Source of the DNA: Escherichia phage vB_EcoP_LNA7
DNA length: 39,592 nt
Direction: 5' to 3' (one strand)
Sequence record: OM630586.1
Shown here: one piece after another, positions 1 to 39,592 of the stretch
Layout of the letters: the number at the start of each line of letters is the position of its first letter
How positions within the stretch are numbered: position 1 is the first letter of the stretch
Notes under the pieces: model-generated
Seen by the model: the letters and a program-made list of their open reading frames with translations, nothing else
What the model was told of the DNA's origin: nothing
Database searches by the model: none
Made by a program: the position numbers and the translations under genes

Positions 1-412
1 GACCATCCCTAACTGTGACTTCCTGTGGTGTACCACCGGTAACATCCTGACTCAGACCGAAGAGTCCGCTGACTGGTGGCACCTCTTCCAGACCATCAAG
101 GGTGACATCACCGATGGTTACTCAGGGATTGCTGGGTGGGGCGATACTGCCGAGGACTTCTTGAAGAAGCCGTTCATAACCGAGCCTAAAACGTCTGTGC
201 TTAAGTCTGGTAAGAACAAAGGCCAAGAGGTTACTAAATGGGTTAAACGCGACCCTGAGCCTCATGAGACGCTTTGGGACTGCATTAAGTCCATTGGAGC
301 TAAGGCTGGTATGACCGAAGAGGATATTATCAAGCAGGGCCAAATGGCTCGCATCCTGCGGTTCAACGAGTACAACTTTATCGACAAGGAGATTTACCTG
401 TGGAGACCGTAG
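1..412 (+). CDS. 6: gene 6 5'-3' exonuclease, 3' portion (continues from 39102..39592 across the window boundary)
   Basis: In-frame continuation of the ORF that runs off the window end; stop at 410..412; 491+412 nt = 301 codons, matching T7 gp6 (300 aa). Confidence 0.9.
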   Translation, partial: TIPNCDFLWCTTGNILTQTEESADWWHLFQTIKGDITDGYSGIAGWGDTAEDFLKKPFITEPKTSVLKSGKNKGQEVTKWVKRDPEPHETLWDCIKSIGAKAGMTEEDIIKQGQMARILRFNEYNFIDKEIYLWRP

Positions 413-513
413 AATACATTGGCATCGGTCTTTGTGGTCTCGGAGTGTGCCTCATTGCGTGGGGCCTTTGGGACTTAGCCCGAATAATCAAGTCGTTACA
501 CGACACTAAGTGA
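400..513 (+). CDS. 6.3: gene 6.3 small hydrophobic protein, 37 aa, GTG start overlapping end of gene 6
   Basis: Manual translation (M)ETVEYIGIGLCGLGVCLIAWGLWDLARIIKSLHDTK; same length and near-identical to recalled T7 gp6.3. Confidence 0.6.
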   Translation: METVEYIGIGLCGLGVCLIAWGLWDLARIIKSLHDTK

Positions 514-575
514 TAAACTCAAGGTCCCTAAATTAATACGACTCACTATAGGGAGATAGGGGCCTTTATGATTAT
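511..575 (+). promoter_or_regulatory. RNase III processing hairpin R6.5 (encloses promoter phi6.5)
   Basis: Motif actcaaggtc ... ggcctttatga, shared with the other R sites in this window. Confidence 0.6.
534..556 (+). promoter_or_regulatory. Phage RNAP class III promoter phi6.5
   Basis: taatacgactcactatagggaga, exact 23-bp consensus. Confidence 0.95.
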
Positions 576-610
576 TACTTTAAGATTTAACCCTAAGAGG
601 AATCTTTATC

Positions 611-865
611 ATGTTAACACCTATTAACCAATTACTTAAGAACCCTAACGATATTCCAGACGTGCCTCGTGCAACCGCTGAGTATCTACAGGTTCGATTC
701 AACTACGCGTACCTCGAAGCGTCTGGTCATATAGGACTTATGCGTGCTAACGGTTGTAGTGAGGCCCACATCTTGGGTTTCATTCAGGGCCTACAGTATG
801 CCTCTAACGTCATTGACGAGATTGAGCTACGCAAGGAACAACTAAGAGATGATGGGGAGGATTGA
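611..865 (+). CDS. 6.5: gene 6.5 protein
   Basis: ORF track, 84 aa, matches recalled T7 gp6.5. Confidence 0.85.
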
Positions 866-869
866 CACT

Positions 870-1136
870 ATGTGTTTCTCACCGAAAGTTAAAGTTCCGA
901 AGATGGATACCAATCAGATTCGAGCCGTTGAGCCAGCGCCTCTGACCCAAGAAGTGTCAAGCGTGGAGTTCGGTGGGTCTTCTGATGAGACGGATACCGA
1001 AGGCACCGAAGTGTCTGGACGCAAAGACCTCAAGGTCGAACGCGATGACTCCGTAGCGAAGTCTAAAGCCAGTGGTACTGGTTCCGCTCGTATGAAATCT
1101 TCAATCCGTAAGTCCGCATTTGGAGGCAAGAAGTGA
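870..1136 (+). CDS. 6.7: gene 6.7 virion protein
   Basis: ORF 849..1136 trimmed to the ATG of MCFSPKVK; 88 aa as in T7 gp6.7. Confidence 0.85.
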   Translation: MCFSPKVKVPKMDTNQIRAVEPAPLTQEVSSVEFGGSSDETDTEGTEVSGRKDLKVERDDSVAKSKASGTGSARMKSSIRKSAFGGKK

Positions 1137-1537
1137 TGTCTGAGTTCACATGTGTGGAGGCCAAGAGTCGCTTCCGTGCAATCCGGTGGACTGTAGAGCA
1201 CCTTGGGTTGCCCAAAGGATTCGAAGGACACTTTGTGGGTTACAGCCTCTACGTAGACGAAGTAATGGACATGTCCGGTTGTCGTGAAGAGTACATTCTG
1301 GACTCTACCGGAAAACATGTAGCGTACTTCGCGTGGTGCGTAAGCTGTGACATTCACCACAAAGGAGACATTCTGGACGTAACGTCCGTTGTCATTAATC
1401 CTGAGGCAGACTCTAAGGGCTTACAGCGATTCCTAGCGAAACGCTTTAAGTACCTTGCAGAACTCCATGATTGCGATTGGGTGTCCCGCTGTAAACACGA
1501 AGGCGAGACAATGCGTGTATACTTTAAGGAGGTATAA
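1136..1537 (+). CDS. 7: gene 7 virion (host-range) protein
   Basis: ORF 1133..1537 trimmed to ATG 1136 (MSEFTCVEAK), overlapping the TGA of 6.7; 133 aa. Confidence 0.9.
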   Translation: MSEFTCVEAKSRFRAIRWTVEHLGLPKGFEGHFVGYSLYVDEVMDMSGCREEYILDSTGKHVAYFAWCVSCDIHHKGDILDVTSVVINPEADSKGLQRFLAKRFKYLAELHDCDWVSRCKHEGETMRVYFKEV

Positions 1538-1540
1538 GTT

Positions 1541-1843
1541 ATGGGTAAGAAAATTAAGAAGGCCGTGAAGAAAGTCACTAAGTCCGTTAAGAAAGTCGTT
1601 AAGGAAGTGGCTCGTCCGGTTAAACAGATTGCTGGTGGTCTGGCTGGTGGTGCTGGTGAAGCACAGGTAGTTGAAGTTCCACAAGCTGCCGCAACTCCTG
1701 CTGCACAGATTGTTGATGTTCCTGAGAAAGAGGTTTCCACTGAGGACGAAGCACAGACCGAAAGCGGACGTAAGAAAGCTCGCGCTGGCGGTAAGAAGTC
1801 CTTGAGTGTAGCCCGTAGCTCCGGTGGGGGTATAAATATTTGA
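1541..1843 (+). CDS. 7.3: gene 7.3 tail/adsorption protein, lysine-rich
   Basis: ORF track 100 codons, MGKKIKKAVKK...; SD aaggaggt upstream. Confidence 0.9.
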   Translation: MGKKIKKAVKKVTKSVKKVVKEVARPVKQIAGGLAGGAGEAQVVEVPQAAATPAAQIVDVPEKEVSTEDEAQTESGRKKARAGGKKSLSVARSSGGGINI

Positions 1844-1857
1844 ACAGGAGGTGACAC

Positions 1858-2250
1858 ATGGAGAATTGCATCGAGTGGACTAAAGGTACTAACCAGAAGG
1901 GTTACGGTAGGAAGTGGGTTGACGGTAAGCTGGTTGCGGCGCATCACCACGCCTATGAAGAAGTACACGGCCCTATTCCAGATGGTCTTGTAGTGATGCA
2001 CCTCTGTGACAATCCTAGATGCTATAACGTGGAGCACTTGACTCTTGGGACTCATGCTGACAACTCAGATGACAAGGTGCGTAAAGGTAGACAAGCAAAA
2101 GGTGAAACTCTAAGTAAGAAACTTACTGAGACAGATGTTTTGACTATTCGCACCTTAGACCTGCCGCATGCTGAGATAGCCAAGATATATGGTGTTAGTC
2201 AATCCACCATAACTCGCATAATTAGACGCGACACATGGAGGCATATCTAA
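1858..2250 (+). CDS. 7.7: gene 7.7 HNH homing-endonuclease-like protein
   Basis: 130 aa; HLCDNPRCYNVEHL HNH motif plus C-terminal HTH-like IAKIYGVSQSTITRIIRR; matches T7 gp7.7. Confidence 0.9.
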   Translation: MENCIEWTKGTNQKGYGRKWVDGKLVAAHHHAYEEVHGPIPDGLVVMHLCDNPRCYNVEHLTLGTHADNSDDKVRKGRQAKGETLSKKLTETDVLTIRTLDLPHAEIAKIYGVSQSTITRIIRRDTWRHI

Positions 2251-3860
2251 TGGCTGAGAAACGAACAGGACTTGCGGAGGAGGGCGCAAAGTCTGTCTAT
2301 GAGCGCTTAAAGAACGACCGTGCTCCTTACGAGACACGCGCTCAGAATTGCGCTCAGTATACCATCCCTTCATTGTTCCCTAAGGACTCCGATAACTCCT
2401 CTACAGATTATACCACGCCGTGGCAAGCTGTGGGCGCTCGCGGTCTAAACAATCTAGCGTCAAAGTTAATGCTTGCGCTCTTCCCGATGCAAACATGGAT
2501 GCGCCTTACCATCTCAGAATATGAGGCCAAACAGCTACTGAACGACCCCGACTCTCTAGCCAAGGTTGATGAGGGTCTCTCGATGGTAGAGCGTATCATC
2601 ATGAACTACATTGAGTCTAACAGTTACCGAGTGACTCTCTTTGAGGCTCTCAAACAGTTAGTCGTAGCTGGTAACGTCCTGCTGTACCTACCGGAACCGG
2701 AAGGGTCAAACTATAATCCCATGAAGCTGTACCGATTGTCTTCTTATGTGGTCCAACGAGACGCATTCGGCAACGTTCTGCAAATGGTGACTCGTGACCA
2801 GATAGCTTTCGGTGCTCTCCCTGAGGACATCCGTAAGGCTGTAGAAGGTAAAGGTGGTGAGAAGAAAGCCGATGAGACCATCGATGTGTACACTCACATC
2901 TATCTGGATGAGGACTCAGGTGAATACCTACGATACGAAGAGGTCGATGGTATGGAAGTACAAGGCTCCGATGGGTCTTACCCTAAAGAGGCTTGCCCGT
3001 ACATCCCGATTCGAATGGTTCGACTGGATGGTGAATCCTACGGTCGTTCGTACATTGAGGAATACTTAGGTGACTTACGGTCCCTTGAGAATCTCCAAGA
3101 GGCTATCGTCAAGATGTCAATGATTAGCTCTAAGGTTATCGGCTTAGTGAATCCTGCTGGTATCACCCAGCCACGCCGACTGACAAAAGCTCAGACTGGT
3201 GACTTCGTTACTGGTCGTCCAGAAGACATCTCGTTCCTCCAACTGGAGAAGCAAGCCGACTTTACCGTAGCCAAGGCTGTCAGTGACGCTATTGAGGCTC
3301 GCCTTTCGTTTGCCTTTATGTTGAACTCTGCGGTTCAGCGCACAGGTGAACGAGTGACCGCCGAAGAGATTCGGTATGTCGCTTCTGAACTTGAAGATAC
3401 TTTGGGTGGTGTCTACTCTATCCTTTCTCAAGAATTACAATTGCCTCTGGTACGAGTGCTCTTGAAGCAACTACAAGCCACGCAACAGATTCCTGAGTTA
3501 CCTAAGGAAGCCGTAGAGCCAACCATTAGTACAGGTCTAGAAGCAATTGGTCGAGGACAAGACCTTGATAAGCTGGAGCGGTGTGTCACTGCATGGGCTG
3601 CACTGGCTCCTATGCGGGATGACCCTGATATTAACCTTGCGATGATTAAGTTGCGGATTGCCAACGCTATCGGTATTGACACTTCGGGTATTCTACTCAC
3701 CGAAGAACAGAAGCAACAGAAGATGGCCCAACAGTCTATGCAAATGGGTATGGATAATGGTGCTGCTGCGCTGGCTCAAGGTATGGCTGCACAGGCTACA
3801 GCTTCACCTGAGGCTATGGTTGCTGCCGCTGATTCCGTAGGTTTACAGCCGGGCATTTAA
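2250..3860 (+). CDS. 8: gene 8 portal (head-to-tail connector) protein
   Basis: ORF 2235..3860 trimmed to ATG 2250 (MAEKRTGLAE), overlapping the TAA of 7.7; 536 aa as in T7. Confidence 0.95.
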   Translation: MAEKRTGLAEEGAKSVYERLKNDRAPYETRAQNCAQYTIPSLFPKDSDNSSTDYTTPWQAVGARGLNNLASKLMLALFPMQTWMRLTISEYEAKQLLNDPDSLAKVDEGLSMVERIIMNYIESNSYRVTLFEALKQLVVAGNVLLYLPEPEGSNYNPMKLYRLSSYVVQRDAFGNVLQMVTRDQIAFGALPEDIRKAVEGKGGEKKADETIDVYTHIYLDEDSGEYLRYEEVDGMEVQGSDGSYPKEACPYIPIRMVRLDGESYGRSYIEEYLGDLRSLENLQEAIVKMSMISSKVIGLVNPAGITQPRRLTKAQTGDFVTGRPEDISFLQLEKQADFTVAKAVSDAIEARLSFAFMLNSAVQRTGERVTAEEIRYVASELEDTLGGVYSILSQELQLPLVRVLLKQLQATQQIPELPKEAVEPTISTGLEAIGRGQDLDKLERCVTAWAALAPMRDDPDINLAMIKLRIANAIGIDTSGILLTEEQKQQKMAQQSMQMGMDNGAAALAQGMAAQATASPEAMVAAADSVGLQPGI

Positions 3861-3880
3861 TACGACTCACTATAGGGAGA
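3858..3880 (+). promoter_or_regulatory. Phage RNAP class III promoter phi9
   Basis: taatacgactcactatagggaga. Confidence 0.95.
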
Positions 3881-3959
3881 CCTCATCTTTGAAATGAGCG
3901 ATGACAAGAGGTTGGAGTCCTCGGTCTTCCTGTAGTTCAACTTTAAGGAGACAATAATA

Positions 3960-4883
3960 ATGGCTGAATCTAATGCAGACGTATATGCATCTTTTGGCGT
4001 GAACTCCGCTGTGATGTCTGGTGGTTCCGTTGAGGAACATGAGCAGAACATGCTGGCTCTTGATGTTGCTGCCCGTGATGGCGATGATGCAATCGAGTTA
4101 GCGTCCGACGAAGTGGAAACAGAACGTGACCTGTACGACAACTCTGACCCATTCGGTCAAGAGGATGACGAAGGTCGCATTCAGGTTCGTATTGGTGATG
4201 GCTCTGAGCCTACCGATGTGGATACTGGCGAAGAAGGCTTTGAGGGCACCGAAGGCTCCGAAGAGTTTACCCCACTGGGTGAGACTCCAGAAGAACTGGT
4301 AGCTGCCTCTGAGCAACTTGGTGAGCACGAAGAGGGCTTCCAAGAGATGATTAACATTGCTGCCGAGCGTGGCATGAGCGTCGAGACCATTGAGGCTATC
4401 CAGCGTGAGTACGAGGAGAACGAGGAGTTGTCCGCTGAATCCTACGCTAAGCTGGCTGAAATTGGCTACACTAAGGCTTTCATTGACTCGTATATCCGTG
4501 GTCAAGAAGCTCTGGTGGAGCAGTACGTAAACAGTGTCATTGAGTACGCTGGTGGTCGTGAGCGTTTTGACGCACTCTATAATCACCTTGAGACGCACAA
4601 CCCTGAGGCTGCACAGTCGCTGGACAATGCGTTGACCAATCGTGACTTAGCGACCGTTAAGGCTATCATCAACTTGGCTGGTGAGTCTCGCGCTAAGGCG
4701 TTCGGTCGTAAGCCCACTCGTAGTGTGACTAATCGTGCTATTCCTGCTAAACCTCAGGCTACCAAGCGTGAAGGCTTTGCGGACCGTAGCGAGATGATTA
4801 AAGCTATGAGCGACCCTCGGTATCGCACAGATGCCAACTATCGTCGTCAAGTCGAACAGAAAGTAATCGATTCGAACTTCTGA
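3960..4883 (+). CDS. 9: gene 9 capsid scaffolding protein (acidic)
   Basis: ORF track 307 aa, same length as T7 gp9; SD aaggagac. Confidence 0.95.
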   Translation: MAESNADVYASFGVNSAVMSGGSVEEHEQNMLALDVAARDGDDAIELASDEVETERDLYDNSDPFGQEDDEGRIQVRIGDGSEPTDVDTGEEGFEGTEGSEEFTPLGETPEELVAASEQLGEHEEGFQEMINIAAERGMSVETIEAIQREYEENEELSAESYAKLAEIGYTKAFIDSYIRGQEALVEQYVNSVIEYAGGRERFDALYNHLETHNPEAAQSLDNALTNRDLATVKAIINLAGESRAKAFGRKPTRSVTNRAIPAKPQATKREGFADRSEMIKAMSDPRYRTDANYRRQVEQKVIDSNF

Positions 4884-4896
4884 TAGACTCTGAAAT

Positions 4897-4919
4897 TAAT
4901 ACGACTCACTATAGGGAGA
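4897..4919 (+). promoter_or_regulatory. Phage RNAP class III promoter phi10, followed by the gggagaccacaacggtttccc leader hairpin and strong SD aagaaggaga
   Basis: taatacgactcactatagggaga then the leader familiar from pET vectors. Confidence 0.95.
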
Positions 4920-4981
4920 CCACAACGGTTTCCCTCTAGAAATCATTCTTTGTTTAACTTTCTTAAGAAGGAGACATACAT

Positions 4982-6019
4982 ATGGCTAACATGACTGGTG
5001 GACAGCAAATGGGTACTAACCAAGGTAAAGGCGTAAGTACTGGTTCTGCCGATAAACTGGCGTTGTTCTTGAAGGTATTTGGCGGTGAAGTCCTGACTGC
5101 GTTCGCTCGTACCTCCGTGACCACTTCTCGCCACATGGTCCGCTCCATCTCCAGCGGCAAATCTGCTCAGTTCCCTGTTCTGGGTCGCACTCAGGCAGCA
5201 TATCTGGCTCCGGGTGAGAACCTCGACGATAAACGTAAGGACATCAAACACACCGAGAAGGTAATCACCATTGATGGTCTCCTGACGTCTGACGTTCTGA
5301 TTTACGATATTGAGGACGCGATGAACCACTACGACGTTCGCTCTGAGTATACCTCTCAGTTGGGTGAATCTCTGGCGATGGCTGCGGATGGTGCGGTTCT
5401 GGCAGAGATTGCTGGTCTGTGTAACTTGGAAAGCCAATATGATGAGAACATTGCAGGTCTGGGCACTGCCACTGTGATTGAGACCACTCAGAACAAGGCT
5501 GCCCTTACCGACCAAGTTGCTCTGGGTAAAGAGATCATTGCGGCTCTGACCAAAGCTCGTGCGGCTCTGACCAAGAACTATGTTCCTGCTGCTGACCGCG
5601 TGTTCTACTGTGACCCAGATAGCTACTCTGCGATTCTGGCAGCACTGATGCCTAACGCGGCAAACTACGCTGCTCTGATTGACCCTGAGAAGGGTTCTAT
5701 CCGTAACGTTATGGGCTTTGAGGTTGTAGAAGTTCCTCACCTCACCGCTGGTGGTGCTGGCACCTCTCGTTCTGATGCTACCGGTCAGAAGCACGCCTTC
5801 CCTGCCACTAAGAGTGGTAATGACAAGGTTGCTAAAGACAACGTTATCGGCCTGTTCATGCACCGCTCTGCGGTAGGTACTGTTAAACTGCGTGACTTGG
5901 CTCTGGAGCGCGCTCGCCGTGCTAACTTCCAAGCGGACCAGATTATCGCTAAGTACGCAATGGGCCATGGTGGTCTGCGCCCAGAAGCTGCTGGTGCAGT
6001 GGTTTTCATGGCGGGGTAA
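4982..6019 (+). CDS. 10A: gene 10A major capsid protein
   Basis: ORF track 345 aa, MANMTGGQQMG...; T7 gp10A is 345 aa. Confidence 0.95.
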   Translation: MANMTGGQQMGTNQGKGVSTGSADKLALFLKVFGGEVLTAFARTSVTTSRHMVRSISSGKSAQFPVLGRTQAAYLAPGENLDDKRKDIKHTEKVITIDGLLTSDVLIYDIEDAMNHYDVRSEYTSQLGESLAMAADGAVLAEIAGLCNLESQYDENIAGLGTATVIETTQNKAALTDQVALGKEIIAALTKARAALTKNYVPAADRVFYCDPDSYSAILAALMPNAANYAALIDPEKGSIRNVMGFEVVEVPHLTAGGAGTSRSDATGQKHAFPATKSGNDKVAKDNVIGLFMHRSAVGTVKLRDLALERARRANFQADQIIAKYAMGHGGLRPEAAGAVVFMAG

Positions 6020-6177
6020 CGCTAGAGGTGGCCTCAACGGTCGCTGCTAGTCCCGAAGAGGTGAGTGTTACTTCAACCGAAGAAACCTTAACGCCAGCAC
6101 AGAAGGCTGCACGCACTCGCGCTGCTAACAAAGCCCGAAAGGAAGCTGAGTTGGCTGCTGCCACTGCTGAGCAATAA
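4982..6177 (+). CDS. 10B: gene 10B minor capsid protein made by programmed -1 frameshift near 6001..6007
   Basis: -1 frame is open from ggttttc (6001..6007) to TAA 6175..6177 and encodes ...VASTVAASPEEVSVTSTEETLTPAQKAARTRAANKARKEAELAAATAEQ, as recalled for T7 10B. Confidence 0.8.
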
Positions 6178-6186
6178 CTAGCATAA

Positions 6187-6224
6187 CCCCTTGGGGCCTC
6201 TAAACGGGTCTTGAGGGGTTTTTT
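6187..6224 (+). terminator. Tphi, late terminator for phage RNAP
   Basis: ccccttggggcctctaaacgggtcttgagggg hairpin followed by tttttt. Confidence 0.95.
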
Positions 6225-6245
6225 GCTTAAAGGAGGAGGAACTAT

Positions 6246-6836
6246 ATGCGCTCATACGATATGAACGTTGAGACTGCCGCTGAGTTATCCGCTGTGAACG
6301 ACATTCTGGCATCTATCGGGGAACCTCCGGTATCGACGCTGGAAGGTGACTCTAACGCAGACGTAGCGAACGCTCGGCGCATTCTCAATAAGATTAACCG
6401 ACAGATTCAGTCTCAAGGGTGGACGTTCAACATTGAGGAAGGCATTACGCTATTACCCGATGTTTACTCCAACCTGATTGTGTACAGTGACGACTATTTA
6501 TCCCTAATGTCTACTTCCGGTCAATCCACCTACGTTAACCGAGGTGGCTATGTGTATGACCGAACGAGTCAATCAGACCGCTTTGACTCTGGTATTACTG
6601 TGAACATTATTCGTCTCCGCGACTACGATGAGATGCCTGAGTGCTTCCGTTACTGGATTGTCACCAAGGCTTCCCGTCAGTTCAACAACCGATTCTTTGG
6701 GGCACCAGAAGTAGAAGGTGTACTCCAAGAAGAGGAAGATGAGGCTCGACGTCTCTGTATGGAGTACGAGATGGACTACGGTGGGTACAATATGCTTGAT
6801 GGTGACGCGTTCACTTCTGGTCTACTGACTCGCTAA
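6246..6836 (+). CDS. 11: gene 11 tail tubular protein A (gatekeeper)
   Basis: ORF track 196 aa, same as T7 gp11. Confidence 0.95.
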
Positions 6837-6856
6837 TAATCAATAAGGAGGCTCTA

Positions 6857-9241
6857 ATGGCACTCATTAGCCAATCAATCAAGAACTTGAAGGGTGGTAT
6901 CAGTCAACAGCCTGACATCCTTCGTTATCCCGACCAAGGGTCACGCCAAGTTAACGGTTGGTCTTCGGAGACCGAGGGCCTCCAAAAGCGTCCACCTATG
7001 GTCTTCTTAAAGACACTTGGAGACAACGGTGCTTTAGGTCAATCTCCGTACATCCACCTGATTAACCGTGATGAGAACGAACAGTATTACGCTGTGTTCA
7101 CCGGAACAGGAATCCGTGTGTTTGACCTTGCTGGTAACGAGAAGCAAGTTAGGTATCCTAACGGTTCCAACTACATCCAGACCGCTCAGCCACGTAACGA
7201 CCTGCGAATGGTTACTGTAGCAGACTATACGTTCATCGTTAACCGTAACGTTGTTGTACAGAAGGACCCACTTTATATCAACTTACCGAATTATAACCCT
7301 AAGCAGGACGCTCTGATAAACGTTCGCGGTGGTCAGTATGGTCGTACCTTACAGATTATGATTAACGGTGGTTTACAAGCCTCCTATCAGATTCCTGATG
7401 GTTCACAGCCAGCACACGTTAATAACACTGACGCTCAGTGGTTAGCAGAAGAGTTGGCTCGCCAGTGTAGAGCAAATACTCCGGGATGGACCTTCAATGT
7501 TGGGCAGGGTTTTATCCACATCATAGCACCTGCGGGTCAACAGATTGATTCCCTGATGACGAAGGATGGCTACGCAGACCAGTTGATTAACCCTGTGACC
7601 CACTACGCTCAGTCGTTCTCTAAGTTGCCACCTAATGCTCCTAATGGCTACATGGTGAAAATCGTAGGGGACGCCTCTAAGTCTGCCGACCAGTATTACG
7701 TTCGGTATGACGCTGAGCGGAAAGTTTGGGCTGAGACTTTAGGTTGGAACACTGAGTACCAAGTTCTATGGAACACCATGCCACACGCTCTTGTGCGAGC
7801 CTCTGATGGTAATTTCGACTTCAAGTGGCTTGAGTGGTCTCCTAAGTCTTGTGGAGACGTTGATACTAACCCTTGGCCTTCTTTTGTTGGTTCAAGTATC
7901 AACGATGTGTTCTTCTTCCGTAACCGCTTAGGATTCCTTAGTGGGGAGAACATCATACTGAGTCGTACAGCCAAATACTTCAACTTCTACCCTGCGTCCA
8001 TTGCGAACCTTAGTGATGACGACCCTATAGATGTAGCTGTGAGTACCAACCGAATAGCAATCCTTAAGTACGCCGTTCCGTTCTCAGAAGAGTTACTCAT
8101 CTGGTCCGACGAGGCACAATTCGTACTTACAGCGTCCGGTACACTTACGTCAAAGTCAGTTGAGTTGAACCTAACGACTCAGTTTGATGTGCAGGACCAA
8201 GCGAGACCTTATGGGATTGGGCGTAACGTCTACTTTGCCAGTCCGAGGTCCAGCTACACGTCCATCCACAGATACTACGCCGTGCAGGATGTAAGTTCCG
8301 TTAAGAACGCTGAGGATATCACAGCCCACGTTCCTAACTACATCCCAAATGGTGTGTTTAGTATTTGTGGTAGTGGTACTGAAAACTTCTGTTCGGTATT
8401 ATCTAACGGGGACCCAAGTAAAATCTTCATATACAAATTCCTGTACCTGAACGAAGAGTTAAGACAACAGTCGTGGTCACATTGGGACTTTGGGGAAAAC
8501 GTACAGGTTCTAGCGTGTCAGAGTATCAGCTCAGATATGTATGTTATTCTTCGCAATGAGTTCAATACGTTCCTAGCTAGAATCTCTTTCACTAAGAACG
8601 CCATTGACTTACGAGGAGAACCTTACCGTGCCTTTATGGACATGAAGGTTCGCTACACGATTCCTAGTGGAACATACAACGATGATACATTCACTACCTC
8701 TATCCATATTCCAACCATTTATGGTGCAAACTTCGGGAGGGACAAAATCACTGTATTGGAGCCTGATGGTAAGATAACCGTATGTGAGCAACCAACTGGT
8801 GGGTGGAATAGTGACCCTTGGCTGAGACTAAACGGTAACTTAGAGGGACGTGAAGTGTTCATTGGGTTCAACATACACTTCGTCTATGAGTTCTCTAAGT
8901 TCCTCATTAAGCAAACTGCCGACGATGGGTCTACCTCCACGGAAGACATTGGGCGCTTACAGTTACGCCGAGCGTGGGTTAACTACGAGGATTCTGGTAC
9001 GTTCGACATTTACGTTGAGAACCAATCGTCCAACTGGAAGTACACAATGGCTGGTGCCCGATTAGGCTCTAACACTCTGAGGGCAGGTCGGCTGAACTTA
9101 GGGACCGGACAATACCGATTCCCTGTGGTGGGTAACGCTAAGTTCAATACCGTATACATCGTGTCCGATGCGACTACTCCGCTGAACATCATTGGGTGTG
9201 GCTGGGAAGGTAACTACTTACGGAGAAGTTCAGGTATTTAA
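6857..9241 (+). CDS. 12: gene 12 tail tubular protein B (nozzle)
   Basis: ORF track 794 aa, same as T7 gp12. Confidence 0.95.
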   Translation: MALISQSIKNLKGGISQQPDILRYPDQGSRQVNGWSSETEGLQKRPPMVFLKTLGDNGALGQSPYIHLINRDENEQYYAVFTGTGIRVFDLAGNEKQVRYPNGSNYIQTAQPRNDLRMVTVADYTFIVNRNVVVQKDPLYINLPNYNPKQDALINVRGGQYGRTLQIMINGGLQASYQIPDGSQPAHVNNTDAQWLAEELARQCRANTPGWTFNVGQGFIHIIAPAGQQIDSLMTKDGYADQLINPVTHYAQSFSKLPPNAPNGYMVKIVGDASKSADQYYVRYDAERKVWAETLGWNTEYQVLWNTMPHALVRASDGNFDFKWLEWSPKSCGDVDTNPWPSFVGSSINDVFFFRNRLGFLSGENIILSRTAKYFNFYPASIANLSDDDPIDVAVSTNRIAILKYAVPFSEELLIWSDEAQFVLTASGTLTSKSVELNLTTQFDVQDQARPYGIGRNVYFASPRSSYTSIHRYYAVQDVSSVKNAEDITAHVPNYIPNGVFSICGSGTENFCSVLSNGDPSKIFIYKFLYLNEELRQQSWSHWDFGENVQVLACQSISSDMYVILRNEFNTFLARISFTKNAIDLRGEPYRAFMDMKVRYTIPSGTYNDDTFTTSIHIPTIYGANFGRDKITVLEPDGKITVCEQPTGGWNSDPWLRLNGNLEGREVFIGFNIHFVYEFSKFLIKQTADDGSTSTEDIGRLQLRRAWVNYEDSGTFDIYVENQSSNWKYTMAGARLGSNTLRAGRLNLGTGQYRFPVVGNAKFNTVYIVSDATTPLNIIGCGWEGNYLRRSSGI

Positions 9242-9271
9242 ATAAATGTTCTCCCTGTGGTGGCTCGAAAT

Positions 9272-9294
9272 TAATACGACTCACTATAGGGAGA
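9272..9294 (+). promoter_or_regulatory. Phage RNAP class III promoter phi13
   Basis: taatacgactcactatagggaga. Confidence 0.95.
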
Positions 9295-9321
9295 ACAATA
9301 CGACTACGGGAGGGTTTTCTT

Positions 9322-9738
9322 ATGATGATTATAAGACCTACTAAAAGTACAGACTTTGAGGTATTCGCTCCTGCTCACCATGACATTCTTGAAGCTAAGG
9401 CTGCTGGTATTGAGCCGAGTTTCCCTGATGCTTCCGAGTGTGTCACGTTGAGCCTCTATGGGTTCCCTCTAGCCATAGGTGGCAACTGTGGGGACCAATG
9501 CTGGTTCGTTACGAGCGACCAAGTGTGGCGACTTAGTGGAAAAGCTAAGCGAGAGTTCCGTAAGTTAATCATGGAGTATCGCGATAAGATGCTTGAGAAG
9601 TATGATACTCTTTGGAATTACGTATGGGTAGGCAATACGTCCCACATTCGTTTCCTCAAGACTATCGGTGCGGTGTTCCATGAAGAGTACACACGAGACG
9701 GTCAATTCCAGTTATTTACAATCACGAAAGGAGGGTAA
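9322..9738 (+). CDS. 13: gene 13 internal virion protein A
   Basis: ORF track 138 aa, MMIIRPTKSTDFEVF... Confidence 0.9.
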   Translation: MMIIRPTKSTDFEVFAPAHHDILEAKAAGIEPSFPDASECVTLSLYGFPLAIGGNCGDQCWFVTSDQVWRLSGKAKREFRKLIMEYRDKMLEKYDTLWNYVWVGNTSHIRFLKTIGAVFHEEYTRDGQFQLFTITKGG

Positions 9739-9742
9739 CCAT

Positions 9743-10333
9743 ATGTGTTGGATGGCTGCAATTCCAATCGCATTGGCTGGTGCTCAGGCTATTAGCGGTC
9801 AGAACACTCAGGCCAAAATGATTGCCGCTCAGACCGCTGCTGGTCGTCGTCAAGCTATGGAAATCATGAAGCAGACGAACATCCAGAATGCTGACCTATC
9901 GCTGCAAGCTCGAAGTAAACTTGAGGAAGCATCCTCTGAGTTGACCTCACAGAACATGCAGAAGGTCCAAGCTATGGGGTCTATCCGAGCGGCTATCGGA
10001 GAGAGTATGCTCGAAGGTTCCTCAATGGACCGCATTAAGCGAGTCACAGAAGGACAGTTCATTCGGGAAGCCAATATGGTAACTGAGAATTATCGCCGTG
10101 ACTACCAAGCAATCTTCGCACAGCAACTTGGTGGTACTCAAAGTGCTGCAAGTCAGATTGACGAAATCTATAAGGGCGAACAGAAACAGAAGAGTAAGCT
10201 ACAGATGATTCTTGACCCACTGGCTATCATGGGGTCTTCCGCTGCGAGTGCTTACGCAGACGGTAAGTTCGACTCTAAGTCCACAACTAAGGCACCTATT
10301 GTTGCCGCTAAAGGAACCAAGACGGGGAGGTAA
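9743..10333 (+). CDS. 14: gene 14 internal core protein
   Basis: ORF 9668..10333 trimmed to ATG 9743 (MCWMAAIPIAL), SD aaggaggg; 196 aa as in T7. Confidence 0.9.
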   Translation: MCWMAAIPIALAGAQAISGQNTQAKMIAAQTAAGRRQAMEIMKQTNIQNADLSLQARSKLEEASSELTSQNMQKVQAMGSIRAAIGESMLEGSSMDRIKRVTEGQFIREANMVTENYRRDYQAIFAQQLGGTQSAASQIDEIYKGEQKQKSKLQMILDPLAIMGSSAASAYADGKFDSKSTTKAPIVAAKGTKTGR

Positions 10334-10339
10334 TGAACT

Positions 10340-12583
10340 ATGAGTAAAATTGAATCTGCCCTTCAAGCGGCACAACCGGGACTCTCTCGGTTACGTAGTG
10401 GCGCTGGTGGTATGGGCTATCGTGCAGCAACCACTCAGGCTGAGCAACCAAGGTCAAGCCTATTGGACACCATTGGTCGGTTCGCTAAGGCTGGTGCCGA
10501 TATGTATACCGCTAAGGAGCAACGAGCACGCGACCTAGCTGACGAACGCTCTAACGAGATTATCCGTAAGCTGACTCCTGAGCAGCGCCGAGAAGCTCTC
10601 AACAACGGGACCCTTCTGTATCAGGATGACCCATACGCTATGGAAGCACTGCGAGTCAAGACTGGTCGTAACGCTGCGTACCTTGTGGACGATGATGTTA
10701 TGCAGAAGGTCAAAGAGGGTGTCTTCCGTACCCGTGAAGAGATGGAAGAGTATCGCCATAGTCGTCTTCAAGAGGGCGCTAAGGCATACGCTGAGCAGTT
10801 TGGTATTGACCCTGAGGACGTTGATTATCAGCGCGGTTTCAACGGGGACATCACTGAGCGTAACATCTCACTGTATGGCGCACACGATAACTTCTTGAGC
10901 CAGCAAGCTCAGAAGGGTGCCATCATGAACAGTCGAGTGGAACTCAACGGTGTCCTTCAAGACCCTGATATGCTGCGCCGCCCAGACTCTGCTGACTTCT
11001 TTGAGAAGTACATCGACAATGGTCTGGTTACTGGGGCAATCCCCTCTGATGCTCAAGCCACTCAGCTTATAAGTCAAGCGTTCAGTGATGCTTCTAGCCG
11101 TGCTGGTGGTGCTGACTTCCTGATGAGAGTCGGTGACAAGAAGGTAACACTTAACGGGGCCACTACGACTTACCGAGAGTTAATGGGTGAAGAACAGTGG
11201 AATGCTCTCATGGTCACAGCACAACGTTCTCAGTTTGAGAATGACGCTAAGCTGAACGAGCAGTATCGCTTGAAGATTAACTCTGCGCTGAACCAAGAGG
11301 ACCCTCGTACTGCGTGGGAGATGCTTCAAGGTGTCAAGGCTGAACTCGATAAGATTCAACCTGATGAGCAGATGACACCGCAACGTGAGTGGCTAATCTC
11401 AGCACAGGAGCAAGTGCAGAATCAGATGAACGCATGGACGAAAGCACAGGCCAAGGCTCTGGATGACTCAATGAAGTCTATGAACAAACTTGACGTAATC
11501 GACAAGCAGTTCCAGAAGCGAATCAACGGTGAGTGGGTCTCAACGGACTTCAAGGACATGCCAACAAACGAGAACACTGGTGAGTTCAAACATAGCGATA
11601 TGGTTAACTACGCCAATAAGAAACTCGCTGAGATTGACAGTATGGATATTCCAGATGCTACCAAGGACGCCATGAAGTTGAAGTATCTTCAAGCGGACTC
11701 TAAGGACGGTGCATTCCGTACAGCAATCGGGACCATGGTAACAGACGCTGGTCAAGAGTGGTCTGCCGCTGTGATTAACGGTAAGTTACCGGACAATACC
11801 CCAGCTTTGGATGCTCTACGCAGAATCCGCAATGCTGACCCTCAGTTGATTGCCGCTCTGTATCCTGACCAAGCTGAGTTATTCCTGACGATGGACATGA
11901 TGGACAAGCAGGGCATTGACCCTCAGGTTATTCTTGACGCTGACCGACTGACTGTCAAGCGATCCAAAGAGCAACGCTTTGAGGACGATAAAGCATTTGA
12001 GTCTGCATTAAATGCGTCTAAGGCTCCTGAGATTGCCCGTATGCCAGCGTCACTGCGAGAATCTGCACGTAAGATTTATGACTCCGTTAAGTATCGCTCA
12101 GGGAACGAAAGCATGGCTATGGAGCAGATGACCAAGTTCCTTAAGGAATCTACCTACACGTTCACTGGTGACGATGTTGATGGTGATACCGTTGGTGTAA
12201 TTCCGAAGAACATGATGCAAGTCAACTCTGACCCGAAATCGTGGGAGCAAGGTCGTGATATTCTGGAGGAAGCACGTAAGGGAATCATTGCGAGCAACCC
12301 TTGGATAACCAACAAGCAACTGACCATGTATTCTCAAGGTGACTCCATTTACCTCATGGACACCACTGGTCAAGTCCGAGTCCGATACGACAAAGAGCTA
12401 CTCTCGAAGGTCTGGAGTGAGAACCAGAAGAAACTCGAAGAGAAAGCTCGTGAGAAGGCTCTGGCTGATGCGAACAAGCGAGCACCTATAGTTGCAGCAA
12501 CGAAAGCCCGTGAAGCTGCTGCTAAACGAGTAAGAGAGAAACGTAAACAGACTCCGAAGTTCATCTATGGACGTAAGGAGTAA
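10340..12583 (+). CDS. 15: gene 15 internal core protein
   Basis: ORF track 747 aa, same as T7 gp15. Confidence 0.95.
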   Translation: MSKIESALQAAQPGLSRLRSGAGGMGYRAATTQAEQPRSSLLDTIGRFAKAGADMYTAKEQRARDLADERSNEIIRKLTPEQRREALNNGTLLYQDDPYAMEALRVKTGRNAAYLVDDDVMQKVKEGVFRTREEMEEYRHSRLQEGAKAYAEQFGIDPEDVDYQRGFNGDITERNISLYGAHDNFLSQQAQKGAIMNSRVELNGVLQDPDMLRRPDSADFFEKYIDNGLVTGAIPSDAQATQLISQAFSDASSRAGGADFLMRVGDKKVTLNGATTTYRELMGEEQWNALMVTAQRSQFENDAKLNEQYRLKINSALNQEDPRTAWEMLQGVKAELDKIQPDEQMTPQREWLISAQEQVQNQMNAWTKAQAKALDDSMKSMNKLDVIDKQFQKRINGEWVSTDFKDMPTNENTGEFKHSDMVNYANKKLAEIDSMDIPDATKDAMKLKYLQADSKDGAFRTAIGTMVTDAGQEWSAAVINGKLPDNTPALDALRRIRNADPQLIAALYPDQAELFLTMDMMDKQGIDPQVILDADRLTVKRSKEQRFEDDKAFESALNASKAPEIARMPASLRESARKIYDSVKYRSGNESMAMEQMTKFLKESTYTFTGDDVDGDTVGVIPKNMMQVNSDPKSWEQGRDILEEARKGIIASNPWITNKQLTMYSQGDSIYLMDTTGQVRVRYDKELLSKVWSENQKKLEEKAREKALADANKRAPIVAATKAREAAAKRVREKRKQTPKFIYGRKE

Positions 12584-12609
12584 CTAAAGGCTACATAAGG
12601 AGGCCCTAA

Positions 12610-15600
12610 ATGGATAAGTACGATAAGAACGTACCAAGTGATTATGATGGTCTGTTCCAGAAGGCGGCTGATGCCACAGGGGTCTCTTATGACCTTTTAC
12701 GTAAAGTCGCTTGGACAGAATCACGATTTGTACCTACAGCTAAATCTAAGACTGGACCATTAGGTATGATGCAATTCACCAAGGCAACCGCTAAGGCCCT
12801 TGGTCTGCGAGTTACCGATGGTCCAGATGACGACCGACTGAACCCTGAGTTAGCCATCAATGCTGCCGCTAAGCACCTTGCAGGTCTGGTAGGTAAATTC
12901 GATGGTGATGAACTCAAAGCTGCCCTTGCGTACAACCAAGGCGAGGGACGCTTGGGTAATCCACAACTTGAGGCGTACTCTAAGGGAGACTTCGCATCCA
13001 TCTCTGAGGAGGGACGTAACTACATGCGTAACCTTCTGGATGTTGCTAAGTCGCCTATGGCTGGACAGTTGGAAACTTTTGGAGGTATCACCCCAAAGGG
13101 TAAAGGTATTCCGGCTGAGGTTGGACTAGCTGGTATTGGTCATAAGCAGAAGGTAACACAGGAACTTCCTGAGTCCACAAGTTTTGACGTTAAGGGTATC
13201 GAACAGGAGGCTCCGGCGAAACCATTCGCCAAGGACTTTTGGGAGACCCACGGAGAAACACTTGATGAGTACAACAATCGTTCAACCTTCTTCGGATTCA
13301 AAAATGCTGCCGAAGCTGAACTCTCCAACTCAGTCGCTGGGATGGCTTTCCGTGCTGGTCGTCTCGATAATGGTTTTGATGTGTTTAAAGACACCATTAC
13401 GCCGACTCGCTGGAACTCTCACATCTGGACTCCAGAGGAGTTAGAGAAGATTCGAACCGAGGTTAAGAACCCTGCGTATATCAATGTGGTAACTGGTGGT
13501 TCCCCTGAGAATCTTGACGACCTCATTAAGCTGGCTAACGAGAACTTTGAGAATGACTCCCGCGCTGCCGAAGCTGGCCTAGGTGCTAAACTGAGTGCTG
13601 GTATTATTGGCGCTGGTGTGGACCCTCTTAGCTATGTCCCCATGGTCGGTGTCACTGGTAAGGGCTTTAAGTTAATCAATAAGGCTCTTGTAGTTGGTGC
13701 CGAAAGTGCTGCACTGAACGTTGCATCCGAAGGTCTCCGTACCTCCGTAGCTGGTGGTGACGCAGATTATGCTGGTGCTGCTTTAGGTGGCTTTGTGTTT
13801 GGCGCTGGTATGTCTGCAATCAGCGATGCTGTAGCTGCTGGTCTGAAACGTAGCAAACCAGAAGCTGAGTTTGATAATGAGTTCATTGGTCCTATGATGC
13901 GGATGGAAGCCCGTGAGACAGCGCGGAACGCCAACTCTGCGGACCTCTCTCGGATGAACACTGAGAACATGAAGTTTGAAGGTGAACATAATGGTGTCCC
14001 TTATGAGGAATTACCAACCGAGAGAGGTGCCGTGGTGTTACACGATGGCTCCGTTCTAAGTGCAAGCAACCCAATCAACCCTAAGACTCTAAAAGAGTTC
14101 TCAGAGGTTGACCCTGAGAAGGCTGCGCGAGGAATCAAACTTGCTGGGTTCACCGAGATTGGCTTGAAGACCTTGGGGTCTGACGATGCTGACATTCGTA
14201 GAGTGGCTATTGACCTCGTTCGCTCTCCTACTGGTATGCAGTCTGGTGCCTCGGGTAAGTTCGGTGCAACAGCCTCTGACATCCATGAGAGGCTTCATGG
14301 TACTGACCAGCGTACTTACAATGACTTGTACAAAGCAATGTCTGACGCTATGAAAGACCCTGAGTTCTCTACTGGTGGAGCTAAGATGTCCCGTGAAGAA
14401 ACTCGCTACACTATCTACCGTAGAGCGGCACTAGCTATTGAGCGTCCAGAACTACAGAAGGCGCTCACTCCGTCTGAGAGAATCGTTATGGACATCATTA
14501 AGCGTCACTTTGACACCAAGCGTGAACTCATGGAGAATCCCGCAATCTTCGGTAATACGAAGGCTGTGAGTATCTTCCCTGAGAGTCGTCATAAGGGAAC
14601 CTACGTTCCTCACGTATACGACCGTCACGCCAAGGCGCTGATGATTCAACGCTACGGTGCTGAAGGCTTACAGGAAGGTATTGCTCGTTCGTGGATGAAC
14701 AGCTACGTCTCCAGACCTGAGGTCAAGGCCAGAGTCGATGAGATGCTTAAGGAAGTCCACGGGGTGAAGGAAGTAACACCTGAGATGGTAGAGAAGTACG
14801 CTATGGATAAGGCTTACGGTATCTCCCATTCAGACCAGTTCACCAACAGTTCCATAATCGAAGAGAACATTGAGGGCTTAGTAGGTATCGAGAACAACTC
14901 ATTCCTTGAGGCACGTAACTTGTTTGATTCGGACCTATCCATCACTATGCCAGACGGACAGCAATTCTCAGTGAACGACCTAAGGGACTTCGACATGTTC
15001 CGCATCATGCCAGCGTATGACCGCCGTATCAATGGTGACATCGCCATCATGGGGTCTACTGGTAAAACCACTAAGGAACTTAAGGAAGAGATTCTGGCTC
15101 TCAAAGCGAAAGCTGAGGGAGACGGTAAGAAGACTGGCGAGGTACATGCTCTTATGGATACCGTTAAGATTCTTACTGGTCGTGCTCGACGCAATCAGGA
15201 CACTGTGTGGGAAACCTCACTGCGTTCCATCAATGACCTAGGGTTCTTCGCTAAGAACGCCTATATGGGTGCTCAGAACATTACGGAGATTGCTGGGATG
15301 ATTGTAACTGGTAACGTGCGTGCTCTCAGTCACGGTATCCCAATTCTGCGTGATACCCTCTACAAGTCTAAACCAGTTTCCGCTAAGGAACTCAAGGAAC
15401 TCCATGCGTCTCTGTTCGGGAAGGAGGTTGACCAGTTGATTCGCCCTAAACGTGCTGACATTGTGCAGCGCCTAAGGGAAGCGACTGATACAGGACCTGC
15501 TGTGGCGAACATCGTAGGGACCTTGAAGTATTCAACACAGGAACTGGCTGCTCGCTCTCCGTGGACTAAGCTACTGAACGGAACCACTAACTACCTTCTG

Positions 15601-16566
15601 GATGCTGCGCGTCAAGGTATGCTTGGGGATGTTATTAGTGCCACCCTAACAGGTAAGACTACCCGCTGGGAGAAAGAAGGATTCCTTCGCGGTGCCTCCG
15701 TAACTCCTGAGCAGATGGCTGGCATCAAGTCTCTCATCAAGGAACATATGGTACGCGGTGAGGACGGTAAGTTTACCGTTAAGGACAAACAAGCGTTCTC
15801 TATGGACCCACGGGCTATGGACTTATGGCGACTGGCTGACAAGGTAGCTGATGAGGCAATGCTGCGGCCACATAAGGTGTCCTTACAGGATTCCCATGCG
15901 TTCGGAGCATTAGGTAAGATGGTTATGCAGTTTAAGTCTTTCACTATCAAGTCCCTTAACTCTAAGTTCCTGCGGACATTCTACGACGGATACAAGAACA
16001 ACCGAGCGATTGACGCTGCGCTGAGCATTATCACCTCTATGGGTCTCGCTGGTGGTTTCTATGCTATGGCTGCACACGTCAAAGCATACGCTCTGCCTAA
16101 GGAGAAACGTAAGGAGTACTTGGAGCGTGCATTAGACCCAACCATGATTGCCCACGCTGCGTTGTCTCGTAGTTCTCAATTGGGTGCTCCTTTGGCTATG
16201 GTTGACCTAGTTGGTGGTGCCTTAGGGTTCGAGTCCTCCAAGATGGCTCGCTCTACGATTCTACCTAAGGATACCACGAAGGAACGTGACCCAAACAAAC
16301 CGTACACCTCTAGAGAGGTAATGGGCGCTATGGGTTCAAACCTTCTGGAGCAGATGCCTTCGGCTGGCTTTGTGGCTAACGTTGGTGCTACCTTAATGAA
16401 TGCTGCTGGTGTGGTTAACTCACCTAACAAAGCAACCGAGCAGGACTTCATGACTGGCTTGATGAACTCTACCAAAGAGTTAGTTCCTAACGACCCTCTT
16501 ACTCAACAGCTTGTGGTTAAGATTTATGAGGCCAATGGTGTTAACTTGAGGGAGCGTCGGAAATAA
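12610..16566 (+). CDS. 16: gene 16 internal core protein with N-terminal lytic transglycosylase domain
   Basis: ORF track 1318 aa, same as T7 gp16; transglycosylase-like N-terminus (ESRF...GMMQF). Confidence 0.95.
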   Translation: MDKYDKNVPSDYDGLFQKAADATGVSYDLLRKVAWTESRFVPTAKSKTGPLGMMQFTKATAKALGLRVTDGPDDDRLNPELAINAAAKHLAGLVGKFDGDELKAALAYNQGEGRLGNPQLEAYSKGDFASISEEGRNYMRNLLDVAKSPMAGQLETFGGITPKGKGIPAEVGLAGIGHKQKVTQELPESTSFDVKGIEQEAPAKPFAKDFWETHGETLDEYNNRSTFFGFKNAAEAELSNSVAGMAFRAGRLDNGFDVFKDTITPTRWNSHIWTPEELEKIRTEVKNPAYINVVTGGSPENLDDLIKLANENFENDSRAAEAGLGAKLSAGIIGAGVDPLSYVPMVGVTGKGFKLINKALVVGAESAALNVASEGLRTSVAGGDADYAGAALGGFVFGAGMSAISDAVAAGLKRSKPEAEFDNEFIGPMMRMEARETARNANSADLSRMNTENMKFEGEHNGVPYEELPTERGAVVLHDGSVLSASNPINPKTLKEFSEVDPEKAARGIKLAGFTEIGLKTLGSDDADIRRVAIDLVRSPTGMQSGASGKFGATASDIHERLHGTDQRTYNDLYKAMSDAMKDPEFSTGGAKMSREETRYTIYRRAALAIERPELQKALTPSERIVMDIIKRHFDTKRELMENPAIFGNTKAVSIFPESRHKGTYVPHVYDRHAKALMIQRYGAEGLQEGIARSWMNSYVSRPEVKARVDEMLKEVHGVKEVTPEMVEKYAMDKAYGISHSDQFTNSSIIEENIEGLVGIENNSFLEARNLFDSDLSITMPDGQQFSVNDLRDFDMFRIMPAYDRRINGDIAIMGSTGKTTKELKEEILALKAKAEGDGKKTGEVHALMDTVKILTGRARRNQDTVWETSLRSINDLGFFAKNAYMGAQNITEIAGMIVTGNVRALSHGIPILRDTLYKSKPVSAKELKELHASLFGKEVDQLIRPKRADIVQRLREATDTGPAVANIVGTLKYSTQELAARSPWTKLLNGTTNYLLDAARQGMLGDVISATLTGKTTRWEKEGFLRGASVTPEQMAGIKSLIKEHMVRGEDGKFTVKDKQAFSMDPRAMDLWRLADKVADEAMLRPHKVSLQDSHAFGALGKMVMQFKSFTIKSLNSKFLRTFYDGYKNNRAIDAALSIITSMGLAGGFYAMAAHVKAYALPKEKRKEYLERALDPTMIAHAALSRSSQLGAPLAMVDLVGGALGFESSKMARSTILPKDTTKERDPNKPYTSREVMGAMGSNLLEQMPSAGFVANVGATLMNAAGVVNSPNKATEQDFMTGLMNSTKELVPNDPLTQQLVVKIYEANGVNLRERRK

Positions 16567-16586
16567 TACGACTCACTATAGGGAGA
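16564..16586 (+). promoter_or_regulatory. Phage RNAP class III promoter phi17 (overlaps the gene 16 stop)
   Basis: taatacgactcactatagggaga. Confidence 0.95.
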
Positions 16587-16638
16587 GGCGAAAGAATCTT
16601 CTCCCTGTAGTCTCTTAGATTTACTTTAAGGAGGTCAA

Positions 16639-18438
16639 ATGGCTAACGTAATTAAAACCGTTTTGACTTACCAGTTGGATGGCTCCAATCGTGATTTTAA
16701 TATCCCGTTTGAGTATCTAGCCCGTAAGTTTGTAGTAGTAACCCTTATTGGCGTAGACCGAAAGGTCCTTACGATTAATACAGACTACCGTTTTGCTACT
16801 CGTACTACCATCTCACTGACTAAGGCTTGGGGTCCGTCAGATGGCTACATTACCATCGAGTTACGTCGAGTAACCTCCACGACCGACAGATTGGTTGACT
16901 TTACGGACGGCTCAATCCTCCGTGCGTATGACCTTAACGTTGCTCAGATTCAAACGATGCATGTAGCGGAGGAGGCGCGTGACCTGACTGCTGATACCAT
17001 CGGTGTCAATAATGATGGTCACTTGGATGCCCGTGGTCGTCGAATTGTGAACCTAGCGAACGCCGTGGATGACCGTGACGCTGTTCCGTTTGGTCAACTA
17101 AAGACCATGAACCAGAACTCGTGGCAGGCTCGTAATGAGGCCCTACAGTTCCGCAATGAGGCTGAGACTTTCAGGAATCAAGCGGAGGGCTTTAAGAATG
17201 AGTCCGGTACTAATGCTGCTAATACGAAGCAGTGGCGAGATGAGGCTAATGGGTTCCGAGATGAAGCCGAGCAATTCAAGAATACGGCTGGTCAATATGC
17301 TACATCTGCTGGGAACTCTGCTACTGCTGCGCATCAATCTGAGGTAAACGCTGAGAACTCTGCCACAGCATCCGCTAACTCTGCCGAATTGGCAGAACAG
17401 CAAGCAGACCGGGCTAAGAGCGAGGCGGATAAGCTGGCGAATAATAATGCGTTCGCGGGGACGCTATACTCCATAACCCCAGATAGTCCTGCTGTAATAG
17501 GCTCAGGTACTGTTACATTCAAGTCGTCCTATGCGGTGAATGCTCCAATACTTAGGGCGACAAAAGGTGGCATGTCTCTGGGGAGCGATAGAGTTGATGG
17601 AGATGGTACCTCCACGTTCATCAACTTCTACAAAAACGCTGTAAACGCTGTAGGTAGTATTCAAGTAGGAGATGACGGCACATTCACCATAAATTCCAAC
17701 GGCTGGACGAAACTCGCTGGTAGCGTCACACAGGTGAACCAGCTGCGTTCTGGATACTCAGAGGTTACAGTAAACAACAACAATGTAGCCGTCCACGCCA
17801 GAGCAACAAATCTCAGTGGGGGTGAGGGTCAGACAAACGCAGTATATAACAGATACACGATTGTAGGCCGAGGGTCTAGCGTCTCAGGGGCAGAGGGAGC
17901 GCTAATGGATTTTGGCATACGAGAGGTAGTAGGTAACAGGTATGAGGCATATATGTGGGTAGCAGGCTTTGGTGGATCAGCCGTGTGGACATTTGGTAAT
18001 AATGGCACGTTCAACAGCCCAGCCGATATAGTAGCCAACGGGTCGTTAGTCGCTAATCACAGTCTACGTATTGGGACATGTACCCACGCTGCCGATGGCA
18101 ACATTTTTGGCTCTATCTGGGGTAACGATTGGTTAACCAATTACCTAAACAGGTCGTTTAAGAGGAAAACCAAAGGATGGACTTCGGTGTGGAATGGGAG
18201 AATAGGTGCCGGAGGTGTAGCATGGCTGACCCAAGATGTACGTTTTAGAACCATTTGGATACGCACAGCGGCCCAGCCTAATACGTGGACGCCAATTCAA
18301 CTTGGCCCGGATGGGACGTATATGGCGCGACCTGACCCTGGCTGGATTAGGTTCACACTTGCTAACAATGGTACATCCATAACCAACAACCAAGATGATA
18401 ACTCTGTTCCTATCGAGATTGTCGTAGAGAATGAGTAA
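16639..18438 (+). CDS. 17: gene 17 tail fibre; T7-like N-terminus, non-T7 C-terminal receptor-binding region
   Basis: ORF track 599 aa; first ~260 aa match T7 gp17 (MANVIKTVLTYQLDGSNRDF...), remainder differs and the protein is 46 aa longer than T7 (553 aa). Confidence 0.9.
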   Translation: MANVIKTVLTYQLDGSNRDFNIPFEYLARKFVVVTLIGVDRKVLTINTDYRFATRTTISLTKAWGPSDGYITIELRRVTSTTDRLVDFTDGSILRAYDLNVAQIQTMHVAEEARDLTADTIGVNNDGHLDARGRRIVNLANAVDDRDAVPFGQLKTMNQNSWQARNEALQFRNEAETFRNQAEGFKNESGTNAANTKQWRDEANGFRDEAEQFKNTAGQYATSAGNSATAAHQSEVNAENSATASANSAELAEQQADRAKSEADKLANNNAFAGTLYSITPDSPAVIGSGTVTFKSSYAVNAPILRATKGGMSLGSDRVDGDGTSTFINFYKNAVNAVGSIQVGDDGTFTINSNGWTKLAGSVTQVNQLRSGYSEVTVNNNNVAVHARATNLSGGEGQTNAVYNRYTIVGRGSSVSGAEGALMDFGIREVVGNRYEAYMWVAGFGGSAVWTFGNNGTFNSPADIVANGSLVANHSLRIGTCTHAADGNIFGSIWGNDWLTNYLNRSFKRKTKGWTSVWNGRIGAGGVAWLTQDVRFRTIWIRTAAQPNTWTPIQLGPDGTYMARPDPGWIRFTLANNGTSITNNQDDNSVPIEIVVENE

Positions 18439-18466
18439 TCATTAACGTAAACCTTAGGAGGACATT

Positions 18467-18670
18467 ATGTTAAGCCTAGACTTCAACAACGAAGTCATAA
18501 AGGCTGCTCCAATTGCAGGGGCGGTAGGTGCTGAGGTAGCATCCCGCCTCTTCTGGGGCCTCTCATTGAACGAGTGGTTCTATGTAGCAGCTATCGCCTA
18601 CACAGTGGTTCAGATTGGTGCCAAGGTAGTCGACAAGATAATTGACTGGAAGAAAGCCAATAAGGAGTGA
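18467..18670 (+). CDS. 17.5: gene 17.5 class II holin
   Basis: ORF track 67 aa, hydrophobic, same size as T7 gp17.5. Confidence 0.9.
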   Translation: MLSLDFNNEVIKAAPIAGAVGAEVASRLFWGLSLNEWFYVAAIAYTVVQIGAKVVDKIIDWKKANKE

Positions 18671-18675
18671 TGCAT

Positions 18676-18945
18676 ATGGAAAAGGATAAGAGCCTTATTA
18701 CGTTCTTAGAGATGTTGGACACTGCGATGGCTCAGCGTATGCTTGCTGATTTATCCAACGACGAGCGTCGGACTCCTCAACTCTACAACGCTATCAACAA
18801 ACTGTTAGACCGCCACAAGTTCCAGATTGGTAAGTTGCAGCCGGATGTTCACATCTTGGGCGGCCTTGCTGGTGCTCTTGAAGAGTACAAAGAGAAAGTC
18901 GGTGACAACGGTCTTACGGATGACGATATTTACACTTTACAGTGA
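18676..18945 (+). CDS. 18: gene 18 terminase small subunit
   Basis: ORF 18667..18945 trimmed to ATG 18676 (MEKDKSLITF), SD ggag 8 nt upstream; 89 aa as in T7. Confidence 0.85.
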   Translation: MEKDKSLITFLEMLDTAMAQRMLADLSNDERRTPQLYNAINKLLDRHKFQIGKLQPDVHILGGLAGALEEYKEKVGDNGLTDDDIYTLQ

Positions 18946-18990
18946 TATACTCAAGGTCCTACATATTGGGGCCTTTATGGATGTCATTGT
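18946..18990 (+). promoter_or_regulatory. RNase III processing hairpin R18.5
   Basis: tgatatactcaaggtcc ... ggggcctttatgga motif. Confidence 0.6.
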
Positions 18991-19039
18991 CTATACGAGA
19001 TGCTCCTACCGTGAAATCTGAAAGTTAACGGGAGGCATT

Positions 19040-19483
19040 ATGCTAGAATTTTTACGTAAGCTAATCCCTTGGGTTCTCGCTGGGGTGCTATTCGGATTGG
19101 GATGGCATCTAGGGTCAGACTCAATGGACGCTAAATGGAAACAGGAGGTACACAATGAGTACGTTAAGAGAGTTGAGGCTACGGCGAGCACTCAAAGAGC
19201 AATCGATGCGGTATCGGCTAAGTATCAAGAAGACATTGCCGCGCTGGAAGGGAGCACTGATAGGATTATTTCTGATTTGCGTAGCGACAATAAGCGGCTG
19301 CGCGTCAGAGTCAAAACTACCGGAACCTACGATGGTCAGTGTGGATTCGAGCCTGATGGTCGAGCCGAACTTGACGACCGAGATGCTAAGCGTATTCTCG
19401 CAGTGACCCAAAAGGGTGACGCATGGATTCGTGCGTTACAAGATACTATTCGTGAACTGCAACGTAAGCAGGAAATCAAGTAA
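19040..19483 (+). CDS. 18.5: gene 18.5 inner-membrane spanin (Rz-like)
   Basis: ORF track 147 aa, N-terminal TM segment, matches T7 gp18.5. Confidence 0.9.
   Translation: MLEFLRKLIPWVLAGVLFGLGWHLGSDSMDAKWKQEVHNEYVKRVEATASTQRAIDAVSAKYQEDIAALEGSTDRIISDLRSDNKRLRVRVKTTGTYDGQCGFEPDGRAELDDRDAKRILAVTQKGDAWIRALQDTIRELQRKQEIK
19155..19406 (+). CDS. 18.7: gene 18.7 outer-membrane lipoprotein spanin (Rz1-like), embedded in the +1 frame of 18.5
   Basis: ORF track 83 aa with lipobox-like LICVATISGC; embedded arrangement as in T7. Confidence 0.8.
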   Translation: MSTLRELRLRRALKEQSMRYRLSIKKTLPRWKGALIGLFLICVATISGCASESKLPEPTMVSVDSSLMVEPNLTTEMLSVFSQ

Positions 19484-19492
19484 GGAGGTACT

Positions 19493-21253
19493 GTGTCTAC
19501 TCAAGCCAATCGTAATGCGCTCGTAGTGGCGCAACTGAAAGGAGACTTCGTGGCGTTCCTGTTCGTCTTATGGAAGGCATTAAACCTTCCGGTGCCCACT
19601 AAGTGTCAGATTGACATGGCTAAGGTGCTGGCGAATGGAGACAACAAGAAGTTCATCCTACAGGCTTTCCGTGGTATCGGTAAGTCGTTCATCACATGTG
19701 CGTTCGTTGTGTGGTCCTTATGGAGAGACCCTCAGTTGAAGATACTTATCGTATCAGCCTCTAAGGAACGTGCAGACGCTAACTCCATATTCATTAAGAA
19801 CATCATTGACCTGCTACCGTTCCTATCTGAGTTAAAGCCAAGACCCGGACAGCGTGATTCTGTAATCAGCTTTGATGTAGGTCCGGCTAAACCTGACCAC
19901 TCTCCTAGTGTGAAATCGGTAGGTATCACTGGTCAGTTGACTGGTAGCCGTGCTGACATTATCATTGCGGATGACGTTGAGATTCCGTCTAACAGCGCAA
20001 CTATGGGTGCCCGTGAGAAGCTATGGACTCTCGTTCAGGAGTTTGCTGCGTTACTTAAACCTCTGCCAACCTCTCGCGTTATCTACCTTGGCACACCCCA
20101 GACAGAGATGACTCTCTATAAGGAACTTGAGGATAACCGTGGGTACACGACCATAATCTGGCCTGCTCTGTACCCAAGGACACGCGAAGAGAACCTCTAT
20201 TACTCACAGCGCCTTGCTCCTATGTTACGCGCTGAGTACGATGAGAACCCTGAGGCACTCGCTGGTACTCCTACGGACCCTGTGCGCTTCGACCGTGATG
20301 ACCTCCGTGAGCGTGAGTTGGAATATGGCAAAGCTGGCTTTACGCTACAGTTCATGCTTAACCCGAACCTGAGTGATGCCGAGAAGTACCCTCTGAGGCT
20401 CCGTGACGCTATCGTAGCGGCCTTAGACTTAGAGAAGGCCCCAATGCATTACCAATGGCTTCCGAACCGTCAGAACATCATTGAAGACCTTCCTAACGTG
20501 GGCCTTAAGGGTGATGACCTTCATACGTATCATGACTGCTCCAACAACTCAGGTCAGTATCAACAGAAGATTCTGGTCATTGACCCTAGTGGTCGCGGTA
20601 AGGACGAAACAGGTTATGCTGTACTGTACACCCTGAACGGTTACATCTACCTTATGGAAGCTGGAGGTTTCCGTGATGGCTACTCCGATAAGACCCTTGA
20701 GTTGCTCGCTAAGAAGGCCAAGCAATGGGGAGTCCAGACGGTCGTCTACGAGAGTAACTTCGGTGACGGTATGTTCGGTAAGGTGTTCAGTCCTATCCTT
20801 CTTAAACACCACAACTGTGCAATGGAAGAGATTCGTGCTCGTGGTATGAAGGAGATGCGTATTTGTGATACCCTTGAGCCAGTCATGCAGACTCACCGCC
20901 TTGTCATTCGTGATGAGGTCATTAGGGCCGACTACCAGTCCGCTCGTGATGTGGACGGTAAGCATGACGTTAAGTATTCACTGTTCTACCAGATGACCCG
21001 TATCACCCGTGAGAAAGGTGCTCTGGCCCATGATGACCGATTGGATGCCCTTGCGTTAGGCATTGAGTATCTCCGTGAGTCCATGCAGTTGGATTCCATT
21101 AAGGTAGAAGGTGAAGTGCTTGCTGACTTCCTTGAGGAACACATGATGCGTCCTACAGTTGCTGCTACTCACATCGTTGAGATGTCTGTGGGAGGAGTTG
21201 ATGTGTACTCTGAGGACGATGAGGGTTACGGCACGTCTTTCATTGAGTGGTGA
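19493..21253 (+). CDS. 19: gene 19 terminase large subunit, GTG start
   Basis: ORF track 586 aa, same as T7 gp19; SD taaggaggt directly upstream of GTG. Confidence 0.95.
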
Positions 21254-21290
21254 TTTATGAGGCCAAGGAGGGCCAATTTAAGGAGGTAAT

Positions 21291-21731
21291 ATGATAAGTA
21301 AGAAGAAGTATGTAGTTGATAAGGAGACTGGCTGCTGGAACTTTAAGGGATGTAAGACGAAGACTGGCTATGGTCGTCTCCGTGTAAATGGAGTCCATTG
21401 GATGGCCCACAGGTATTCCCTGAGTTGTCATCTAGGTAGACCGATAGCTGATGGAATGGTTGTGATGCACCTATGTGATAACCCATCATGTGTTAACCCT
21501 GAGCATCTTAAGGAAGGGACTCAGAAGGAGAACATAGAGGATTGTATATCAAAAGGAAGAGCAACAAAGGCTACTGGTAAACGTATGTCGAGAAGGGACC
21601 CTAGCGAGGAACGTAAGGCTATGGTCATTCGTCGCTACCATAAAGGATGGACAGCAACGTCCATAGCAAGATACCATAAGCTCTCTGTAGCGTGGGTAAA
21701 GAGGGTCATCGAGGCTTACCTAAGTGATTGA
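21291..21731 (+). CDS. Free-standing HNH homing endonuclease between genes 19 and 19.5 (no T7 counterpart at this position as far as I recall)
   Basis: ORF track 146 aa; HLCDNPSCVNPEHL HNH motif, paralogous to gp7.7; C-terminal HTH-like SIARYHKLSVAWVKRVI; SD aaggaggt. Confidence 0.85.
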   Translation: MISKKKYVVDKETGCWNFKGCKTKTGYGRLRVNGVHWMAHRYSLSCHLGRPIADGMVVMHLCDNPSCVNPEHLKEGTQKENIEDCISKGRATKATGKRMSRRDPSEERKAMVIRRYHKGWTATSIARYHKLSVAWVKRVIEAYLSD

Positions 21732-21782
21732 TATTTGAAATTAGTGATACAGGTCTAAGTATATGATTCCAGACCATTATTC

Positions 21783-21805
21783 TAATTCGACTCACTATAG
21801 GGAGA
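21783..21805 (+). promoter_or_regulatory. Phage RNAP promoter phiOR
   Basis: taattcgactcactatagggaga, one mismatch to consensus. Confidence 0.85.
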
Positions 21806-21896
21806 AGCCTACCTAAAGATAACTATAAGACTTAAAGTGTCCTATAAGGTAGGTTGTTATTATTGTTAATACAACCAACATAAAGGGAGTAGACTC

Positions 21897-22046
21897 ATGT
21901 TCCGCTTATTGTTGAACCTACTGCGGCATAGAGTCACCTACCGATTTCTTGTGGTACTTTGTGCTGCCCTTGGGTACGCATCTCTTGCTGGAGACCTCAG
22001 TTCACTGGAGTCTACCGTTTGCTCTATACTCACTTGTAGCGATTAG
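21897..22046 (+). CDS. 19.5: gene 19.5 small protein
   Basis: Manual translation MFRLLLNLLRHRVTYRFLVVLCAALGYASLAGDLSSLESTVCSILTCSD (49 aa), matches recalled T7 gp19.5; below the 60-aa cutoff of the ORF track. Confidence 0.8.
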   Translation: MFRLLLNLLRHRVTYRFLVVLCAALGYASLAGDLSSLESTVCSILTCSD

Positions 22047-22285
22047 GGTCTTCCTGACCGACTGATGACTCACCGAGGGATTCAGCGGTATGATTACATC
22101 ACACCACTTCATCCCTATAGAGTCAAGTCCTAAGGTATACCCATAAAGAGCCTATAATGGTCTATCCTAAGGTCTATACCTAAAGATAGGCCATCCTATC
22201 AGTGTCACCTAAAGAGGGTCTTAGAGAGGGCCTAAGGAGTCCCTAGAGGGTCCTTTAAAATATACCATAAAAATCTGAGTGACTA

Positions 22286-22446
22286 TCTCACAGTGTACGG
22301 ACCCAAAGTTCCCCCCATAGGGGCCCCTAAAGCCCAGCCAATCACCTAAAGTTACCTTTCAGTTGACCTTGAGGGGTCCCTAAGGGTTGGGGTTGACCCT
22401 TTGAGTGTCTCCTTGGGTGTTACCTTGAGTGTCTCTCTGTGTCCCT
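22286..22446. repeat. Terminal repeat (direct terminal redundancy), present once because the permuted assembly collapses the two ends; physical genome ends predicted near 22286 and 22446
   Basis: Starts tctcacagtgtacgg (canonical T7 left-end sequence) and ends ...ctctctgtgtccct; boundaries placed by recall of the T7 repeat. Confidence 0.7.
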
Positions 22447-22635
22447 ATCTGTTACAGTCTCCTAAAGTATCCTCCTAAAGTCACCTCCTAAAGTCACCTC
22501 CTAAAGCCAACACCTAAAGCCAACACCTAAAGCCTACACCTAAAGACACCAACAAGTCAATGCCTATCTTAAAGTATAGACCTAAAGACCAGACCAGACC
22601 AGACATAAAGACGCCTTGTTGTTAGCCATAAAGGG
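22447..22635. repeat. Array of CCTAAAG-containing short direct repeats beside the terminal repeat (concatemer processing/packaging region)
   Basis: tcctaaagtcacc x2, acctaaagccaac x2 and further cctaaag/cataaag units visible directly. Confidence 0.8.
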
Positions 22636-22671
22636 ATAATCTTCAATCATAGTCTTTAATCGTTGTCTCTT

Positions 22672-22694
22672 TAATACGACTCGCTATAAGGAGA
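22672..22694 (+). promoter_or_regulatory. Phage RNAP promoter phiOL (degenerate)
   Basis: taatacgactcgctataaggaga, deviates from consensus at 3 positions. Confidence 0.75.
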
Positions 22695-22748
22695 GACTAC
22701 TTAAAGAGCCTTAAAGATGGATTAATTTAAAGATTTATTAAAAGAGTA

Positions 22749-22784
22749 TTGACTTTAAGTCTAACCTATAGGATACTTACAGCC
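22749..22784 (+). promoter_or_regulatory. Host sigma70 early promoter A1
   Basis: -35 ttgact, 17-bp spacer, -10 gatact; context matches T7 A1. Confidence 0.9.
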
Positions 22785-22875
22785 ATTGAGAGGGACACGG
22801 CGAATAACCATCCCAATCGATACCGGGGTCAACCGGATAAGTAGACAGCCTGATAAGTCATATGAAAAACAGGCA

Positions 22876-22912
22876 TTGACAACATGAAGTAACAAGTAGT
22901 AAGATACACAGC
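22876..22912 (+). promoter_or_regulatory. Host sigma70 early promoter A2
   Basis: -35 ttgaca, 18-bp spacer, -10 taagat. Confidence 0.85.
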
Positions 22913-23009
22913 GCTAGGTAACGCTAGGTAGCACTAGCAACACTAGCAGCGTCAACCACTGATACGGTGTCTTCTAGGTGACTTAGGCGCACCACGGCAC
23001 ATAAAGTGA

Positions 23010-23046
23010 AACAAAACGGTTGACAACATGAAGTAAACACGGTACG
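23010..23046 (+). promoter_or_regulatory. Host sigma70 early promoter A3
   Basis: -35 ttgaca, 18-bp spacer, -10 tacgat. Confidence 0.85.
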
Positions 23047-23144
23047 ATGTACCACATGAAACGACAGTGAGTCACCACACTGAAAGGTGATGCGGTCTAA
23101 CGAAACCTGACCTAAGACGCTCTTTAACAATCTGGTAAATAGCT

Positions 23145-23200
23145 CTTGAGTGCATGAATAGCGGATAACTCAAGGGTATCGCAAGGTGCCCTTTATGATA
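23145..23200 (+). promoter_or_regulatory. RNase III processing hairpin R0.3
   Basis: taactcaagggtatcgcaaggtgccctttatga motif. Confidence 0.6.
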
Positions 23201-23230
23201 TTCACTAACAACTGCACGAGGTAACACAAG

Positions 23231-23596
23231 ATGGCTATGTCTAACATGACTTACAACAACGTTTTCGACCACGCTTACGAAATGCTGAAAGAAAACATCC
23301 GTTATGATGACATTCGCGACACTGATGACCTGAGCGATGCTATTCACACGGCTGCCGATAATGCAGTTCCGCACTACTACGCTGACATCTTTAGCGTAAT
23401 GGCAAGTGAAGGCATTGATCTTGAGTTCGAGGACTCTGGTCTTATGCCGGACACCAAGGACGTAATTCGCATCCTGCAAGCTCGCATCTATGAGCAACTC
23501 ACGATTGACCTCTGGGAAGGCGCTGAGGACTTACTGAACGAGTACCTTGAGGAAGTCGAGGAAGAAGAAGAAGACTACGAAGAGGATGAAGAGTAA
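23231..23596 (+). CDS. 0.3: gene 0.3 Ocr, DNA-mimic anti-restriction protein
   Basis: ORF track 121 aa, [27 protein letters not shown]..., very acidic C-terminus; matches T7 Ocr. Confidence 0.95.
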
Positions 23597-23733
23597 TGGT
23601 TAAGTATGGTCTAACAAAAGAGATGATTCAGACGTACCGCGTAGCGATGGCTTATGGTGCTCCTTTCGGGTACTGCATGGCGCAATTAGCACAAATATAT
23701 CGAGCGCGTAAGGCGATGTACGGTAACAAGTGA
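23596..23733 (+). CDS. 0.4: gene 0.4-like small protein (divergent)
   Basis: Manual translation, 45 aa ([45 protein letters not shown]); ATG overlaps the 0.3 stop; weak similarity to recalled T7 gp0.4. Confidence 0.55.
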   Translation: MVKYGLTKEMIQTYRVAMAYGAPFGYCMAQLAQIYRARKAMYGNK

Positions 23734-23790
23734 TAGACTCAAGGTCGCTCCTAGCGAGTGGCCTTTATGATTATCACTTTACTTATAGGA
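23734..23790 (+). promoter_or_regulatory. RNase III processing hairpin R0.5
   Basis: agactcaaggtcgctcctagcgagtggcctttatga. Confidence 0.65.
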
Positions 23791-23793
23791 GTA

Positions 23794-23937
23794 ATGAATA
23801 TGCTTACTATCGGTTTACTCACCGCTCTGGGTCTAGCTGTAGGTGCATCCTTTGGGAAGGCTTTAGGTGTAGCTGTAGGTTCCTACTTTGCCGCTTGTAT
23901 CATCATAGGAATCGTCAGAGTGGCACTACGCAAATGA
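23794..23937 (+). CDS. 0.5: gene 0.5 small membrane protein
   Basis: Manual translation MNMLTIGLLTALGLAVGASFGKALGVAVGSYFAACIIIGIVRVALRK (47 aa), matches recalled T7 gp0.5. Confidence 0.75.
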   Translation: MNMLTIGLLTALGLAVGASFGKALGVAVGSYFAACIIIGIVRVALRK

Positions 23938-24071
23938 TGAAGCACTACGTTATGCCTATCCACACGTCCAACGGGGCAACTGTATGCACACCTGATGGGT
24001 TCGCAATGAAACAACGAATCGAACGCCTTAAGCGTGAACTCCGCATCAACCGCAAGATTAACAAAATCTAA
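23934..24071 (+). CDS. 0.6: gene 0.6 small protein
   Basis: C-terminal part of ORF 23730..24071 from ATG 23934: MMKHYVMPIHTSNGATVCTPDGFAMKQRIERLKRELRINRKINKI. Confidence 0.7.
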   Translation: MMKHYVMPIHTSNGATVCTPDGFAMKQRIERLKRELRINRKINKI

Positions 24072-24089
24072 CTTTGGAGAATACATAAA

Positions 24090-25169
24090 GTGAACATCAC
24101 CGACATCATGAACGCTATCGACGCAATCAAAGCACTGCCAATCTGTGAACTTGACAAGCGTCAAGGTATGCTCATCGACTTGCTTGTAGAGATGGTCAAT
24201 AGTGAAACATGCAATGGCGAGCTAACCGAATTAAATCAGGCGCTTGAGTATCAAGATTGGTGGACTACCTTGAAGTGTCTCACGGCTGACGCAGGGTTCA
24301 AGATGCTCGGTAATGGTCACTTCTCGGCTGCTTATAGTCACCCGCTGCTGCCTAACAGAGTGATTAAGGTGGGCTTCAAGAAAGAGGACTCAGGCGCTGC
24401 GTATACCGCATTCTGCCGCATGTATCAGGGCCGCGCTGGTATCCCTAACGTATACGATGTACAGCGCCACGCTGGATGTTATACGGTGGTAATGGACGCA
24501 CTGAATGCTTGCGATAGTTACGATAACGATGAACACTATAAATACGCTGAGATTGCAAGCGACATTATTGACTTCAACTCAGATGAGCACGATGAGTTAA
24601 CTGGATGGGATGGCGAGTTCGTCGAGACTTGCAAGCTAATCCGCAAGTTCTTTGAGGGCATCGCTTCATTCGATATGCATAGCGGGAACATCATGTTCTC
24701 AAATGGAGACGTGCCGTACATTACCGACCCCGTGTCATTCTCGCAGAAGAAAGACGGTGGTGCGTTCAGTATTGACCCTGAGGAACTCATCAAGGAAGTC
24801 GAGGAAGTCACACGACAGAAAGAAATTGATAGCGCTAAGGACCGTAAAGCACGCCACGAGTGGCGCTTAGAGGTACGCAGAGTGAAACGCCGTAACCGTA
24901 AGGCACGTAAAGCACACCAAGCGAAGCACGATAGAATGCTTGCTGCGTGGCGCATGGCTGAGCGCCAAGAACGGCGTAACCATGAGGTAGCTGTAGATGT
25001 ACTGGGAAGGACTAATAACGCTATGCTCTGGGTTAATATGTTCGCTTGGGACTTTAAGGCGCTTGAGGAACGAGTTGCGATGAACTGGCGCAACGCTGAC
25101 CGGATGGCTATTGCTAACGGTCGTGCGCTCAACATCGACAAGCAACTTGACGCAATGCTAATGGGCTGA
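24090..25169 (+). CDS. 0.7: gene 0.7 Ser/Thr protein kinase and host transcription shut-off protein, GTG start
   Basis: ORF track 359 aa, same as T7 gp0.7; SD ggaga upstream of GTG. Confidence 0.9.
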
Positions 25170-25225
25170 TAGTCTTATCTTACAGGTCATCTGCGGGTGG
25201 CCTGAATAGATACGATTTACTAACT
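25167..25225 (+). promoter_or_regulatory. RNase III processing site R1 upstream of gene 1
   Basis: tgatagtcttatcttacaggtcatctgcgggtggcctgaatag hairpin-forming segment; position as in T7. Confidence 0.55.
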
Positions 25226-25239
25226 GGAAGAGGCACTAA

Positions 25240-27891
25240 ATGAACACGATTAACATCGCTAAGAACGACTTCTCTGACATCGAACTGGCTGCTATCCCGT
25301 TCAATACTCTGGCTGACCATTATGGTGAGCGTTTAGCTCGCGAACAGTTGGCCCTTGAGCATGAGTCTTACGAAATGGGTGAAGCACGGTTCCGCAAGAT
25401 GTTTGAGCGTCAACTTAAAGCCGGTGAGGTTGCGGATAACGCTGCCGCCAAGCCTCTTATCGCTACCCTGCTCCCTAAGATGATTGCACGCATCAACGAT
25501 TGGTTTGAGGAAGTGAAAGCTAAGCGAGGCAAGCGCCCGACAGCCTTCCAGTTCCTGCAAGAAATCAAGCCGGAGGCGGTAGCTTATATCACCATTAAGA
25601 CCACTCTGGCTTGTCTAACCAGTGCAGACAATACAACCGTTCAGGCAGCAGCCAGCGCAATCGGTCGAGCCATTGAGGATGAAGCTCGCTTCGGTCGAAT
25701 CCGTGACCTTGAAGCTAAGCACTTCAAGAAAAACGTTGAGGAACAACTTAACAAGCGTGTAGGTCACGTCTACAAGAAAGCATTCATGCAAGTTGTCGAG
25801 GCTGACATGCTCTCTAAGGGTCTACTTGGTGGCGAGGCGTGGTCTTCGTGGCATAAGGAAGACTCCATTCATGTTGGGGTGCGCTGCATCGAGATGCTCA
25901 TTGAGTCCACCGGAATGGTTAGCTTACATCGTCAAAATGCTGGCGTAGTAGGGCAAGACTCTGAGACTATCGAACTCACACCGGAATACGCTGAGGCTAT
26001 TGCAACCCGTGCAGGTGCGCTGGCTGGTATCTCTCCGATGTTCCAACCTTGTGTAGTGCCTCCTAAGCCGTGGACTGGTATTACTGGTGGTGGCTATTGG
26101 GCTAACGGTCGCCGTCCTTTGGCACTGGTGCGTACTCACAGCAAGAAAGCACTGATGCGCTACGAAGATGTTTACATGCCTGAGGTGTACAAAGCGATTA
26201 ACATTGCGCAAAACACCGCATGGAAAATCAACAAGAAAGTCCTAGCGGTCGCCAACGTAATTACCAAGTGGAAGCACTGCCCTGTAGAGGATATCCCAGC
26301 GATTGAGCGTGAAGAACTCCCGATGAAACCGGAAGACATTGACACGAATCCTGAGGCTCTCACCGCTTGGAAACGTGCCGCTGCCGCTGTGTACCGTAAA
26401 GACAAGGCTCGCAAGTCTCGCCGTATCAGCTTAGAGTTCATGCTTGAGCAAGCCAACAAGTTCGCTAACCATAAGGCCATCTGGTTCCCTTACAACATGG
26501 ACTGGCGCGGTCGTGTTTACGCTGTGTCAATGTTCAACCCGCAAGGTAACGATATGACCAAGGGCCTGCTGACGCTGGCGAAAGGTAAACCAATCGGTAA
26601 GGAAGGTTACTACTGGCTGAAAATCCACGGTGCAAACTGTGCGGGTGTCGATAAGGTTCCGTTCCCTGAGCGCATCAAGTTCATTGAGGACAACCACGAG
26701 AACATCCTAGCGTGCGCTAAGTCTCCACTGGAGAACACTTGGTGGGCTGAGCAAGATTCTCCGTTCTGCTTCCTTGCGTTCTGCTTTGAGTACGCTGGAG
26801 TGCAGCACCACGGCTTAAGCTACAACTGCTCTCTTCCGCTGGCGTTCGATGGGTCTTGCTCTGGCATTCAGCACTTCTCCGCTATGCTCCGAGATGAGGT
26901 AGGTGGTCGCGCTGTTAACCTTCTGCCTAGTGAAACCGTTCAGGACATCTACGGGATTGTCGCTAAGAAAGTCAACGAGATTCTGCAAGCAGACGTAATC
27001 AACGGGACCGACAACGAAGTAGTTACCGTGACCGATGAGAACACTGGCGAAATATCTGAGAAAGTCAAGCTGGGCACCAAGGCGCTGGCTGGTCAATGGC
27101 TGACTTACGGTGTCACTCGCAGCGTAACTAAGCGTTCAGTCATGACGCTGGCTTACGGGTCCAAAGAGTTCGGCTTCCGTCAACAAGTGTTGGAAGATAC
27201 CATTCAGCCAGCTATTGATTCCGGCAAGGGCCTGATGTTTACCCAACCGAATCAGGCTGCTGGGTACATGGCTAAACTGATTTGGGAATCTGTGAGCGTG
27301 ACGGTGGTAGCTGCTGTGGAGGCAATGAACTGGCTTAAGTCTGCCGCTAAGCTACTGGCTGCTGAGGTCAAAGATAAGAAGACTGGAGAGATTCTCCGCA
27401 AGCGTTGCGCTGTACATTGGGTGACTCCTGATGGCTTCCCTGTGTGGCAAGAATACAAGAAGCCTATTCAGACTCGCTTGAACCTGATGTTCCTCGGTCA
27501 GTTCCGCTTACAGCCGACCATTAACACCAACAAAGATAGCGAGATTGACGCACACAAACAGGAATCCGGCATCGCTCCTAACTTTGTACATAGCCAAGAC
27601 GGTAGCCACCTGCGTAAGACTGTAGTGTGGGCGCACGAGAAGTACGGAATCGAGTCTTTTGCATTGATTCACGACTCCTTCGGGACCATTCCGGCTGACG
27701 CCGCTAACCTGTTCAAAGCTGTGCGCGAAACTATGGTTGACACCTATGAGTCTTGTGATGTACTGGCTGACTTCTATGACCAGTTCGCTGACCAGTTACA
27801 TGAGTCTCAATTGGATAAAATGCCAGCACTTCCGGCTAAGGGTAACTTGAATCTCCAAGACATCTTAGAGTCAGACTTCGCGTTCGCGTAA
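25240..27891 (+). CDS. 1: gene 1 single-subunit DNA-dependent RNA polymerase
   Basis: ORF track 883 aa, MNTINIAKNDFSDIELAAIPFNTLADHYGERLAREQLALEHESYEMGEARFRKMFERQ..., matches T7 RNAP. Confidence 0.98.
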   Translation: MNTINIAKNDFSDIELAAIPFNTLADHYGERLAREQLALEHESYEMGEARFRKMFERQLKAGEVADNAAAKPLIATLLPKMIARINDWFEEVKAKRGKRPTAFQFLQEIKPEAVAYITIKTTLACLTSADNTTVQAAASAIGRAIEDEARFGRIRDLEAKHFKKNVEEQLNKRVGHVYKKAFMQVVEADMLSKGLLGGEAWSSWHKEDSIHVGVRCIEMLIESTGMVSLHRQNAGVVGQDSETIELTPEYAEAIATRAGALAGISPMFQPCVVPPKPWTGITGGGYWANGRRPLALVRTHSKKALMRYEDVYMPEVYKAINIAQNTAWKINKKVLAVANVITKWKHCPVEDIPAIEREELPMKPEDIDTNPEALTAWKRAAAAVYRKDKARKSRRISLEFMLEQANKFANHKAIWFPYNMDWRGRVYAVSMFNPQGNDMTKGLLTLAKGKPIGKEGYYWLKIHGANCAGVDKVPFPERIKFIEDNHENILACAKSPLENTWWAEQDSPFCFLAFCFEYAGVQHHGLSYNCSLPLAFDGSCSGIQHFSAMLRDEVGGRAVNLLPSETVQDIYGIVAKKVNEILQADVINGTDNEVVTVTDENTGEISEKVKLGTKALAGQWLTYGVTRSVTKRSVMTLAYGSKEFGFRQQVLEDTIQPAIDSGKGLMFTQPNQAAGYMAKLIWESVSVTVVAAVEAMNWLKSAAKLLAAEVKDKKTGEILRKRCAVHWVTPDGFPVWQEYKKPIQTRLNLMFLGQFRLQPTINTNKDSEIDAHKQESGIAPNFVHSQDGSHLRKTVVWAHEKYGIESFALIHDSFGTIPADAANLFKAVRETMVDTYESCDVLADFYDQFADQLHESQLDKMPALPAKGNLNLQDILESDFAFA

Positions 27892-27899
27892 CGTCAAAT

Positions 27900-27922
27900 T
27901 AATACGACTCACTATAGAGGGG
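27900..27922 (+). promoter_or_regulatory. Phage RNAP class II promoter phi1.1A
   Basis: taatacgactcactatagagggg. Confidence 0.9.
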
Positions 27923-27924
27923 GG

Positions 27925-27966
27925 ACAAACTCAAGGTCATTCGCAAGAGTGGCCTTTATGATTGAC
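27925..27966 (+). promoter_or_regulatory. RNase III processing hairpin R1.1
   Basis: caaactcaaggtcattcgcaagagtggcctttatga. Confidence 0.65.
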
Positions 27967-27977
27967 CTTCTTCCGGT

Positions 27978-28000
27978 TAATACGACTCACTATAGGAGAA
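27978..28000 (+). promoter_or_regulatory. Phage RNAP class II promoter phi1.1B
   Basis: taatacgactcactataggagaa. Confidence 0.9.
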
Positions 28001-28079
28001 CCTTAAGGTTTAACTTTAAGACCCTTAAGTGTTAATTAGAGATTTAAATTAAAGATTACTAAGAGAGAGGACTTTAAGT
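28001..28079. other. AT-rich segment downstream of the twin promoters: putative primary origin of DNA replication
   Basis: ccttaaggtttaactttaagacccttaagtgttaattagagatttaaattaaagattactaag is strongly AT-rich; position matches the T7 primary origin. Confidence 0.6.
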
Positions 28080-28208
28080 ATGCGTAACTTCGAAAAGATG
28101 ACCAAACTTTCTAACCGTAACGCCCATGGCTTCGAGGCAACCAAAGGTCGCAAGCTGAATAAGACTAAACGTGACCGCTCTCACAAACGTAGCTGGGAGG
28201 GTCAATAA
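28080..28208 (+). CDS. 1.1: gene 1.1 small basic protein
   Basis: Manual translation MRNFEKMTKLSNRNAHGFEATKGRKLNKTKRDRSHKRSWEGQ (42 aa), matches recalled T7 gp1.1. Confidence 0.8.
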   Translation: MRNFEKMTKLSNRNAHGFEATKGRKLNKTKRDRSHKRSWEGQ

Positions 28209-28209
28209 G

Positions 28210-28467
28210 ATGGGTCGCTTATACAGTGGGAACTTGAATGACTTCAAGGCTGCTTGCAACAGGCTCTACCAGTTGGACTTTGCTGTTATAGCTGTTGAGC
28301 AGGAAGGTTCACCAAACATAAAGGCAACCATGTACCTTCGGATTGAAGATCGTACTGGGCGAGTAGTGGTTCAGGAAGAGATTCACCACTGCGACGAAGA
28401 CGTTCTGTACAATATGTGCACCGCTTGGCTGAACCGCATGTACGACCAGTTGAAGGACTGGAAGTAA
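28210..28467 (+). CDS. 1.2: gene 1.2 inhibitor of host dGTP triphosphohydrolase (Dgt); central region divergent from T7
   Basis: ORF 28171..28467 trimmed to ATG 28210 (MGRLYSGNL...); 85 aa with conserved ends (...DEDVLYNMCTAWLNRMYDQLKDWK). Confidence 0.85.
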   Translation: MGRLYSGNLNDFKAACNRLYQLDFAVIAVEQEGSPNIKATMYLRIEDRTGRVVVQEEIHHCDEDVLYNMCTAWLNRMYDQLKDWK

Positions 28468-28487
28468 TACGACTCAGTATAGGGACA
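28465..28487 (+). promoter_or_regulatory. Phage RNAP class II promoter phi1.3
   Basis: taatacgactcagtatagggaca. Confidence 0.85.
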
Positions 28488-28525
28488 ATGCTTAAGGTCG
28501 CTCATTGAGTGGCCTTAGTCATTTA
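28488..28525 (+). promoter_or_regulatory. RNase III processing hairpin R1.3
   Basis: atgcttaaggtcgctcattgagtggccttagtcatt. Confidence 0.6.
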
Positions 28526-28545
28526 ACCGATAGGAGATAAACACT

Positions 28546-29568
28546 ATGACTAACATTAAGACCAACCCATTTAAAGCCGTGTCTTTCGTAGAGTCTTCCA
28601 TTAAGAAAGCTCTGGATAACGCTGGGTATCTTATCGCTGAAATCAAGTACGATGGCGTGCGTGGTAACATCTGCGTAGACAATACCGCTAACAGTTGCTG
28701 GCTCTCTCGTGTATCTAAAACGATTCCGGCACTGGAGCACTTAAACGGGTTTGATGTTCGCTGGAAGCGTCTGCTGAGCGATGACCGTTGCTTCTACAAA
28801 GATGGCTTTATGCTTGATGGGGAACTCATGGTCAAGGGCGTAGACTTTAACACTGGGTCCGGCCTACTGCGTACCAAATGGACTGACACGAAGAACCAAG
28901 AGTTCCACGAAGAGTTATTCGTTGAGCCAATCCGTAAGAAAGATAAGGTTCCCTTTAAGCTGCACACTGGACACCTTCACGTCAAACTGTACGCTATCCT
29001 CCCGCTGCACATCGTGGAGTCTGGGGAAGACTGTGACGTCATGACGTTGCTCATGCAGGAACACGTTAAGAACATGCTGCCTCTGCTACAGGAATACTTC
29101 CCTGAAATCGAATGGCAAGCGGCTGAATCTTACGAGGTCTACGACATGGTGGAACTACAGCAACTGTACGAGAAGAAACGTGAAGAAGGGCATGAAGGTC
29201 TCATTGTGAAAGACCCGATGTGTATCTATAAGCGCGGTAAGAAGTCCGGCTGGTGGAAACTCAAGCCTCTTGAGGAAGCTGACGGCATCATTCAAGGTGT
29301 AAACTGGGGAACAGAAGGTCTAGCCAACGAAGGTAAAGTTATTGGCTTTAGTGTCTTGCTAGAAAGCGGGTGTGTAGTCGATGCCAATAACATCTCACGG
29401 GAACTGATGGATGAATTTACAGCTAACGTTAAAGAACATGGCGAGGACTACTATAACGGCTGGGCTTGTCAGATTGGGTACATGGAGCAAACACCTAATG
29501 GAAACCTCAGACACCCTTCCTTCACCTGCTTCCGTGGCACCGAGGACAACCCTCAAGAGAAAATGTAA
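28546..29568 (+). CDS. 1.3: gene 1.3 ATP-dependent DNA ligase
   Basis: ORF track 340 aa; adenylation-site lysine motif EIKYDGVRG; shorter than T7 ligase (359 aa) owing to a C-terminal deletion. Confidence 0.95.
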   Translation: MTNIKTNPFKAVSFVESSIKKALDNAGYLIAEIKYDGVRGNICVDNTANSCWLSRVSKTIPALEHLNGFDVRWKRLLSDDRCFYKDGFMLDGELMVKGVDFNTGSGLLRTKWTDTKNQEFHEELFVEPIRKKDKVPFKLHTGHLHVKLYAILPLHIVESGEDCDVMTLLMQEHVKNMLPLLQEYFPEIEWQAAESYEVYDMVELQQLYEKKREEGHEGLIVKDPMCIYKRGKKSGWWKLKPLEEADGIIQGVNWGTEGLANEGKVIGFSVLLESGCVVDANNISRELMDEFTANVKEHGEDYYNGWACQIGYMEQTPNGNLRHPSFTCFRGTEDNPQEKM

Positions 29569-29575
29569 TCACACT

Positions 29576-29605
29576 GGCTCACCTTCGGGTGGGCCTTTCT
29601 GCGTT
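29576..29605 (+). terminator. TE, early rho-independent terminator for host RNAP
   Basis: ggctcaccttcgggtgggcc GC hairpin followed by tttctgcgttt. Confidence 0.85.
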
Positions 29606-29628
29606 TAATACGACTCACTAAAGGAGGT
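29606..29628 (+). promoter_or_regulatory. Phage RNAP class II promoter phi1.5
   Basis: taatacgactcactaaaggaggt. Confidence 0.9.
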
Positions 29629-29635
29629 ACACATC

Positions 29636-29725
29636 ATGATGTACTTAATGCCATTACTCATCGTCATCGTAGGATGCCTTGCGCTTCACTGTAGCGATGA
29701 TGATATGCCAGATGGTCACGCTTAA
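29636..29725 (+). CDS. 1.5: gene 1.5 small protein
   Basis: Manual translation MMYLMPLLIVIVGCLALHCSDDDMPDGHA (29 aa), matches recalled T7 gp1.5. Confidence 0.7.
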   Translation: MMYLMPLLIVIVGCLALHCSDDDMPDGHA

Positions 29726-29745
29726 TACGACTCACTAAAGGAGAC
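29723..29745 (+). promoter_or_regulatory. Phage RNAP class II promoter phi1.6
   Basis: taatacgactcactaaaggagac. Confidence 0.9.
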
Positions 29746-29750
29746 ACTAT

Positions 29751-30011
29751 ATGTTTCGACTTCATTACAACAAAAGCCTTGAGAATTTCACGGTTCGCCG
29801 TGCTGACCGTTCAATCATATGTGCTAGCGAGCGCCGAGCTAAGTTACCTCTTATTGGTGACACAGTTCCTCTGGCACCGAGCGTCCACATCATTATCACC
29901 CGTGGTGACTTTGAGAAAGCAATAGACAAGAAACGTCCGGTTCTTAGTGTGGCAGTGACCCGCTTCCCGTTCGTCCGTCTGTTACTCAAACGAATCAAGG
30001 AGGTGTTCTGA
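29751..30011 (+). CDS. 1.6: gene 1.6 protein
   Basis: ORF track 86 aa, MFRLHYNKS... Confidence 0.85.
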
Positions 30012-30476
30012 TGTCCCATTATGATTTTTATGATGCCACGATTATCAAACTTATTGATATGAACGAAGGTAATTCAGACGATTTGTCTAACTGTTCCTTC
30101 CAGTGCGCTGGGATTCCTTGTAGCATCTGCCCAGCTAGGAATGATGATGATATGACACTAGGTGAAATCCGAGCGATGGACCCGCGTAAACCTCATCTGA
30201 ATAAACCAGAGGTAACTCCCACAGATGACCAGCCTTCCGCTGAGTCAATCGAAGGTGTCACTAAGCCTTCCCACTATATGCTGTTCGACGACATTGAGGC
30301 TATCGAAGTGATTGCCCGTTCAATGACTCGTGAGCAGTTCAAAGGGTACTGCTACGGGAACATCCTTAAGTATCGCCTACGTGCTGGTAAGAAGTCCGAA
30401 CTGGCTTACTTAGAGAAAGACATGGCGAAAGCTGGATTCTACGGTGAACTGTACGAGAAACATAAGGATAAGTGCT

Positions 30477-30487
<11 letters not shown>
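30011..30487 (+). CDS. 1.7: gene 1.7 nucleotide (dTMP/dGMP) kinase-like protein, N-terminally shorter than T7
   Basis: ORF track 158 aa; C-terminal 130 aa match recalled T7 gp1.7 (196 aa). Confidence 0.8.
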
Positions 30488-30792
<305 letters not shown>

Positions 30793-30795
<3 letters not shown>

Positions 30796-30815
30796 TACGA
30801 CTCACTATTAGGGAA
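30793..30815 (+). promoter_or_regulatory. Phage RNAP class II promoter phi2.5
   Basis: taatacgactcactattagggaa. Confidence 0.9.
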
Positions 30816-30860
30816 GACTACCTGTGAGAAACTAAACGAAACCTAAAGGAGATTAACATT

Positions 30861-31559
30861 ATGGCTAAGAAGATTTTCACCTCTGCGCTGGGTACCGCTG
30901 AACCTTACGCTTACATCGCCAAGCCGGACTACGGTAACGAAGAGCGTGGCTTTGGGAACCCTCGTGGTGTATACAAAGTTGACCTGACTATTCCCAACAA
31001 AGACCCGCGCTGCCAGCGTATGGTCGATGAAATCGTGAAGTGTCACGAAGAGGCTTATGCTGCTGCCGTTGAGGAATACGAAGCGAATCCACCTGCTGTA
31101 GCTCGTGGTAAGAAACCGCTGAAACCGTATGAAGGCGACATGCCGTTCTTCGATAATGGTGACGGCACGACTACCTTTAAGTTTAAATCTTACGCATCAT
31201 ATCAGGATAAGAAGACCAAAGAGACCAAGCACATCAATCTGGTTGTGGTTGACTCCAAAGGTAAGAAGATGGAAGACGTTCCGATTATCGGTGGTGGCTC
31301 TAAGCTGAAAGTCAAGTACTCTCTGGTTCCGTACAAGTGGAACACCGCTGTCGGTGCGAGCGTTAAGTTGCAACTGGAATCCGTAATGCTGGTCGAACTG
31401 GCTACCTTTGGTGGTGGTGAAGATGATTGGGCTGACGAAGTTGAAGAGAACGGCTATGTTGCCTCTGGTTCTGCCAAAGCTAGCAAACCACGCGACGAAG
31501 AAAGCTGGGACGAAGACGACGAAGGCTCTTACGAAGAAGACTCAGACGGAGATTTCTAA
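30861..31559 (+). CDS. 2.5: gene 2.5 single-stranded DNA-binding protein
   Basis: ORF track 232 aa, acidic C-terminal tail ending ...DGDF. Confidence 0.95.
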   Translation: MAKKIFTSALGTAEPYAYIAKPDYGNEERGFGNPRGVYKVDLTIPNKDPRCQRMVDEIVKCHEEAYAAAVEEYEANPPAVARGKKPLKPYEGDMPFFDNGDGTTTFKFKSYASYQDKKTKETKHINLVVVDSKGKKMEDVPIIGGGSKLKVKYSLVPYKWNTAVGASVKLQLESVMLVELATFGGGEDDWADEVEENGYVASGSAKASKPRDEESWDEDDEGSYEEDSDGDF

Positions 31560-32015
31560 GTGGCTGGCGCATACGCTGCGCGTGGTATCCGAAAGGTCGG
31601 GACATTCCGTTCCGGCCTAGAAGATAAGGTCTCTAAGCAGCTAGAGAGTAAAGGTATACAGTTTGACTACGAGCAGTGGAAGATTCCCTACGTAGTCCCT
31701 GCGAGTAATCACACGTATTGCCCAGATTTTCTACTGCCCAATGGTATCTTCATCGAGACCAAGGGGCTATGGGAAAGTGACGACCGCAAGAAGCATCTCC
31801 TGATTCGCGAGCAGATGCCAGAGCTAGATATACGACTTGTGTTCTCAAGCTCCCGCACAAAACTCTACAAAGGGTCTCCAACGTCCTATGCAGAATTTTG
31901 TGAAAAACACGGTATCCTGTTTGCTGACAAATTAATTCCTGTAGAATGGCTCAAAGAACCCAAAAAGGAGGTGCCATTTGACAAGCTGAAACAATCGAAA
32001 GGAGGAAAGAAATAA
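31560..32015 (+). CDS. 3: gene 3 endonuclease I (Holliday junction resolvase), GTG start immediately after the gene 2.5 stop
   Basis: ORF track 151 codons, (M)AGAYAARGIRKVGTFRSGLEDKVSKQLESKGI..., matches T7 gp3; ggag 10 nt upstream of GTG. Confidence 0.85.
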   Translation: MAGAYAARGIRKVGTFRSGLEDKVSKQLESKGIQFDYEQWKIPYVVPASNHTYCPDFLLPNGIFIETKGLWESDDRKKHLLIREQMPELDIRLVFSSSRTKLYKGSPTSYAEFCEKHGILFADKLIPVEWLKEPKKEVPFDKLKQSKGGKK

Positions 32016-32470
32016 TGGCACGAGTACAATTTAAACAACGTGAATCTACTGATGCAATCTTTGTCCACTGCTCGGCTACAAAGCCAAGTCAGAATGTAGG
32101 GGTTCGCGAGATTCGCCAGTGGCATAAAGAGCAAGGTTGGCTTGATGTCGGGTATCACTTTATCATCAAGCGCGATGGTACTGTAGAGGAAGGCCGAGAT
32201 GAGATGGCTGTAGGCTCTCACGCTAAAGGCTATAATCATAACTCTATTGGTGTATGCCTTGTGGGTGGTATTGACGATAAAGGTAAGTTCAAGGCTAACT
32301 TTACGCCAGCCCAAATGCAATCCCTCCGCTCACTGCTTGTCACACTGCTGGCTAAGTACGAAGGCGCTGTGCTTCGCGCACATCACGATGTGGCTCCTAA
32401 GGCTTGCCCATCGTTCGACCTTAAGCGTTGGTGGGAGAAGAACGAACTGGTCACTTCTGACCGTGGATAA
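32015..32470 (+). CDS. 3.5: gene 3.5 lysozyme (N-acetylmuramoyl-L-alanine amidase) and inhibitor of phage RNAP
   Basis: ORF track 151 aa, MARVQFKQRESTDAIFVHCSATKPSQNVGVREIRQWHKEQGWLDVGYHFII... Confidence 0.95.
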   Translation: MARVQFKQRESTDAIFVHCSATKPSQNVGVREIRQWHKEQGWLDVGYHFIIKRDGTVEEGRDEMAVGSHAKGYNHNSIGVCLVGGIDDKGKFKANFTPAQMQSLRSLLVTLLAKYEGAVLRAHHDVAPKACPSFDLKRWWEKNELVTSDRG

Positions 32471-32471
32471 T

Positions 32472-32494
32472 TAATTGAACTCACTAAAGGGAGA
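32472..32494 (+). promoter_or_regulatory. Phage RNAP class II promoter phi3.8, followed by the gggagaccacaacggtttccc hairpin
   Basis: taattgaactcactaaagggaga. Confidence 0.85.
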
Positions 32495-32526
32495 CCACAA
32501 CGGTTTCCCTTTGTTCGCATTGTTGA

Positions 32527-34245
<1,719 letters not shown>

Positions 34246-34263
34246 AAGAATACTTGATGATTT

Positions 34264-34286
34264 TAATTAGACTCACTAAAGGAGCT
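34264..34286 (+). promoter_or_regulatory. Phage RNAP class II promoter phi4.3 (here directly upstream of an HNH gene)
   Basis: taattagactcactaaaggagct. Confidence 0.8.
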
Positions 34287-34292
34287 AACCAC

Positions 34293-34718
34293 ATGGACAC
34301 TAACTTAGCGAGATTTGAAAGATTCTTGAAGATTGATGGTGACTGCTGGCTGTTCACTGGTGGAAGGGCACACTCCTATGGAGTCTTCTGGATGAACGGT
34401 AAGAATCACAGGGCACATAGGGCCGCCTTCGAACTTTATAACGGGAGGAAACCTAATGGTGTTATATTACACTCTTGTGATAATCCTTTGTGCTGCAATC
34501 CCTCTCATCTATCTGAGGGAACTCAGCTTGATAATATGGTGGACATGGTTAGAAAGGGACGCTCACTGAGAGGCACGAAGAATCCAATGTGCAAGTTTAC
34601 TGATGTGGATGTTAAGTTCATCCGAGAGTCTACTATGAAGGTTAAGGATTTAGCTGCTTTATTCGGAGTAACACGCCAAACAATAACCAAATGGAGGAGA
34701 CACACATGTTCAAACTGA
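34293..34718 (+). CDS. Free-standing HNH homing endonuclease between promoter phi4.3 and gene 4.3
   Basis: ORF 34254..34718 trimmed to ATG 34293 (MDTNLARFERFLKIDGDCWLF...); LHSCDNPLCCNPSHL HNH motif; C-terminal HTH-like LAALFGVTRQTITKWRRH; 141 aa. Confidence 0.85.
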   Translation: MDTNLARFERFLKIDGDCWLFTGGRAHSYGVFWMNGKNHRAHRAAFELYNGRKPNGVILHSCDNPLCCNPSHLSEGTQLDNMVDMVRKGRSLRGTKNPMCKFTDVDVKFIRESTMKVKDLAALFGVTRQTITKWRRHTCSN

Positions 34719-34918
34719 TTAAGAAATTGGGCCAACTGCTGGTTCGTATGTACAACATTGAAGCTAAACGCCTGAACGATGAGGCTCGTAAAGAGGCCAC
34801 ACAGTCACGCGCTCTGGCGATTCGCTCAAACGAACTGGCTGACAGCGCATCCAACAAGGTTACAGAAGCTGCCCGTGTAGCAAACCAAGCTCAACAGCTT
34901 TCCAAATTCTTTGAGTAA
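34706..34918 (+). CDS. 4.3: gene 4.3 protein
   Basis: ORF 34691..34918 trimmed to ATG 34706 (MFKLIKKLGQLLVRMYN...), 70 aa as in T7; overlaps the HNH ORF end by 13 nt. Confidence 0.85.
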   Translation: MFKLIKKLGQLLVRMYNIEAKRLNDEARKEATQSRALAIRSNELADSASNKVTEAARVANQAQQLSKFFE

Positions 34919-34937
34919 TCAAACAGGAGAAACCATT

Positions 34938-35207
34938 ATGTCTAACGTAGCTGAAACTATCCGTCTATCCGATACCGCTGACCAGTGGAACCGTCGAGTC
35001 CACATCAACGTTCGCAACGGGAAGGCGACTATGGTTTACCGCTGGAAGGACTCTAAGTCCTCTAAGAATCACACTCAGCGTATGACGTTGACAGATGAGC
35101 AAGCACTGCGTCTGGTCAATGCGCTTACCAAAGCTGCCGTGACAGCAATTCATGAAGCTGGTCGCATCAATGAAGCTATGGCTATCCTCGACAAGATTGA
35201 TAGCTAA
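34938..35207 (+). CDS. 4.5: gene 4.5 protein
   Basis: ORF 34911..35207 trimmed to ATG 34938 (MSNVAETIRLSDTADQWNRR...), 89 aa as in T7. Confidence 0.85.
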   Translation: MSNVAETIRLSDTADQWNRRVHINVRNGKATMVYRWKDSKSSKNHTQRMTLTDEQALRLVNALTKAAVTAIHEAGRINEAMAILDKIDS

Positions 35208-35210
35208 GAG

Positions 35211-35251
35211 TGGTATACTCAAGGTCGCCCGAGTGGTGGCCTTCATGAATA
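35211..35251 (+). promoter_or_regulatory. RNase III processing hairpin R4.7
   Basis: gtggtatactcaaggtcgcccgagtggtggccttcatga. Confidence 0.6.
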
Positions 35252-35274
35252 CTATTCGACTCACTATAGGAGGT
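35252..35274 (+). promoter_or_regulatory. Phage RNAP class II promoter phi4.7
   Basis: ctattcgactcactataggaggt. Confidence 0.85.
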
Positions 35275-35280
35275 ATTATT

Positions 35281-35694
35281 ATGCGTGACCCTAAAGTTAT
35301 CCAAGCAGAAATCGCTAAGCTGGAAGGTGAACTAGCAGATGTACTGGCCCATGAGTCCATGACGCGTTCGGCTGTCCACATCTTGAAGAACTTAGGGTGG
35401 ACTTGGACTCGTAAAGGTGGCTGGAAGAAACCTGAACCCAAGATGGACTTTAAGACGTTCGATAAGGACTCAATGACCCACATAAAGGCTGGTGATTGGG
35501 TTAAGATTGACACTGGAACAACTGGAGGATATGGCTACGTGAGGAACGTAAGTGGTAACATCGCGCGAGTCTCGTTTGTAGAACGCGTGACTTTCGCTGG
35601 TGCTGTGGTCCAAGAGTCGTCCAGAATGTACACTACTAACTACCTGAAAGTTGTATCGCATACCGAAATCGTTCGTGCTCTGACAGGTAAGTAA
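35281..35694 (+). CDS. 4.7: gene 4.7 protein (C-terminal half divergent from T7)
   Basis: ORF 35152..35694 trimmed to ATG 35281 (MRDPKVIQAEIAKLEGEL...), 137 aa. Confidence 0.85.
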   Translation: MRDPKVIQAEIAKLEGELADVLAHESMTRSAVHILKNLGWTWTRKGGWKKPEPKMDFKTFDKDSMTHIKAGDWVKIDTGTTGGYGYVRNVSGNIARVSFVERVTFAGAVVQESSRMYTTNYLKVVSHTEIVRALTGK

Positions 35695-35712
35695 TCAATA
35701 GGAGAAATCAAT

Positions 35713-37671
35713 ATGATCGTTTCTGACATCGAAGCTAACGCCCTCTTAGAGAGCGTCACTAAGTTCCACTGCGGGGTTATCTACGACTACTCCACCGCTG
35801 AGTACGTAAGCTACCGTCCGAGTGACTTCGGTGCGTATCTGGATGCGCTGGAAGCCGAGGTTGCACGAGGCGGTCTTATTGTGTTCCACAACGGTCACAA
35901 GTATGACGTTCCTGCATTGACCAAACTGGCAAAGTTACAATTGAACCGAGAGTTCCACCTTCCTCGTGAGAACTGTATTGACACCCTTGTACTGTCACGA
36001 TTGATTCACTCTAACCTGAAAGACACCGATATGGGTCTTCTGCGTTCCGGTAAGCTGCCTGGGAAACGCTTTGGGTCTCACGCTTTGGAGGCGTGGGGTT
36101 ATCGCTTAGGCGAGATGAAGGGTGAATACAAGGATGACTTTAAGCGTATGCTTGAAGAGCAAGGTGAAGAGTACGTTGACGGAATGGAGTGGTGGAACTT
36201 CAACGAAGAGATGATGGCCTATAACGTTCAGGACGTTGTGGTGACTAAGGCTCTACTTGAGAAGTTAATCTCTGACAAACACTACTTCCCCGACCAAGGT
36301 ATCGACTGGACTGACGTAGGTAACACATTCTGGCGTGAGTCTGTAGAGGCTGTCGAGCTAGAGCATAAAGCTGCGTGGCTGCTCGCTAAGCAGGAACGTA
36401 ACGGCTTTCCATTCAATACCAAAGCTATCGAAGACCTGTACGTAGAGTTGGCTGCTCGTCGCTCTGAGTTGCTCATGAAGTTGACCGAAACGTTTGGCTC
36501 GTGGTATCAACCTAAAGGTGGCACCGAAATGTTCTGCCATCCGAGGACTGGTAAACCACTGCCTAAATACCCTCGCATTAAGACACCTAAAGTTGGTGGC
36601 ATCTTTAAGAAGCCTAAGAACAAGGCACAGCGAGAAGGACGTGAGCCTTGCGAACTGGATACCCGAGAGTACGTTGCTGGTGCTCCTTACACCCCAGTTG
36701 AGCACGTGGTGTTTAACCCATCGTCTCGTGACCACATTCAGAAGAAACTCCAAGAGGCTGGATGGGTCCCTACCAAGTACACCGATAAGGGTGCTCCTGT
36801 GGTGGACGATGAGGTACTCGAAGGAGTACGTGTAGATGACCCTGAGAAGCAAGCTGCTATCGACCTCATTAAAGAGTACCTGATGATTCAGAAGCGAATC
36901 GGACAGTCTGCTGAGGGAGACAAGGCGTGGCTGCGTTACGTTCAAGAGGACGGTAAGATTCATGGTTCTGTTAACCCTAATGGAGCAGTTACAGGTCGTG
37001 CGACCCATGCGTTCCCCAACCTTGCGCAAATTCCGGGTGTACGTTCTCCTTATGGAGAGCAGTGTCGCGCTGCTTTTGGCGCTGAGCACCATTTGGATGG
37101 GATAACCGGTAAGCCTTGGGTTCAGGCTGGTATCGACGCATCCGGCCTTGAGTTGCGCTGCTTGGCCCACTTCATGGCTCGCTTTGATAACGGTGAGTAT
37201 GCTCACGAGATTCTTAATGGCGACATCCACACTAAGAACCAGATGGCTGCCGAACTGCCTACCCGTGATAACGCTAAGACGTTCATCTATGGGTTCCTTT
37301 ATGGTGCTGGTGATGAGAAGATTGGACAGATTGTTGGTGCTGGTAAAGAGCGCGGTAAGGAACTCAAGAAGAAATTCCTTGAGAACACCCCAGCGATTGC
37401 AGCACTCCGTGAGTCTATCCAACAGACCCTTGTCGAGTCCTCTCAGTGGGTAGCTGGTGAGCAGCAAGTAAAGTGGAAACGCCGCTGGATTAAAGGTCTG
37501 GATGGTCGTAAGGTACACGTTCGTAGTCCTCACGCTGCTTTGAATACCCTACTGCAATCTGCTGGTGCTCTCATCTGCAAACTGTGGATTATCAAGACCG
37601 AAGAGATGCTCGTAGAGAAAGGCTTGAAGCATGGCTGGGATGGGGACTTTGCGTACATGGCGTGGGTGCAT
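35713..37671 (+). CDS. 5: gene 5 DNA polymerase, exon 1 (653 codons)
   Basis: ORF track 35713..37722; homology to T7 gp5 stops after ...DFAYMAWVH at 37671, and the remaining 17 codons of the ORF are intron sequence. Confidence 0.9.
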
Positions 37672-38273
37672 AAACAAATTTCATTGTGCACATTAAATCT
37701 GGTGAACTCGGTGAAACCCTAATGGGGCAATACCGAGCCAAGCCATAGGGAGGATATATGAGAGGCAAGAAGTTAATTCTTGAGGCCACTGAGACTGGCT
37801 GTATCATCCCTACGTCACACAAACTTAATGCCGATGGTTATTTCAGAAAGAAAACCAATGGCGTCTTGGAGATGTATCACAGAACGGTGTGGAAGGAGCA
37901 TAATGGAGAAATACCAGAAGGCTTCGAGATAGACCATAAGTGTCGCAATAGGGCTTGCTGTAACATAGAGCATTTACAGATGCTTGAAGGTACAGCCCAC
38001 ACTGTTAAGACCAATCGTGAACGCTACGCAGACAGAAAGGAAACAGCTAGGGAATACTGGCTGGAGACTGGATGTACCGGCCTAGCACTAGGTGAGAAGT
38101 TTGGTGTGTCGTTCTCTTCCGCTTGTAAGTGGATTAGAGAATGGAAGGCGTAGAGACTATCCGAAAGGAGTAGGGCCGAGGGTGAGACTCCCTCGTAACC
38201 CGAAGCGCCAGACAGTCAACTCAAAGGCTGATGATATAGTCCGACACTCCTAGTAATAGGAGAATACAGAAAG
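37672..38273 (+). mobile_element. Group I self-splicing intron (602 nt) in DNA polymerase gene 5, carrying an HNH homing endonuclease ORF
   Basis: Exon 1 ends in U; intron ends in G; internal guide GUGCAC (37686..37691) pairs with exon end GUGCAU including the U.G wobble; R-like AGAGACUA (38152..38159) and S-like GAUGAUAUAGUCC (38230..38242) can form P7; joining the exons restores a 704-codon polymerase. Confidence 0.85.
37758..38153 (+). CDS. Intron-encoded HNH homing endonuclease
   Basis: ORF track 131 aa; EIDHKCRNRACCNIEHL HNH motif; own SD gggagg; lies entirely within the intron. Confidence 0.85.
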   Translation: MRGKKLILEATETGCIIPTSHKLNADGYFRKKTNGVLEMYHRTVWKEHNGEIPEGFEIDHKCRNRACCNIEHLQMLEGTAHTVKTNRERYADRKETAREYWLETGCTGLALGEKFGVSFSSACKWIREWKA

Positions 38274-38429
38274 GATGAAATTCAAGTAGGTTGCCGCACC
38301 GAAGAGATTGCTCAGGTGGTCATTGAGACCGCACAAGAAGCAATGCGCTGGGTTGGAGACCACTGGAACTTCAGGTGTCTTCTGGATACCGAAGGTAAGA
38401 TGGGTCCTAACTGGGCCGTATGTCACTGA
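38274..38429 (+). CDS. 5: gene 5 DNA polymerase, exon 2 (51 codons plus stop)
   Basis: Encodes DEIQVGCRTEEIAQVVIETAQEAMRWVGDHWNFRCLLDTEGKMGPNWAVCH, the canonical gp5 C-terminus, in frame with exon 1 once 37672..38273 is removed. Confidence 0.85.
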   Translation, partial: DEIQVGCRTEEIAQVVIETAQEAMRWVGDHWNFRCLLDTEGKMGPNWAVCH

Positions 38430-38448
38430 TTATATAGGAGAAATTATT

Positions 38449-38748
38449 ATGGCTATGACCAAGAAATTTAAAGTGTCCTTTGACGTTACCGCAAAGATGC
38501 CGTCTGACGTTCAGGCAATCTTAGAGAAAGACATGCTGCATCTATGCAAGCAGGTAGGCTCAGGTGCAATTATCCCCAATGGTAAACAGAAGGAAATGAT
38601 CGTCCAGTTCCTGACACACGGTATGGAAGGCTTGATGACATTCGTAGTACGTACAGCATTCCGTGAGGCAATCAAGGACATGCATGAATGGTATGCCTAT
38701 AAGGACTCCTTCAAACTCTCTCCTGCAACTGTACGGGAGGTGTTCTGA
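38449..38748 (+). CDS. 5.5: gene 5.5 protein (H-NS-binding in T7)
   Basis: ORF 38308..38748 trimmed to ATG 38449 (MAMTKKFKVSFDVTAKMPSDVQ...), 99 aa. Confidence 0.85.
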   Translation: MAMTKKFKVSFDVTAKMPSDVQAILEKDMLHLCKQVGSGAIIPNGKQKEMIVQFLTHGMEGLMTFVVRTAFREAIKDMHEWYAYKDSFKLSPATVREVF

Positions 38749-38957
38749 TGTCTGACTACCTGAAAGTACTGCAAGCAATCAAAGGTTGCCCTAAGACTTT
38801 CCAGTCCAACTATGTACGGAACAATGCGAGCCTCGTAGCTGAGGCCGCTTCCCGTGGACACATCTCGTGCCTGACTACTAGTGGACGTAATGGTGGTGCT
38901 TGGGAAATTACTGCTTCCGGTACTCGCTTTCTGAAACGAATGGGAGGTTGTGTCTAA
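38748..38957 (+). CDS. 5.7: gene 5.7 protein
   Basis: ORF track 69 aa, MSDYLKVLQAIKGCPKTFQSNYVRNN... Confidence 0.85.
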   Translation: MSDYLKVLQAIKGCPKTFQSNYVRNNASLVAEAASRGHISCLTTSGRNGGAWEITASGTRFLKRMGGCV

Positions 38958-39115
38958 TGTCTCGTGACCTTGTGACTATTCCGCGCGATGTGTGGAACGA
39001 TATGCAGGGCTACATCGACTCTCTGGAACGTGAGAACGATAGCCTTAAGAATCAACTGATGGAGGCTGACGAATACGTGGCTGAACTAGAGGAGAAACTT
39101 AATGGCACTTCTTGA
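38957..39115 (+). CDS. 5.9: gene 5.9 inhibitor of host RecBCD
   Basis: ORF 38900..39115 trimmed to ATG 38957: MSRDLVTIPRDVWNDMQGYIDSLERENDSLKNQLMEADEYVAELEEKLNGTS (52 aa). Confidence 0.85.
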   Translation: MSRDLVTIPRDVWNDMQGYIDSLERENDSLKNQLMEADEYVAELEEKLNGTS

Positions 39116-39592
39116 CCTTAAACAATTCTACGAGTTACGTGAGGGCTGTAACGACAAAGGTATCCTTGTGATGGACGGTGACTGGCTGGTCTTCCAAGCG
39201 ATGAGTGCTGCTGAGTTTGATGCCTCATGGGAGGAAGAGATTTGGCACCGCTGCTGTGACCACGCTAAGGCCCGTCAGATTCTTGAGGATTCCATCAAGT
39301 CCTACGAGACCCGCAAGAAGGCTTGGGTAGGTGCTCCGATTGTCCTTGCGTTCACCGATAGTGTTAACTGGCGTAAAGAACTGGTTGACCCGAACTATAA
39401 GGCCAACCGTAAGTCCACTAAGAAACCTGTAGGTTACTTTGAGTTCCTTGAGGCTCTCTTTGAGCGCGAAGAGTTCTACTGCATCCGTGAGCCTATGCTT
39501 GAGGGCGATGACGTTATGGGAGTTATTGCTTCCAATCCGTCTGCATTCGGTGCCCGTAAGGCTGTAATCATCTCGTGCGATAAGGACTTTAA
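39102..39592 (+). CDS. 6: gene 6 5'-3' exonuclease, 5' portion (continues at 1..412)
   Basis: ATG 39102 (MALLDLKQFYELREGCNDKGILVMDGDWLVFQAM...); reading frame open to the window end and in phase with 1..412. Confidence 0.9.
   Translation, partial: MALLDLKQFYELREGCNDKGILVMDGDWLVFQAMSAAEFDASWEEEIWHRCCDHAKARQILEDSIKSYETRKKAWVGAPIVLAFTDSVNWRKELVDPNYKANRKSTKKPVGYFEFLEALFEREEFYCIREPMLEGDDVMGVIASNPSAFGARKAVIISCDKDF

Follow-up and report, generated by a model that had tools for sequence, protein, structure and literature searches.

The window analysed here is a stretch of 39,592 nt from Escherichia phage vB_EcoP_LNA7 (sequence record OM630586.1) and is a complete, circularly permuted Teseptimavirus genome in which the right end of T7 maps near 22446. 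The best public records, T7, 13a and others included, are only about 92-94% identical to the whole genome over some 93% coverage, so the phage probably belongs to a species absent from the collection searched. The + strand carries sixteen T7-type promoters, arranged as in T7, with +1 positions at 551, 3875, 4914, 9289, 16581, 21800, 22689, 27917, 27995, 28482, 29623, 29740, 30810, 32489, 33648 and 35269. An Rfam scan of the whole window returned no family at threshold. The locus of interest is the expression signal of the major capsid gene, whose features are the following:

3960..4883, + strand: gene 9, capsid assembly/scaffolding protein, the upstream neighbour (ORF; Pfam Phage_T7_Capsid, E 6.6e-76).
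4897..4919, + strand: phi10 class III T7-type promoter (-17 to +6), with the +1 G at 4914; 23/23 match to TAATACGACTCACTATAGGGAGA, aligning with the annotated phi10 of T7 and 13a.
4914..4934, + strand: 5'-terminal hairpin of the gene 10 mRNA, with an 8-bp stem and a 5-nt loop, from folding; identical to T7 and pET.
4935..4953, + strand: TCTAGA and then an A/U-rich tract, from alignments, with the g10RBS anatomy taken from PMC8748333.
4954..4964, + strand: enhancer (epsilon/Enh) homologue TTAACTTTC, with 8/9 of the T7 sequence TTAACTTTA, from alignment, Enh being defined as in PMC8748333.
4968..4973, + strand: Shine-Dalgarno (SD) sequence AAGGAG, with an 8-nt spacer to the ATG, from sequence and alignment.
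4982..5014, + strand: codons 1-11, MANMTGGQQMG, the homologue of the T7-tag, from ORF translation and comparison with T7 and pET.
4982..6019, + strand: gene 10A, major capsid protein, 345 aa (ORF; Pfam Gp10A-like, E 6.8e-115).
6185..6220, + strand: Tphi terminator hairpin at the end of the gene 10 transcript, from a terminator scan; identical to T7 Tphi by alignment.

The -17 to -1 part of the phi10 promoter is TAATACGACTCACTATA (4897-4913), and the site at 4897-4919 is one of five in the window that match the class III consensus at all 23 positions. The gene 10 leader spans 68 nt (4914-4981), reads GGGAGACCACAACGGTTTCCCTCTAGAAATCATTCTTTGTTTAACTTTCTTAAGAAGGAGACATACAT and ends at the ATG at 4982. 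Over 4880-5060 the sequence agrees fully with that given in the initial annotation. Its first 21 nt, GGGAGACCACAACGGTTTCCC, fold with a predicted energy of -12.2 kcal/mol (z = -4.85), and none of 200 shuffled sequences was equally stable. The start of the gene 10 transcript carries the hairpin GGGAGACCACAACGGUUUCCC, identical to the T7-type hairpin at 21 of 21 positions. The published anatomy of the g10RBS consists of an XbaI site, an 11-nt A/U tract, a 9-nt Enh, a 4-nt standby site, the SD and a spacer (PMC8748333). The enhancer in the leader of the window phage reads TTAACTTT(C); when the 9-nt enhancer UUAACUUUA is set against TTAACTTTC at 4954-4962, 8 of 9 contiguous bases agree, and the last base and the spacing to the SD are altered by a 3-nt insertion. 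AAGGAG stands about 8 nt before the ATG of a T7-type major capsid gene, which in turn follows gene 9.

The C-terminus of gp10A is AVVFMAG* (window 5995-6177) as against AVVFKVE* in T7; the slippery GGTTTTC is retained and the frame of the 10B extension is open to 6177. Just 3' of Tphi (6185-6240), the ribosome-binding region of gene 11 differs from that of T7 by 3 additional nt and a single substitution (TTAAAGGAGGAGG vs TGAAAGGAGG).

The initial annotation had reported that the 5' stem-loop recurs after promoter phi3.8, at 32488..32508. The recurrence is real and the position is off by one: GGGAGACCACAACGGTTTCCC has two exact matches in the window, at 4914-4934 and 32489-32509, with none expected (100 shuffles). 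The promoter was also named correctly, being homologous to T7 phi3.8 and called phi3.8 in the annotation of 13a as well. The features of this second region are:

32472..32488, + strand: phi3.8-type class II promoter TAATTGAACTCACTAAA (-17 to -1), with +1 at 32489; identical to the annotated phi3.8 of T7 and 13a.
32489..32509, + strand: second exact copy of the 21-nt hairpin; the T7 copy differs by one loop base (ACAGC).
32468..32529, + strand: composite hairpin with an upper stem, an asymmetric internal loop and a lower stem, predicted for read-through transcripts; homologue of the T7 R3.8 RNase III region.
32542..34245, + strand: gene 4 primase/helicase, directly downstream (ORF; Pfam Helic-prim_T7_N, Toprim, DnaB_C).

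The composite hairpin has a predicted energy of -22.1 kcal/mol (z = -4.37), and the corresponding T7 fold has the same shape. Between the end of gene 3.5 and a point 13 nt beyond the hairpin, the aligned T7 and window sequences differ at only two positions, of which one is in the loop. In T7, the R3.8 RNase cleavage site follows closely downstream of the phi3.8 start (PMC6938266). This placement and the composite fold suggest that the phi3.8 copy of the hairpin doubles as the top of an R3.8-type processing hairpin, and by sequence and predicted folding the region is homologous to that of R3.8, the RNase III processing site of T7; cleavage there is known for T7 only (PMC6938266). Alignment to T7 shows that gene 3.8 (11225-11590 in T7) is missing here (window 32510-32541), which leaves the phi3.8-type promoter 53 nt before the ATG of gene 4; it should therefore feed gene 4 directly. 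Such a junction lacking gene 3.8 is common, and 44 records cover at least 80% of it. Phages 13a and HZP2 differ from the window phage in carrying a different, longer gene 3.8 after phi3.8, which suggests that the gene 3.8 slot is a variable insertion point.

Comparison of the gene 10 leader was made with T7 (V01146) and with the vector pET3xa-barn36 (NC_025174), which have the same leader sequence throughout, from the promoter up to and including the ATG. The window phage has in common with both the promoter, the 21-nt 5' hairpin, TCTAGA, 8 of 9 enhancer bases, AAGGAG, the 8-nt spacer and the ATG context, in the same order of elements as described for the g10RBS (PMC8748333). Its leader measures 68 nt, as against 63 nt in T7. 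The A/U tract holds an A->C change at 4944 and two extra nt at 4947-4948; three extra nt within 4960-4964 turn TTAACTTTA into TTAACTTTC and place the enhancer 3 nt further from the SD; and a T->C change is found at 4975, just 3' of GGAGA. The reported departure from the pET leader therefore amounts to two substitutions and five inserted nt, and over the 79 nt from 4914 to 4992 the phage and the vector differ at eight nucleotide positions.

The capsid start was read from the ORF at 4982-6019 as MANMTGGQQMG rather than MASMTGGQQMG, in agreement with the initial annotation. Ten of the 11 residues of the T7-tag, which is likewise capsid-N-terminal in origin, are common to the capsid N-terminus of the window phage, but Asn replaces Ser at position 3 and the exact 11-residue tag sequence is absent. 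The replacement (Ser3Asn) results from a G->A change at 4989, which turns codon 3 from AGC into AAC and abolishes the NheI site. No mapping of antibody contact residues or of the epitope was found in the T7-tag literature. Position 10 (codon 5009-5011) is polymorphic as well: Met is found in the window phage, T7, 13a, C2 and JacobBurckhardt, and all other relatives examined have Leu, as do other genera. Directly after the conserved N-terminal 17 residues lies a hypervariable patch (5030-5050) with codon indels among relatives, which reads GVSTGSADK in the window phage and GVVAAGDK in the translation of T7 DNA.

The distribution of these alleles was surveyed in 14 relatives from a phage collection (T7 included), in IMG/VR loci, which are mostly the same genomes, and in BLAST identity tables. 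The 79 nt at 4914-4992 are found at 100% identity in seven records from five phages, namely 13a, 64795_ec1, Salmonella phage C2, PDP351P2 and CQ615, whose whole genomes are only about 92-94% identical to that of the window phage. In 13a (EU734174 / NC_011045) phi10 is annotated at the same place, and both 13a and C2 encode MANMTGGQQMG. Identity is 98.7% in phiA1122, other Yersinia phages, N30, C5, HZ2R8 and JacobBurckhardt, and 89.9% in T7 records. The reverse search with the T7 leader found 98 records at least 99% identical; among the matches listed, a spread sample of the ranking, all records at 98.7% or above are named T7, and the best isolate other than T7 is NC-A at 94.9%. The allele table of relatives distributes the distinguishing characters of the T7 form as follows:

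T after GGAGA (SD+2): T7 only.
Ser3: T7 only.
3-nt deletion: T7, 3A_8767, NC-A and IME390.
2-nt deletion: T7 and MeretOppenheim.

A search pattern for IMG/VR that allowed A or G in codon 3 matched 14 loci, with G in the T7 genome only. Because the pattern itself makes the first 26 nt of these matches identical, they are informative solely as to whether codon 3 has A or G. The two IMG/VR scans returned mostly the same reference genomes, together with three metagenome contigs with unrelated leaders. As a source of environmental allele frequencies the scans were rejected; they served for the polarity of codon 3 only. Despite unrelated leaders, MANMTGGQQLG is encoded by Yersinia phage AP10 and one related metagenome contig, as well as by two metagenome contigs whose nearest matches are Serratia phage Pila and BA14. 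As Asn3 is thus present in other genera too, it is, on this distribution, the ancestral residue across genera, and T7/pET is the outlier. Judged from the same alleles, the 68-nt leader with Asn3 is the commonest wild form, and the T7/pET form (63 nt, T after GGAGA, Ser3) is derived and private to its lineage. The proposal of natural variation in the enhancer leader holds to the extent that the window phage differs from pET and T7, but its polarity is to be reversed, since it is T7/pET that carries the unusual allele. The feature itself is well known: public genomes already contain it, and the window phage has the natural form that is met most often. It offers no new element or mechanism. What it shows, a point of small practical value, is that the pET leader and T7-tag in their canonical form represent an allele private to laboratory T7 and not the family consensus.

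The position of the segment in a Teseptimavirus genome, with gene 9 upstream and a Gp10A-like capsid gene and Tphi downstream, indicates that it is very probably native, the late (class III) signal from which a wild Teseptimavirus expresses its major capsid gene. The allele differences are most likely near-neutral. By analogy with T7, the phage RNA polymerase would initiate at G4914 from the consensus phi10 promoter, and the first 21 nt of the transcript would form a stable 5' hairpin, thought to shield the mRNA from decay that depends on the 5' end. The U/A-rich tract with Enh/epsilon and the strong AAGGAG 8 nt before the ATG would recruit ribosomes and sustain very high capsid synthesis, the enhancer acting probably via ribosomal protein S1 and not by pairing with 16S rRNA, and Tphi would terminate the gene 10 transcript.

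An origin of the segment from a pET-type vector, by contamination or chimeric assembly, draws on the 52-nt run at 4892-4943 that is identical to pET3xa and on a Tphi hairpin that is that of T7. The pET terminator hairpin is presumably identical to Tphi. Alignment with the vector sequence, which the initial annotation had proposed as a check, shows that leader and tag are not those of the vector: the eight differing positions in 79 nt, the placement of the segment in a complete syntenic phage genome, where gene 9 and an entire gene 10 flank it, and the occurrence of the identical allele in five independently isolated phages all speak against such an origin, whose probability is close to nil. 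The sequence differences and the genomic context already refute contamination and uphold the natural, non-vector origin that had been claimed. The suggested use of the changes as markers of contamination stands in part, as they distinguish phage DNA from pET, but it is limited by the 52-nt run identical to the vector. Because this run and the Tphi hairpin match the vector or T7 exactly, screening tools that rely on short matches will flag a natural genome; the loss of the NheI site with Asn3 and the two leader indels are the markers of wild phage DNA. A second alternative accepts the phage origin and regards the 68-nt leader as a distinct regulatory variant, in which the CTT insertion, together with C4975, would let the enhancer region pair with the SD (UGUUU..CUUUC/GAAGGAGACA) and so damp or time capsid translation, the T7 allele being a de-repressed derivative with higher expression. 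In the minimum-energy fold of the window allele the enhancer region does pair with the SD, which lies within a 10-bp bulged hairpin; the mean unpaired probability of the SD is 0.14 as against 0.28 in T7, and single T7-type changes each lower the predicted opening energy (5.51 and 4.56 kcal/mol). However, the local hairpin reaches only -3.8 kcal/mol, and the real alleles have equal predicted opening energies for the region from the SD to +13 (6.35 kcal/mol in the window and 6.44 kcal/mol in T7). Among relatives, JeanTinguely has a T->G change at window position 4959 (TTAACGTTC), which affects the 5' arm of the hairpin and is not compensated, the CTT is missing in several wild phages, and no covariation backs the pairing. 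A regulatory variant of this kind is unlikely, and the hairpin sequestering the SD was rejected as the functional difference on grounds of its weakness, the equal opening energies and the lack of covariation in relatives.

A near-neutral effect of the leader differences is favoured by the equal opening energies, by the uncompensated breaks of the pairing in relatives, and by the published finding that g10RBS expression falls by only about 12% when the A/U tract and the 4-nt standby region are removed (PMC8748333). The folding predictions point to no functional effect of the changes. The 5' hairpin is predicted to be identical in every allele by transcript folding. With C at 4975, one potential pairing with the 3' end of 16S rRNA is lost and the weak SD hairpin becomes possible. 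The 3-nt insertion, which affects the ninth base of the enhancer and the SD spacing, and this C leave room for a modest quantitative effect of the wild leader on expression. It is unlikely that the wild 68-nt leader, with its enhancer shifted by 3 nt and weak enhancer-SD pairing, drives translation or mRNA stability that differs measurably, at least 2-fold, from that of the atypical, derived pET leader. Were this so, wild Teseptimavirus leaders would offer a naturally tuned collection of g10-type ribosome binding sites that is still untapped.

The identity of the two hairpins within the window (21/21), and the location of the phi3.8 copy in an RNase III site region in T7, could be taken to mean that the copies are kept identical by gene conversion or by one shared trans-acting partner (for example, at regulatory sites for RNase III or RNA polymerase). 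Variation among relatives argues the opposite: N30 has a loop G at phi10 only and T7 has one at phi3.8 only, while changes are confined to phi10 in MeretOppenheim, HZ2R8 and HZP2. The phi10 hairpin, when folded with its upstream context, gains only 3 further base pairs past a 1-nt bulge and has no lower stem, and the T7 annotation places no RNase III site at phi10. Maintenance of identity by either means is very unlikely. Across seven phages the phi3.8 copy varies in T7 only, the phi10 copies vary independently, and no sign of gene conversion between the copies was seen; concerted evolution was rejected on account of the independent variation in N30, T7, MeretOppenheim, HZ2R8 and HZP2. As far as these comparisons reach, the second copy after the phi3.8-type promoter is ancestral sequence that has been kept independently.

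The variants of the 8-bp stem-loop among relatives comprise only three loop changes, one change of G-C to G-U and one disruptive change, G14A in HZP2. The latter breaks the closing C-G pair of the HZP2 phi10 hairpin, which also has a loop change and no compensating change, and the phi3.8 copy of that phage is the consensus. Among the transcripts of the 16 promoters of the window, only those of phi10 and phi3.8 begin with a strong 5' hairpin (-13.4 kcal/mol for the first 24 nt), and the transcript from 16581, presumably that of phi17, has a moderate one (-7.0).

Follow-up and report, generated by a model that had tools for sequence, protein, structure and literature searches.

The tail fibre locus

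The window, by which we mean the whole 39,592-nucleotide stretch from Escherichia phage vB_EcoP_LNA7 (OM630586.1), is a complete, circularly permuted Teseptimavirus genome whose gene 17 encodes the tail fibre protein gp17 (Table 1; phrog_4242 tail fibre, E 9e-175 in a PHROGs profile search). An earlier note, made from the letters of the sequence, had given the length correctly as 599 residues against 553 in T7 (NP_042005.1), and the region that it set apart as foreign (17420-18438) takes in codons 261-599 and the stop codon. The gene lies between gene 16 and the holin gene 17.5 in the canonical order 16-17-17.5-18, and its stop (18438) is separated from the holin start (18467) by only 28 nt, with no chaperone gene between them. 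Upstream, at the position of phi17 in T7, stands the promoter that drives the gene, a perfect match to the T7 consensus at a chance expectation of none. Sigma-70 promoter-like and terminator-like matches in the region occur at chance level only, and the fibre region has no Rfam match. Opposite-strand or out-of-frame ORFs of 53-86 aa within the fibre region were dismissed because they lie wholly inside a strongly supported coding gene.

Table 1. Features of the gene 17 locus (window coordinates)
Feature	Residues of gp17	Position	Strand	Basis or remark
T7-type class III promoter, phi17 equivalent		16564..16586	+	23/23 T7 consensus match
Gene 17, tail fibre protein gp17	1-599	16639..18438	+	Single intact ORF
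N-terminal tail-attachment domain	1-150	16639..17088	+	PF03906, E 1.6e-74
Ala-rich coiled-coil shaft (proximal half-fibre)	151-268	17089..17442	+	91% identity to T7
Conserved hinge/junction motif QADRAKSEADKLANNNAFAGT, putative 5' recombination junction	255-275	17401..17463	+	14-fibre alignment
Middle segment A	269-345	17443..17673	+	No T7 similarity
Middle segment B	346-468	17674..18042	+	No Pfam, PHROG or PDB match
T7-type connector and beta-sandwich tip domain, predicted LPS-binding end	469-599	18043..18435	+	PDB 4A0T, E 5e-30
Connector motif DGNIFGSIWGNDWLTNYL, second conserved junction (middle/tip)	486-503	18094..18147	+	
Tip loop equivalent to T7 N501 loop	543-549	18265..18285	+	2-aa insertion relative to T7
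Tip loop equivalent to T7 HI loop	584-590	18388..18408	+	NQDDNSV vs T7 IADSRSV, gap-free alignment
3' extension of divergent block: intergenic spacer and first ~95 nt of holin gene 17.5		18439..18560	+	

The exact protein is deposited at NCBI as WP_252549026.1 under the label Staphylococcus hyicus, an implausible host which implies that the source assemblies hold foreign DNA, and on that ground the mosaic described below might be taken for an assembly chimera or an artefact of a contaminated bacterial assembly. Such an origin is barely credible, however, given that the identical 599-aa protein is found on five independent 39-40 kb contigs (NCBI assemblies and one Logan run), that the ORF is intact within its canonical gene order, and that the independently isolated phage Bas65 (JacobBurckhardt; BASEL collection) has the same fibre architecture at 95% nucleotide identity.

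A T7-type proximal half

The PF03906 match spans aa 1-162, and the first 150 residues are 98% identical to T7/T3 and match the solved T7 N-terminal structures 8e4g/8dsp at E 1e-102; a phmmer search against the T7 gp17 chain 7boz extends over residues 1-279 (E 1e-163). The shaft carries the FRNEAE, FKNESG and FKNTAG motifs that had been noted before, and its coiled-coil assignment is borrowed from work on T7 (PMC13485008). The close match to T7 over the first ~260 residues that the earlier note described is thus borne out. The N-terminal domain, the shaft ending in the hinge motif, the promoter and the gene order are all common to gp17 and T7, and the PF03906 domain, the hinge-terminated shaft and the gene position and promoter place gp17 among the T7-like (Studiervirinae) fibres. 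If aa 1-268 are a T7/T3 allele, as they appear to be, the fibre would dock on an otherwise T7-like tail.

The hinge junction and the extent of the divergent block

Ten hinge residues (R258, A259, E262, A263, K265, L266, N268, N270, A273 and G274) are conserved across 14 different aligned fibres, and D264 is conserved in 13 of them, with Asn in the remaining one; in T7 the hinge has been placed at aa ~266-272 (PMC13485008). Between 17400 and 17460 the DNA goes from ~95% identity with T7/T3 to 50-60% (~55%), and at base level the switch from T7-like to Bas65/PGX1-like DNA lies at ~17412-17415, in codons 258-260, very close to the break at codon 262 that had been proposed. The DNA break therefore coincides in position with the conserved hinge between the proximal and distal half-fibres. 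The block that follows (17450-18476) is the largest in the genome without a T7 match in blastn. Divergence continues beyond the fibre gene into the holin gene, with 62-76% identity to T7/T3 up to ~18560 and 90-96% thereafter. This 3' patch also departs from Bas65 (66-80% identity), and the search for its donor returned none, the best matches being Klebsiella T7-like phages at ~81%, which is no better than T7 overall.

A non-T7 middle and its mix-and-match relatives

Identity to T7 along gp17 runs from 98% (N-terminal domain) and 91% (shaft) to 21% in the middle and 45% in the tip. Compared directly with T7, the middle (aa 269-468) gave a BLASTP E of 1.3 and an hhalign probability of 2.6%; its profile left the full-length T7 chains in the PDB unmatched, with a single chance match at E 0.92, and the middle matched nothing in Pfam or PHROGs. 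By these sequence criteria (BLASTP, hhalign and PDB profile search) the T7-type pyramid/middle (T7 aa ~269-447) is absent from gp17, whose middle is ~44-48 aa longer than T7 aa 269-424, although the two could still share a fold. AF2 monomer models reached a mean pLDDT of 42 (aa 255-599 with 10 sequences) and 34.5 (aa 262-480 with 7 sequences) and were left out of the fold searches; the alignments are shallow, and the fibre is an obligate trimer.

The middle does have relatives among other fibres, and its two segments are shared differently. Segment A is 90% identical to Bas65, 63% to the metagenomic fibre P0006 and 61% to Escherichia phage PGX1 (WGL32444.1) and the metagenomic P0001 and P0002, and segment B is 89% identical to Bas65 and 41-44% to PGX1 and P0009, with P0006 and T7 unmatched. 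The PGX1, P0001 and P0002 fibres have T7-identical N-terminal halves, followed by a hinge-proximal sequence and a middle of the same type as in gp17 (~41% over aa 346-468) and by the same connector motif, but they end in a short tip unrelated to that of gp17. A 175-aa PF02413 Caudo_TAP chaperone gene stands between these PGX1-type fibres and the holin, whereas none follows the fibres of the window, Bas65, T7, T3 or P0006. With neither an assembly gene nor a PGX1-type tip, gp17 shares only its middle with the chaperone-dependent PGX1-type fibres. P0006 (614 aa, Logan SRR2063898), with the holin directly downstream as in the window, resembles gp17 in middle A and in the tip (60% identity, including the NNQDDNS loop), but its segment B is of a different type bearing a YFPIIKQ motif, and its shaft, at only 40% identity, points to another Studiervirinae lineage.

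We consider it very probable that gene 17 encodes a homotrimeric lateral fibre that is a genuine three-part recombinant mosaic, with a T7/T3 proximal half, a foreign middle and a T7-fold tip. Recombinational replacement is supported by the sharp breakpoints flanked by ~95% identity, by the non-homologous middle with its extra residues, and by the mix-and-match sharing of segments among third-party fibres; the horizontal exchange that the earlier note had read from the sequence thus stands. The global alignment with T7 is collinear, the tip is clearly homologous and the distal half is under little purifying constraint (dN/dS ~0.75-1.5 against Bas65), all of which would also suit a T7 orthologue that strong diversifying selection had changed in situ, with no horizontal exchange. 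We regard this as highly improbable, as it would have to account for a fall from ~95% to ~55% identity in about 60 nt between flanks of ~95%, for a middle, 46 residues longer, that retains no homology even by profile methods, and for PGX1, P0001 and P0002, which combine a T7-identical N-terminal half and the same middle type with another tip. Because these three fibres pair the same middle with a different tip, fibre modules evidently reassort.

A recombinant fibre of this kind would switch at the hinge motif (aa ~258-270) to a different distal half-fibre, beginning with a 200-residue, presumably all-beta middle (aa 269-468) that is unrelated in sequence to that of T7 and distantly common to PGX1-type fibres. 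The connector DGNIxGxxWGxxWLxxYL would then lead into a T7-fold beta-sandwich tip (aa ~505-599) with its core kept and its receptor-facing loops altered. The arrangement probably arose by homologous recombination at conserved junction motifs among Studiervirinae phages, and the tip probably folds without a chaperone, as that of T7 does.

Connector and tip

The tip does not share only short C-terminal motifs with T7, as had been claimed: gp17 469-599 aligns with T7 425-553 at 45-46% identity without large gaps (E 4e-29), and a phmmer search of the same residues finds the crystal structure 4A0T at E 5e-30. The description of the C-terminal region as unrelated to T7 consequently holds for the middle and fails for the tip, and the region falls into two parts. 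The tip is the only portion of the distal half that gp17 shares with T7 and T3 (45% and 40-42% identity, respectively), neither of which has a chaperone gene, like the window. Connector residues D486, G487 and N488 are invariant in all fibre types aligned, and PF20744 (gp37_trimer) matches aa 464-507 with 26.8 bits, above the cut-off of 21.7. From its sequence, gp17 is predicted to have the T7-type connector helix and eight-stranded beta-sandwich tip.

With the roles of T7 tip residues taken from PMC8043750, the core is identical at 8 of 11 positions (the other three being conservative), four of five salt-bridge residues are kept, and so are all four intolerant glycines. T7 tip residues D540, D520, G479, S543 and V544 are likewise conserved, while specificity positions are altered (R542 to N588, N501 to P547, G521 to P567 and S541 to D587). 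The position of the T7 'hook' residue R542 is N588 in both gp17 and Bas65. In T7 itself, basic residues are needed at R542 and N501 on B-type hosts; at R542 this was seen on BL21 and 10G, and R542Q brings a ~100-fold loss on BL21 (PMC8043750).

Relation to Bas65 and selection on the distal half

The Bas65 fibre (MZ501078, QXV80675.1) is likewise 599 aa long and aligns with gp17 over its three parts without indels (94.9% nucleotide and 93% amino acid identity, 100% coverage), and it too has N588 and P547 in its tip and the same chaperone-free gene neighbourhood; gp17 is a new allele of this known fibre type. Bas65 appears to be its only close relative, since in an exhaustive search of 1.84 billion representative proteins, on which the census of relatives rests, the closest other distal half was that of P0006 at 48% identity. 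A scan of IMG/VR returned no close relatives of the distal half. A word-index search with the distal-half profile returned mostly a side family, and one with the middle profile returned nothing although the collection holds known members, which reflects a limit of the tool and not absence. The search for a donor lineage that the earlier note had suggested thus led to none that can be named, and as no high-identity donor was found, the direction and age of the exchange cannot be stated either.

The two alleles differ at 39 residues, 30 of them in the distal half, where the differences cluster in short runs at aa 333-337, 394-396, 416-422, 473-474 and 544-548; the last run lies in the N501-equivalent loop, which holds three of the 10 tip differences (A544E, Q546R and N548S). 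Whole-genome identity is ~93% both between the window and T7 and between the window and Bas65. Within the fibre, dS against Bas65 is ~3-fold lower in the distal half (0.062 for aa 269-599 vs 0.19 for aa 1-268, p = 4e-4), dN/dS is 0.75 there vs 0.09 in the N-terminal half, and the synonymous/non-synonymous split is unequal between the halves (Fisher p = 2e-5). The shaft stands at 0.17 and middle segment B at 1.47. What these figures demonstrate is a strong loosening of constraint in the distal half as compared with the N-terminal one; they fall short of demonstrating positive selection, since dN/dS does not exceed 1 significantly. After the original recombination, the whole distal half probably went on being exchanged between the lineages of the window and Bas65 and diversified further.

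A more speculative reading, which we think unlikely, is that the middle is a second host-surface-binding domain, so that the fibre would be bivalent, combining side-on glycan binding with tip contact, and would represent a new class of exchangeable receptor-binding module in T7-like phages. It is suggested by the lack of a PDB, Pfam or PHROGs homologue, by reassortment independent of the tip, and by a dN/dS of ~1-1.5 between the two known alleles, whose replacements are clustered.

Receptor and host range

Functional data all come from Bas65, whose fibre carries the 39 differences given above. According to published BASEL data, Bas65 and T7 both need the rough LPS core, host mutations in rfaC and rfaG impair both severely, O16 antigen blocks both phages, and wecB has no effect on Bas65. 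By analogy with these phages, the rough LPS core of E. coli is the probable target of the gp17 tip, as in T7. A change of receptor class in the distal half, to O-antigen, capsule or an outer-membrane protein, seems quite improbable in the light of the Bas65 phenotypes, of a tip that keeps the T7 fold along with several residues that face the receptor in T7, and of the finding that Pfam and PHROGs reveal no enzymatic or lectin domain, even though Teseptimavirus fibres with other C-termini target O16 antigen (Bas102-104) and the uncharacterized middle could hold a second binding site.

Within the rough-LPS class there are differences. On E. coli B, Bas65 plates at ~1e-5 and T7 at ~1, a gap of ~1e5-fold, although Bas65 still lyses E. 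coli B/REL606 (lysis zones); on rfaG, residual plating is ~1e-3 for Bas65 vs ~1e-4 for T7, and Bas65 is consistently detectable on rfaC (published BASEL data). The earlier expectation of a host range or LPS specificity unlike that of T7 is supported only in part, in that plating on E. coli B differs while the receptor class is the same. Nor can the plating gap be put down to the fibre, since the two genomes differ by ~7% elsewhere, and the BASEL authors attribute the poor plaquing of Bas65 on E. coli B to cryptic-prophage-encoded immunity and not to adsorption.

It is accordingly possible, though in our judgement doubtful, that the recombinant distal half is functionally equal to that of T7 and that host-range gaps stem from other loci, such as those governing sensitivity to host immunity. 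The genome difference outside the fibre, the similar behaviour of Bas65 and T7 on K-12 LPS mutants and O16-restored cells, the lysis of REL606, the immunity preferred by the BASEL authors and the retained tip residues D540, D520, G479, S543 and V544 are all consistent with such equivalence. The replacement of R542 and N501, where T7 needs basic residues on B-type hosts, by N588 and P547 argues against it, and the higher residual plating of Bas65 on rfaG and its detection on rfaC hint that Bas65 uses the core somewhat differently. Through N588 and the remodelled N501 loop, the tip is predicted to favour K-12-type cores over those of the E. coli B type, and N588 may in this way be linked to plating on E. 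coli B.

Natural junctions for module exchange

Swapping of fibre modules is a familiar phenomenon in phages, and exchange of the distal tail-fibre module is the main route of host-specificity change in T7-like phages and underlies fibre-swap engineering. The present fibre is a clean but ordinary example of such swapping; a first allele of its type had been isolated before, so that in general biological terms it teaches nothing new. What the locus adds is a precise map of two natural junctions at which the T7 scaffold takes foreign modules, one being the hinge motif and the other the DGNIxGxxWG connector. It indicates, too, that a tip of the T7 fold is compatible with a non-T7 middle even where no chaperone gene is present. 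It also offers a testable residue-level hypothesis for the poor plaquing of Bas65-type phages on E. coli B, namely Asn in place of the T7 'hook' Arg542. Another recently described 'novel Teseptimavirus', vB_EcoP_S37A, carries a tailspike-type fibre, unlike gp17.

Architecture and junctions of the tail fibre gene

A complete, circularly permuted Teseptimavirus genome makes up the window; its first 20 kb are 93.7% identical to T7 over 95% of their length, and its remainder is ~91–93% identical to T7-like coliphages and Salmonella phages. Per-base comparison with T7 (~92.6% identity) and with Bas65 (Escherichia phage JacobBurckhardt, MZ501078, of the BASEL collection; ~93.0%) places the three genomes at about equal distances. 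The backbone is also mosaic: 7001–8000, 30001–33000 and 36001–37000 are nearer Bas65 (93–95%) than T7 (85–90%), while elsewhere, e.g. at 14001–16000, the window is nearer T7.

The N-terminal half of gp17 is close to T7 gp17, as the earlier note had described (98% identity in residues 1–150 and 91% in 151–268; phmmer E 1e-163 for residues 1–279 against the T7 gp17 chain; PF03906 match at E 1.6e-74); the shaft repeats that it quoted are found in the translation, and the protein has 599 aa against 553 in T7. The junction had been placed, correctly, at about codon 262 (17420–18438 being codons 261–599 plus the stop). DNA identity to T7 and T3 falls from ~95% to 50–60% between 17400 and 17460, and a six-way DNA alignment puts the switch from T7-like sequence to that of Bas65 and PGX1, an Escherichia phage with a related fibre, at 17412–17415 (codons 258–260). 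This point lies within the motif QADRAxxEADKLxNxNxFAGT, which is kept in 14 different aligned fibres, bar one Asp-to-Asn change, and occupies the position of the T7 hinge (aa ~266–272) that divides the proximal from the distal half-fibre (PMC13485008). On the 3′ side, T7 identity returns not at the gp17 stop codon, which lies 28 nt before the start of holin gene 17.5, but at ~18560, ~95 nt inside that gene; by blastn the largest block without a T7 counterpart in the whole genome is 17450–18476. A second conserved island, DGNIxGxxWGxxWLxxYL (aa 486–503, matched by PF20744), stands between middle and tip in all fibre types, with D486, G487 and N488 invariant among the aligned fibres, and we read it as a putative second junction.

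The 5′ third of the holin gene (18490–18560, codons ~9–32) is a separate divergent patch, 62–74% identical to T7/T3 and just 66–80% to Bas65, with protein differences at residues 17–30; other holin parts reach 90–96%. A search for a closer donor of this patch found none, the best being Klebsiella T7-like phages (~81%).

Features of the window and of related fibre loci
Feature	Coordinates	Strand	Remarks
T7 class III promoter	16564–16586	+	perfect match; 52 nt upstream of gene 17
Gene 17	16639..18438	+	intact single ORF, 599 aa
HNH-type homing-endonuclease-like ORF	21291–21731	+	146 aa; after large terminase gene
HNH-type homing-endonuclease-like ORF	34254–34718	+	154 aa; after primase/helicase gene
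Block in DNA polymerase gene 5	37662–38263	+	~600 nt; absent from T7 and Bas65
HNH endonuclease ORF	37758–38153	+	131 aa; inside gene 5 block
Caudo_TAP gene, P0002 contig	4677–5204		175 aa
Caudo_TAP gene, PGX1 locus	3373–3900		175 aa

Middle segment and distal tip

The C-terminal receptor-binding region had been called unrelated to T7, which holds for the middle 200 residues (aa 269–468) only. No relationship of this segment to T7 aa 269–424 was detected by BLASTP (E 1.3) or by hhalign of small family profiles of the two middles (probability 2.6%); its profile matched neither the full-length T7 chains nor anything else in the PDB, and Pfam and PHROGs gave no match. It is longer than its T7 equivalent, with 48 residues opposite gaps versus 4 in reverse, and two AlphaFold2 monomer models (mean pLDDT 42 and 34.5) suggest, with low confidence, an all-beta composition.

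The distal end is by alignment a diverged T7-type tip: residues 469–599 align near gap-free to T7 425–553 at 45–46% identity (E 4e-29 to T7 gp17 and 5e-30 to 4A0T, the crystal structure of its distal part). Residue classes from deep mutational scanning of the T7 tip (Huss et al., PMC8043750) were transferred through this alignment. The hydrophobic core is identical at 8 of 11 residues, with conservative changes at the remaining three, and four of five salt-bridge residues and all four substitution-intolerant glycines are kept. Among T7 receptor-facing specificity positions, G479, D520, D540, S543 and V544 are retained, while R542 (the ‘hook’), G521 and S541 are altered to N588, P567 and D587; T7 N501 is replaced by P547, in a loop 2 aa longer than that of T7.

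Relatives and module reassortment

The only full-length relative among 50,697 phage records is the Bas65 fibre (94.9% nt and 93% aa identity, no indels), of whose type the window fibre is, on this comparison, a second allele. Searching with the middle alone returned only Bas65 (90%), PGX1 (44%) and, in two Klebsiella phages, a stretch of 62 aa. When 1.84 billion cluster representatives were scanned exhaustively with HMMER, aa 262–599 matched only 29 proteins, most of them in the tip only and four covering the middle (designated P0006, P0009, P0011 and P0033); a scan of IMG/VR for close relatives of the distal half gave none.

Segment-wise comparison shows reassortment of the fibre modules. PGX1 and two metagenomic relatives, P0001 and P0002, join a T7-identical N-terminal half to a middle sharing 61% in its first part (aa 269–345) and ~41% in its second (aa 346–468), with a different tip. 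P0006 shares 85% in aa 1–150, 40% in the shaft, 63% in the first middle part, nothing in the second and 60% in the tip, and T7 and T3 share 91–98% in the N-terminal half, nothing in either middle part and 42–46% in the tip. The mosaic is real. Divergence of the distal half in place, with no exchange, and an assembly artefact are both unlikely, because the breakpoints are sharp, other fibres share the modules in differing combinations, the identical protein occurs on five independent contigs and Bas65, an independent isolate, has the same architecture; the recombinational origin proposed in the earlier note is well supported. Tail-fibre modularity in this family is textbook knowledge and already used for engineering, and gp17 is a good, well-delimited example rather than a surprise.

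Tip type tracks chaperone presence: a Caudo_TAP (PF02413) gene lies between fibre and holin in PGX1 and the P0002 contig, and is absent from that position in the window, Bas65, T7, T3 and P0006. Alongside this correlation, widely varied C-terminal solutions of Teseptimavirus fibres, intramolecular chaperones and Mu-like Tfa proteins among them, have been documented independently in the second BASEL paper (PMC11990801). The PGX1 gene is annotated ‘tail fiber protein’, and the same slot in Klebsiella phage 31 holds an unannotated 128-aa ORF (locus 3368–3754) with no Pfam match.

Between the window and Bas65 alleles, Nei–Gojobori estimates of dS and dN/dS were 0.19 and 0.09 for aa 1–268, 0.062 and 0.75 for aa 269–599, and 0.035 and 1.47 for aa 346–468. 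Synonymous divergence differs between the halves (p = 4e-4), as does the synonymous/non-synonymous split (p = 2e-5), and dS is low in a block between about 17275 and 18300. We infer that the distal halves share a more recent common ancestor than their backbones, which points to continued recombination. They also appear to be under little purifying constraint, as would be expected of a surface that faces the host; positive selection is not claimed, since dN/dS does not significantly exceed 1. Replacements cluster at codons 333–337, 394–396, 416–422, 473–474 and 544–548, the last being the tip loop that matches the T7 N501 loop.

Receptor and host range

Functional data are the BASEL raw data for Bas65 and T7, the window fibre being known by sequence and 93% identical in amino acids to that of Bas65.

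Plating of Bas65 and T7 (BASEL raw data)
Host	Bas65	T7
K-12	full plating	full plating
delta-rfaC	EOP 2–7.5e-6	mostly below detection (1e-06 placeholder); one experiment 200 pfu (EOP 4e-6)
delta-rfaG	EOP 5e-4 to 1e-3	4e-5 to 4e-4
O16 restored	no plaques	no plaques
delta-wecB	no effect	no effect
UTI89, CFT073, 55989, Salmonella	no lysis	no lysis
E. coli B REL606	~1e-5, with lysis zones	~1

From these patterns the receptor class of the fibre type is, by analogy, that of T7, the rough LPS core. E. coli B is one host, at least, on which the Bas65 host range departs from that of T7; the earlier prediction of a non-T7 host range or LPS specificity finds partial support, in this plating difference and not in receptor class. 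The BASEL authors suggest that prophage-encoded immunity of B strains explains the weak plating. Changes in the tip may be the cause instead: in T7, only basic residues are tolerated at R542 and N501 on BL21 as well as on 10G, with R542Q costing ~100-fold on BL21 (PMC8043750), and both known alleles of this fibre carry Asn and Pro there. Such a fibre effect is, however, inseparable from the ~7% divergence in the rest of the genome.

Database labels and other elements

The identical 599-aa protein is deposited at NCBI as WP_252549026.1 (MCO4329754.1, MCO4332101.1, MCO4337444.1), ‘phage tail fiber protein [Staphylococcus hyicus]’, on ~39.6–39.7 kb contigs (e.g. GCA_023924765.1 JALGNY010000019.1). 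A T7-like coliphage whose fibre is of the LPS type has no plausible host among Gram-positive bacteria; the contigs are almost certainly contaminating phage DNA in those assemblies, and the species label is wrong.

For gp16, an internal virion protein that includes a lytic transglycosylase domain, the annotations of Bas65 (gene at record 33091–37551) and the P0002 contig (1500 aa) exceed the 1318 aa of the window and T7 by ~170–180 aa, and the added part lies upstream of the region aligned here. The block in gene 5 breaks the DNA polymerase ORF, which ends early at 37722. The full-length Rfam model for group I introns, RF00028, matches this block with 44.8 bits (E 5e-10), slightly short of the gathering score of 50. 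Mobile group I introns that carry a homing endonuclease have been described for some T7-like phages, and the block is probably one of this kind. The two other HNH-type ORFs, which carry motifs such as HLCDNPSCVNPEHL, likewise lie in blocks without a counterpart in T7 or Bas65.

Follow-up and report, generated by a model that had tools for sequence, protein, structure and literature searches.

A 13a-type gene 1.2 with a recombining, hypervariable centre in the T7-like phage vB_EcoP_LNA7

Introduction

Gene 1.2 of phage T7 encodes an inhibitor of the host dGTPase, Dgt, and the phage requires it only on optA1 hosts, which overproduce Dgt (PMC9478638). The structural work of Klemm et al. 2022 (PMC9478638) names 11 residues of T7 gp1.2 that contact the enzyme: G2, R3, L4, Y5, S6, G7, A10, F12, K13, Y28, and V65. 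The G2 amine and R3 touch the nucleotide phosphates and stack on guanine, F391, and H126 of Dgt, the L4 carbonyl holds H126, and Y5, S6, G7, A10, and V65 contact Dgt monomer A. On the neighbouring monomer, R436 is stacked by F12 and Y28, and F437 by K13. The remainder of T7 gp1.2 "hangs" into solvent with poor density (PMC9478638).

The same protein has been connected to bacterial defence. PMC3276506, citing Schmitt & Molineux 1991, states that T7 gp1.2 or gp10 is needed for PifA-mediated F exclusion and that T3 gp1.2 can prevent this exclusion. The BASEL studies (PMC8594841, PMC11990801) tie the gp1.2 allele to PifA sensitivity, which they report only for phages with T7-like alleles (T7, Bas65, and Bas102) and for Bas105, the bearer of a distinct Kayfunavirus allele; Bas64, with a Berlinvirus-like allele, is PifA-resistant. 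Sensitivity is nevertheless more complex than the gp1.2 allele, as Bas105 is sensitive and gp10 contributes (PMC8594841, PMC11990801). For ApeA, co-expression with T7 gp1.2 is reported in the PhageMaP preprint (PMC11482910) to be toxic and to reduce growth. Variation among gp1.2 alleles has already been discussed in print. Here, we describe the gene 1.2 allele of phage vB_EcoP_LNA7 and ask why the centre of its product differs so strongly from that of T7.

Gene 1.2 lies in a typical early region

We analysed the 39,592-nucleotide record OM630586.1 of Escherichia phage vB_EcoP_LNA7, the whole of which we call the window. The phage is T7-like (Teseptimavirus), and its genome is circularly permuted in this record. 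Over a stretch of 25 kb it is approximately 93% identical to T7 records; the best match in the phage collection is no higher than about 93.5%. Gene 1.2 occupies its class II early-region position, after genes 1 and 1.1 and before the ligase gene 1.3, among these features:

25240-27891, RNA polymerase gene 1
27900, promoter phi1.1A
27978, promoter phi1.1B
28080-28208, + strand, gene 1.1 (Pfam PF08200), product 93% identical to T7 gp1.1
28210-28467, + strand, gene 1.2, 13a-type allele, recognised by its open reading frame, Pfam PF10922, PHROG 2949, and identity to T7 gp1.2
28465-28487, + strand, T7-type promoter phi1.3 (TAATACGACTCAGTATAGGGACA), two mismatches to the consensus, overlapping the gene 1.2 stop codon
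28483-28528, + strand, hairpin between genes 1.2 and 1.3, minimum free energy -21.1 kcal/mol, z -4.16
28546-29568, + strand, gene 1.3, DNA ligase, 86% identical to T7 gp1.3

The open reading frame runs from an ATG at 28210, preceded by a GGAGG motif and by the gene 1.1 stop codon 1 nt ahead, to a TAA at 28465-28467, and it encodes 85 amino acids (MGRLYSGNLNDFKAACNRLYQLDFAVIAVEQEGSPNIKATMYLRIEDRTGRVVVQEEIHHCDEDVLYNMCTAWLNRMYDQLKDWK). Promoter phi1.3 is identical in alignment to that of T7, and the hairpin sits at what we take to be the position of the T7 R1.3 RNase III site. Upstream, at 27917-27925, phi1.1A carries three extra G residues just past the transcription start (TATAGAGGGGGGACA) relative to T7, 13a, and vB_YpYeO9 (TATAGAGGGACA).

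The product matches the Pfam family of T7-like gene 1.2, PF10922, at 110.5 bits (cut-off 22, E 5e-32) over residues 1-85 of an 85-position profile, that is, over its full length, and PHROG 2949, annotated "dGTPase inhibitor; target for F exclusion," at E 1e-38. These scores rule out a chance open reading frame and, with synteny, confirm the assignment made from sequence in the preliminary description, namely that the gene product is gp1.2, homologous to the dGTPase inhibitor of T7. The longer frame listed at 28171-28467, which starts with GTG and overlaps gene 1.1, is a listing artefact: the functional N-terminus of the family is the MGRLY start, and this conserved, functionally required N-terminus begins at 28210 in the window. 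Gene 1.2 is similarly over-extended in some GenBank relatives, in which alternative starts overlapping gene 1.1 yield products of 98 or 113 amino acids (vB_YpYeO9, 1768-2064 of L002; HZ2R8, 617-958 of L005).

The protein is predicted to keep the fold of T7 gp1.2 and retains most of its Dgt-contact residues

An AlphaFold2 model of the window protein, computed with 56 homologs, reached a pLDDT of 87 and a pTM of 0.77. Its elements, helices at residues 7-21 and 63-81 and strands at 25-31, 39-46, and 52-60, follow an alpha-beta3-alpha topology, and the two helices on a three-stranded antiparallel sheet that characterise T7 gp1.2 are present in the predicted model. The best Foldseek match in the PDB was Dgt-bound T7 gp1.2 (7u66_G; TM 0.89, rmsd 1.8 A, 84 columns). 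The segment that differs from T7 therefore corresponds to the three-stranded sheet with its loops. Three parts of the gene are referred to below:

28213-28236, + strand, N-terminal plug, codons 2-9 (GRLYSGNL), the T7 counterpart of which enters the Dgt active site (PMC9478638)
28255-28413, + strand, exchangeable central cassette, codons 16-68, comprising the end of helix alpha1, three beta-strands with loops, and the start of helix alpha2
28291-28389, + strand, hypervariable core of the centre, residues 28-60, 27% identical to T7

Window residues 1-9 are identical to those of T7, including the M-G-R-L-Y-S-G start that supplies the free Gly2 amine and Arg3, and across 112 family representatives the conservation of MGRLYSGNL is 95% or higher. 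Nine of the 11 contact residues named for T7 gp1.2 are kept (G2, R3, L4, Y5, S6, G7, F12, K13, and V65). The two that changed are A10N and Y28A, and Y28 is the sole named contact within residues 28-60. Asparagine occupies position 10 in 100 of the 112 representatives and tyrosine occupies position 28 in four, all T7-type, so that T7 is the family outlier at both changed contacts. With the loss of Y28, which in T7 stacks on Dgt R436 and is replaced here by alanine, affinity for E. coli Dgt could differ. In the T7 complex, the centre mostly faces solvent, away from the Dgt contact surface, judging from the text of PMC9478638 and the contacts it names. From homology and the retained contact residues, the window allele would be expected to inhibit Dgt.

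Relative to T7, conservation of the ends is at the protein level

Overall, window gp1.2 is 60% identical to T7 gp1.2 (PDB chains 2MDP and 7U65). The preliminary description had held, against a T7 sequence that it quoted, that the centre is strongly unlike T7 and the ends are conserved. The quoted sequence proved correct on comparison, and alignment with T7, T3, and relatives bore out the contrast: residues 1-27 and 61-85 are 77% and 84% identical to T7, respectively, with no high identity at the centre (27%, residues 28-60). The two proteins share their Pfam family, length, predicted fold, plug (MGRLYSGNL), F12, K13, V65, and C-terminal helix, whereas the T7 aromatic patch Y28/W31/Y32/Y35/F58/Y59 is missing from the window protein. 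Across positions 28-35, T7 has four aromatic residues and all 29 of 29 13a-type representatives have none; chemically, the centre differs chiefly by the loss of this cluster. There is no change in net charge, and hydrophobic residues persist at the positions that face the core.

The DNA gives a different picture of the same gene. Flanks that are 94% identical to T7 enclose a diverged tract at about 28215-28437, nearly the whole of gene 1.2, within which 28237-28390 is just 52% identical. The last ~30 nt of the gene are near-identical to T7 DNA, with one difference, at 28443, and phi1.3 starts at the 3' end of this stretch, over the stop codon. Synonymous and nonsynonymous differences from T7, counted by the Nei-Gojobori method, were 6.0 synonymous on 5.7 sites and 0 nonsynonymous in codons 1-9; in the codons that follow, pS and pN were 0.76 and 0.22 (codons 10-27), 0.70 and 0.52 (codons 28-60), and 0.60 and 0.13 (codons 61-76). 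With synonymous sites saturated and no nonsynonymous change in codons 1-9, the ends of gp1.2 must be held by protein-level selection. Against T7, then, they are conserved as protein only, except for the last ~30 nt, which are conserved at the DNA level. The initial reading of an intragenic replacement relative to T7 is accordingly rejected, as synonymous divergence runs across the whole gene; genuine breakpoints within the gene emerge only in comparisons with other relatives (Bas65, KKE5P, and the Kayfunavirus contig L095). Saturation of synonymous sites makes dN/dS uninterpretable between allele classes.

The allele is a known, widely distributed type

We searched 50,697 phage records with window gp1.2 by tblastn. 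The protein was found in 476 records, 21 of them at 80% identity or more to the window protein, including:

vB_YpYeO9, 98.8%
13a and ESh3, 96.5%
UFV01, 95.3%
IME390, PHB20, and CICC 80001, 93-95% over 82 residues
WW2 and Yep_9, 92.9%
HZ2R8 and ESh1, 91.8%
3A_8767, 90.6%
EG1, 89.4%
EFA-2, 85.9%
KKE5P, 80%

The gp1.2 allele of the window is an ordinary one that was already in the databases, having entered them first with phage 13a (YP_002003940.1). This, together with the printed discussion of gp1.2 variation, makes the novelty of the allele itself low. In 13a and the near-identical copies that we compared (vB_YpYeO9, ESh3, UFV01, HZ2R8, IME390, EG1, and 3A_8767), the gene likewise lies between gene 1.1 and the ligase gene, phi1.3 sits over the stop codon, and the product is 85 amino acids in most; the window differs from these relatives by one to a few substitutions, for instance V52 where most have I52. 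Altered C-termini occur in IME390 (83 amino acids) and EG1 (88 amino acids).

In a collection of 5.8 billion proteins, the central type AVEQEGSPNIKATM... was present in 29 of 111 gp1.2 sequences, 106 of which are representatives of 90%-identity clusters, making the 13a-type the second most common class for the 28-42 segment. Single-linkage clustering of modules gave discrete classes for this segment only; the N-terminal, C2, and C-terminal segments chained and were uninformative. A scan of IMG/VR for the EQEGSPNIK cassette returned just four contigs and nothing new.

Phages with 13a-type alleles were isolated on E. coli BL21, MG1655, and W3350, Shigella, Y. pestis, Y. enterocolitica, Salmonella Typhi, and Serratia, and those with T7-type alleles come from E. 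coli, Shigella, and Y. pestis. Since phages can do without gene 1.2 on wild-type E. coli, the host of isolation is a poor guide to Dgt inhibition, and the overlap in hosts is a weak argument against adaptation to a particular host Dgt. The T3/Berlinvirus-type gp1.2 is more distant, at roughly 90-92 amino acids, ~38-41% identity to the window, and a 5-residue insertion in the beta1-beta2 loop; it shares with the window protein MGRLY, G7-N8-L9, K13, D62-E63-D64-V65, W73-L74, and W84-K85. Phage EG1 (L004) has tandem gene 1.2 copies, a 13a-type copy at 1806-2072 (88 amino acids, with a 3-residue C-terminal extension) followed directly by a T3-like copy at 2072-2344 (90 amino acids, 38% identical to the first), an arrangement which suggests that the alleles are not functionally redundant.

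The centre is exchanged within the gene

One case of exchange involves L095, the contig that encodes protein P0011; it matches Kayfunavirus records at 91-94% identity and belongs to that genus. Identity of the window to this contig differs by segment:

28150-28209, upstream DNA, 37%
codons 1-15, 69%
28255-28413, central cassette, 92% (147 of 159 nt)
codons 69-86, 46%
28468-28545, downstream DNA, 32%

A cassette at 92% identity between flanks that cannot be aligned indicates that intragenic recombination has carried a module of ~160 nt across phage genera. The gp1.2 centre is thus an exchangeable module that has crossed between Teseptimavirus and Kayfunavirus. This cassette-level mosaicism, including the transfer between the two genera, is the one incremental point of our analysis.

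Across the family, breakpoints fall at the conserved motifs CNRLYQ/LAVI, LRIEDRxG, and DEDVLYN. Bas65 (JacobBurckhardt) is identical to the window at residues 1-27 (pS 0.19 in codons 10-27) and has a T7-like centre (pS 0.87 and pN 0.51 against the window). KKE5P and about ten metagenomic clusters have a 13a-type first half that changes past LRIEDRTG to NMIDSRTFFHR, the switch in KKE5P falling at codon ~50, and in P0011, P0012, P0017, P0021, and P0023 a 13a-type centre is joined to a different C-terminal module (...NTATNFLNGLADQLDTWSKS). In the 93-amino-acid proteins P0025, P0035, P0037, and P0039, eight residues of strand beta3 are duplicated in tandem (…GNLIDSRTGDLIGSRA…), which likewise points to a sheet that tolerates remodelling.

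Genes for HNH homing endonucleases adjoin gene 1.2 in ESh3 (984-1397 of L006), WW2 (984-1397 of L008), and UFV01 (1-472 of L007), lying between genes 1.2 and 1.3 or upstream of gene 1.1. Such genes could promote local gene conversion around the locus; beside gene 1.2 of the window, there is no HNH insertion.

Within the 13a-type class, dN/dS of the centre is 0.09-0.17 against 13a, vB_YpYeO9, HZ2R8, WW2, and 3A_8767, and 0.48 and 0.93 against ESh3 and UFV01, both of which comparisons rest on fewer than 8 changes. In five of the seven comparisons, the centre is therefore under purifying selection. For the whole gene, dN/dS is 0.03-0.16 against six of seven same-class relatives and 0.24 against the hybrid KKE5P.

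Explanations for the variable centre

The account that we consider probable is that the window carries a functional 13a-type gene 1.2 in which a recombining, hypervariable centre alters how other partners recognise gp1.2 and leaves the grip on Dgt as it is. By homology, window gp1.2 would act as its T7 counterpart does, the plug holding the nucleotide, dGTP or GTP, in a pose that does not allow catalysis and saving dGTP for phage replication. Residues ~28-60, the three-stranded sheet and its loops, constitute a hypervariable cassette that recombines across the family, and exchanging it would change what else recognises gp1.2, with the hold on Dgt unaffected. The likeliest candidates would be host abortive-infection sensors, PifA of the F plasmid and ApeA, both reported to respond to gp1.2. 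An invariant tip, an exposed surface that falls into discrete conserved classes, and exchange across genera make up the pattern expected under selection by sensors. A more specific version, which we put forward tentatively, likens the central sheet to an antigenic cassette: the plug stays constant and the exposed face, by which host sensors (PifA, ApeA, or others yet unknown) would detect an inhibitor of Dgt, is swapped, the aromatic-free 13a-type cassette being an escape variant spread across genera by intragenic recombination.

Could the centre instead have diversified without adaptive consequence? Under relaxed constraint, the sheet surface would have drifted into diverged classes that were then shuffled among co-infecting T7-like phages. 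This account of neutral surface drift plus recombination is viable, although we regard it as rather doubtful. It fits the retention of core-facing hydrophobic residues beneath a changing surface, the small divergent patches that separate gene 1.1 and the ligase gene from those of 13a, the HNH genes next to gene 1.2 in ESh3, WW2, and UFV01, and the mosaic character of the whole genome relative to T7 (L013), in which the tail fibre gp17 (51% identity), gp0.4 (35%), gp1.8 (44%), gp4.7 (67%), and gp7.7 (70%) are all diverged. Drift does not readily produce the low dN/dS of the centre in five of seven same-class comparisons, nor a discrete, internally conserved class (29 of 111 sequences) in place of a continuum; moreover, the cassette was kept after its transfer into another genus, and published data link gp1.2 allele type to a defence phenotype (PMC8594841, PMC11990801).

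The preliminary description raised the possibility that the centre reflects adaptation to a different host Dgt allele. On this explanation, which we find unlikely, the segment was replaced to fit a Dgt variant that T7 gp1.2 inhibits poorly. We compared Dgt across representatives of 80 species of Enterobacteriaceae (L015-L094), a set to which Yersinia and Serratia do not belong. Peripheral contacts do vary between genera, at R137 (R/K/S), H182 (H/Q/W/Y), R436 (R/H/S/Q/G), F437 (F/L/I), and H227 (H/N/D/S and others, even within Escherichia), and the changed gp1.2 contacts, A10N and Y28A, face R137 and R436 (PMC9478638). Residues 10 and 28 of gp1.2 may therefore have a minor tuning role that depends on genus-level variation at these two Dgt positions. 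Only one of the 33 central residues is a named contact, however, and Dgt diversity leaves the other ~30 replaced residues unexplained. The plug-facing active-site residues (Q53, H126, A130, N133, K232, P233, Y272, D276, and F391) are invariant in the 80 species, single odd sequences aside. All Escherichia and Shigella sequences compared share R137, H182, R436, and F437, and dgt is an E. coli core gene, present in 5425 of 5426 complete genomes at 95% DNA identity or more in each. It is, furthermore, T7 that departs from its family at the changed contacts, and the allele spans five host genera and its central cassette two phage genera. Selection by defences that sense gp1.2, such as PifA and ApeA, thus appears better motivated than adaptation to a different Dgt allele. 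Among the other genera, Klebsiella and Raoultella Dgt have S137, W182, S436, and L437 (R137 in one Raoultella), and Enterobacter Dgt has K137 and L437.

That gene 1.2 is decaying or non-functional, as its dispensability on all but optA1 hosts (PMC9478638) and the altered C-termini of IME390 and EG1 might suggest, is most improbable and is refuted as far as sequence data allow: the frame is intact, with its start right after the gene 1.1 stop and GGAGG upstream, the AlphaFold2 model is confident, the plug has no nonsynonymous change despite saturated synonymous sites, and whole-gene dN/dS is low, all of which indicates a gene that is not decaying.

In gp1.2, a tip that plugs the enzyme and does not vary is joined to a hypervariable surface that recombines, and at least two defences are reported to respond to the protein. 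The natural chimeras Bas65, KKE5P, and the Kayfunavirus hybrid offer tools with which to map the part sensed by PifA or ApeA separately from Dgt inhibition.

Other features of the genome

The capsid protein gp10A, which is also reported to trigger PifA, matches that of T7 at 94% identity. In the comparison of the whole window with T7 (L013), which also yielded the diverged proteins listed above, T7 genes 1.4 and 5.3 were not found. Gene 5, encoding DNA polymerase, appears to be interrupted: residues 1-658 of T7 gp5 align to 35713-37686, and a group I intron match follows at 37662-38263 on the + strand (Rfam RF00028, 44.8 bits against a gathering score of 50, E 7e-10). Gene 5 introns of T7-like phages have been described before. 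The putative intron contains, at 37758-38153, an open reading frame for a 131-amino-acid HNH-type endonuclease.

Follow-up and report, generated by a model that had tools for sequence, protein, structure and literature searches.

Compared with T7, the phage genome analyzed here lacks four small genes (1.4, 2.8, 3.8, and 5.3), and the junctions at their positions are compact. We estimate at roughly 88% the probability that these compact junctions are unoccupied insertion sites for small optional cassettes, T7 being a heavily invaded genome and the empty state being both the commoner and the older one. The four absences are not special to this genome, as every one of the four sites is also empty in vB_EcoP_IME390 (NC_048082) and in Salmonella phage 3A_8767 (NC_048004). 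The phenomenon itself, a presence/absence mosaic of homing endonuclease genes, has been described before, and public genomes already contain these very junctions.

Genome and backbone

The window, by which we mean the whole stretch of DNA analyzed (39,592 bp), is a circularly permuted genome of a T7-group phage in which the terminal repeat occurs once (blastn against T7, V01146). Colinear T7 blocks cover nearly all of it at 84-98% identity by segment, mostly 88-95% (blastn), which does not fit the "near-identical backbone" of the preliminary description. Comparison with 13a also gave colinear blocks (85-95% identity, blastn), and overall identity to T7 and 13a is about 91-94%. The best database matches all belong to Teseptimavirus (13a, Bas102, C5, JB01, T7, and the Yersinia YpP phages; ~89-94% identity), and the database search returned no record colinear with the window over its full length. 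Judged from its sequence, the lineage is distinct from T7 at the species level.

A search of the whole window for the T7-type promoter consensus TAATACGACTCACTATAGGGAGA at up to 3 mismatches gave 10 matches against 0 expected. This search omits phi1.5, phi1.6, and phi3.8, each of which differs at 4 or more positions; by alignment, the three copies are identical to T7's own. Gene order and identity on the one hand, and T7 promoters on the other, both identify the window as a natural Teseptimavirus phage. The terminal repeat was found as follows:

22286-22446: terminal repeat, T7-type, 161 bp, present once in the middle of the window and matching both T7 ends

Since this single 161-bp repeat matches both ends of T7, the physical ends of the genome lie at 22286-22446.

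Four compact junctions relative to T7

An absence is a comparative claim which is settled by alignment, chance not being the relevant test. Blastn and three-way alignments with T7 and 13a revealed single clean gaps relative to T7 at 7594-7760 (gene 1.4), 11214-11585 (gene 3.8), and 16469-16834 (gene 5.3). The preliminary description had named these three intervals and expected them to align as gaps, as they do. Its reservation, that T7 might have the same compact junctions, does not apply, since T7 carries genes 1.4, 3.8, and 5.3 there. Each of its three absences stands; the list was incomplete in that it left out a fourth gene lacking relative to T7, the HNH gene 2.8. In tblastn searches (E <= 1e-3), T7 gp1.4 and gp5.3 had no match anywhere in the window, and T7 gp3.8 matched the window only over 35 residues of HNH motif, in the ORF of the predicted intron listed further below. 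The features of the four junctions are:

29576-29605 (+): early terminator TE, an 8-bp G+C-rich hairpin GGCTCACC-TTCG-GGTGGGCC (UUCG loop) at 29576-29595, then the tail TTTCTGCGTT
29605-29606 (+): empty gene 1.4 site, the boundary between the TE tail and phi1.5, where T7 has 167 bp (7594-7760)
29606-29628 (+): promoter phi1.5, T7-type, TAATACGACTCACTAAAGGAGGT, identical to the annotated phi1.5 of T7 and 13a
29636-29725 (+): gene 1.5, a small ORF, 29/29 aa identical to T7 gp1.5 (tblastn)
31559-31560 (+): empty gene 2.8 site, where the gene 2.5 stop (31557-31559) adjoins the gene 3 GTG start (31560)
32472-32494 (+): promoter phi3.8, T7-type, TAATTGAACTCACTAAAGGGAGA, identical to the annotated phi3.8 of T7 and 13a
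32495-32541 (+): empty gene 3.8 site, a 47-nt leader with a 5' hairpin (8 bp, from 32489) and the gene 4 ribosome-binding site TTAAGGAAT
32542-34245 (+): gene 4, primase-helicase, start MELEQDS, an N-terminus common to all ten relatives examined that lack gene 3.8
38430-38448 (+): empty gene 5.3 site, a 19-nt spacer with the ribosome-binding site TAGGAG, between the gene 5 stop and the gene 5.5 start

The ligase ORF (gene 1.3) ends at 29568. TE is identical to the annotated TE of T7 (alignment) and folds at -15.4 kcal/mol (z = -3.45). A simple terminator and promoter scan picked up neither TE nor phi1.5; it overlooked TE because the T-run is interrupted, and phi1.5 because it models sigma-70 promoters only. 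Both were instead placed by alignment to the annotated features of T7 and 13a. The succession first described, TE followed directly by phi1.5 at 29606 without gene 1.4, was borne out, with the exact position of phi1.5 being 5 nt past the TE tail. The boundary CTGCGT/TTAATACGACTC is identical in 13a, AH67C600_Q5, C5, SYGE1, IME390, and 3A_8767. In T7, gene 1.4 begins exactly where TE ends and finishes exactly where phi1.5 begins.

T7 gp1.4 is a protein of 51 aa whose sole Pfam match is DUF5464 (E = 2.3e-36). Gene 1.4 is a non-nuclease gene, without the nuclease domain that defines a homing endonuclease, and its earlier inclusion among "selfish nuclease genes" is withdrawn. Its presence or absence thus needs a mechanism other than homing. 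The leader of T7 gene 1.4, TATAAGGAGACACTTTATGTTT (T7 7594-7613), closely resembles the phi1.6/gene 1.6 leader CTAAAGGAGACACTATATGTTT (window 29728-29756), and this likeness suggests that recombination at promoter-like repeats brought in or removed the 1.4 cassette. In Bas102, an HNH endonuclease gene (10822-11292) lies at the ligase/gene 1.5 junction, overlapping the 3' end of the ligase gene, in place of TE; the 1.3/1.5 site is therefore a target of nuclease genes as well.

At the 2.5/3 junction, alignment shows a 420-bp HNH gene, 2.8, in T7. A total of 67 phage records align colinearly across the junction of the window; in T7 records, without exception, the alignment is interrupted precisely where 2.8 is inserted. 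T7 gp2.8 matches Pfam HNH_3 (E = 6.8e-6) and zf-His_Me_endon (His-Me zinc loop).

The gene 3.5 stop, at 32468-32470, precedes phi3.8. For this junction, the coordinates of phi3.8 and of the gene 4 start and the absence of gene 3.8 were correctly described from the outset; the spacer, then given as 48 nt (the coordinate difference), is 47 nt, which is too short for an ORF. The phi3.8/gene 4 junction is colinear as one blast piece in at least 35 phage records, among them Stenotrophomonas, Aeromonas, and Erwinia phages at 75-80% identity. T7 gp3.8 matches Pfam HNH_3 (E = 3e-15) and is 31.5% identical to 13a gp3.8.

The first 6-9 codons of the essential primase-helicase, together with its ribosome-binding site, co-vary with the occupancy of the 3.8 site (window 32542-32560). 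Phages without gene 3.8 have the MELEQDS start and the ribosome-binding site TTAAGGAAT, and T3 has MEREDDS. T7 and 13a start with MDNSHDS and MDNMLDS, respectively, and in both the start codon lies within the 3' end of gene 3.8 (T7 11565-11590, 13a 9873-9895). A MELEQDS-type start is replaced only where a 3.8 gene overlaps the start of gene 4, and window positions 32522-32557 cannot be aligned to T7. From this comparison, the T7 form of the gene 4 start looks derived and the empty-site form, akin to that of T3, looks ancestral.

At the 5/5.5 junction, the polymerase stop at 38427-38429 (TGA), the 19 nt that follow, the gene 5.5 start at 38449 (ATG), and the absence of gene 5.3 were all confirmed. 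The 13a spacer is of equal length with one mismatch in 19 nt, and Serratia, Klebsiella, Enterobacter, and Salmonella phages are colinear with the window across this junction. Compared with T7, 5 of the 48 gene 5 nucleotides that precede the insertion point are different, as are several bases just after it. T7 gp5.3 matches PDDEXK_5 (E = 1.1e-10) and is a PD-(D/E)XK nuclease, not an HNH protein, whereas gp5.3 of T3 is of the HNH type; a single site thus holds unrelated occupants. We take unlike occupants at the same intergenic sites as marks of recurrent, independent invasion.

Genes 2.8, 3.8, and 5.3 of T7 therefore belong to nuclease families, and their domain matches make them putative homing endonuclease genes. 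Among the papers covered by a literature search, there was no biochemical characterization and no cleavage or homing report for T7 gp2.8, gp3.8, or gp5.3.

Endonuclease genes of the window and site occupancy in relatives

The window carries endonuclease genes at other positions:

1858-2250 (+): gene 7.7, HNH + HTH endonuclease, Pfam HNH_3 E = 3.7e-15, 70% aa identity to T7 gp7.7
21291-21731 (+): free-standing HNH + HTH gene between gene 19 and phiOR, Pfam HNH_3 E = 9.5e-9, an insertion relative to T7 at the position of 13a gene 19.4
34293-34718 (+): free-standing HNH + HTH gene between genes 4 and 4.3, Pfam HNH_3 E = 3e-12 (ORF 34254-34718), an insertion relative to T7
37672-38273 (+): predicted group I intron, 602 nt, in DNA polymerase gene 5, holding the HNH ORF 37758-38153 (Pfam HNH_3 E = 3.5e-16)

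These results agree with the earlier statement that the set and placement of endonuclease genes differ from those of T7: three HNH_3 ORFs are extra and gene 7.7 is common to both (Pfam, blastn). Of the free-standing genes, the 4/4.3 one encodes a protein with 96% aa identity to Bas102_0026, and the one after gene 19 a protein with 71% aa identity to 13a gp19.4. A promoter-like copy, TTAATTAGACTCACTAAAGGAG, lies upstream of the former gene at 34263-34285; with this second promoter-like element ahead of the HNH gene, the 4/4.3 cassette is flanked by promoter repeats.

HNH-containing group I introns have been described in the DNA polymerase genes of T7-like phages. An Rfam scan of the whole window at the gathering threshold returned nothing, and a relaxed scan matched the gene 5 insertion to the full-length RF00028 model at 44.8 bits, under the gathering score of 50 (E = 4.4e-10). 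Excision of 37672-38273 in silico restores a gp5 of 704 aa, 681/704 (97%) of which are identical to T7 gp5. The predicted intron has the canonical U before the 5' splice site and G at its 3' end, and the 13a and Bas102 records give gene 5 as a join that skips the same ORF.

Occupancy of the four sites was scored in 12 relatives by means of anchor sequences. JB01 was left unscored at the 1.4 site, its record being permuted, and T7, 13a, AH67C600_Q5, and SYGE1 were scored at the 2.8 and 3.8 sites from alignments and annotations, as the anchors did not align. The resulting matrix is:

1.4 site: empty in 13a, AH67C600_Q5, C5, SYGE1, IME390, and 3A_8767; occupied in T7, vB_YpYeO9, Pila, and UFV01 (gene 1.4) and in Bas102 (unrelated HNH gene)
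2.8 site: occupied in T7, AH67C600_Q5, and SYGE1; empty in the other nine of 12
3.8 site: occupied in T7 and 13a; empty in the other ten of 12
5.3 site: occupied in T7 and vB_YpYeO9; empty in the other ten of 12

The longer ligase-to-1.6 interval of C5 and SYGE1 was considered as occupancy of the 1.4 site and rejected, the extra DNA lying after gene 1.5 (MAFFT). Alignments, matrix, and collection-wide junction searches all showed precise presence or absence between colinear close relatives at the 2.8, 3.8, and 5.3 sites. Closely related T7-like phages have been described as differing in whether they carry homing endonuclease genes at the 5.3 and 3.8 positions (PMC4925675). The preliminary description had called the genes "missing", which implies loss. 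However, the compact junctions are common in relatives and also occur in T3, an outgroup, at the 1.4, 2.8, and 3.8 sites; this corrects a T7-centred view, the "missing" genes being optional passengers that most relatives are also without.

Each of the named relatives resembles the window in a different part of this pattern. T7 shares gene order, phi1.5, phi1.6, phi3.8, TE, the essential genes, and gene 7.7. It differs in having genes 1.4, 2.8, 3.8, and 5.3, in its tail-fibre C-terminus, and in being without the 4/4.3 HNH gene, the predicted gene 5 intron, and the HNH gene at the 19.4 position. The Teseptimavirus 13a (NC_011045 / EU734174) has TE/phi1.5 and 2.5/3 junctions identical to those of the window and is without genes 1.4, 2.8, and 5.3. 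It also has the predicted group I intron in gene 5, with an HNH ORF at 87% aa identity, and an HNH gene at the 19.4 position. Unlike the window, 13a carries a 160-aa HNH gene 3.8, with the gene 4 start MDNMLDS that goes with it, lacks an HNH gene in the 4/4.3 interval, and has another variant of 7.7.

IME390 and 3A_8767 have the junction lengths of the window (5, 27, 49, and 19 nt between the anchors used) but neither the 4/4.3 HNH gene nor the predicted gene 5 intron. Escherichia phage MeretOppenheim_Bas102 (PQ850620) is empty at the 2.8, 3.8, and 5.3 sites and, like the window, has the 4/4.3 HNH gene, the predicted gene 5 intron with its HNH ORF, and a T7-type gene 7.7; it differs by the other HNH gene at ligase/1.5 in place of TE and by having no HNH gene at the 19.4 position. 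T3 (NC_003298), a Teetrevirus, is annotated with TE, phi1.5, and gene 1.5 in succession, with gene 2.5 followed by gene 3, and with phi3.8 followed by gene 4, nothing lying between, as in the window. T3 differs in its genus, its HNH gene at the 5.3 position, its gene 3.7, and its T3-type promoters. The combination of occupied and empty endonuclease sites in the window matches none of the 12 relatives compared, and the junction pattern is a useful fingerprint to place a phage among T7-group mosaics.

Origin of the compact junctions

In the reading that we favor, the T7 sites would have been filled by HNH genes at 2.8 and 3.8, a PD-(D/E)XK gene at 5.3, and the 51-aa DUF5464 gene at 1.4, the nuclease genes being putative selfish elements of the homing type. 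In a mixed infection, such a nuclease would cut the genome without the gene, and repair by recombination would then fill the break with a copy of the gene and part of its flanks. Homing into gene-less genomes would leave each site occupied or empty independently by lineage, and the four sites do assort independently among the 12 relatives. The window phage would itself have been invaded at three other places: the 4/4.3 interval, gene 5 (by way of the predicted intron), and the region following gene 19. Homing as the mechanism is inferred from domain content, and gain in T7 as the direction of change is most probable on comparative grounds.

TE, phi1.5, phi3.8, the ribosome-binding sites, and the start codons are intact, so that the window has functional junctions and not deletion scars. 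Because the gene 4 start is shared, the 3.8 proteins are unlike each other, and the 5.3 occupants differ, the sites of the window read as uninvaded and probably ancestral. This ancestral reading is most probably correct as a matter of parsimony over mosaic, recombining phages, which is not the same as a rigorous ancestral-state reconstruction. For gene 1.4, T3 and a majority of relatives (7 of 12) hint weakly at the polarity.

The sequence beside the 3.8 site, which differs between occupied and empty forms (32522-32557 and the N-terminus of gene 4), would also fit selection for immunity, the empty sites being kept because T7-type nucleases cannot cut them, for instance at a different 5' end of gene 4. 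We consider this unlikely, as the empty-form gene 4 start is common to T3 and looks ancestral rather than like an escape variant, and the flanks at the 1.4 and 2.8 junctions match those of T7 (those at 5.3 differ somewhat). It is similarly doubtful that the window represents a previously undeposited species-level member of Teseptimavirus whose empty 2.8, 3.8, and 5.3 sites are cleavage-resistant alleles. If they were, the phage would be a natural partner with which to measure homing and marker exclusion by T7 gp2.8, gp3.8, and gp5.3.

Secondary loss appears somewhat less probable still. Here, an ancestor with the T7 gene set would have lost 1.4, 2.8, 3.8, and 5.3 by precise deletions selected for a smaller genome or faster replication. 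The genes are dispensable, and T7 mutants with a disrupted gp5.3 took over evolving populations in serial passage (PMC9825161); laboratory T7 derivatives without the 1.4 and 5.3 regions are on record (MZ375xxx), and the promoter-like repeats at the edges of gene 1.4 could mediate deletion. However, the laboratory deletion junctions are different ones, spanning 367 bp at 87.5% identity against 341 bp colinear in the natural form. The junctions of the window match many independent isolates and, at three of the four sites, also T3. No coding remnants are present in the window, and MELEQDS of gene 4 matches the start of T3, the T7 form being apparently derived. Four precise losses, each remaking a T3-like junction, would be less parsimonious than gains in T7.

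An artefact of assembly collapse or a laboratory genome-reduced T7 is extremely improbable: the permuted assembly with its single terminal repeat is indeed an assembler product, and reduced T7 genomes do exist in public records, but signals are intact at every junction, the same junctions occur in many independently sequenced natural isolates, insertions relative to T7 are present which collapse would not create, and a laboratory genome-reduced T7 is ruled out by the junction sequence and by a backbone only ~91-94% identical to T7, with substitutions throughout. Unoccupied insertion sites thus remain our preferred explanation of the compact junctions. It implies no new mechanism or gene and supports the textbook picture in which mobile nuclease genes and promoter-flanked cassettes make up most gene-content differences among close T7 relatives.

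Further differences from T7 were observed away from the four sites. About 250 bp of the T7 0.6B/0.7-upstream region are absent (window 24067-24091), a divergent 45-aa ORF stands in place of T7's in the gene 0.4 region (window 23598-23729), and gene 1.7 is shorter than that of T7 in its N-terminal part (158 vs 196 aa; window 30013-30126). The tail-fibre gene 17 (599 aa) has a C-terminal region of ~1 kb (17449-18477) that cannot be aligned with T7 or 13a. The sole megablast match of this region in 50,697 phage records is phage JacobBurckhardt (MZ501078, 95.2%), and the difference is probably a swap of the receptor-binding domain.

Follow-up and report, generated by a model that had tools for sequence, protein, structure and literature searches.

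The gene 2.5/gene 3 junction of Escherichia phage vB_EcoP_LNA7 is a normal HNH-free junction with a probable GTG start of gene 3, and gene 2.8 of T7 is probably a derived insertion

The DNA analyzed here (the window, 39,592 nt of sequence record OM630586.1, read along one strand from 5′ to 3′) is the complete genome of a Teseptimavirus (T7 group) in circularly permuted form and is ~90–92% identical to its nearest deposited relatives. Position 1 of T7 corresponds to position 22286 of the window and T7 position 39937 to position 22446, and there is one copy of the ~160-bp terminal repeat. In the early and DNA-metabolism region, the nearest deposited genome is that of Bas102 (92.3%). The junction between gene 2.5 and gene 3 and its surroundings comprise the following features:

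30793–30817, plus strand: T7-type class II promoter (phi2.5 equivalent), TAATACGACTCACTATTAGGGAAGA, with the core ACGACTCACTA at 30797–30807; it matches the annotated place of phi2.5 in 13a and T7
30861–31559, plus strand: gene 2.5, encoding the ssDNA-binding protein of 232 aa with an acidic C-terminal tail running to DGDF (ORF; PF21265 SBB_T7, E 3e-89)
31548–31551, plus strand: SD-like GGAG, within GAC-GGA-GAT (D-G-D, codons 229–231 of gene 2.5) and 8 nt before the GTG
31557–31559, plus strand: TAA that terminates gene 2.5, immediately upstream of gene 3 and in the same frame
31560–31562, plus strand: GTG, probable initiation codon of gene 3; the counterpart GTG in T7 initiates gene 2.8
31560–32015, plus strand: gene 3, encoding endonuclease I (Holliday-junction resolvase) of 151 aa (PF05367 Phage_endo_I, E 7e-81)
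31564–31583, plus strand: empty insertion site of 20 nt, CTGGCGCATACGCTGCGCGT, corresponding to codons 2–8 of gene 3; T7 has 417 nt instead
32015–32470, plus strand: gene 3.5, encoding the amidase/lysozyme (PF01510 Amidase_2); its ATG shares 1 nt with the TAA of gene 3 (TAATG)
32472–32494: weaker phi3.8-type promoter, seen by reading the sequence

The segment from 31540 to 31570 reads actcagacGGAGatttcTAAGTGgctggcg. The stop codon of gene 2.5 at 31557–31559 and the GTG at 31560–31562 are separated by a spacer of zero, and the two genes share a frame ((31560 − 30861) mod 3 = 0). Genes 2.5, 3 and 3.5 are packed stop to start, with TAA directly followed by GTG at the 2.5/3 border and TAATG at the 3/3.5 border, and the 2.5/3 border combines abutting stop and start codons with an SD element located within the upstream coding sequence, which is the structural hallmark of a translationally coupled pair. 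The test that we applied to this single stop-start junction was its conservation, not its chance occurrence. A sequencing slip was considered as the origin of the junction and rejected, as the same TAAGTGGCTGGCGCA is present in every close relative examined, namely in 13a, Bas102, ESh2, Yanou and vB_Yep_15, and also in 15 IMG/VR contigs.

The product of gene 3 reached 269.6 bits against PF05367 (cut-off 29.1), with residues 1–149 corresponding to positions 1–148 of the 149 positions of the profile, and it aligned over its whole length and without a frameshift with the T7 endonuclease I structures 2pfj (E 2e-87), 1m0d and 1fzr. The active-site motifs are conserved: sGLEDk, tyCPDFll and fIETKg align with GLED, PDF and ETAG of 2pfj_A, the structure 2pfj having A at the position of K67. 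We take the active-site residues of T7 endonuclease I to be E20, D55, E65 and K67. At the amino acid level, the protein is most similar to that of Shigella phage ESh2 (97.4% identity) and is 86.8% identical to that of T7, and its gene is flanked by gene 2.5 (SSB) and gene 3.5 (amidase), the synteny of the endonuclease I family. By their matches in Pfam, PDB and GenBank phages, the identities of the junction genes are unambiguous.

A scan of the gene 3 frame found no ATG, GTG or TTG after codon 1 until codon 86 (ATG 31815), and a start further upstream is impossible because of the in-frame TAA directly before the GTG. The comparison of relatives provides the best argument: the position of the start was fixed and its codon varied by lineage, appearing as TAAGTG, TAAATG or TAATG. 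Since the position is conserved across lineages and there is no alternative start, GTG 31560 is with high probability the initiation codon of gene 3, and we infer that it is used in vivo. A gene 3 that does not begin at this GTG, because it starts further downstream or is a decaying, non-functional gene, is highly unlikely. Such a reading could draw on the weak initiation signal, consisting of a GTG and a 4-nt SD, and on a few public records (vB_Yep_15, HZ2R8 and HZP2) in which gene 3 is left unannotated. However, if translation began at codon 86, the protein would lose its catalytic N-terminal half, including GLED, PDF and ETKG and with them the residues aligned with T7 E20, D55, E65 and K67, the ORF is full-length against both PF05367 and the PDB structures without a frameshift, and sister lineages have an ATG at exactly the codon position of the GTG. 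The RNA fold of the start region (31520–31600) was no more stable than that of shuffled sequence (z = +0.83), and in the literature we found no N-terminal sequence, ribosome profiling or other report of GTG initiation of gene 3. The initial annotation had described the TAA as directly followed by a GTG opening the endonuclease I frame, which agrees with the ORFs and with the PF05367 match beginning at residue 1. It had further proposed that gene 3 must use this GTG together with a ggag 10 nt upstream; the first part is supported by the lack of any other start before codon 86, and the spacing was approximate, the actual distance being 8 nt. A downstream in-frame ATG, which it had named as the possible alternative, first occurs at codon 86, beyond the catalytic residues. 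The GTG at 31560 is accordingly the position from which to annotate gene 3, a gene that a few related records omit.

The same arrangement is widespread among relatives. A 1.3-kb probe spanning genes 2.5, 3 and 3.5 matched 113 records at a coverage of at least 80%, with 13a as the best match (91.8%), and nearly all of these 113 records are annotated as SSB, endonuclease and amidase with nothing in between. With a 96-nt probe centered on the junction, 58 of the 59 matching GenBank phage records, from several host genera, were uninterrupted; the one interrupted record, that of PHB19, contains a different HNH gene at the junction. In 13a (EU734174/NC_011045), the junction reads GACGGAGAYTTCTAAGTGGCTGGCGCA as in the window, the 151-aa gp3 is annotated from the GTG and gene 2.8 is lacking, and the same HNH-free junction GACGGAGAYTTCTAAGTGGCTGGCGCA is found in Bas102, ESh2, Yanou, C5, N30, 64795_ec1 and other Teseptimavirus phages. 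These 13a-type isolates differ from the window by point differences only (90–99% identity over the 96-nt junction probe), and the records of 13a, Bas102 and Yanou contain a 456-nt gene 3 annotated from the base that follows the gene 2.5 stop.

With regard to the form of the start, TAAGTG is present in the window, 13a, Yanou, vB_Yep_15, ESh2, Bas102 and 14 related IMG/VR loci (L019–L030, L032 and L033), TAAATG in one locus (L031), and TAATG, with an overlap of 1 nt, in T3 and nine loci (L034–L040, L042 and L044). The longer pattern GACGGAGAYTTCTAAGTGG was found in 13a, Yanou, vB_Yep_15, ESh2 and Bas102 and in 14 IMG/VR contigs. This exact-pattern scan shares 13 of its 14 contigs with the locus set, adding KNP3 and missing L030, which has GGGG for GGAG, so that the union amounts to 15. 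T3 (NC_003298, position 9586) resembles the window in that gene 3 directly follows gene 2.5 without an HNH gene and opens with the codons GCTGGCGCATACGCT; in contrast to the window, it has TAATG, one base shorter than TAAGTG, which places its gene 3 out of the gene 2.5 frame. The junction of the window is, in short, an ordinary one, already known from the annotations of 13a and dozens of other Teseptimavirus genomes, and the unusualness implied by the initial annotation was not confirmed: this is the majority state in Teseptimavirus, and T7 is the exception.

In T7 (NC_001604, genes 2.5 to 3 at 9158–10706), gene 2.5 ends at 9856 and is followed by gene 2.8 at 9857–10276 and gene 3 at 10257–10706, genes 2.8 and 3 overlapping by 20 nt; this is the layout that the initial annotation had given for T7, with an HNH gene between genes 2.5 and 3 that overlaps the ATG of gene 3. 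The protein gp2.8 (139 aa) matches HNH_3 and the homing-endonuclease zinc-loop family. T7 reads GACGGAGACTTCTAAGTGG and then AACTGCGG, that is, the GGAG, the TAA and the adjoining GTG (9857) all recur there, with gene 2.8 opening at this GTG, and the start context seen in the window is retained ahead of gene 2.8 as TTCTAAGTGG, continuing with AACTG. T7 and the window are thus alike in the gene 2.5 tail, the SD, the TAA followed by GTGG and the type of enzyme encoded by gene 3 (86.8% aa identity), and they differ in that the GTG of T7 opens the HNH gene 2.8, whereas its gene 3 has an ATG 400 nt further on, inside the end of gene 2.8.

The alignment of the two regions, which had been suggested as a check, has clean breaks: in a blastn comparison, homology is lost after window position 31563 (T7 9860) and returns at 31584 (T7 10278). 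Between these points, the 20 nt of the window correspond to an insert of 417 nt in T7, which comprises the gene 2.8 body together with a new SD and ATG and the initial codons of gene 3. At its right end, the insert runs to CGCAAAGGGAGGCGACATGGCAGGTTACGGCGCTAAAGGA, which contains the SD GGGAGG, the ATG and a recoded N-terminus of gp3, MAGYGAKG versus (M)AGAYAARG in the window. The absence of gene 2.8 from the window, as first noted, is borne out by this comparison and by a tblastn search with gp2.8, and the description of the locus as an endonuclease-free allele was apt, as it is the empty allele of a polymorphic homing-endonuclease site. A relocated copy of gene 2.8 elsewhere in the window was also considered and rejected, because in the tblastn search gp2.8 matched only other HNH genes, at 27–44% identity.

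The divergence between T7 and the window is not confined to the insert. Gene 3 is only 72.4% identical at the nucleotide level, whereas gene 2.5 reaches 94.6% and gene 3.5 91.2%, and the corresponding values between T7 and 13a were 72.6% and 96.1%. The divergent block of T7 spans genes 2.8 and 3 and ends near the border of genes 3 and 3.5. Occupied sites are rare. A T7 probe covering genes 2.5, 2.8 and 3 had a full match only in T7 laboratory strains and AH67C600_Q5 and partial matches in JSS1, RN5i1 and FE44; for the remaining natural relatives, it aligned only up to query position 162 (T7 9860), exactly after TAAGTGG. Genes similar to 2.8 were detected at this site only in the T7 strains, AH67C600_Q5, JSS1, RN5i1, FE44 and one IMG/VR locus (L046), so an HNH gene is present here in some relatives and missing from the window with clean breakpoints at 31563/31584, as in an HEG-minus allele. 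The occupied sites belong to Teseptimavirus (T7), Berlinvirus (FE44) and unclassified Studiervirinae, and most sites are empty. Across the sequences compared, the HNH-occupied site is the minority and apparently sporadic state, and the empty TAAGTG the majority state in Teseptimavirus. In FE44 and L046, the homologue of gene 2.8 begins at TAAATG and TAATG, respectively, the forms with which gene 3 opens in empty-site genomes of other lineages, which suggests an insertion point just 3′ of the resident start codon, this codon being inherited by the HNH gene.

We conclude, with a probability of about 0.88, that the window has the normal HNH-free 2.5/3 junction with gene 3 starting at GTG 31560, and that T7 carries a derived insertion of gene 2.8. 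For the polarity, we rely on where gene 2.8 occurs and on the divergent gene 3 allele that is linked to it: T7 is read as derived because its gene 2.8 sits at the same TAAGTGG and its gene 3 has diverged while the flanks remain at 91–95%. A free-standing HNH gene, gene 2.8, would have been inserted right after TAAGTGG in T7, taking over the resident SD and GTG, and its 3′ end would have brought a replacement GGGAGG SD, an ATG and altered first seven codons for gene 3. The divergent block of T7 is what would be left by co-conversion of the flanks during homing from a more distant donor. Gene 3 is mosaic even among the HNH-free phages (84% nucleotide identity between the window and 13a, against 96% in gene 2.5), and part of the T7 gene 3 divergence may be unrelated to gene 2.8.

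The opposite polarity, which the initial annotation had offered in the form of an exact loss taking the original start context with it, would start from a T7-like ancestor in which a deletion took gene 2.8 together with the ATG context and joined gene 3 to the GTG of gene 2.8. Mechanically, a deletion from after the GTGG to after the ATGG of T7 could suffice, since gene 2.8 of T7 and gene 3 of the window both use TAAGTGG. However, such a deletion would have kept the T7 gene 3 allele (GCAGGTTACGGCGCTAAAGGA, 72% identity), and the window has the 13a-type allele, in which the first 60 nt of gene 3 match 13a at 98% identity. Its first codons, GCTGGCGCATACGCTGCGCG, are common to the T3-type phages with TAATG, the same junction occurs in 58 records from several host genera while the occupancy by gene 2.8 appears sporadic, and tblastn with gp2.8 revealed no remnant of 2.8 at the site. 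One locus (L045) lacks an HNH gene and has the T7-type SD, ATG and AGYGAKG, with a spacer of 21 nt, showing that a T7-type gene 3 start context can exist without gene 2.8; this locus may be the footprint of an HNH loss, and would then exemplify the loss scenario, or it may represent the donor-type context from which the cassette originated. Taken together, a secondary loss in the window is very unlikely, and the original context appears to be the one present here and kept in T7 before gene 2.8.

The insertion of gene 2.8 in T7 resembles what is known of the free-standing HEGs of the T4 seg/mob type, which share with it the apparently sporadic presence at one precise intergenic site. In both cases the HEG-plus genomes have a divergent adjoining gene, a pattern that co-conversion of the flanks or target-site immunity would produce, and for SegB the transfer of the endonuclease gene along with flanking sequences has been described (PMC2330249). 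Different from the T4 comparison, the HNH gene in T7 takes over the start codon of its downstream neighbour, for which it provides a replacement, an arrangement for which we found no description in the literature. The start-codon capture by gene 2.8 with a replacement SD, ATG and recoded 5′ end is, we infer, a feature of T7 and not of the window.

A more far-reaching and tentative idea, to which we give somewhat less than even odds, is that TAAGTGG and the next ~20 nt (31557–31583) might be the natural homing target of the gp2.8-family HNH proteins. These elements would then follow a fixed design, in which the HNH gene lands after the start codon of an essential gene, captures its SD and start and provides it in exchange with another SD and ATG and with a 5′ end recoded so as to be immune to cleavage. 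The starts of the HNH genes at the respective local form (TAAGTG in T7, TAAATG in FE44 and TAATG in L046) fit this design, as does the same architecture at 3.8/gene 4 of T7 and at the HNH/gene 3.5 site of Yanou. Genes 2.8, 3.8 and 7.7 of T7 have been treated as encoding homing endonucleases, and T7 remained viable when all three were deleted (bioRxiv 10.1101/2025.09.07.674715). A literature search returned no report of the activity or the target of gp2.8, the deletion of gene 2.8 in this one preprint aside.

Beyond this junction, the HNH sites 2.8, 3.8 and 5.3 are empty in the window. Occupied are the 7.7 site, the intervals 4/4.3 and 19/19.5, and gene 5, which has a group I intron. Because this set differs from that of T7 at almost every site, the empty 2.8 site is one example of how HNH genes are present or absent in a general mosaic across this group of phages.

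The phi2.5-type promoter would transcribe genes 2.5, 3 and 3.5. Apart from the phi3.8-type promoter, a core search found no further T7-type promoter core between phi2.5 (30797) and 33635; a scan of 30700–32600 for sigma-70 promoters and terminators yielded counts at or below those of shuffled sequences, and Rfam at gathering thresholds gave no match anywhere in the window. Ribosomes might reach GTG 31560 via the GGAG in the gene 2.5 tail, via termination-reinitiation at the TAA/GTG, or via both; those that finish gp2.5 at 31559 could reinitiate on the adjoining GTG, aided by the GGAG 8 nt upstream. The sequence fits coupling as well as independent SD-driven initiation. With a weak start codon and an SD of 4 nt following a gene expressed at very high levels, the output of the nuclease would be low and tied to that of gene 2.5; both the coupling and the low expression of gene 3 are predicted from general knowledge of translational coupling.

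The shared frame also raises the question of whether readthrough of the stop could give a gp2.5-gp3 fusion with its own function, as the TAA alone stands between genes 2.5 and 3 here and, likewise, between genes 2.5 and 2.8 in T7. We regard this as extremely unlikely. The shared frame is not conserved, as the T3-type TAATG shifts gene 3 to another frame, and neither a readthrough signal nor an RNA structure was found at the junction (fold z = +0.83). Furthermore, translation in E. coli terminates efficiently at a TAA with G as the next base, and the interactions of gp2.5 require a free C-terminal Phe, both of which count against readthrough.

The finding matters little on its own. It does show that T7 is a poor reference for the 2.5/3 junction, and the comparison fixes the boundaries of the 2.8 element of T7, which has 417 nt in place of 20 nt and appears to have captured the resident start codon. 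Together, the two phages provide a natural pair of HEG-plus and HEG-minus alleles for asking whether gp2.8 is an active homing endonuclease. The HNH genes of T7 have been linked to the evasion of a bacterial defence system (bioRxiv 10.1101/2025.09.07.674715), and a phage that is naturally without 2.8, 3.8 and 5.3 and has HNH genes at other sites could be a useful comparator.

Finally, two further ORFs overlap the junction, one of 41 aa on the minus strand (31480–31605) and one of 70 aa on the plus strand in another frame (31408–31620). We took both as mechanical, as they lie inside coding sequence, and the recognised genes of this phage group are all on one strand.

A second empty HNH site is found in front of gene 4, where window positions 32472-32560, compared with positions 11163-11600 of phage T7 (L100), do not contain T7 gene 3.8 and have retained the phi3.8-type promoter. 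In T7, the SD and the ATG of gene 4 are located inside the 3′ end of gene 3.8, with an overlap of 26 nt between the two genes. This organization is the same as that of T7 genes 2.8 and 3, in which the 3′ end of an HNH gene likewise provides the SD and ATG of the gene downstream. Gene 4 of the window starts with the ATG at 32542, its product begins with MELEQDS where the T7 counterpart has MDNSHDSDS, and over the first 200 nt of the gene the identity to T7 is only 64%. T7 gene 5.3 (T7 16483-16839) is also missing, at window 38430-38433, where the T7 flanks are only ~3 nt apart.

HNH-type genes are present at other positions of the window:

34254-34718, HNH-type ORF between gene 4 and gene 4.3, overlapping the start of 4.3 at 34706
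21291-21731, HNH-type ORF between gene 19 and gene 19.5
1858-2247, HNH gene at the position of T7 7.7, with 70% protein identity to T7 gp7.7

The sites of the first two are occupied in the window but empty in T7, and these ORFs share 42-43% and 35-43% amino acid identity with T7 gp2.8 and gp7.7. The 70% protein identity of the third compares with ~94% DNA identity to T7 in the late region around it.

Another HNH ORF, of 131 amino acids (37758-38153), resides within a 602 nt-long insertion (37672-38273) that splits the DNA polymerase gene 5 (35713-38429) directly 3′ of the codons for ...AWVH. The insertion matched the Rfam group I intron model RF00028 over its full length with 44.8 bits (E value 4.7e-10), slightly below the gathering score of 50, and joining position 37671 to 38274 restored a 704-amino-acid polymerase with 96.6% identity to T7 gp5. 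Presumably, this element is akin to the HNH-bearing group I introns that certain T7-like phages are described as having in their DNA polymerase genes.

Cedecea phage Yanou (L003), phage vB_Yep_15 (L004) and an IMG/VR contig (L033) share the empty 2.5|3 junction of the window, yet carry an HNH gene between genes 3 and 3.5:

L003 1514-1963, Yanou
L004 1513-1962, vB_Yep_15
L033 ~2483-2857, IMG/VR contig

This gene shows 39% amino acid identity to gp2.8 and overlaps the annotated start of 3.5 by 20 nt, which is the overlap length of T7 2.8 and 3. In the 38.6-kb relative IMGVR_UViG_2700988866_000001 (L045), a T7-type gene 3 start, GGGAGGTCACATGGCAGGTTAC (MAGYGAKG), was observed at 1975-2003; here a 21-nt spacer and no HNH gene separates it from the gene 2.5 stop. 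This junction may be the footprint left by the loss of a 2.8-like gene, or else it may represent the pre-insertion context.

Gene 3 is intact but unannotated in the public records of vB_Yep_15 (PV596791, L004 1061-1516), HZ2R8, HZP2 and KNP3, in each case with a GTG start immediately 3′ of the gene 2.5 stop, and in PHB19 its annotation is 5′-truncated, beginning at 1888 and not at the ATG near 1816. The 44.9-kb record of Enterobacter phage KNP3 (KX452696/NC_047856; L016 and L037) holds two different 2.5|3 junctions, suggesting a chimeric or duplicated assembly:

near 11443-11523, minus strand, TAAGTGG type
near 41234-44911, TAATGG type

The window represents a whole genome in circularly permuted form: in the alignment, the left end of T7 falls at window position 22286 and the right end at 22446. 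The window accordingly contains the ~160-bp terminal repeat only once, and the true ends of the genome are at this place.

Follow-up and report, generated by a model that had tools for sequence, protein, structure and literature searches.

Two structurally characterised His-Me finger homing endonucleases, I-HmuI and I-PpoI, are both intron-encoded, whereas the HNH gene that we describe here, at the gene 4.3 site of a T7-like phage, is free-standing. T7 itself has three genes of this kind, 2.8, 3.8, and 7.7, which a 2025 preprint treated as homing endonucleases and found to be helpful against GAPS4 (10.1101/2025.09.07.674715). The proteins gp2.8 and gp7.7 (HNH_3 / zinc-loop His-Me endonuclease-like) share family and domain order with the 4.3-site HNH protein; gene 2.8 occupies the slot between genes 2.5 and 3 and gene 7.7 the slot between 7.3 and 8, and neither is the specific sister of the gene studied here. 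T7 gp3.8 belongs to another HNH subfamily, with no real similarity to the 4.3-site protein (E 0.08) and no C-terminal helix-turn-helix (HTH) match. The region between genes 4 and 4.3 has also been mentioned in the genome paper of phage Kvp1, as one of those dissimilar from phage Berlin (PMC2579914). We searched the literature for an account of the 4.3-site insertion itself and found none.

The window that we analyzed is the whole of record OM630586.1 (39,592 nucleotides, Escherichia phage vB_EcoP_LNA7). By tblastn of T7 proteins it is an entire T7-like genome, circularly permuted so that its first base lies in the middle of gene 6, and its proteins are mostly 90-99% identical to their T7 counterparts; for the phage RNA polymerase the figure is 99%. 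The same search found no counterpart of T7 genes 1.4, 2.8, 3.8, and 5.3 in the 39,592-nt genome. The tail fibre encoded by gene 17 (16639-18435) is 51% identical to T7 gp17 and gp1.2 (28210-28464) is 60% identical, a divergence which, judged from the sequences, suggests that the host receptor is not that of T7 and that the dGTPase-inhibitor/PifA-sensitivity allele differs as well. Bas102, a close relative, has been described as O16 antigen-dependent (PMC11990801). The features around genes 4 and 4.3 that are given below with their coordinates all lie on the plus strand.

An insertion in the leader of the phi4.3 transcript

Gene 4, the primase/helicase gene, was located at 32542..34245 by its T7 protein match. 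Behind it lies a phi4.3-type T7 RNA polymerase promoter (TAATTAGACTCACTAAAGGAGCT, 34264..34286, covering -17 to +6), aligned to the annotated T7 phi4.3, and a core scan of the genome found 15 T7-type promoter cores against 0.1 expected by chance. From the alignment to T7 phi4.3, in which +1 is position 13341, the inferred start point is G34281. A 141-aa HNH (His-Me finger) endonuclease ORF (34293..34718) begins with an ATG at 34293, at +13 or 12 nt past the start point, and ends with TGA at 34716-34718; the ATG of gene 4.3 in T7 is at +12. The earlier note on this DNA had put the ORF 7 nt past the promoter, and the distance is indeed 6-8 nt, depending on where the promoter end is set.

We compared the junctions by anchored side-by-side alignment of filled and empty sites. 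The empty sites of T7, JeanTinguely, 64795_ec1, and SYGE1 read ...CACTAAAGGAG ACACACC ATG, with the ATG being that of gene 4.3, and the site here reads ...CACTAAAGGAG / CTAACCAC ATG ... AAATGGAGGAG / ACACAC ATG, with slashes marking the junctions. In T7, as the earlier note had stated, phi4.3 stands directly before gene 4.3 with nothing between them (CACTAAAGGAG-ACACACC-ATG). Relative to the empty-site phages there is a 415-bp insertion (34285..34699), which interrupts the 11-nt leader of the phi4.3 transcript and whose ends are ambiguous by a 5-nt repeat, AGGAG (34280-34284 and 34695-34699).

The placement of the insertion redistributes the ribosome-binding sites. GGAG at the extreme 5' end of the phi4.3 transcript (+1 to +4, 34281..34284) is the Shine-Dalgarno sequence (SD) of gene 4.3 in T7 and that of the HNH ORF here, with an 8-nt spacer to the ATG. 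Gene 4.3 (34706..34918; 70 aa, 97% identity to T7 gp4.3, phrog_1950) has GGAGGAG as its SD at 34693..34699, inside the HNH coding sequence as the earlier note had proposed, where it is formed by the C-terminal Trp-Arg-Arg codons (TGG AGG AGA). A WRR or WRK C-terminus is conserved in the other phages that carry the insertion and in two more distant ones, Kvp1 and pO103, the Kvp1 protein ending in ...NWRRKQ.

The insert supplies no stop codon for the HNH ORF, which continues into gene 4.3 in another frame. The resulting overlap of 13 nt (34706-34718), the length of 141 aa, and the HNH character had been described before, and the coordinates and the Pfam HNH_3 match agree with this; all that the earlier note said about the sequence itself held on checking. 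Because the ORF reads into gene 4.3 for its stop, its tail and the length of the overlap vary between carriers: Bas102 shares the 13-nt overlap, AH67C600_Q5 and JB01 have one of 17 nt, and N30 has one of 8 nt, and two different relative reading frames are used among them. The promoter varies as well: AH67C600_Q5 and JB01 have AC at -13/-12, where OM630586.1, Bas102, and N30 have TA.

The spacer from the gene 4 stop to the phi4.3 promoter is also variable. JB01 (compared stretch 946-1031) has ~47 extra nt there, T7 (compared stretch 943-1022) has a different extra stretch of ~39 nt that is the end of ORF 4.2, and Vi06-like Salmonella phages (compared stretches ~1030-1073) have a diverged promoter-like sequence, TTAACACAACTCCACCAAAGGAG, in the same spacer.

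We propose that the 415 bp entered the 11-nt phi4.3 leader long ago, between the GGAG SD and the spacer that precedes the ATG of 4.3. The endonuclease would have taken over the promoter-borne SD, gene 4.3 would have been given a new one from the Trp-Arg-Arg codons of the endonuclease, and the endonuclease ORF would have come to stop out of frame just within 4.3. If so, this is a case, precise to the base, of a free-standing endonuclease gene that settled in an 11-nt mRNA leader with its neighbour unharmed, taking the promoter-borne ribosome-binding site and giving a replacement from its own last codons. For engineers of T7-like phages, the 4.3 site would be a tolerated insertion point.

The HNH protein and its family

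The 141-aa ORF, which includes LHSCDNPLCCNPSHL, matched Pfam HNH_3 (PF13392) over residues 40-83 with 46.6 bits (E 2.7e-12), above the curated cut-off of 24.8 bits, and it matched PHROG endonuclease families with a best E of 2e-28. Residues 40-83 (34410..34541) make up the nuclease core, as marked by the Pfam match, by invariant columns, and by matches to the I-PpoI and I-HmuI fold. Across the four HNH paralogues of the genome, H60, C62, C67, N69, and H72 are invariant and C68 and N81 are not; N81 (in QLDN) is present in the 4.3-site protein and in non-intron family members, with Gly in its place in intron-encoded paralogues. We equated H60 with H34 of T7 gp3.8 by comparing the DH and LH motifs by eye rather than by a computed alignment; H34A has been used as the gp3.8 catalytic mutant (10.1101/2025.09.07.674715).

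A C-terminal HTH DNA-binding module at residues 109-138 (34617..34706) is indicated by matches to several Pfam HTH families, all below their cut-offs, by three modelled helices, and by HTH/homeodomain structural matches. The AlphaFold model, which was built on a shallow 4-sequence alignment and has a mean pLDDT of 75, begins with an N-terminal part rich in beta strands, followed by a beta-beta-alpha core, a disordered linker, and the C-terminal three-helix module, and the protein has the beta-beta-alpha-metal fold. I-PpoI and I-HmuI took the top Foldseek ranks, not significant on their own (E of at least 0.06). In sequence, the 4.3-site HNH protein matches no PDB chain significantly; a PDB sequence search gave nothing meaningful, with a best E of 0.014 to an unrelated Spire repeat.

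The gene is under purifying selection. Its dN/dS is 0.07-0.15 between carriers and 0.12 against Kvp1, which argues that the HNH protein has been maintained. It might be supposed that the ORF is a decaying remnant without protein function, whose only relevant effect is on the expression of gene 4.3, and the tail beyond WRR, which varies across carriers and is read from recipient sequence, would fit such a remnant. However, the ORF is intact in every carrier, its dN/dS is 0.07-0.15 among them, H60 and N69 are invariant in the paralogues, and N81 is present, so that we give decay hardly any credence.

The earlier note had suggested that a mobile endonuclease was relocated between intergenic sites, since the motif is closest to gp2.8 and gene 2.8 is missing from its usual slot. 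The statement about the motif holds for its 15 residues, 14 of which match gp2.8 compared with 9 of 15 for gp7.7, and the motif LHSCDNPLCCNP(S/E)HL of the 4.3-site protein is near-identical to that of gp2.8. It does not hold at full length, where identity is 41.9% to gp2.8 (87.8 bits) and 44.5% to gp7.7 (91.7 bits). Alignment with these two T7 proteins had itself been named as a comparison that could overturn the idea, and similarity to gp2.8 proved no higher than to gp7.7.

We built a neighbour-joining tree of 25 family members, with support computed as bipartition frequencies. The clade at the gene 4 / 4.3 boundary, consisting of the carriers and Kvp1/pO103, had 100/100 bootstrap support. 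Its sisterhood to T7 gp2.8 was supported by 8/100, and its membership of a loose 2.8-like supergroup by 55/100. Genes of the gp2.8/gp7.7-like family occupy the slots 1.2|1.3, 2.5|3, 4|4.3, 7.3|8, 15|16, and 19|19.5 in T7-like phages, and nearly every relative outside the 4|4.3 slot runs into the start of the gene that follows it. A role for the HNH protein in association with terminase was considered and set aside, because the gene is located among the class II DNA-metabolism genes and relatives are found in many unrelated slots.

Could gene 2.8 nevertheless have left the 2.5-3 slot and moved to the 4.3 site in the lineage of OM630586.1? Gene 2.8 is, as was claimed, missing from its T7 position, with gene 2.5 ending at 31556 and gene 3 starting at ~31566, and it is missing from Bas102, N30, and JB01 too; the 14/15 motif match and the 55/100 supergroup likewise speak for a move. 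Against it stand the full-length identities, with gp7.7 ahead of gp2.8, and the 8/100 sister support. Moreover, AH67C600_Q5 holds both genes, gene 2.8 at 8665-9084 and the 4.3-site gene at 11759-12187, and the nearest relatives outside the carriers, at 72.6% identity, are Berlinvirus genes that already occupy the gene 4 / 4.3 boundary. Treated as a test of orthology to T7 gene 2.8, these comparisons show that gp2.8 is not the closest paralogue and that the two genes are not distributed in an either/or manner, and we consider the relocation very improbable.

The gene 3 haplotype (31566-32012) tracks the presence of gene 2.8: gene 3 is 84-85% identical to that of the 2.8-less phages Bas102, N30, and JB01 and 74% identical to that of the 2.8-bearing phages T7 and AH67C600_Q5. 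This pattern may be a linkage or co-conversion signal of the 2.8 endonuclease.

Other endonuclease genes were seen in the genome. Gene 5 (35713-38429) is split, with exon 1 ending at ~37686 and exon 2 resuming at ~38274, and 37662-38263 matched the full model of the Rfam group I intron RF00028 (44.8 bits, E 4.4e-10). The gathering score of RF00028 is 50 and the intron was seen only in a local E-value search; at the gathering threshold, Rfam gave nothing in the 39,592-nt genome. The intron, which we take to resemble the DNA-polymerase introns of other T7-like phages, has an ORF of 131 aa (37758-38153; HNH_3, 3.5e-16), and the element is also found in Bas102, where the CDS is annotated as joined, and in AH67C600_Q5. 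A fourth HNH-type ORF, of 146 aa (21291-21731; HNH_3 and HTH_23), lies between gene 19 (terminase large subunit, end ~21250) and a phiOR-type promoter at 21783-21805, before gene 19.5. The 19|19.5 slot is empty in T7, and the orthologues in N30, JB01, and AH67C600_Q5 are annotated only as 'hypothetical protein'. Bas102 has an extra HNH gene (10822-11292) that overlaps the end of the ligase gene and is absent from OM630586.1, so near-identical phages differ in their endonuclease complement.

Distribution, age, and spread

Megablast of the region found the insert in 7 of 226 related phage records, the rest being empty at the identical junction. The 7 records represent 5 distinct phages, Bas102, JB01, AH67C600_Q5, N30, and C5, of which Bas102 has 95.5% nucleotide identity, and a scan of IMG/VR gave three close matches and no new close carrier. 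The orthologues are 87-96.5% identical in amino acid sequence, have the same insertion point past phi4.3, and overlap the start of gene 4.3. Four of the five phages have the gene annotated as an endonuclease or HNH endonuclease: Bas102 (Bas102_0026, 'endonuclease', XPK42551.1), N30 ('putative HNH endonuclease', AYD80141.1), C5 ('putative HNH endonuclease'), and AH67C600_Q5 ('HNH endonuclease motif protein', UAW06981.1); the JB01 orthologue is QOV06343.1. The insertion reported by the earlier note is therefore real with respect to T7 and most relatives, but the site was already filled in Bas102, N30, C5, AH67C600_Q5, and JB01, an outcome that the note itself had named as speaking against its reading.

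The next relatives by tblastn, at 72.6% amino acid identity, are in the Berlinviruses Kvp1 (a Kluyvera phage) and pO103 (an E. coli phage). Kvp1 'gene 2.8' (ACJ14561.1) and its unannotated equivalent in pO103 have the same two-domain build as the 4.3-site HNH protein and lie in the same neighbourhood, between gene 4 and 4.3/4.7. They differ in that the gene is upstream of the promoter, with a start that overlaps the 3' end of gene 4 and a TAA stop inside the promoter (AATAAGACTCACTAA), so the junctions are unlike those of OM630586.1. The gene 4 / 4.3 boundary would thus be a place where such genes land repeatedly, in two genera of phages.

Synonymous divergence of the insert was 0.4-0.5 among carriers and 1.8 against Kvp1; the carrier values indicate that the insertion is old and no recent hop. 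We consider it probable that the gene is a free-standing HNH homing-type endonuclease, with a nuclease core and a C-terminal HTH, of a lineage belonging to the gene 4 / 4.3 boundary. Several features are those of a homing gene. It is a stand-alone intergenic ORF between the promoter and gene 4.3, outside any intron or intein, and its distribution is patchy, with presence/absence polymorphism at a precise site between close relatives and carriers that form no genome-wide clade. The C-terminal HTH at residues 109-138, with its sub-threshold Pfam hits, provides a separate DNA-binding module.

Homing is, from the sequences compared, the most likely mechanism, and we regard the gene as a putative homing gene. 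The HTH module would recognise, in HNH-less relatives, a site close to the boundary of genes 4 and 4.3, and the His-Me finger would nick or cut that site. In mixed infection, we infer, HNH-less relatives are cut or nicked near the locus in this way, and recombinational repair off the carrier genome copies the gene in.

We also looked at the flanks of the insertion. The final ~100 nt of gene 4 hold 16 carrier-diagnostic columns, compared with 1 in the 600 nt downstream. A co-conversion tract in the gene 4 tail was considered for these columns and downgraded, as the same carrier-type tail is also found in empty-site Vi06-like Salmonella phages. Since the insert is about as diverged as its flanks (88-90% versus 85-95%), long vertical residence with recombination fits as well as active homing. 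Genome-wide, OM630586.1 is as near to T7 as to the carriers; the exceptions are gene 3 and the 3' end of gene 4, where the carriers are closer, which fits mosaic spread of a local segment.

Strong long-term purifying selection (dN/dS ~0.1, over a dS of up to 0.5 in Teseptimavirus and 1.8 against Kvp1) would also be found if this were an accessory gene kept by phage-level selection, either blunting a break-sensing host defence or cutting competing phages. According to the 2025 preprint, T7 without 2.8, 3.8, and 7.7 loses to the wild type under GAPS4, and catalytically dead gp3.8 still attenuates GAPS4 (10.1101/2025.09.07.674715). However, the preprint tested gp3.8 and the triple deletion, which concern lineages other than the 4.3-site HNH, and the gene is kept by only 5 distinct phages of more than 200 sequenced relatives, with none added by IMG/VR, a rarity that is unexpected for a broadly useful gene. 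By analogy a phage-beneficial role is possible; that such selection is what keeps the gene we hold to be unlikely. It is compatible with homing, and the one does not exclude the other.

A more speculative reading, which we regard as quite unlikely, is that the HNH lineage entered the gene 4 / 4.3 boundary twice, downstream of the promoter in Teseptimavirus and upstream of it in Berlinvirus, and that carriers are kept by a phage-beneficial activity. Were it true, a double entry would mean that what the enzyme recognises is itself the conserved segment, either the promoter-leader or the gene 4 tail, and carriers would be kept by interference with empty-site competitors or by attenuation of a break-sensing defence, not by pure selfishness. 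The Teseptimavirus/Berlinvirus pair would then be a natural system in which an endonuclease has been re-seated around a regulatory element with the expression of the neighbours unbroken.

Expression of the locus and comparison with T7 gene 3.8

Upstream of phi4.3, the promoter scan found a promoter of the phi3.8 type (32472..32494) with no gene 3.8 behind it and one of the phi4c type (33631..33653) within gene 4. We found no terminator-like site on the plus strand between 32400 and 35800, so read-through transcripts that start at either of these promoters should carry the HNH ORF and gene 4.3 as well. Class II transcripts are read through in T7. We infer that the HNH ORF behaves as a class II gene, with transcription starting both at phi4.3 and at the upstream promoters. 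The claim that the endonuclease had captured a promoter survives to the extent that it is the first cistron from the phi4.3-type promoter, but the arrangement is less special than it was made out to be, given the read-through and the layout of T7 gene 3.8.

The earlier note also presumed that translation of gene 4.3 is coupled to that of the HNH ORF. Such coupling may occur, but nothing demands it: over 131 nt spanning the start of 4.3, predicted folding is no stronger than in shuffled controls (z +1.45), and the overlap varies between carriers. Because the region is unstructured, the SD strong and at a suitable distance, and the geometry of the overlap not conserved, gene 4.3 likely initiates independently on its own GGAGGAG, with coupling optional. 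On the account that we propose, gene 4.3 would probably start on this SD of its own, and termination-reinitiation would be an optional extra.

The phi3.8-type promoter and leader (32472-32541) are kept here although gene 3.8 is missing, leaving an empty slot. The slots around gene 4 are accordingly reciprocal, with 3.8 filled and 4.3 empty in T7, and 3.8 empty and 4.3 filled in OM630586.1.

Beyond annotation the locus adds little and raises no new question, as T7 and its relatives have already made known the gene family, its scattered occurrence, and the promoter-HNH-overlap layout. The 4.3-site HNH gene is an ordinary free-standing homing-type endonuclease gene, already deposited and annotated in relatives. 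T7 gene 3.8 (HNH_3, E 3e-15) flanks gene 4 too, but on the opposite side. Like the gene at the 4.3 site, it follows a class II promoter, phi3.8, and has its own SD; the SD of gene 4A, AGGAGG, lies within it, and its last 26 nt overlap the start of 4A. As far as sequence layout goes, then, the succession of promoter, HNH gene, and overlap at the 4.3 site is not special, and is already present in T7 gene 3.8.

Follow-up and report, generated by a model that had tools for sequence, protein, structure and literature searches.

The 602 nt at positions 37672..38273 that split the DNA polymerase gene of Escherichia phage vB_EcoP_LNA7 are almost certainly a mobile group I intron of subgroup IA2, and the same element as the polymerase introns of phages phiI and W31. 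The identity with these two introns rests on the shared insertion site, subgroup and ORF position, as they are described in a paper citing the primary work. By homology, we infer that the intron is capable of self-splicing and homing in vB_EcoP_LNA7. The element as such is already known: it was described in 2004 in T7 relatives and is annotated in public genomes. Throughout, the window is the whole stretch of DNA that was analyzed (39,592 nt, record OM630586.1), and all coordinates are positions within it.

The DNA polymerase gene is interrupted within motif C

The ORF list of the window contains a polymerase reading frame at 35713..37722 that encodes 669 aa and closes with the tail KQISLCTLNLVNSVKP. 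When the locus was aligned at the DNA level with the intron-less gene 5 of T7, which reads GGGTACAT|GATGAAATC at the insertion site, this T7-type gene proved to be split by an insert of 602 nt (37672..38273). Its boundaries, 37671|37672 and 38273|38274, are unambiguous: the bases on either side are not alike, which leaves no room for moving them. The features of the gene are as follows.

35713..37671, + strand: exon 1 (codons 1-653) of the T7 gene 5 homologue, which encodes the DNA polymerase; last residues ...AWVH (ORF list, T7 gp5 alignment, Pfam)
37720..37722, + strand: in-frame TAA closing the unspliced read-through product of 669 aa, located in the P5 loop (sequence)
38274..38429, + strand: exon 2 of the polymerase gene, 51 codons (DEIQVG...NWAVCH) and stop (T7 gp5 alignment)

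Exon 2 lies in the same frame as the 669-aa ORF, and join(35713..37671,38274..38429) encodes 704 aa followed by a stop. Aligned with T7 gp5, the joined product is 97.3% identical (687/706 alignment columns, stop counted) and the junction is free of gaps, the result of a comparison that the original prediction had put forward as a check. That prediction was made from the letters and an ORF list, and had proposed the 669-codon ORF, the displaced 51 codons at 38274..38429 and the 704-codon join. All of these and every other coordinate it gave held up against the sequence, the ORF list and the T7 alignment. The junction AWVH|DEIQ corresponds to H653|D654 of T7 gp5 and falls within motif C. Joining the exons also restores the polymerase domain: the joined protein matches Pfam DNA_pol_A up to profile position 380 of 381 (167.6 bits), while the 669-aa read-through product matches positions 29-326 of 381 only (138.2 bits). 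Similarly, the C-terminal 110 aa of the joined protein align end to end with residues 595-704 of T7 polymerase in the PDB, with a single residue differing.

Asp654 of T7 gp5 (Asp882 of E. coli Pol I) is an established catalytic metal ligand of family A polymerases, H881-D882-E883 of Pol I being equivalent to H653-D654-E655 of T7. Asp654 is absent from the 669-aa product, and the product of unspliced RNA should therefore be inactive. Dependence of replication on splicing can thus be soundly inferred. For annotation purposes, gene 5 should read join(35713..37671,38274..38429). Without the join, the essential polymerase seems to be cut short at 669 aa and to have lost the aspartate of motif C, while the HNH gene carried by the insert (131 aa) could be mistaken for an intergenic gene.

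The insert matches the group I intron model and folds into an IA2 core

A search with the Rfam group I model RF00028 (Intron_gpI) returned a match at 37662..38263 that spans the full model (positions 1-253 of 253) with 44.8 bits, corresponding to E 4.4e-10 on a 751-nt stretch and E 2.3e-8 for the whole 39.6-kb window. It is the sole Rfam match in the whole window at E<=0.01. The curated gathering score of RF00028 is 50, so the intron scores below it, and an Rfam scan of the whole window at the gathering threshold returned no match. This cut-off is a database convention and not a biological criterion. The RF00028 alignment leaves the ORF region of approximately 400 nt as single-stranded insert sequence behind a local 'P6' with poor pairing and does not place it in the P6a loop, and this misplacement probably lowers the score. 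The related intron of Salmonella phage Arash, which has no HNH ORF, reaches 58.9 bits, above the gathering score.

The structure was built by hand from the sequence. The intron and its elements are listed in 5' to 3' order of their first strand.

37672..38273, + strand: group I intron, subgroup IA2 type, 602 nt (RF00028, T7 alignment, covariation)
37666..37691, + strand: P1, exon GUGCAU plus intron AA (37666..37673) with UUGUGCAC (37684..37691) (sequence, covariation)
37677..37685, + strand: P10 guide AAUUUCAUU, pairing with exon 2 bases 1-9, GAUGAAAUU (38274..38282) (pairing across homologues)
37698..37704, + strand: P3 5' strand UCUGGUG, with CGCCAGA at 38206..38212 (7 pairs, covariation)
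37707..37737, + strand: P4, 37707..37713 with 37731..37737, around P5 (covariation, MFE fold)
37717..37719 with 37725..37727, + strand: P5 (covariation, MFE fold)
37738..37739 with 38147..38148, + strand: P6, CC with GG (covariation)
37743..37746 with 38141..38144, + strand: P6a, CCAU with AUGG (covariation)
38150..38159, + strand: J6/7 and P7 5' strand, GUAGAGACUA, 'R' element (sequence, covariation)
38155..38159 with 38237..38241, + strand: P7, GACUA with UAGUC (sequence, covariation)
38160..38169, + strand: P7.1, UCC GAAA GGA (alignment of homologues)
38170..38172, + strand: GUA linker between P7.1 and P7.2 (sequence)
38173..38201, + strand: P7.2 (covariation)
38206..38212, + strand: P3 3' strand CGCCAGA (covariation)
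38213..38230, + strand: P8 hairpin, CAGUC ... GGCUG (covariation)
38230..38242, + strand: J8/7 and P7 3' strand, GAUGAUAUAGUCC, 'S' element (sequence, RF00028, covariation)
38247..38262, + strand: P9 hairpin, CUCCUA GUAA UAGGAG (covariation)
38273, + strand: terminal guanosine (omega G), 3' splice site (sequence, T7 alignment)

Within P1, the internal guide sequence GUGCAC (37686..37691) faces the exon sequence GUGCAU (37666..37671), and U37671 and G37686 form a wobble pair at the 5' splice site. P2 is absent from the window intron in this hand-built fold. Subgroup IA2 is recognized by the extra helices P7.1 and P7.2, linked by G-U-A, between P7 and P3' (PMC3428280), and the P7.1-GUA-P7.2 signature is present at this position in the window intron. 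Unconstrained minimum free energy (MFE) folding of the ORF-deleted sequence regained 50 of the 54 nested pairs of the model, with P7 and P10 lying outside the comparison, and its energy gave z = -3.2 relative to mononucleotide shuffles.

The hallmarks from which a group I intron had originally been proposed are all found in the sequence: exon 1 ends in T (37671), the insert ends in G (38273), GTGCAC is located at 37686..37691 and GTGCAT at 37666..37671, and the presumed core elements AGAGACTA and GATGATATAGTCC occur at 38152..38159 and 38230..38242, respectively. The suggested model search and manual folding yielded the full RF00028 model at 44.8 bits and a fold comprising P1 and P3-P10, and both P1 with its U.G wobble and the GACUA/UAGUC P7 are borne out by covariation in 16 introns.

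Helices of the intron covary across phage homologues

A BLAST search restricted to the intron and run against 50,697 phage records matched 112 records, 54 of which cover at least 80% of the intron. From these homologues we assembled an aligned set of 16 introns (the window copy and 15 further copies), in which the ORFs were removed and the cores aligned. The set includes T7-like members (13a, Bas102, K1F, and Salmonella and Yersinia isolates), 77-kb Gordonclarkvirinae (SU7, ECBP2, PAS59), the approximately 110-112-kb Vibrio phage Vp_R1, Edwardsiella and Klebsiella podophages, Aeromonas phage PT2 and the 180-kb Salmonella phage Arash.

With the P3/P7 pseudoknot included, 98.1% of 928 pair cells in the 16 introns are standard pairs, and in 29 of 59 pairs both sides have changed. 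The observed values were not reached in any of 500 shuffles, and sliding the 3' partners by 1-3 columns left 36-46% of cells paired and 4-8 compensatory pairs. Compensatory changes occur in all of the twelve scored helices except the invariant P7.1. P3 is 100% paired with compensatory changes in 5/7 pairs, P4 and P5 are 100% paired with 4 such pairs, and P7 has them in 2/5 pairs with 100% of cells paired. The remaining helices behave in the same way, with compensatory changes in 4/6 pairs of P6 and P6a, 4/5 pairs of P8 and 4/6 pairs of P9, the last being 100% paired. P1 is paired in 96% of cells, its outermost G-C being replaced by A-U in 4/16 homologues. The splice-site U.G is retained in 15/16 homologues and the G at the intron end is conserved in all 16 aligned introns.

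P10 was scored separately. A pairing of 5-9 bp starting from the first exon-2 base is found in 11/15 copies and reaches 9 bp in the window. Two K1F-type introns show a match of 4 bp only, and in Vibrio phage Vp_R1 a match is found only with a 5-nt offset. P10 follows a synonymous change in exon 2, the window pairing UUUCAUU with GAUGAAA and the 13a type pairing UCUCAUU with GAUGAGA. The covariation, together with this tracking of an exon change by P10, indicates that the fold is real and under selection. Overall, the group I reading is carried by five independent lines, namely the full-length RF00028 match, the P1-P10 fold, the covariation, the restoration of frame and domain upon joining, and the two-piece joins in public records.

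The intron encodes an HNH homing endonuclease

Two features are associated with the ORF inside the intron. The original prediction had given no coordinates for it.

37748..37754, + strand: Shine-Dalgarno-like GGGAGGA, 3 nt 5' of the endonuclease ATG (sequence; putative function)
37758..38153, + strand: HNH homing endonuclease gene, 131 aa, in the P6a loop (ORF list, Pfam, PHROG)

The ORF starts directly after the 5' strand of P6a, and its final codons and UAG stop overlap P6a', P6' and J6/7. The encoded protein contains Pfam HNH_3 at residues 40-75 (E 3.5e-16, 59 bits vs a cut-off of 24.8) and matches PHROG 6254, HNH endonuclease (E 1e-47). It is 99%, 87% and 79% identical to the proteins of Bas102, 13a and K1F, respectively, and 54-63% identical to the copies in other phage families. 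The free-standing gp5.3 of T3 is 48% identical over 95 aa (E 2e-31). T7 gp5.3 was considered as a relative of the intron ORF and rejected, showing no similarity (E 4.3). When the HNH protein was compared with PDB sequences, no chain reached E<=0.1, the best hit being a chaperonin at E 0.13.

Alternative explanations for the insert

The alternative that survives best is an intron in decay, either splicing poorly by itself (and hence cofactor-dependent or simply tolerated) or carrying an inactive endonuclease so that homing no longer occurs. Such decay is favoured by the Rfam score below the gathering score, and homing endonuclease genes are expected to decay once fixed (review PMC3984707). At least one homologue has a changed core, as the P7 strand is altered from UAGUC to UACUC in the intron of Citrobacter phage NS1. 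In the window, however, all helices are intact and the R and S elements fit the consensus, and the ORF is of full length (131 aa, as in 13a and K1F) with an intact HNH motif and 99% identity to the Bas102 protein. Moreover, a lytic phage should not retain an allele of this essential gene that fails to splice, and we consider decay very unlikely.

Less probable still, and in our view very improbable, is a split polymerase, in which a free-standing HNH gene was inserted and two polypeptides, one of 669 aa and one short C-terminal piece, assemble without any splicing. The records of SU7, ECBP2 and Edwardsiella phage DT115P1 do list two separate polymerase CDSs around the HNH gene, but these split annotations in relatives are automatic gene calls. 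An ORF with a GTG start at 38316 spans part of exon 2, yet it is the only exon 2 ORF, encodes 37 aa (38316..38429) and is devoid of D654 and E655. By eye, neither an ATG nor a Shine-Dalgarno motif is found upstream of 38274. The HNH gene is flanked by a complete and heavily covarying group I core, and the U.G wobble, the terminal G and P10 are located exactly where the T7 frame is restored. With no plausible exon 2 start that would include D654, and given the covariation, the two-polypeptide polymerase was rejected.

An intein or ribosomal bypass in place of RNA splicing has next to no chance of being correct and was rejected: interruption of a conserved catalytic motif is typical of inteins, but the gene 5 frame meets a stop 16 codons into the insert (37720..37722), Pfam finds HNH_3 only and no intein domain in the insert ORF, and the RNA structure evidence is decisive against both.

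Proposed mechanism of splicing and homing

For the group I intron favoured here, we propose the following course of events. The intron would be transcribed within the gene 5 mRNA, where the P1-P9 ribozyme core would fold. A free guanosine bound in P7 would attack the phosphodiester 3' of U37671, held in P1 by its U.G pair with G37686. P10 (37677..37685 with 38274..38282) would then align exon 2 as the terminal G38273 moves into the G site, and the 3' OH of exon 1 would attack at 38273|38274, ligating the exons. The spliced mRNA is predicted to give the 704-aa polymerase with motif C (VH|DE) restored; unspliced RNA would give the 669-aa product only, minus the catalytic Asp654. In co-infecting relatives, the HNH enzyme is predicted to nick or cut the intron-less gene 5 near the insertion site, and repair of the cut allele would copy the intron in (homing).

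The intron is present in several phage groups

According to the intron-only BLAST search of 50,697 records, the intron is present in at least 54 phage records. The original description of such introns as uncommon in T7-like phages therefore stands in a relative sense only. Carriers belong to the T7-like Autographiviridae, the 77-kb Gordonclarkvirinae (SU7, ECBP2, PAS59) and the Vibrio Grimontviridae (Vp_R1), and related introns occur in Edwardsiella and Klebsiella podophages. Salmonella phage Arash (180 kb) carries a related core without HNH ORF and with a splice junction of different sequence. In many carrier records the polymerase is annotated as broken.

We regard it as possible, while leaning slightly the other way, that a single lineage has moved between unrelated phage groups, keeping the same VH|DE site and a homologous HNH ORF in P6a and having its guides retuned. 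If spread across families should turn out to be undescribed, the window would be part of a useful natural series on the adaptation of homing introns to new exon contexts.

As a separate observation on the carriers, both guides, that of P1 and that of P10, are adjusted to the synonymous codons of each host.

Relation to known introns

The closest annotated copies are found among T7-like phages. The intron DNA of Bas102 (PQ850620), 13a (EU734174) and K1F (DQ111067) is 98.8%, 87.3% and 80.8% identical to that of the window, respectively, with equal ORF length (131 aa) and equal splice junctions. By comparison, the remainder of the window genome is only approximately 93% identical to T7-type records. 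In the GenBank records of all three phages, gene 5 is joined from two pieces and has an endonuclease CDS inside it, and the join lengths of 13a and Bas102 agree with the removal of a homologous 601 nt. At 602 nt, the window intron has one more base, located in the P1 loop, and this extra base lengthens its P10 to 9 bp. The K1F element has been referred to as a 'putative group I intron' (PMC4925675).

The HNH-bearing polymerase introns in T7 relatives that the original prediction had rightly mentioned correspond to those of phiI and W31. As described in PMC3428280 after Bonocora and Shub (2004, J Bacteriol 186:8153), the polymerase genes of these close T7 relatives are interrupted by IA2 introns at Pol I site 881, the introns carry an HNH ORF in P6a with its own ribosome-binding site and splice both in vivo and in vitro, and I-TslI is the endonuclease of the W31 intron. 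On the basis of that description, the phiI and W31 introns (AY769989, AY769990) and the window intron have in common the host gene (T7-type gene 5), the site after the motif C His, the IA2 P7.1-GUA-P7.2 and the HNH ORF in P6a, and no difference in kind was found between them. The content of the 2004 and 2009 papers of Bonocora and Shub is reported here as relayed by PMC3428280, PMC3984707 and PMC8845596. The window intron adds another copy of a mobile intron that has been studied in depth, a model for the combination of intron and homing endonuclease, and raises no new question. The diverged copies gathered here make up a compact collection that shows how guide sequences and exons co-vary, and nothing beyond that.

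A different arrangement is seen in T3, where gene 5.3 is a free-standing HNH gene directly downstream of an intron-less gene 5, whereas the HNH gene of the window lies inside the intron. T3 gp5.3 (101 aa) is shorter at the C terminus, where approximately 37 residues of the protein encoded in the intron have no counterpart. No gene 5.3 is present in the window, and gene 5.5 directly follows gene 5. Bonocora and Shub reportedly found in 2009 that T3 gp5.3 and I-TslI share their cleavage position in intron-less polymerase genes. Their 2009 work is cited in a review as the basis of 'collaborative homing' (PMC3984707).

Finally, introns of the same kind interrupt other family A polymerase genes. 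Those of SPO1, SP82 and Bastille (encoding I-HmuI, I-HmuII and I-BasI) and of cyanophage Pf-WMP3 (I-PfoP3I) are IA2 introns with an HNH ORF, like that of the window (PMC3428280), and the Pf-WMP3 intron shares with it the absence of P2. In contrast to the window intron at Pol I site 881, these introns are inserted at Pol I site 674 or 676 (PMC3428280).

Homologous introns in polymerase genes of other phage families

Phages of other families, namely SU7, PAS59, ECBP2, Vp_R1, SJSY21, DT115P1 and RCIP0053, carry introns in their polymerase genes that are homologous to the 602-nt group I intron of the window. The extent of similarity is listed below.

Similarity of other-family introns to the window's intron (L-numbers denote phage loci)
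SU7 (L006), PAS59 (L014) and ECBP2 (L015): DNA identity of 66-68% along the full intron
Vibrio phages Vp_R1 (L007) and SJSY21 (L016): 69-71% DNA identity over about 80% of the intron
Podophages of Edwardsiella (DT115P1, L008) and Klebsiella (RCIP0053, L010): alignable in the 3' core only

Exon 2 starts alike in all of these copies (GAYGAR). The copies in Gordonclarkvirinae and Vibrio phages have a retuned P1 guide, with guide GUGCAU facing exon AUGCAU. Most of these records carry the polymerase annotated as two unrelated CDSs. Separately, a tRNA match (RF00005, 35.3 bits) is located at 2871-2948 of the Klebsiella phage RCIP0053 locus, about 1.2 kb downstream of the polymerase intron in a stretch without annotated feature.

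Variant copies in Aeromonas, Salmonella and Citrobacter phages

The polymerase gene of Aeromonas phage vB_AhaP_PT2 (OM716005; locus L005) contains two separate matches to the Rfam group I intron model RF00028, about 1 kb apart, of which the downstream one shares its insertion site with the window's intron.

RF00028 matches in the vB_AhaP_PT2 polymerase gene
L005 1455-2091: first match, 36.4 bits
L005 2533-3156: second match, 39.0 bits

The pieces of this polymerase are entered in the record as separate CDSs.

A related group I intron that lacks the HNH ORF was found in Salmonella phage Arash (OQ632216, 180 kb) at positions 1349-1620 of its locus (L009), where it scores 58.9 bits, above the RF00028 gathering score, and includes a P2 hairpin. 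It is flanked by CDSs annotated 'DNA polymerase nu' and 'DNA polymerase theta', which probably constitute one spliced polymerase gene. In the Arash record, an annotated 'hypothetical protein' also spans the ribozyme core.

In Citrobacter phage NS1 (L013, MN715150.2, record positions 577-1779) core elements of the intron carry substitutions: the 3' strand of P7 reads UACUC in place of UAGUC, P7.1 is also altered, and the sequence 3' of the terminal G is unlike exon 2. This copy may be decayed or rearranged, or the record may be misassembled close to its beginning.

Genomic context of the intron in the window

One small ORF of the window lies over the intron itself.

ORF over the ribozyme core
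38092..38253, plus strand: 53-aa ORF overlapping the 3' half of the ribozyme core

This ORF is most likely an artefact of gene calling on structured RNA; its equivalent in K1F (L004 2971-3123) is annotated 'unknown' in the record.

At 39.6 kb, the window is about as long as a complete T7-like genome, but its start point differs from that of the T7 record, with gene 5 at 35.7 kb as opposed to 14.4 kb in T7. The first 25 kb show about 93% identity to T7 records. For the intron region, identity to PDP351P2 and Bas102 is 98%, and this difference suggests mosaicism around gene 5.

Downstream of gene 5, comparison of 38430..38460 with T7 and T3 showed that gene 5.3 is absent from the window. The gene 5 stop is followed after 20 nt by the gene 5.5 homologue, whose start is at 38450. 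At the place where the window has no such gene, T7 carries an unrelated gene 5.3 (L003 2484-2840), while T3 carries a free-standing HNH gene (L019 1066-1371), a homologue of the intron ORF in the window.

Follow-up and report, generated by a model that had tools for sequence, protein, structure and literature searches.

[quoted passage not shown] The orthology is based on the 98% sequence identity of the two proteins, their membership of the same 90% cluster, and the position of the ORF in the same intron at the same H|DE site. The exact LNA7 protein sequence is present in a public protein collection, and its 90% cluster includes the entry "I-TslI [Phage PhiI]" (AAV53690.1), from which the LNA7 protein differs by the substitutions E51D and E54D (129 of 131 residues identical). 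Nothing that we could discern in the sequence speaks against this assignment. The system was first described in phages PhiI and W31, and the element is already known and annotated; it is real but ordinary. A previous sequence-only reading of the LNA7 genome described the ORF as the gene of an HNH homing endonuclease carried by a group I intron within gene 5, and this description holds, given the match to the HNH_3 family, the identity to I-TslI at 129 of 131 positions, and the covariation-backed structure of the intron. The ORF should be labelled I-TslI-like, and the feature adds little beyond its annotation value.

The LNA7 sequence analysed here (the window, 39,592 nt) represents the genome of a relative of T7 in circularly permuted form, with approximately 93% identity to T7 over 25 kb. 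No record more than 95% identical to the window over 25 kb was found in the phage collection. All features described below are located on the + strand. Gene 5, which encodes the DNA polymerase, starts at position 35713, and its unspliced frame runs into a premature stop codon, TAA, at 37720..37722. Exon 1 (35713..37671) ends with the residues AWVH, and its last base, U37671, contributes to the U.G pair of the P1 helix. Exon 2 (38274..38429) starts with the residues DEIQVGCR, the first of which is Asp654 of polymerase motif C, and is terminated by the stop codon TGA at 38427..38429. The two exons together encode a polymerase of 704 amino acids, with sequence identities of 97.3% to T7 gp5 and 94.6% to T3 gp5. 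The alignment to the T7 and T3 proteins is gapless across the junction FAYMAWVH|DEIQVGCR, and the 602-nt intron therefore splits the His-Asp-Glu triplet of motif C (HDE) between His653 and Asp654. The exon junction proposed in the sequence-only reading, ...GCGTGGGTGCAT|GATGAAATTCAAG, is correct, and gene 5 is to be annotated as a joined coding sequence of 35713..37671 and 38274..38429. Gene 5.5 comes immediately after exon 2, with no gene between them in LNA7. The introns of PhiI and W31 are inserted at site 881 of E. coli Pol I, at the His of HDE, whereas the I-HmuI-type introns of Bacillus phages are located at Pol I position 674 (PMC3428280).

The intron spans positions 37672..38273 and ends in G38273 (omega-G); a terminal G is present in all 30 intron copies that were retrieved. 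A search of the whole window against Rfam at the gathering threshold yielded no match. When the region 37600..38350 was searched in the E-value mode with relaxed filters, the group I model RF00028 matched positions 37662..38263 with a score of 44.8 bits (E = 4.4e-10), which falls short of the gathering score of 50 bits. The score is below the gathering score because of the 396-nt ORF inserted in the intron, which the model misplaces after a false R element. We read the sub-threshold score as a limit of the model and not as evidence against group I membership. A natural relative of the intron from which most of the ORF has been deleted, L033, clears the Rfam gathering score with 51.6 bits. Since the Rfam match contained a false R element and a misplaced insert, the structure was rebuilt by hand and tested by covariation. 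Homologues of the intron were collected from 34 IMG/VR loci, the LNA7 window, and GenBank phages, namely 13a, Aeromonas PT2, two Salmonella phages, and a Kuravirus. After the removal of most of each ORF, they provided an alignment (A2) of 18 distinct intron sequences.

The hand-drawn structure comprises helices P1, P3, P4, P5, P6, P6a, P7, P7.1, P7.2, P8, and P9. Standard base pairs occupy 95.1% of the cells of the 18-sequence alignment, compared to 35–45% when the 3' partners were slid by 1–3 columns. Compensatory changes on both sides of the helix occur in 25 of 58 pairs, compared to three to six in the slid controls, and none of 500 shuffles attained the observed pairing or covariation score. 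The program RNAalifold, run without the hand-drawn structure, independently identified P1, P3, P4, P5, P8, and P9, with 21 compensatory pairs. Judged by this comparative evidence, the intron is genuinely a ribozyme of group IA2, with a complete core (P1, P3–P9, and P10) that includes the P3/P7 pseudoknot.

P1 (37666..37691) is formed by the 5' strand 37666..37673 (GUGCAU|AA) and the internal guide 37684..37691 (UUGUGCAC). The splice-site pair U37671.G37686 within it is conserved in 18 of 18 sequences. P10, which is supported by both pairing and covariation, is formed by the L1 segment 37677..37685 and the exon 2 segment 38274..38282. Of the 18 aligned sequences, 11 have a P10 of 6–9 bp and the others one of 4 bp. 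The helix covaries with the wobble position of the exon Glu codon (GAA to GAG), so that the AUUUCAU/AUGAAAU pairing of some sequences corresponds to AUCUCAU/AUGAGAU in others. The segment 37698..37737 is also supported by covariation and contains the 5' strand of P3 (37698..37704), P4 (37707..37713 with 37731..37737), and P5 (37717..37719 with 37725..37727). Double compensatory changes are present in five of the seven pairs of P3, and P4 and P5 are 99–100% paired.

The 5' strands of P6 (37742..37743) and P6a (37744..37746), which together span 37742..37746, close the loop that contains the ORF insert. The P6 pair G37742-C38149 is GC in eight, AU in six, and GU in four sequences, and the P6a pair U37746-A38141 is UA in ten, UG in six, and CG in two sequences. 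An alternative P6 of three base pairs (GCC/GGC) was dropped in favor of GC/GC plus CAU/AUG, as the compensatory changes in L006, L007, and the L008 clade preserve only the latter arrangement. P6a is only 74% paired on alignment A2, as the L008 clade pairs in a register shifted by one base (CAUU/AAUG); the helix is not broken.

The 5' strand of P7, the R element (38155..38159), pairs with the 3' strand at 38237..38241, the S element; the helix is invariant and 100% paired. The segment 38160..38212 contains P7.1 (38160..38162 with 38167..38169), a GUA linker, P7.2 (38173..38201), and the 3' strand of P3 (38206..38212). Positions 38160..38201 read UCC-GAAA-GGA, GUA, and then GGGCCGAGGG...CCCUCGUAACCC. 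All three pairs of P7.1 exhibit compensatory changes (UA/GC, CG/GC, and CG/UA). The arrangement P7.1-GUA-P7.2 between P7 and the 3' strand of P3 is a hallmark of IA2 introns (PMC3428280). The remaining segment, 38213..38262, is composed of P8 (38213..38217 with 38226..38230), the S element, and P9 (38247..38252 with 38257..38262), with compensatory changes in four of the five P8 pairs and four of the six P9 pairs.

The ORF, which is identified by its Pfam match, sequence identity, and signature of selection, has an ATG start codon and encodes 131 amino acids. It starts 11 nt past the 5' strand of P6a and is thus located in the P6a loop; the endonuclease ORFs of PhiI and W31 are also placed in P6a (PMC3428280). 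The start codon is preceded, 4 nt upstream, by the Shine-Dalgarno sequence GGGAGG (37748..37753), and a purine tract of the GGAGG, GGAGA, or GGAG type is conserved at this position in all of the relatives that were examined. A segment of the intron, ..CCATAGGGAGG.., resembles the 3' end of the T7 promoter, but it was rejected as a T7-type promoter, as no 23-mer of the intron lies within six mismatches of the consensus. The ORF has its own Shine-Dalgarno sequence and the intron has no phage promoter; therefore, its message is either the gene 5 transcript or the intron RNA after excision.

The protein matches the Pfam family HNH_3 with a score of 59 bits, above the curated cut-off of 24.8 bits (E = 3.5e-16). 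The HNH motif EIDHKCRNRACCNIEHL, pointed out in the sequence-only reading, occupies residues 57–73. Its catalytic and zinc-binding residues, H60-x-C62-x-N64-xx-C67-x-N69-xx-H72 (37935..37973), were located by a regular expression and by conservation. The ORF has 207 homologues with E-values of 1e-10 or lower, all of which belong to HNH_3. Residues H60, C62, C67, and H72, and additionally C15 and H41 from outside of the motif, are invariant in 50 homologues, and N64 and N69 are present in at least 90% of them. The intron ORF retains every catalytic and zinc-binding residue, including those of the beta-beta-alpha-metal site (a His general base, an Asn, and an Asn/His metal ligand) and of the Cys/His zinc site. 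Comparison with six homologues provided pN/pS ratios of 0.13–0.34 across the whole ORF. The ORF is intact and under purifying selection.

The AlphaFold model of the protein, with a mean pLDDT of 87, starts with a nuclease domain rich in beta strands, which is followed by a long helix and, at the C-terminus, a pair of helices. The nuclease domain contains a strand formed by residues 56–60, followed by a short helix (residues 70–72) and a strand (residues 73–77), all with pLDDT values above 90. The best match in the PDB identified by Foldseek is I-HmuI (PDB: 1u3e), although the similarity is weak (E = 0.011, TM-score 0.38), and it is followed by I-PpoI; both are His-Me finger enzymes. A sequence search of the PDB with the protein revealed no relative, only a chance GroEL-like match with an E-value of 0.13. 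The C-terminal tail, approximately residues 108–130 (38079..38147), is helix-turn-helix-like: helices are predicted at residues 108–115 and 119–130, there are weak Pfam matches to HTH_23 (E = 0.038, residues 111–130) and HTH_Tnp_4, and the segment aligns with the tails of related HNH proteins. The HNH nicking enzymes I-HmuI, I-HmuII, and I-BasI, which are encoded in polymerase introns of Bacillus phages, are similarly composed of an N-terminal nuclease domain and a C-terminal helix-turn-helix. They differ in that their hosts are Gram-positive, and the identity of I-HmuI to the LNA7 protein in the structural alignment is 17%.

Three free-standing ORFs of LNA7, located at 1858..2250, 21291..21731, and 34293..34718, encode HNH proteins, as the sequence-only reading had stated. 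A six-frame search with the regular expression H.C.N..C.N..H matched exactly these three and the intron ORF and no other part of the window, and the HNH_3 E-values of the four are 3.5e-16, 3.7e-15, 9.5e-9, and 2.7e-12. The same reading placed the intron ORF in a different family from the other three, which would imply an unrelated invasion. At the family level this placement is wrong, and we consider the reading improbable. The motif residues do differ, DHKCRNRACCNIEHL in the intron ORF compared to HxCDNPxCxN[PV]xHL in the free-standing proteins; the identity of the intron ORF to the three is 27–40%, whereas they are 37–41% identical among themselves; and its nearest relatives belong to a separate polymerase-associated lineage (T3 gp5.3 with 48% and the CHOED ORF with 55% identity). 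However, all four ORFs belong to HNH_3 and share identical motif spacing and the same domain order with a C-terminal helix-turn-helix tail, and every BLASTP match of the intron ORF to the free-standing proteins is significant (E = 1e-11 to 2e-7). The four proteins align end to end, with C15, H41, H60, C62, N64, C67, N69, and H72 invariant. The best-matching PHROG of both the intron ORF (E = 1e-47) and the ORF at 21291..21731 is phrog_6254. The ORFs at 1858..2250 and 34293..34718 have phrog_59 and phrog_1872, respectively, as their best matches, but they also match phrog_6254, with E-values of 1e-30 and 2e-20.

The contrast between the motifs was overdrawn, as CDNP...NP is a subclade flavor of a common motif, and the ORF at 1858 contains NV in place of NP. 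Nor does the helix-turn-helix tail set the free-standing proteins apart, as the intron ORF has one too, which aligns with theirs over ...FGVS.S...KWIR. The free-standing genes of LNA7 (an orthologue of gp7.7 at 1858 and inserts at 21291 and 34293), as well as T7 gp2.8 and gp7.7, resemble the intron ORF in their HNH_3 domain, motif, zinc ligands, and helix-turn-helix tail. They differ in that the free-standing genes of LNA7 are intergenic and have the CDNP...N[PV] flavor of the motif, whereas the intron ORF, 27–40% identical to them, is intronic. The intron ORF thus represents a separate lineage within the same HNH_3 family, with the same architecture.

The 3' end of the ORF overlaps with the ribozyme. 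The overlap zone (38141..38159) comprises the 3' strands of P6a and P6, the stop codon in J6/7, and the 5' strand of P7. The 3' strand of P6a, AUG (38141..38143), falls at the Trp129 codon UGG, and the 3' strand of P6, GC (38148..38149), in the Ala131 codon GCG. The stop codon UAG (38151..38153) is in J6/7, and the 5' strand of P7 starts 2 nt after it. Codons 128–131 (E-W-K-A, following the conserved KWIR) and the stop codon supply the 3' strand of each of these two helices as well as a part of J6/7. Third codon positions are invariant in seven of the last 12 codon positions, including the stop codon, compared to approximately 1.3 per ten elsewhere in the ORF. In L008 and its relatives the ORF is 9 nt longer, and its stop codon is inside P7. 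The sequence-only reading had the ORF ending exactly at the R element, which is essentially right, as the stop codon TAG abuts AGACUA, the J6/7-P7 segment of the R element. Its claim that the ORF occupies a peripheral loop needs to be amended, as codons 128–131 and the stop codon also form parts of the helices and the joining segment named above.

We tentatively propose, at somewhat less than even odds, that the 3' end of the ORF is hard-wired into the ribozyme and, additionally, that the composite of intron and endonuclease crossed between phage groups that are unrelated, from Autographiviridae to a Kuravirus, at the same H|DE site. If the overlap is read correctly, a ribosome finishing the ORF would have to melt P6 and P6a. 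A given RNA molecule could then either be translated into the endonuclease or be spliced, but not both, and the C-terminus of the protein and the ribozyme would co-evolve. The overlap and the cross-group transfer go beyond the descriptions that we found; both refine a known system and do not constitute a new kind.

A rival reading sees the main function of the protein not in homing but in assisting splicing, like a maturase, or in the exclusion of competing phages. In its favor, the 3' end of the ORF overlaps with P6a, P6, and J6/7, so that translation and folding interact. Some intron-encoded endonucleases assist splicing. Cutting the polymerase gene of a competitor favors flanking markers too, as is known for I-HmuI-type enzymes. 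Nevertheless, we regard such a main function as very unlikely. The natural variants with deleted ORFs keep an intact core, and one of them reaches the Rfam gathering score, which suggests that the protein is dispensable for splicing. Furthermore, the Pfam search detected no RNA-binding domain in the intron ORF, and the introns of PhiI and W31 are cited as self-splicing in PMC3428280, with reference to Bonocora & Shub 2004. The least probable alternative, by a small step, is that the ORF is a decaying, inactive endonuclease remnant kept only for the role of its 3' end in ribozyme folding: decay does occur in the intron family, as the deletions in L032, L033, and L034 demonstrate, and the 3' end of the ORF is constrained at the RNA level, but the LNA7 ORF is full length, differs from the characterized enzyme only by E51D and E54D, contains all of the invariant residues, and has pN/pS ratios of 0.13–0.34 over its entire length.

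An I-TslI orthologue encoded in LNA7 would be expected to act in the manner inferred from work on PhiI. The ribozyme would render the insertion harmless by rejoining, in the mRNA, the HDE codons of the active site. During a mixed infection, the enzyme would cut copies of gene 5 that lack the intron, in co-infecting relatives and close to the insertion point, and recombinational repair from the intron-bearing genome would copy the intron together with its ORF into the cut allele, which constitutes homing. The intron-bearing allele would be immune to cleavage because the intron splits the target. In 2009, Bonocora and Shub reportedly carried out endonuclease cleavage and mixed-infection tests on PhiI and T3. 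The mobility of the intron is said to depend on I-TslI, and I-TslI and T3 gp5.3 are said to cleave the intron-less polymerase gene at identical positions.

The PhiI and W31 elements (Bonocora & Shub 2004, 2009; AY769989, AY769990, and AAV53690) share with that of LNA7 the host gene, the H|D insertion site in motif C, the P7.1-GUA-P7.2 arrangement, the position of the ORF in P6a, and the protein length of 131 amino acids. The LNA7 element differs by two conservative substitutions in the protein, one extra base in L1, and an intron length of 602 nt instead of 601 nt, and its host phage backbone is the one described above, approximately 93% identical to T7. An intron of 601 nt with an I-TslI ORF of 131 amino acids is given for PhiI and W31 in PMC1995217, and PMC8845596 counts I-TslI among the nicking enzymes of intron homing.

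The nearest free-standing relatives of the intron ORF are located directly downstream of DNA polymerase genes, in phage T3 (gene 5.3) and in Vibrio phage CHOED. The product of T3 gene 5.3, which we take to be the protein called F-TslI, has 101 amino acids and is 48% identical to the LNA7 protein over residues 6–94, the nuclease domain; it does not have the C-terminal helix-turn-helix tail. The T3 gene is free-standing and directly follows an intron-less gene 5, whereas LNA7 has no gene at this position. The free-standing homologue from CHOED is full length and 55% identical. T7 gene 5.3 was also considered as a free-standing counterpart and was rejected, as its product, which matches phrog_5018 (unknown function), does not belong to the HNH proteins; the relevant gene is that of T3. 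According to the model of Bonocora & Shub 2009, as summarized in PMC3984707, a free-standing endonuclease whose target was already the polymerase site came to reside in an intron there. The positions of the free-standing relatives next to polymerase genes fit this model.

The whole intron with its ORF is present in at least 40 phage records, with DNA identities of 74–98%. These records include 13a, K1F, and Yersinia, Klebsiella, Salmonella, and Aeromonas phages. In the RefSeq record of 13a, gene 5 is annotated as a joined coding sequence with an internal HNH endonuclease. L032, L033, and L034 contain internal deletions of 186, 225, and 239 nt, respectively, by which the HNH motif has been lost, while the 3' end of the ORF and the ribozyme core have been kept. 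The related loci constitute a compact natural series for the life cycle of a homing endonuclease at a single polymerase site, which includes full-length genes, internal deletions that arose three times independently, a full-length relative that stands free beside a polymerase gene, and a Kuravirus copy.

Additional observations were made among the relatives. The same intron is present in the polymerase gene of a Kuravirus. Some of the relatives contain a second intron, which is ORF-less. A protein identical to that encoded by the LNA7 ORF is filed in RefSeq under Staphylococcus hyicus, and its source is a contig of a T7-like phage.

The P10 guide in L1 (window 37677..37685), which pairs with the first bases of exon 2 (38274..38282), covaries with the third base of the Glu655 codon. 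The pairing occurs as AUUUCAU/AUGAAAU or AUCUCAU/AUGAGAU, and the change in the exon is synonymous. Silent changes of the host exon are tracked by the intron.

A homologous intron is located inside the family-A polymerase gene of Escherichia phage 1-6af (Kuravirus, OR983333; 2410-3016 of locus L042), a phage with a 76 kb genome that is unrelated to the T7-like carriers. Its insertion site, H|DE (...VIDMH|DEGQ...), is that of the window intron, and it encodes a 131-residue endonuclease, which is 59% identical to the intron ORF of the window. In OR983333, the two exon pieces and the intron ORF are all annotated as hypothetical proteins, and a literature search for Kuravirus and group I introns found no paper connecting them. 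A full-length homologue with 55% identity is encoded by Vibrio phage CHOED (KJ192399; L043:2491-2890), where it is free-standing, immediately 3' of the stop codon of the DNA polymerase gene, and carries approximately 80 additional C-terminal residues as a fusion. The CHOED homologue includes the HTH tail, whereas the free-standing T3 gp5.3 lacks it. The CHOED gene may represent the state of the endonuclease before its invasion of the intron.

Three related introns contain internally deleted endonuclease genes, all on IMG/VR contigs from sample 3300045988: L032 (2422-2855, deletion of 186 nt), L033 (2421-2816, 225 nt), and L034 (2421-2802, 239 nt). The deletions remove the HNH motif and leave the 3' end of the ORF and the ribozyme core in place; the L033 intron reaches the Rfam gathering score. 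The three deletions are independent of one another and form a natural series of homing-endonuclease decay. [quoted passage not shown] The S-like motif near position 1918 of L032 is also present in the related loci L010, L018, L019, and L028.

The product of the intron ORF (window 37758..38153) is identical in sequence to WP_252549056.1, which RefSeq labels 'HNH endonuclease [Staphylococcus hyicus]' and which is encoded on JALGNY010000019.1 (39,671 bp). Because the gene order of this contig is of the T7 type (DNA_pol_A, HNH_3, gp5.5, gp5.9, exonuclease), it is a T7-like phage contig within a Staphylococcus assembly, where it is probably a contaminant.

The free-standing nuclease genes show mosaic turnover between the window and T7. 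The window contains an orthologue of gp7.7 (1858..2250, 70% identical to the T7 protein), an HNH gene inserted after gene 19 (21291..21731), and another between gene 4 and promoter phi4.3 (34293..34718). T7 genes 2.8, 3.8, and 5.3 are missing from the window, which has gaps relative to T7 at 31563/31584, 32522/32557, and 38430/38433.
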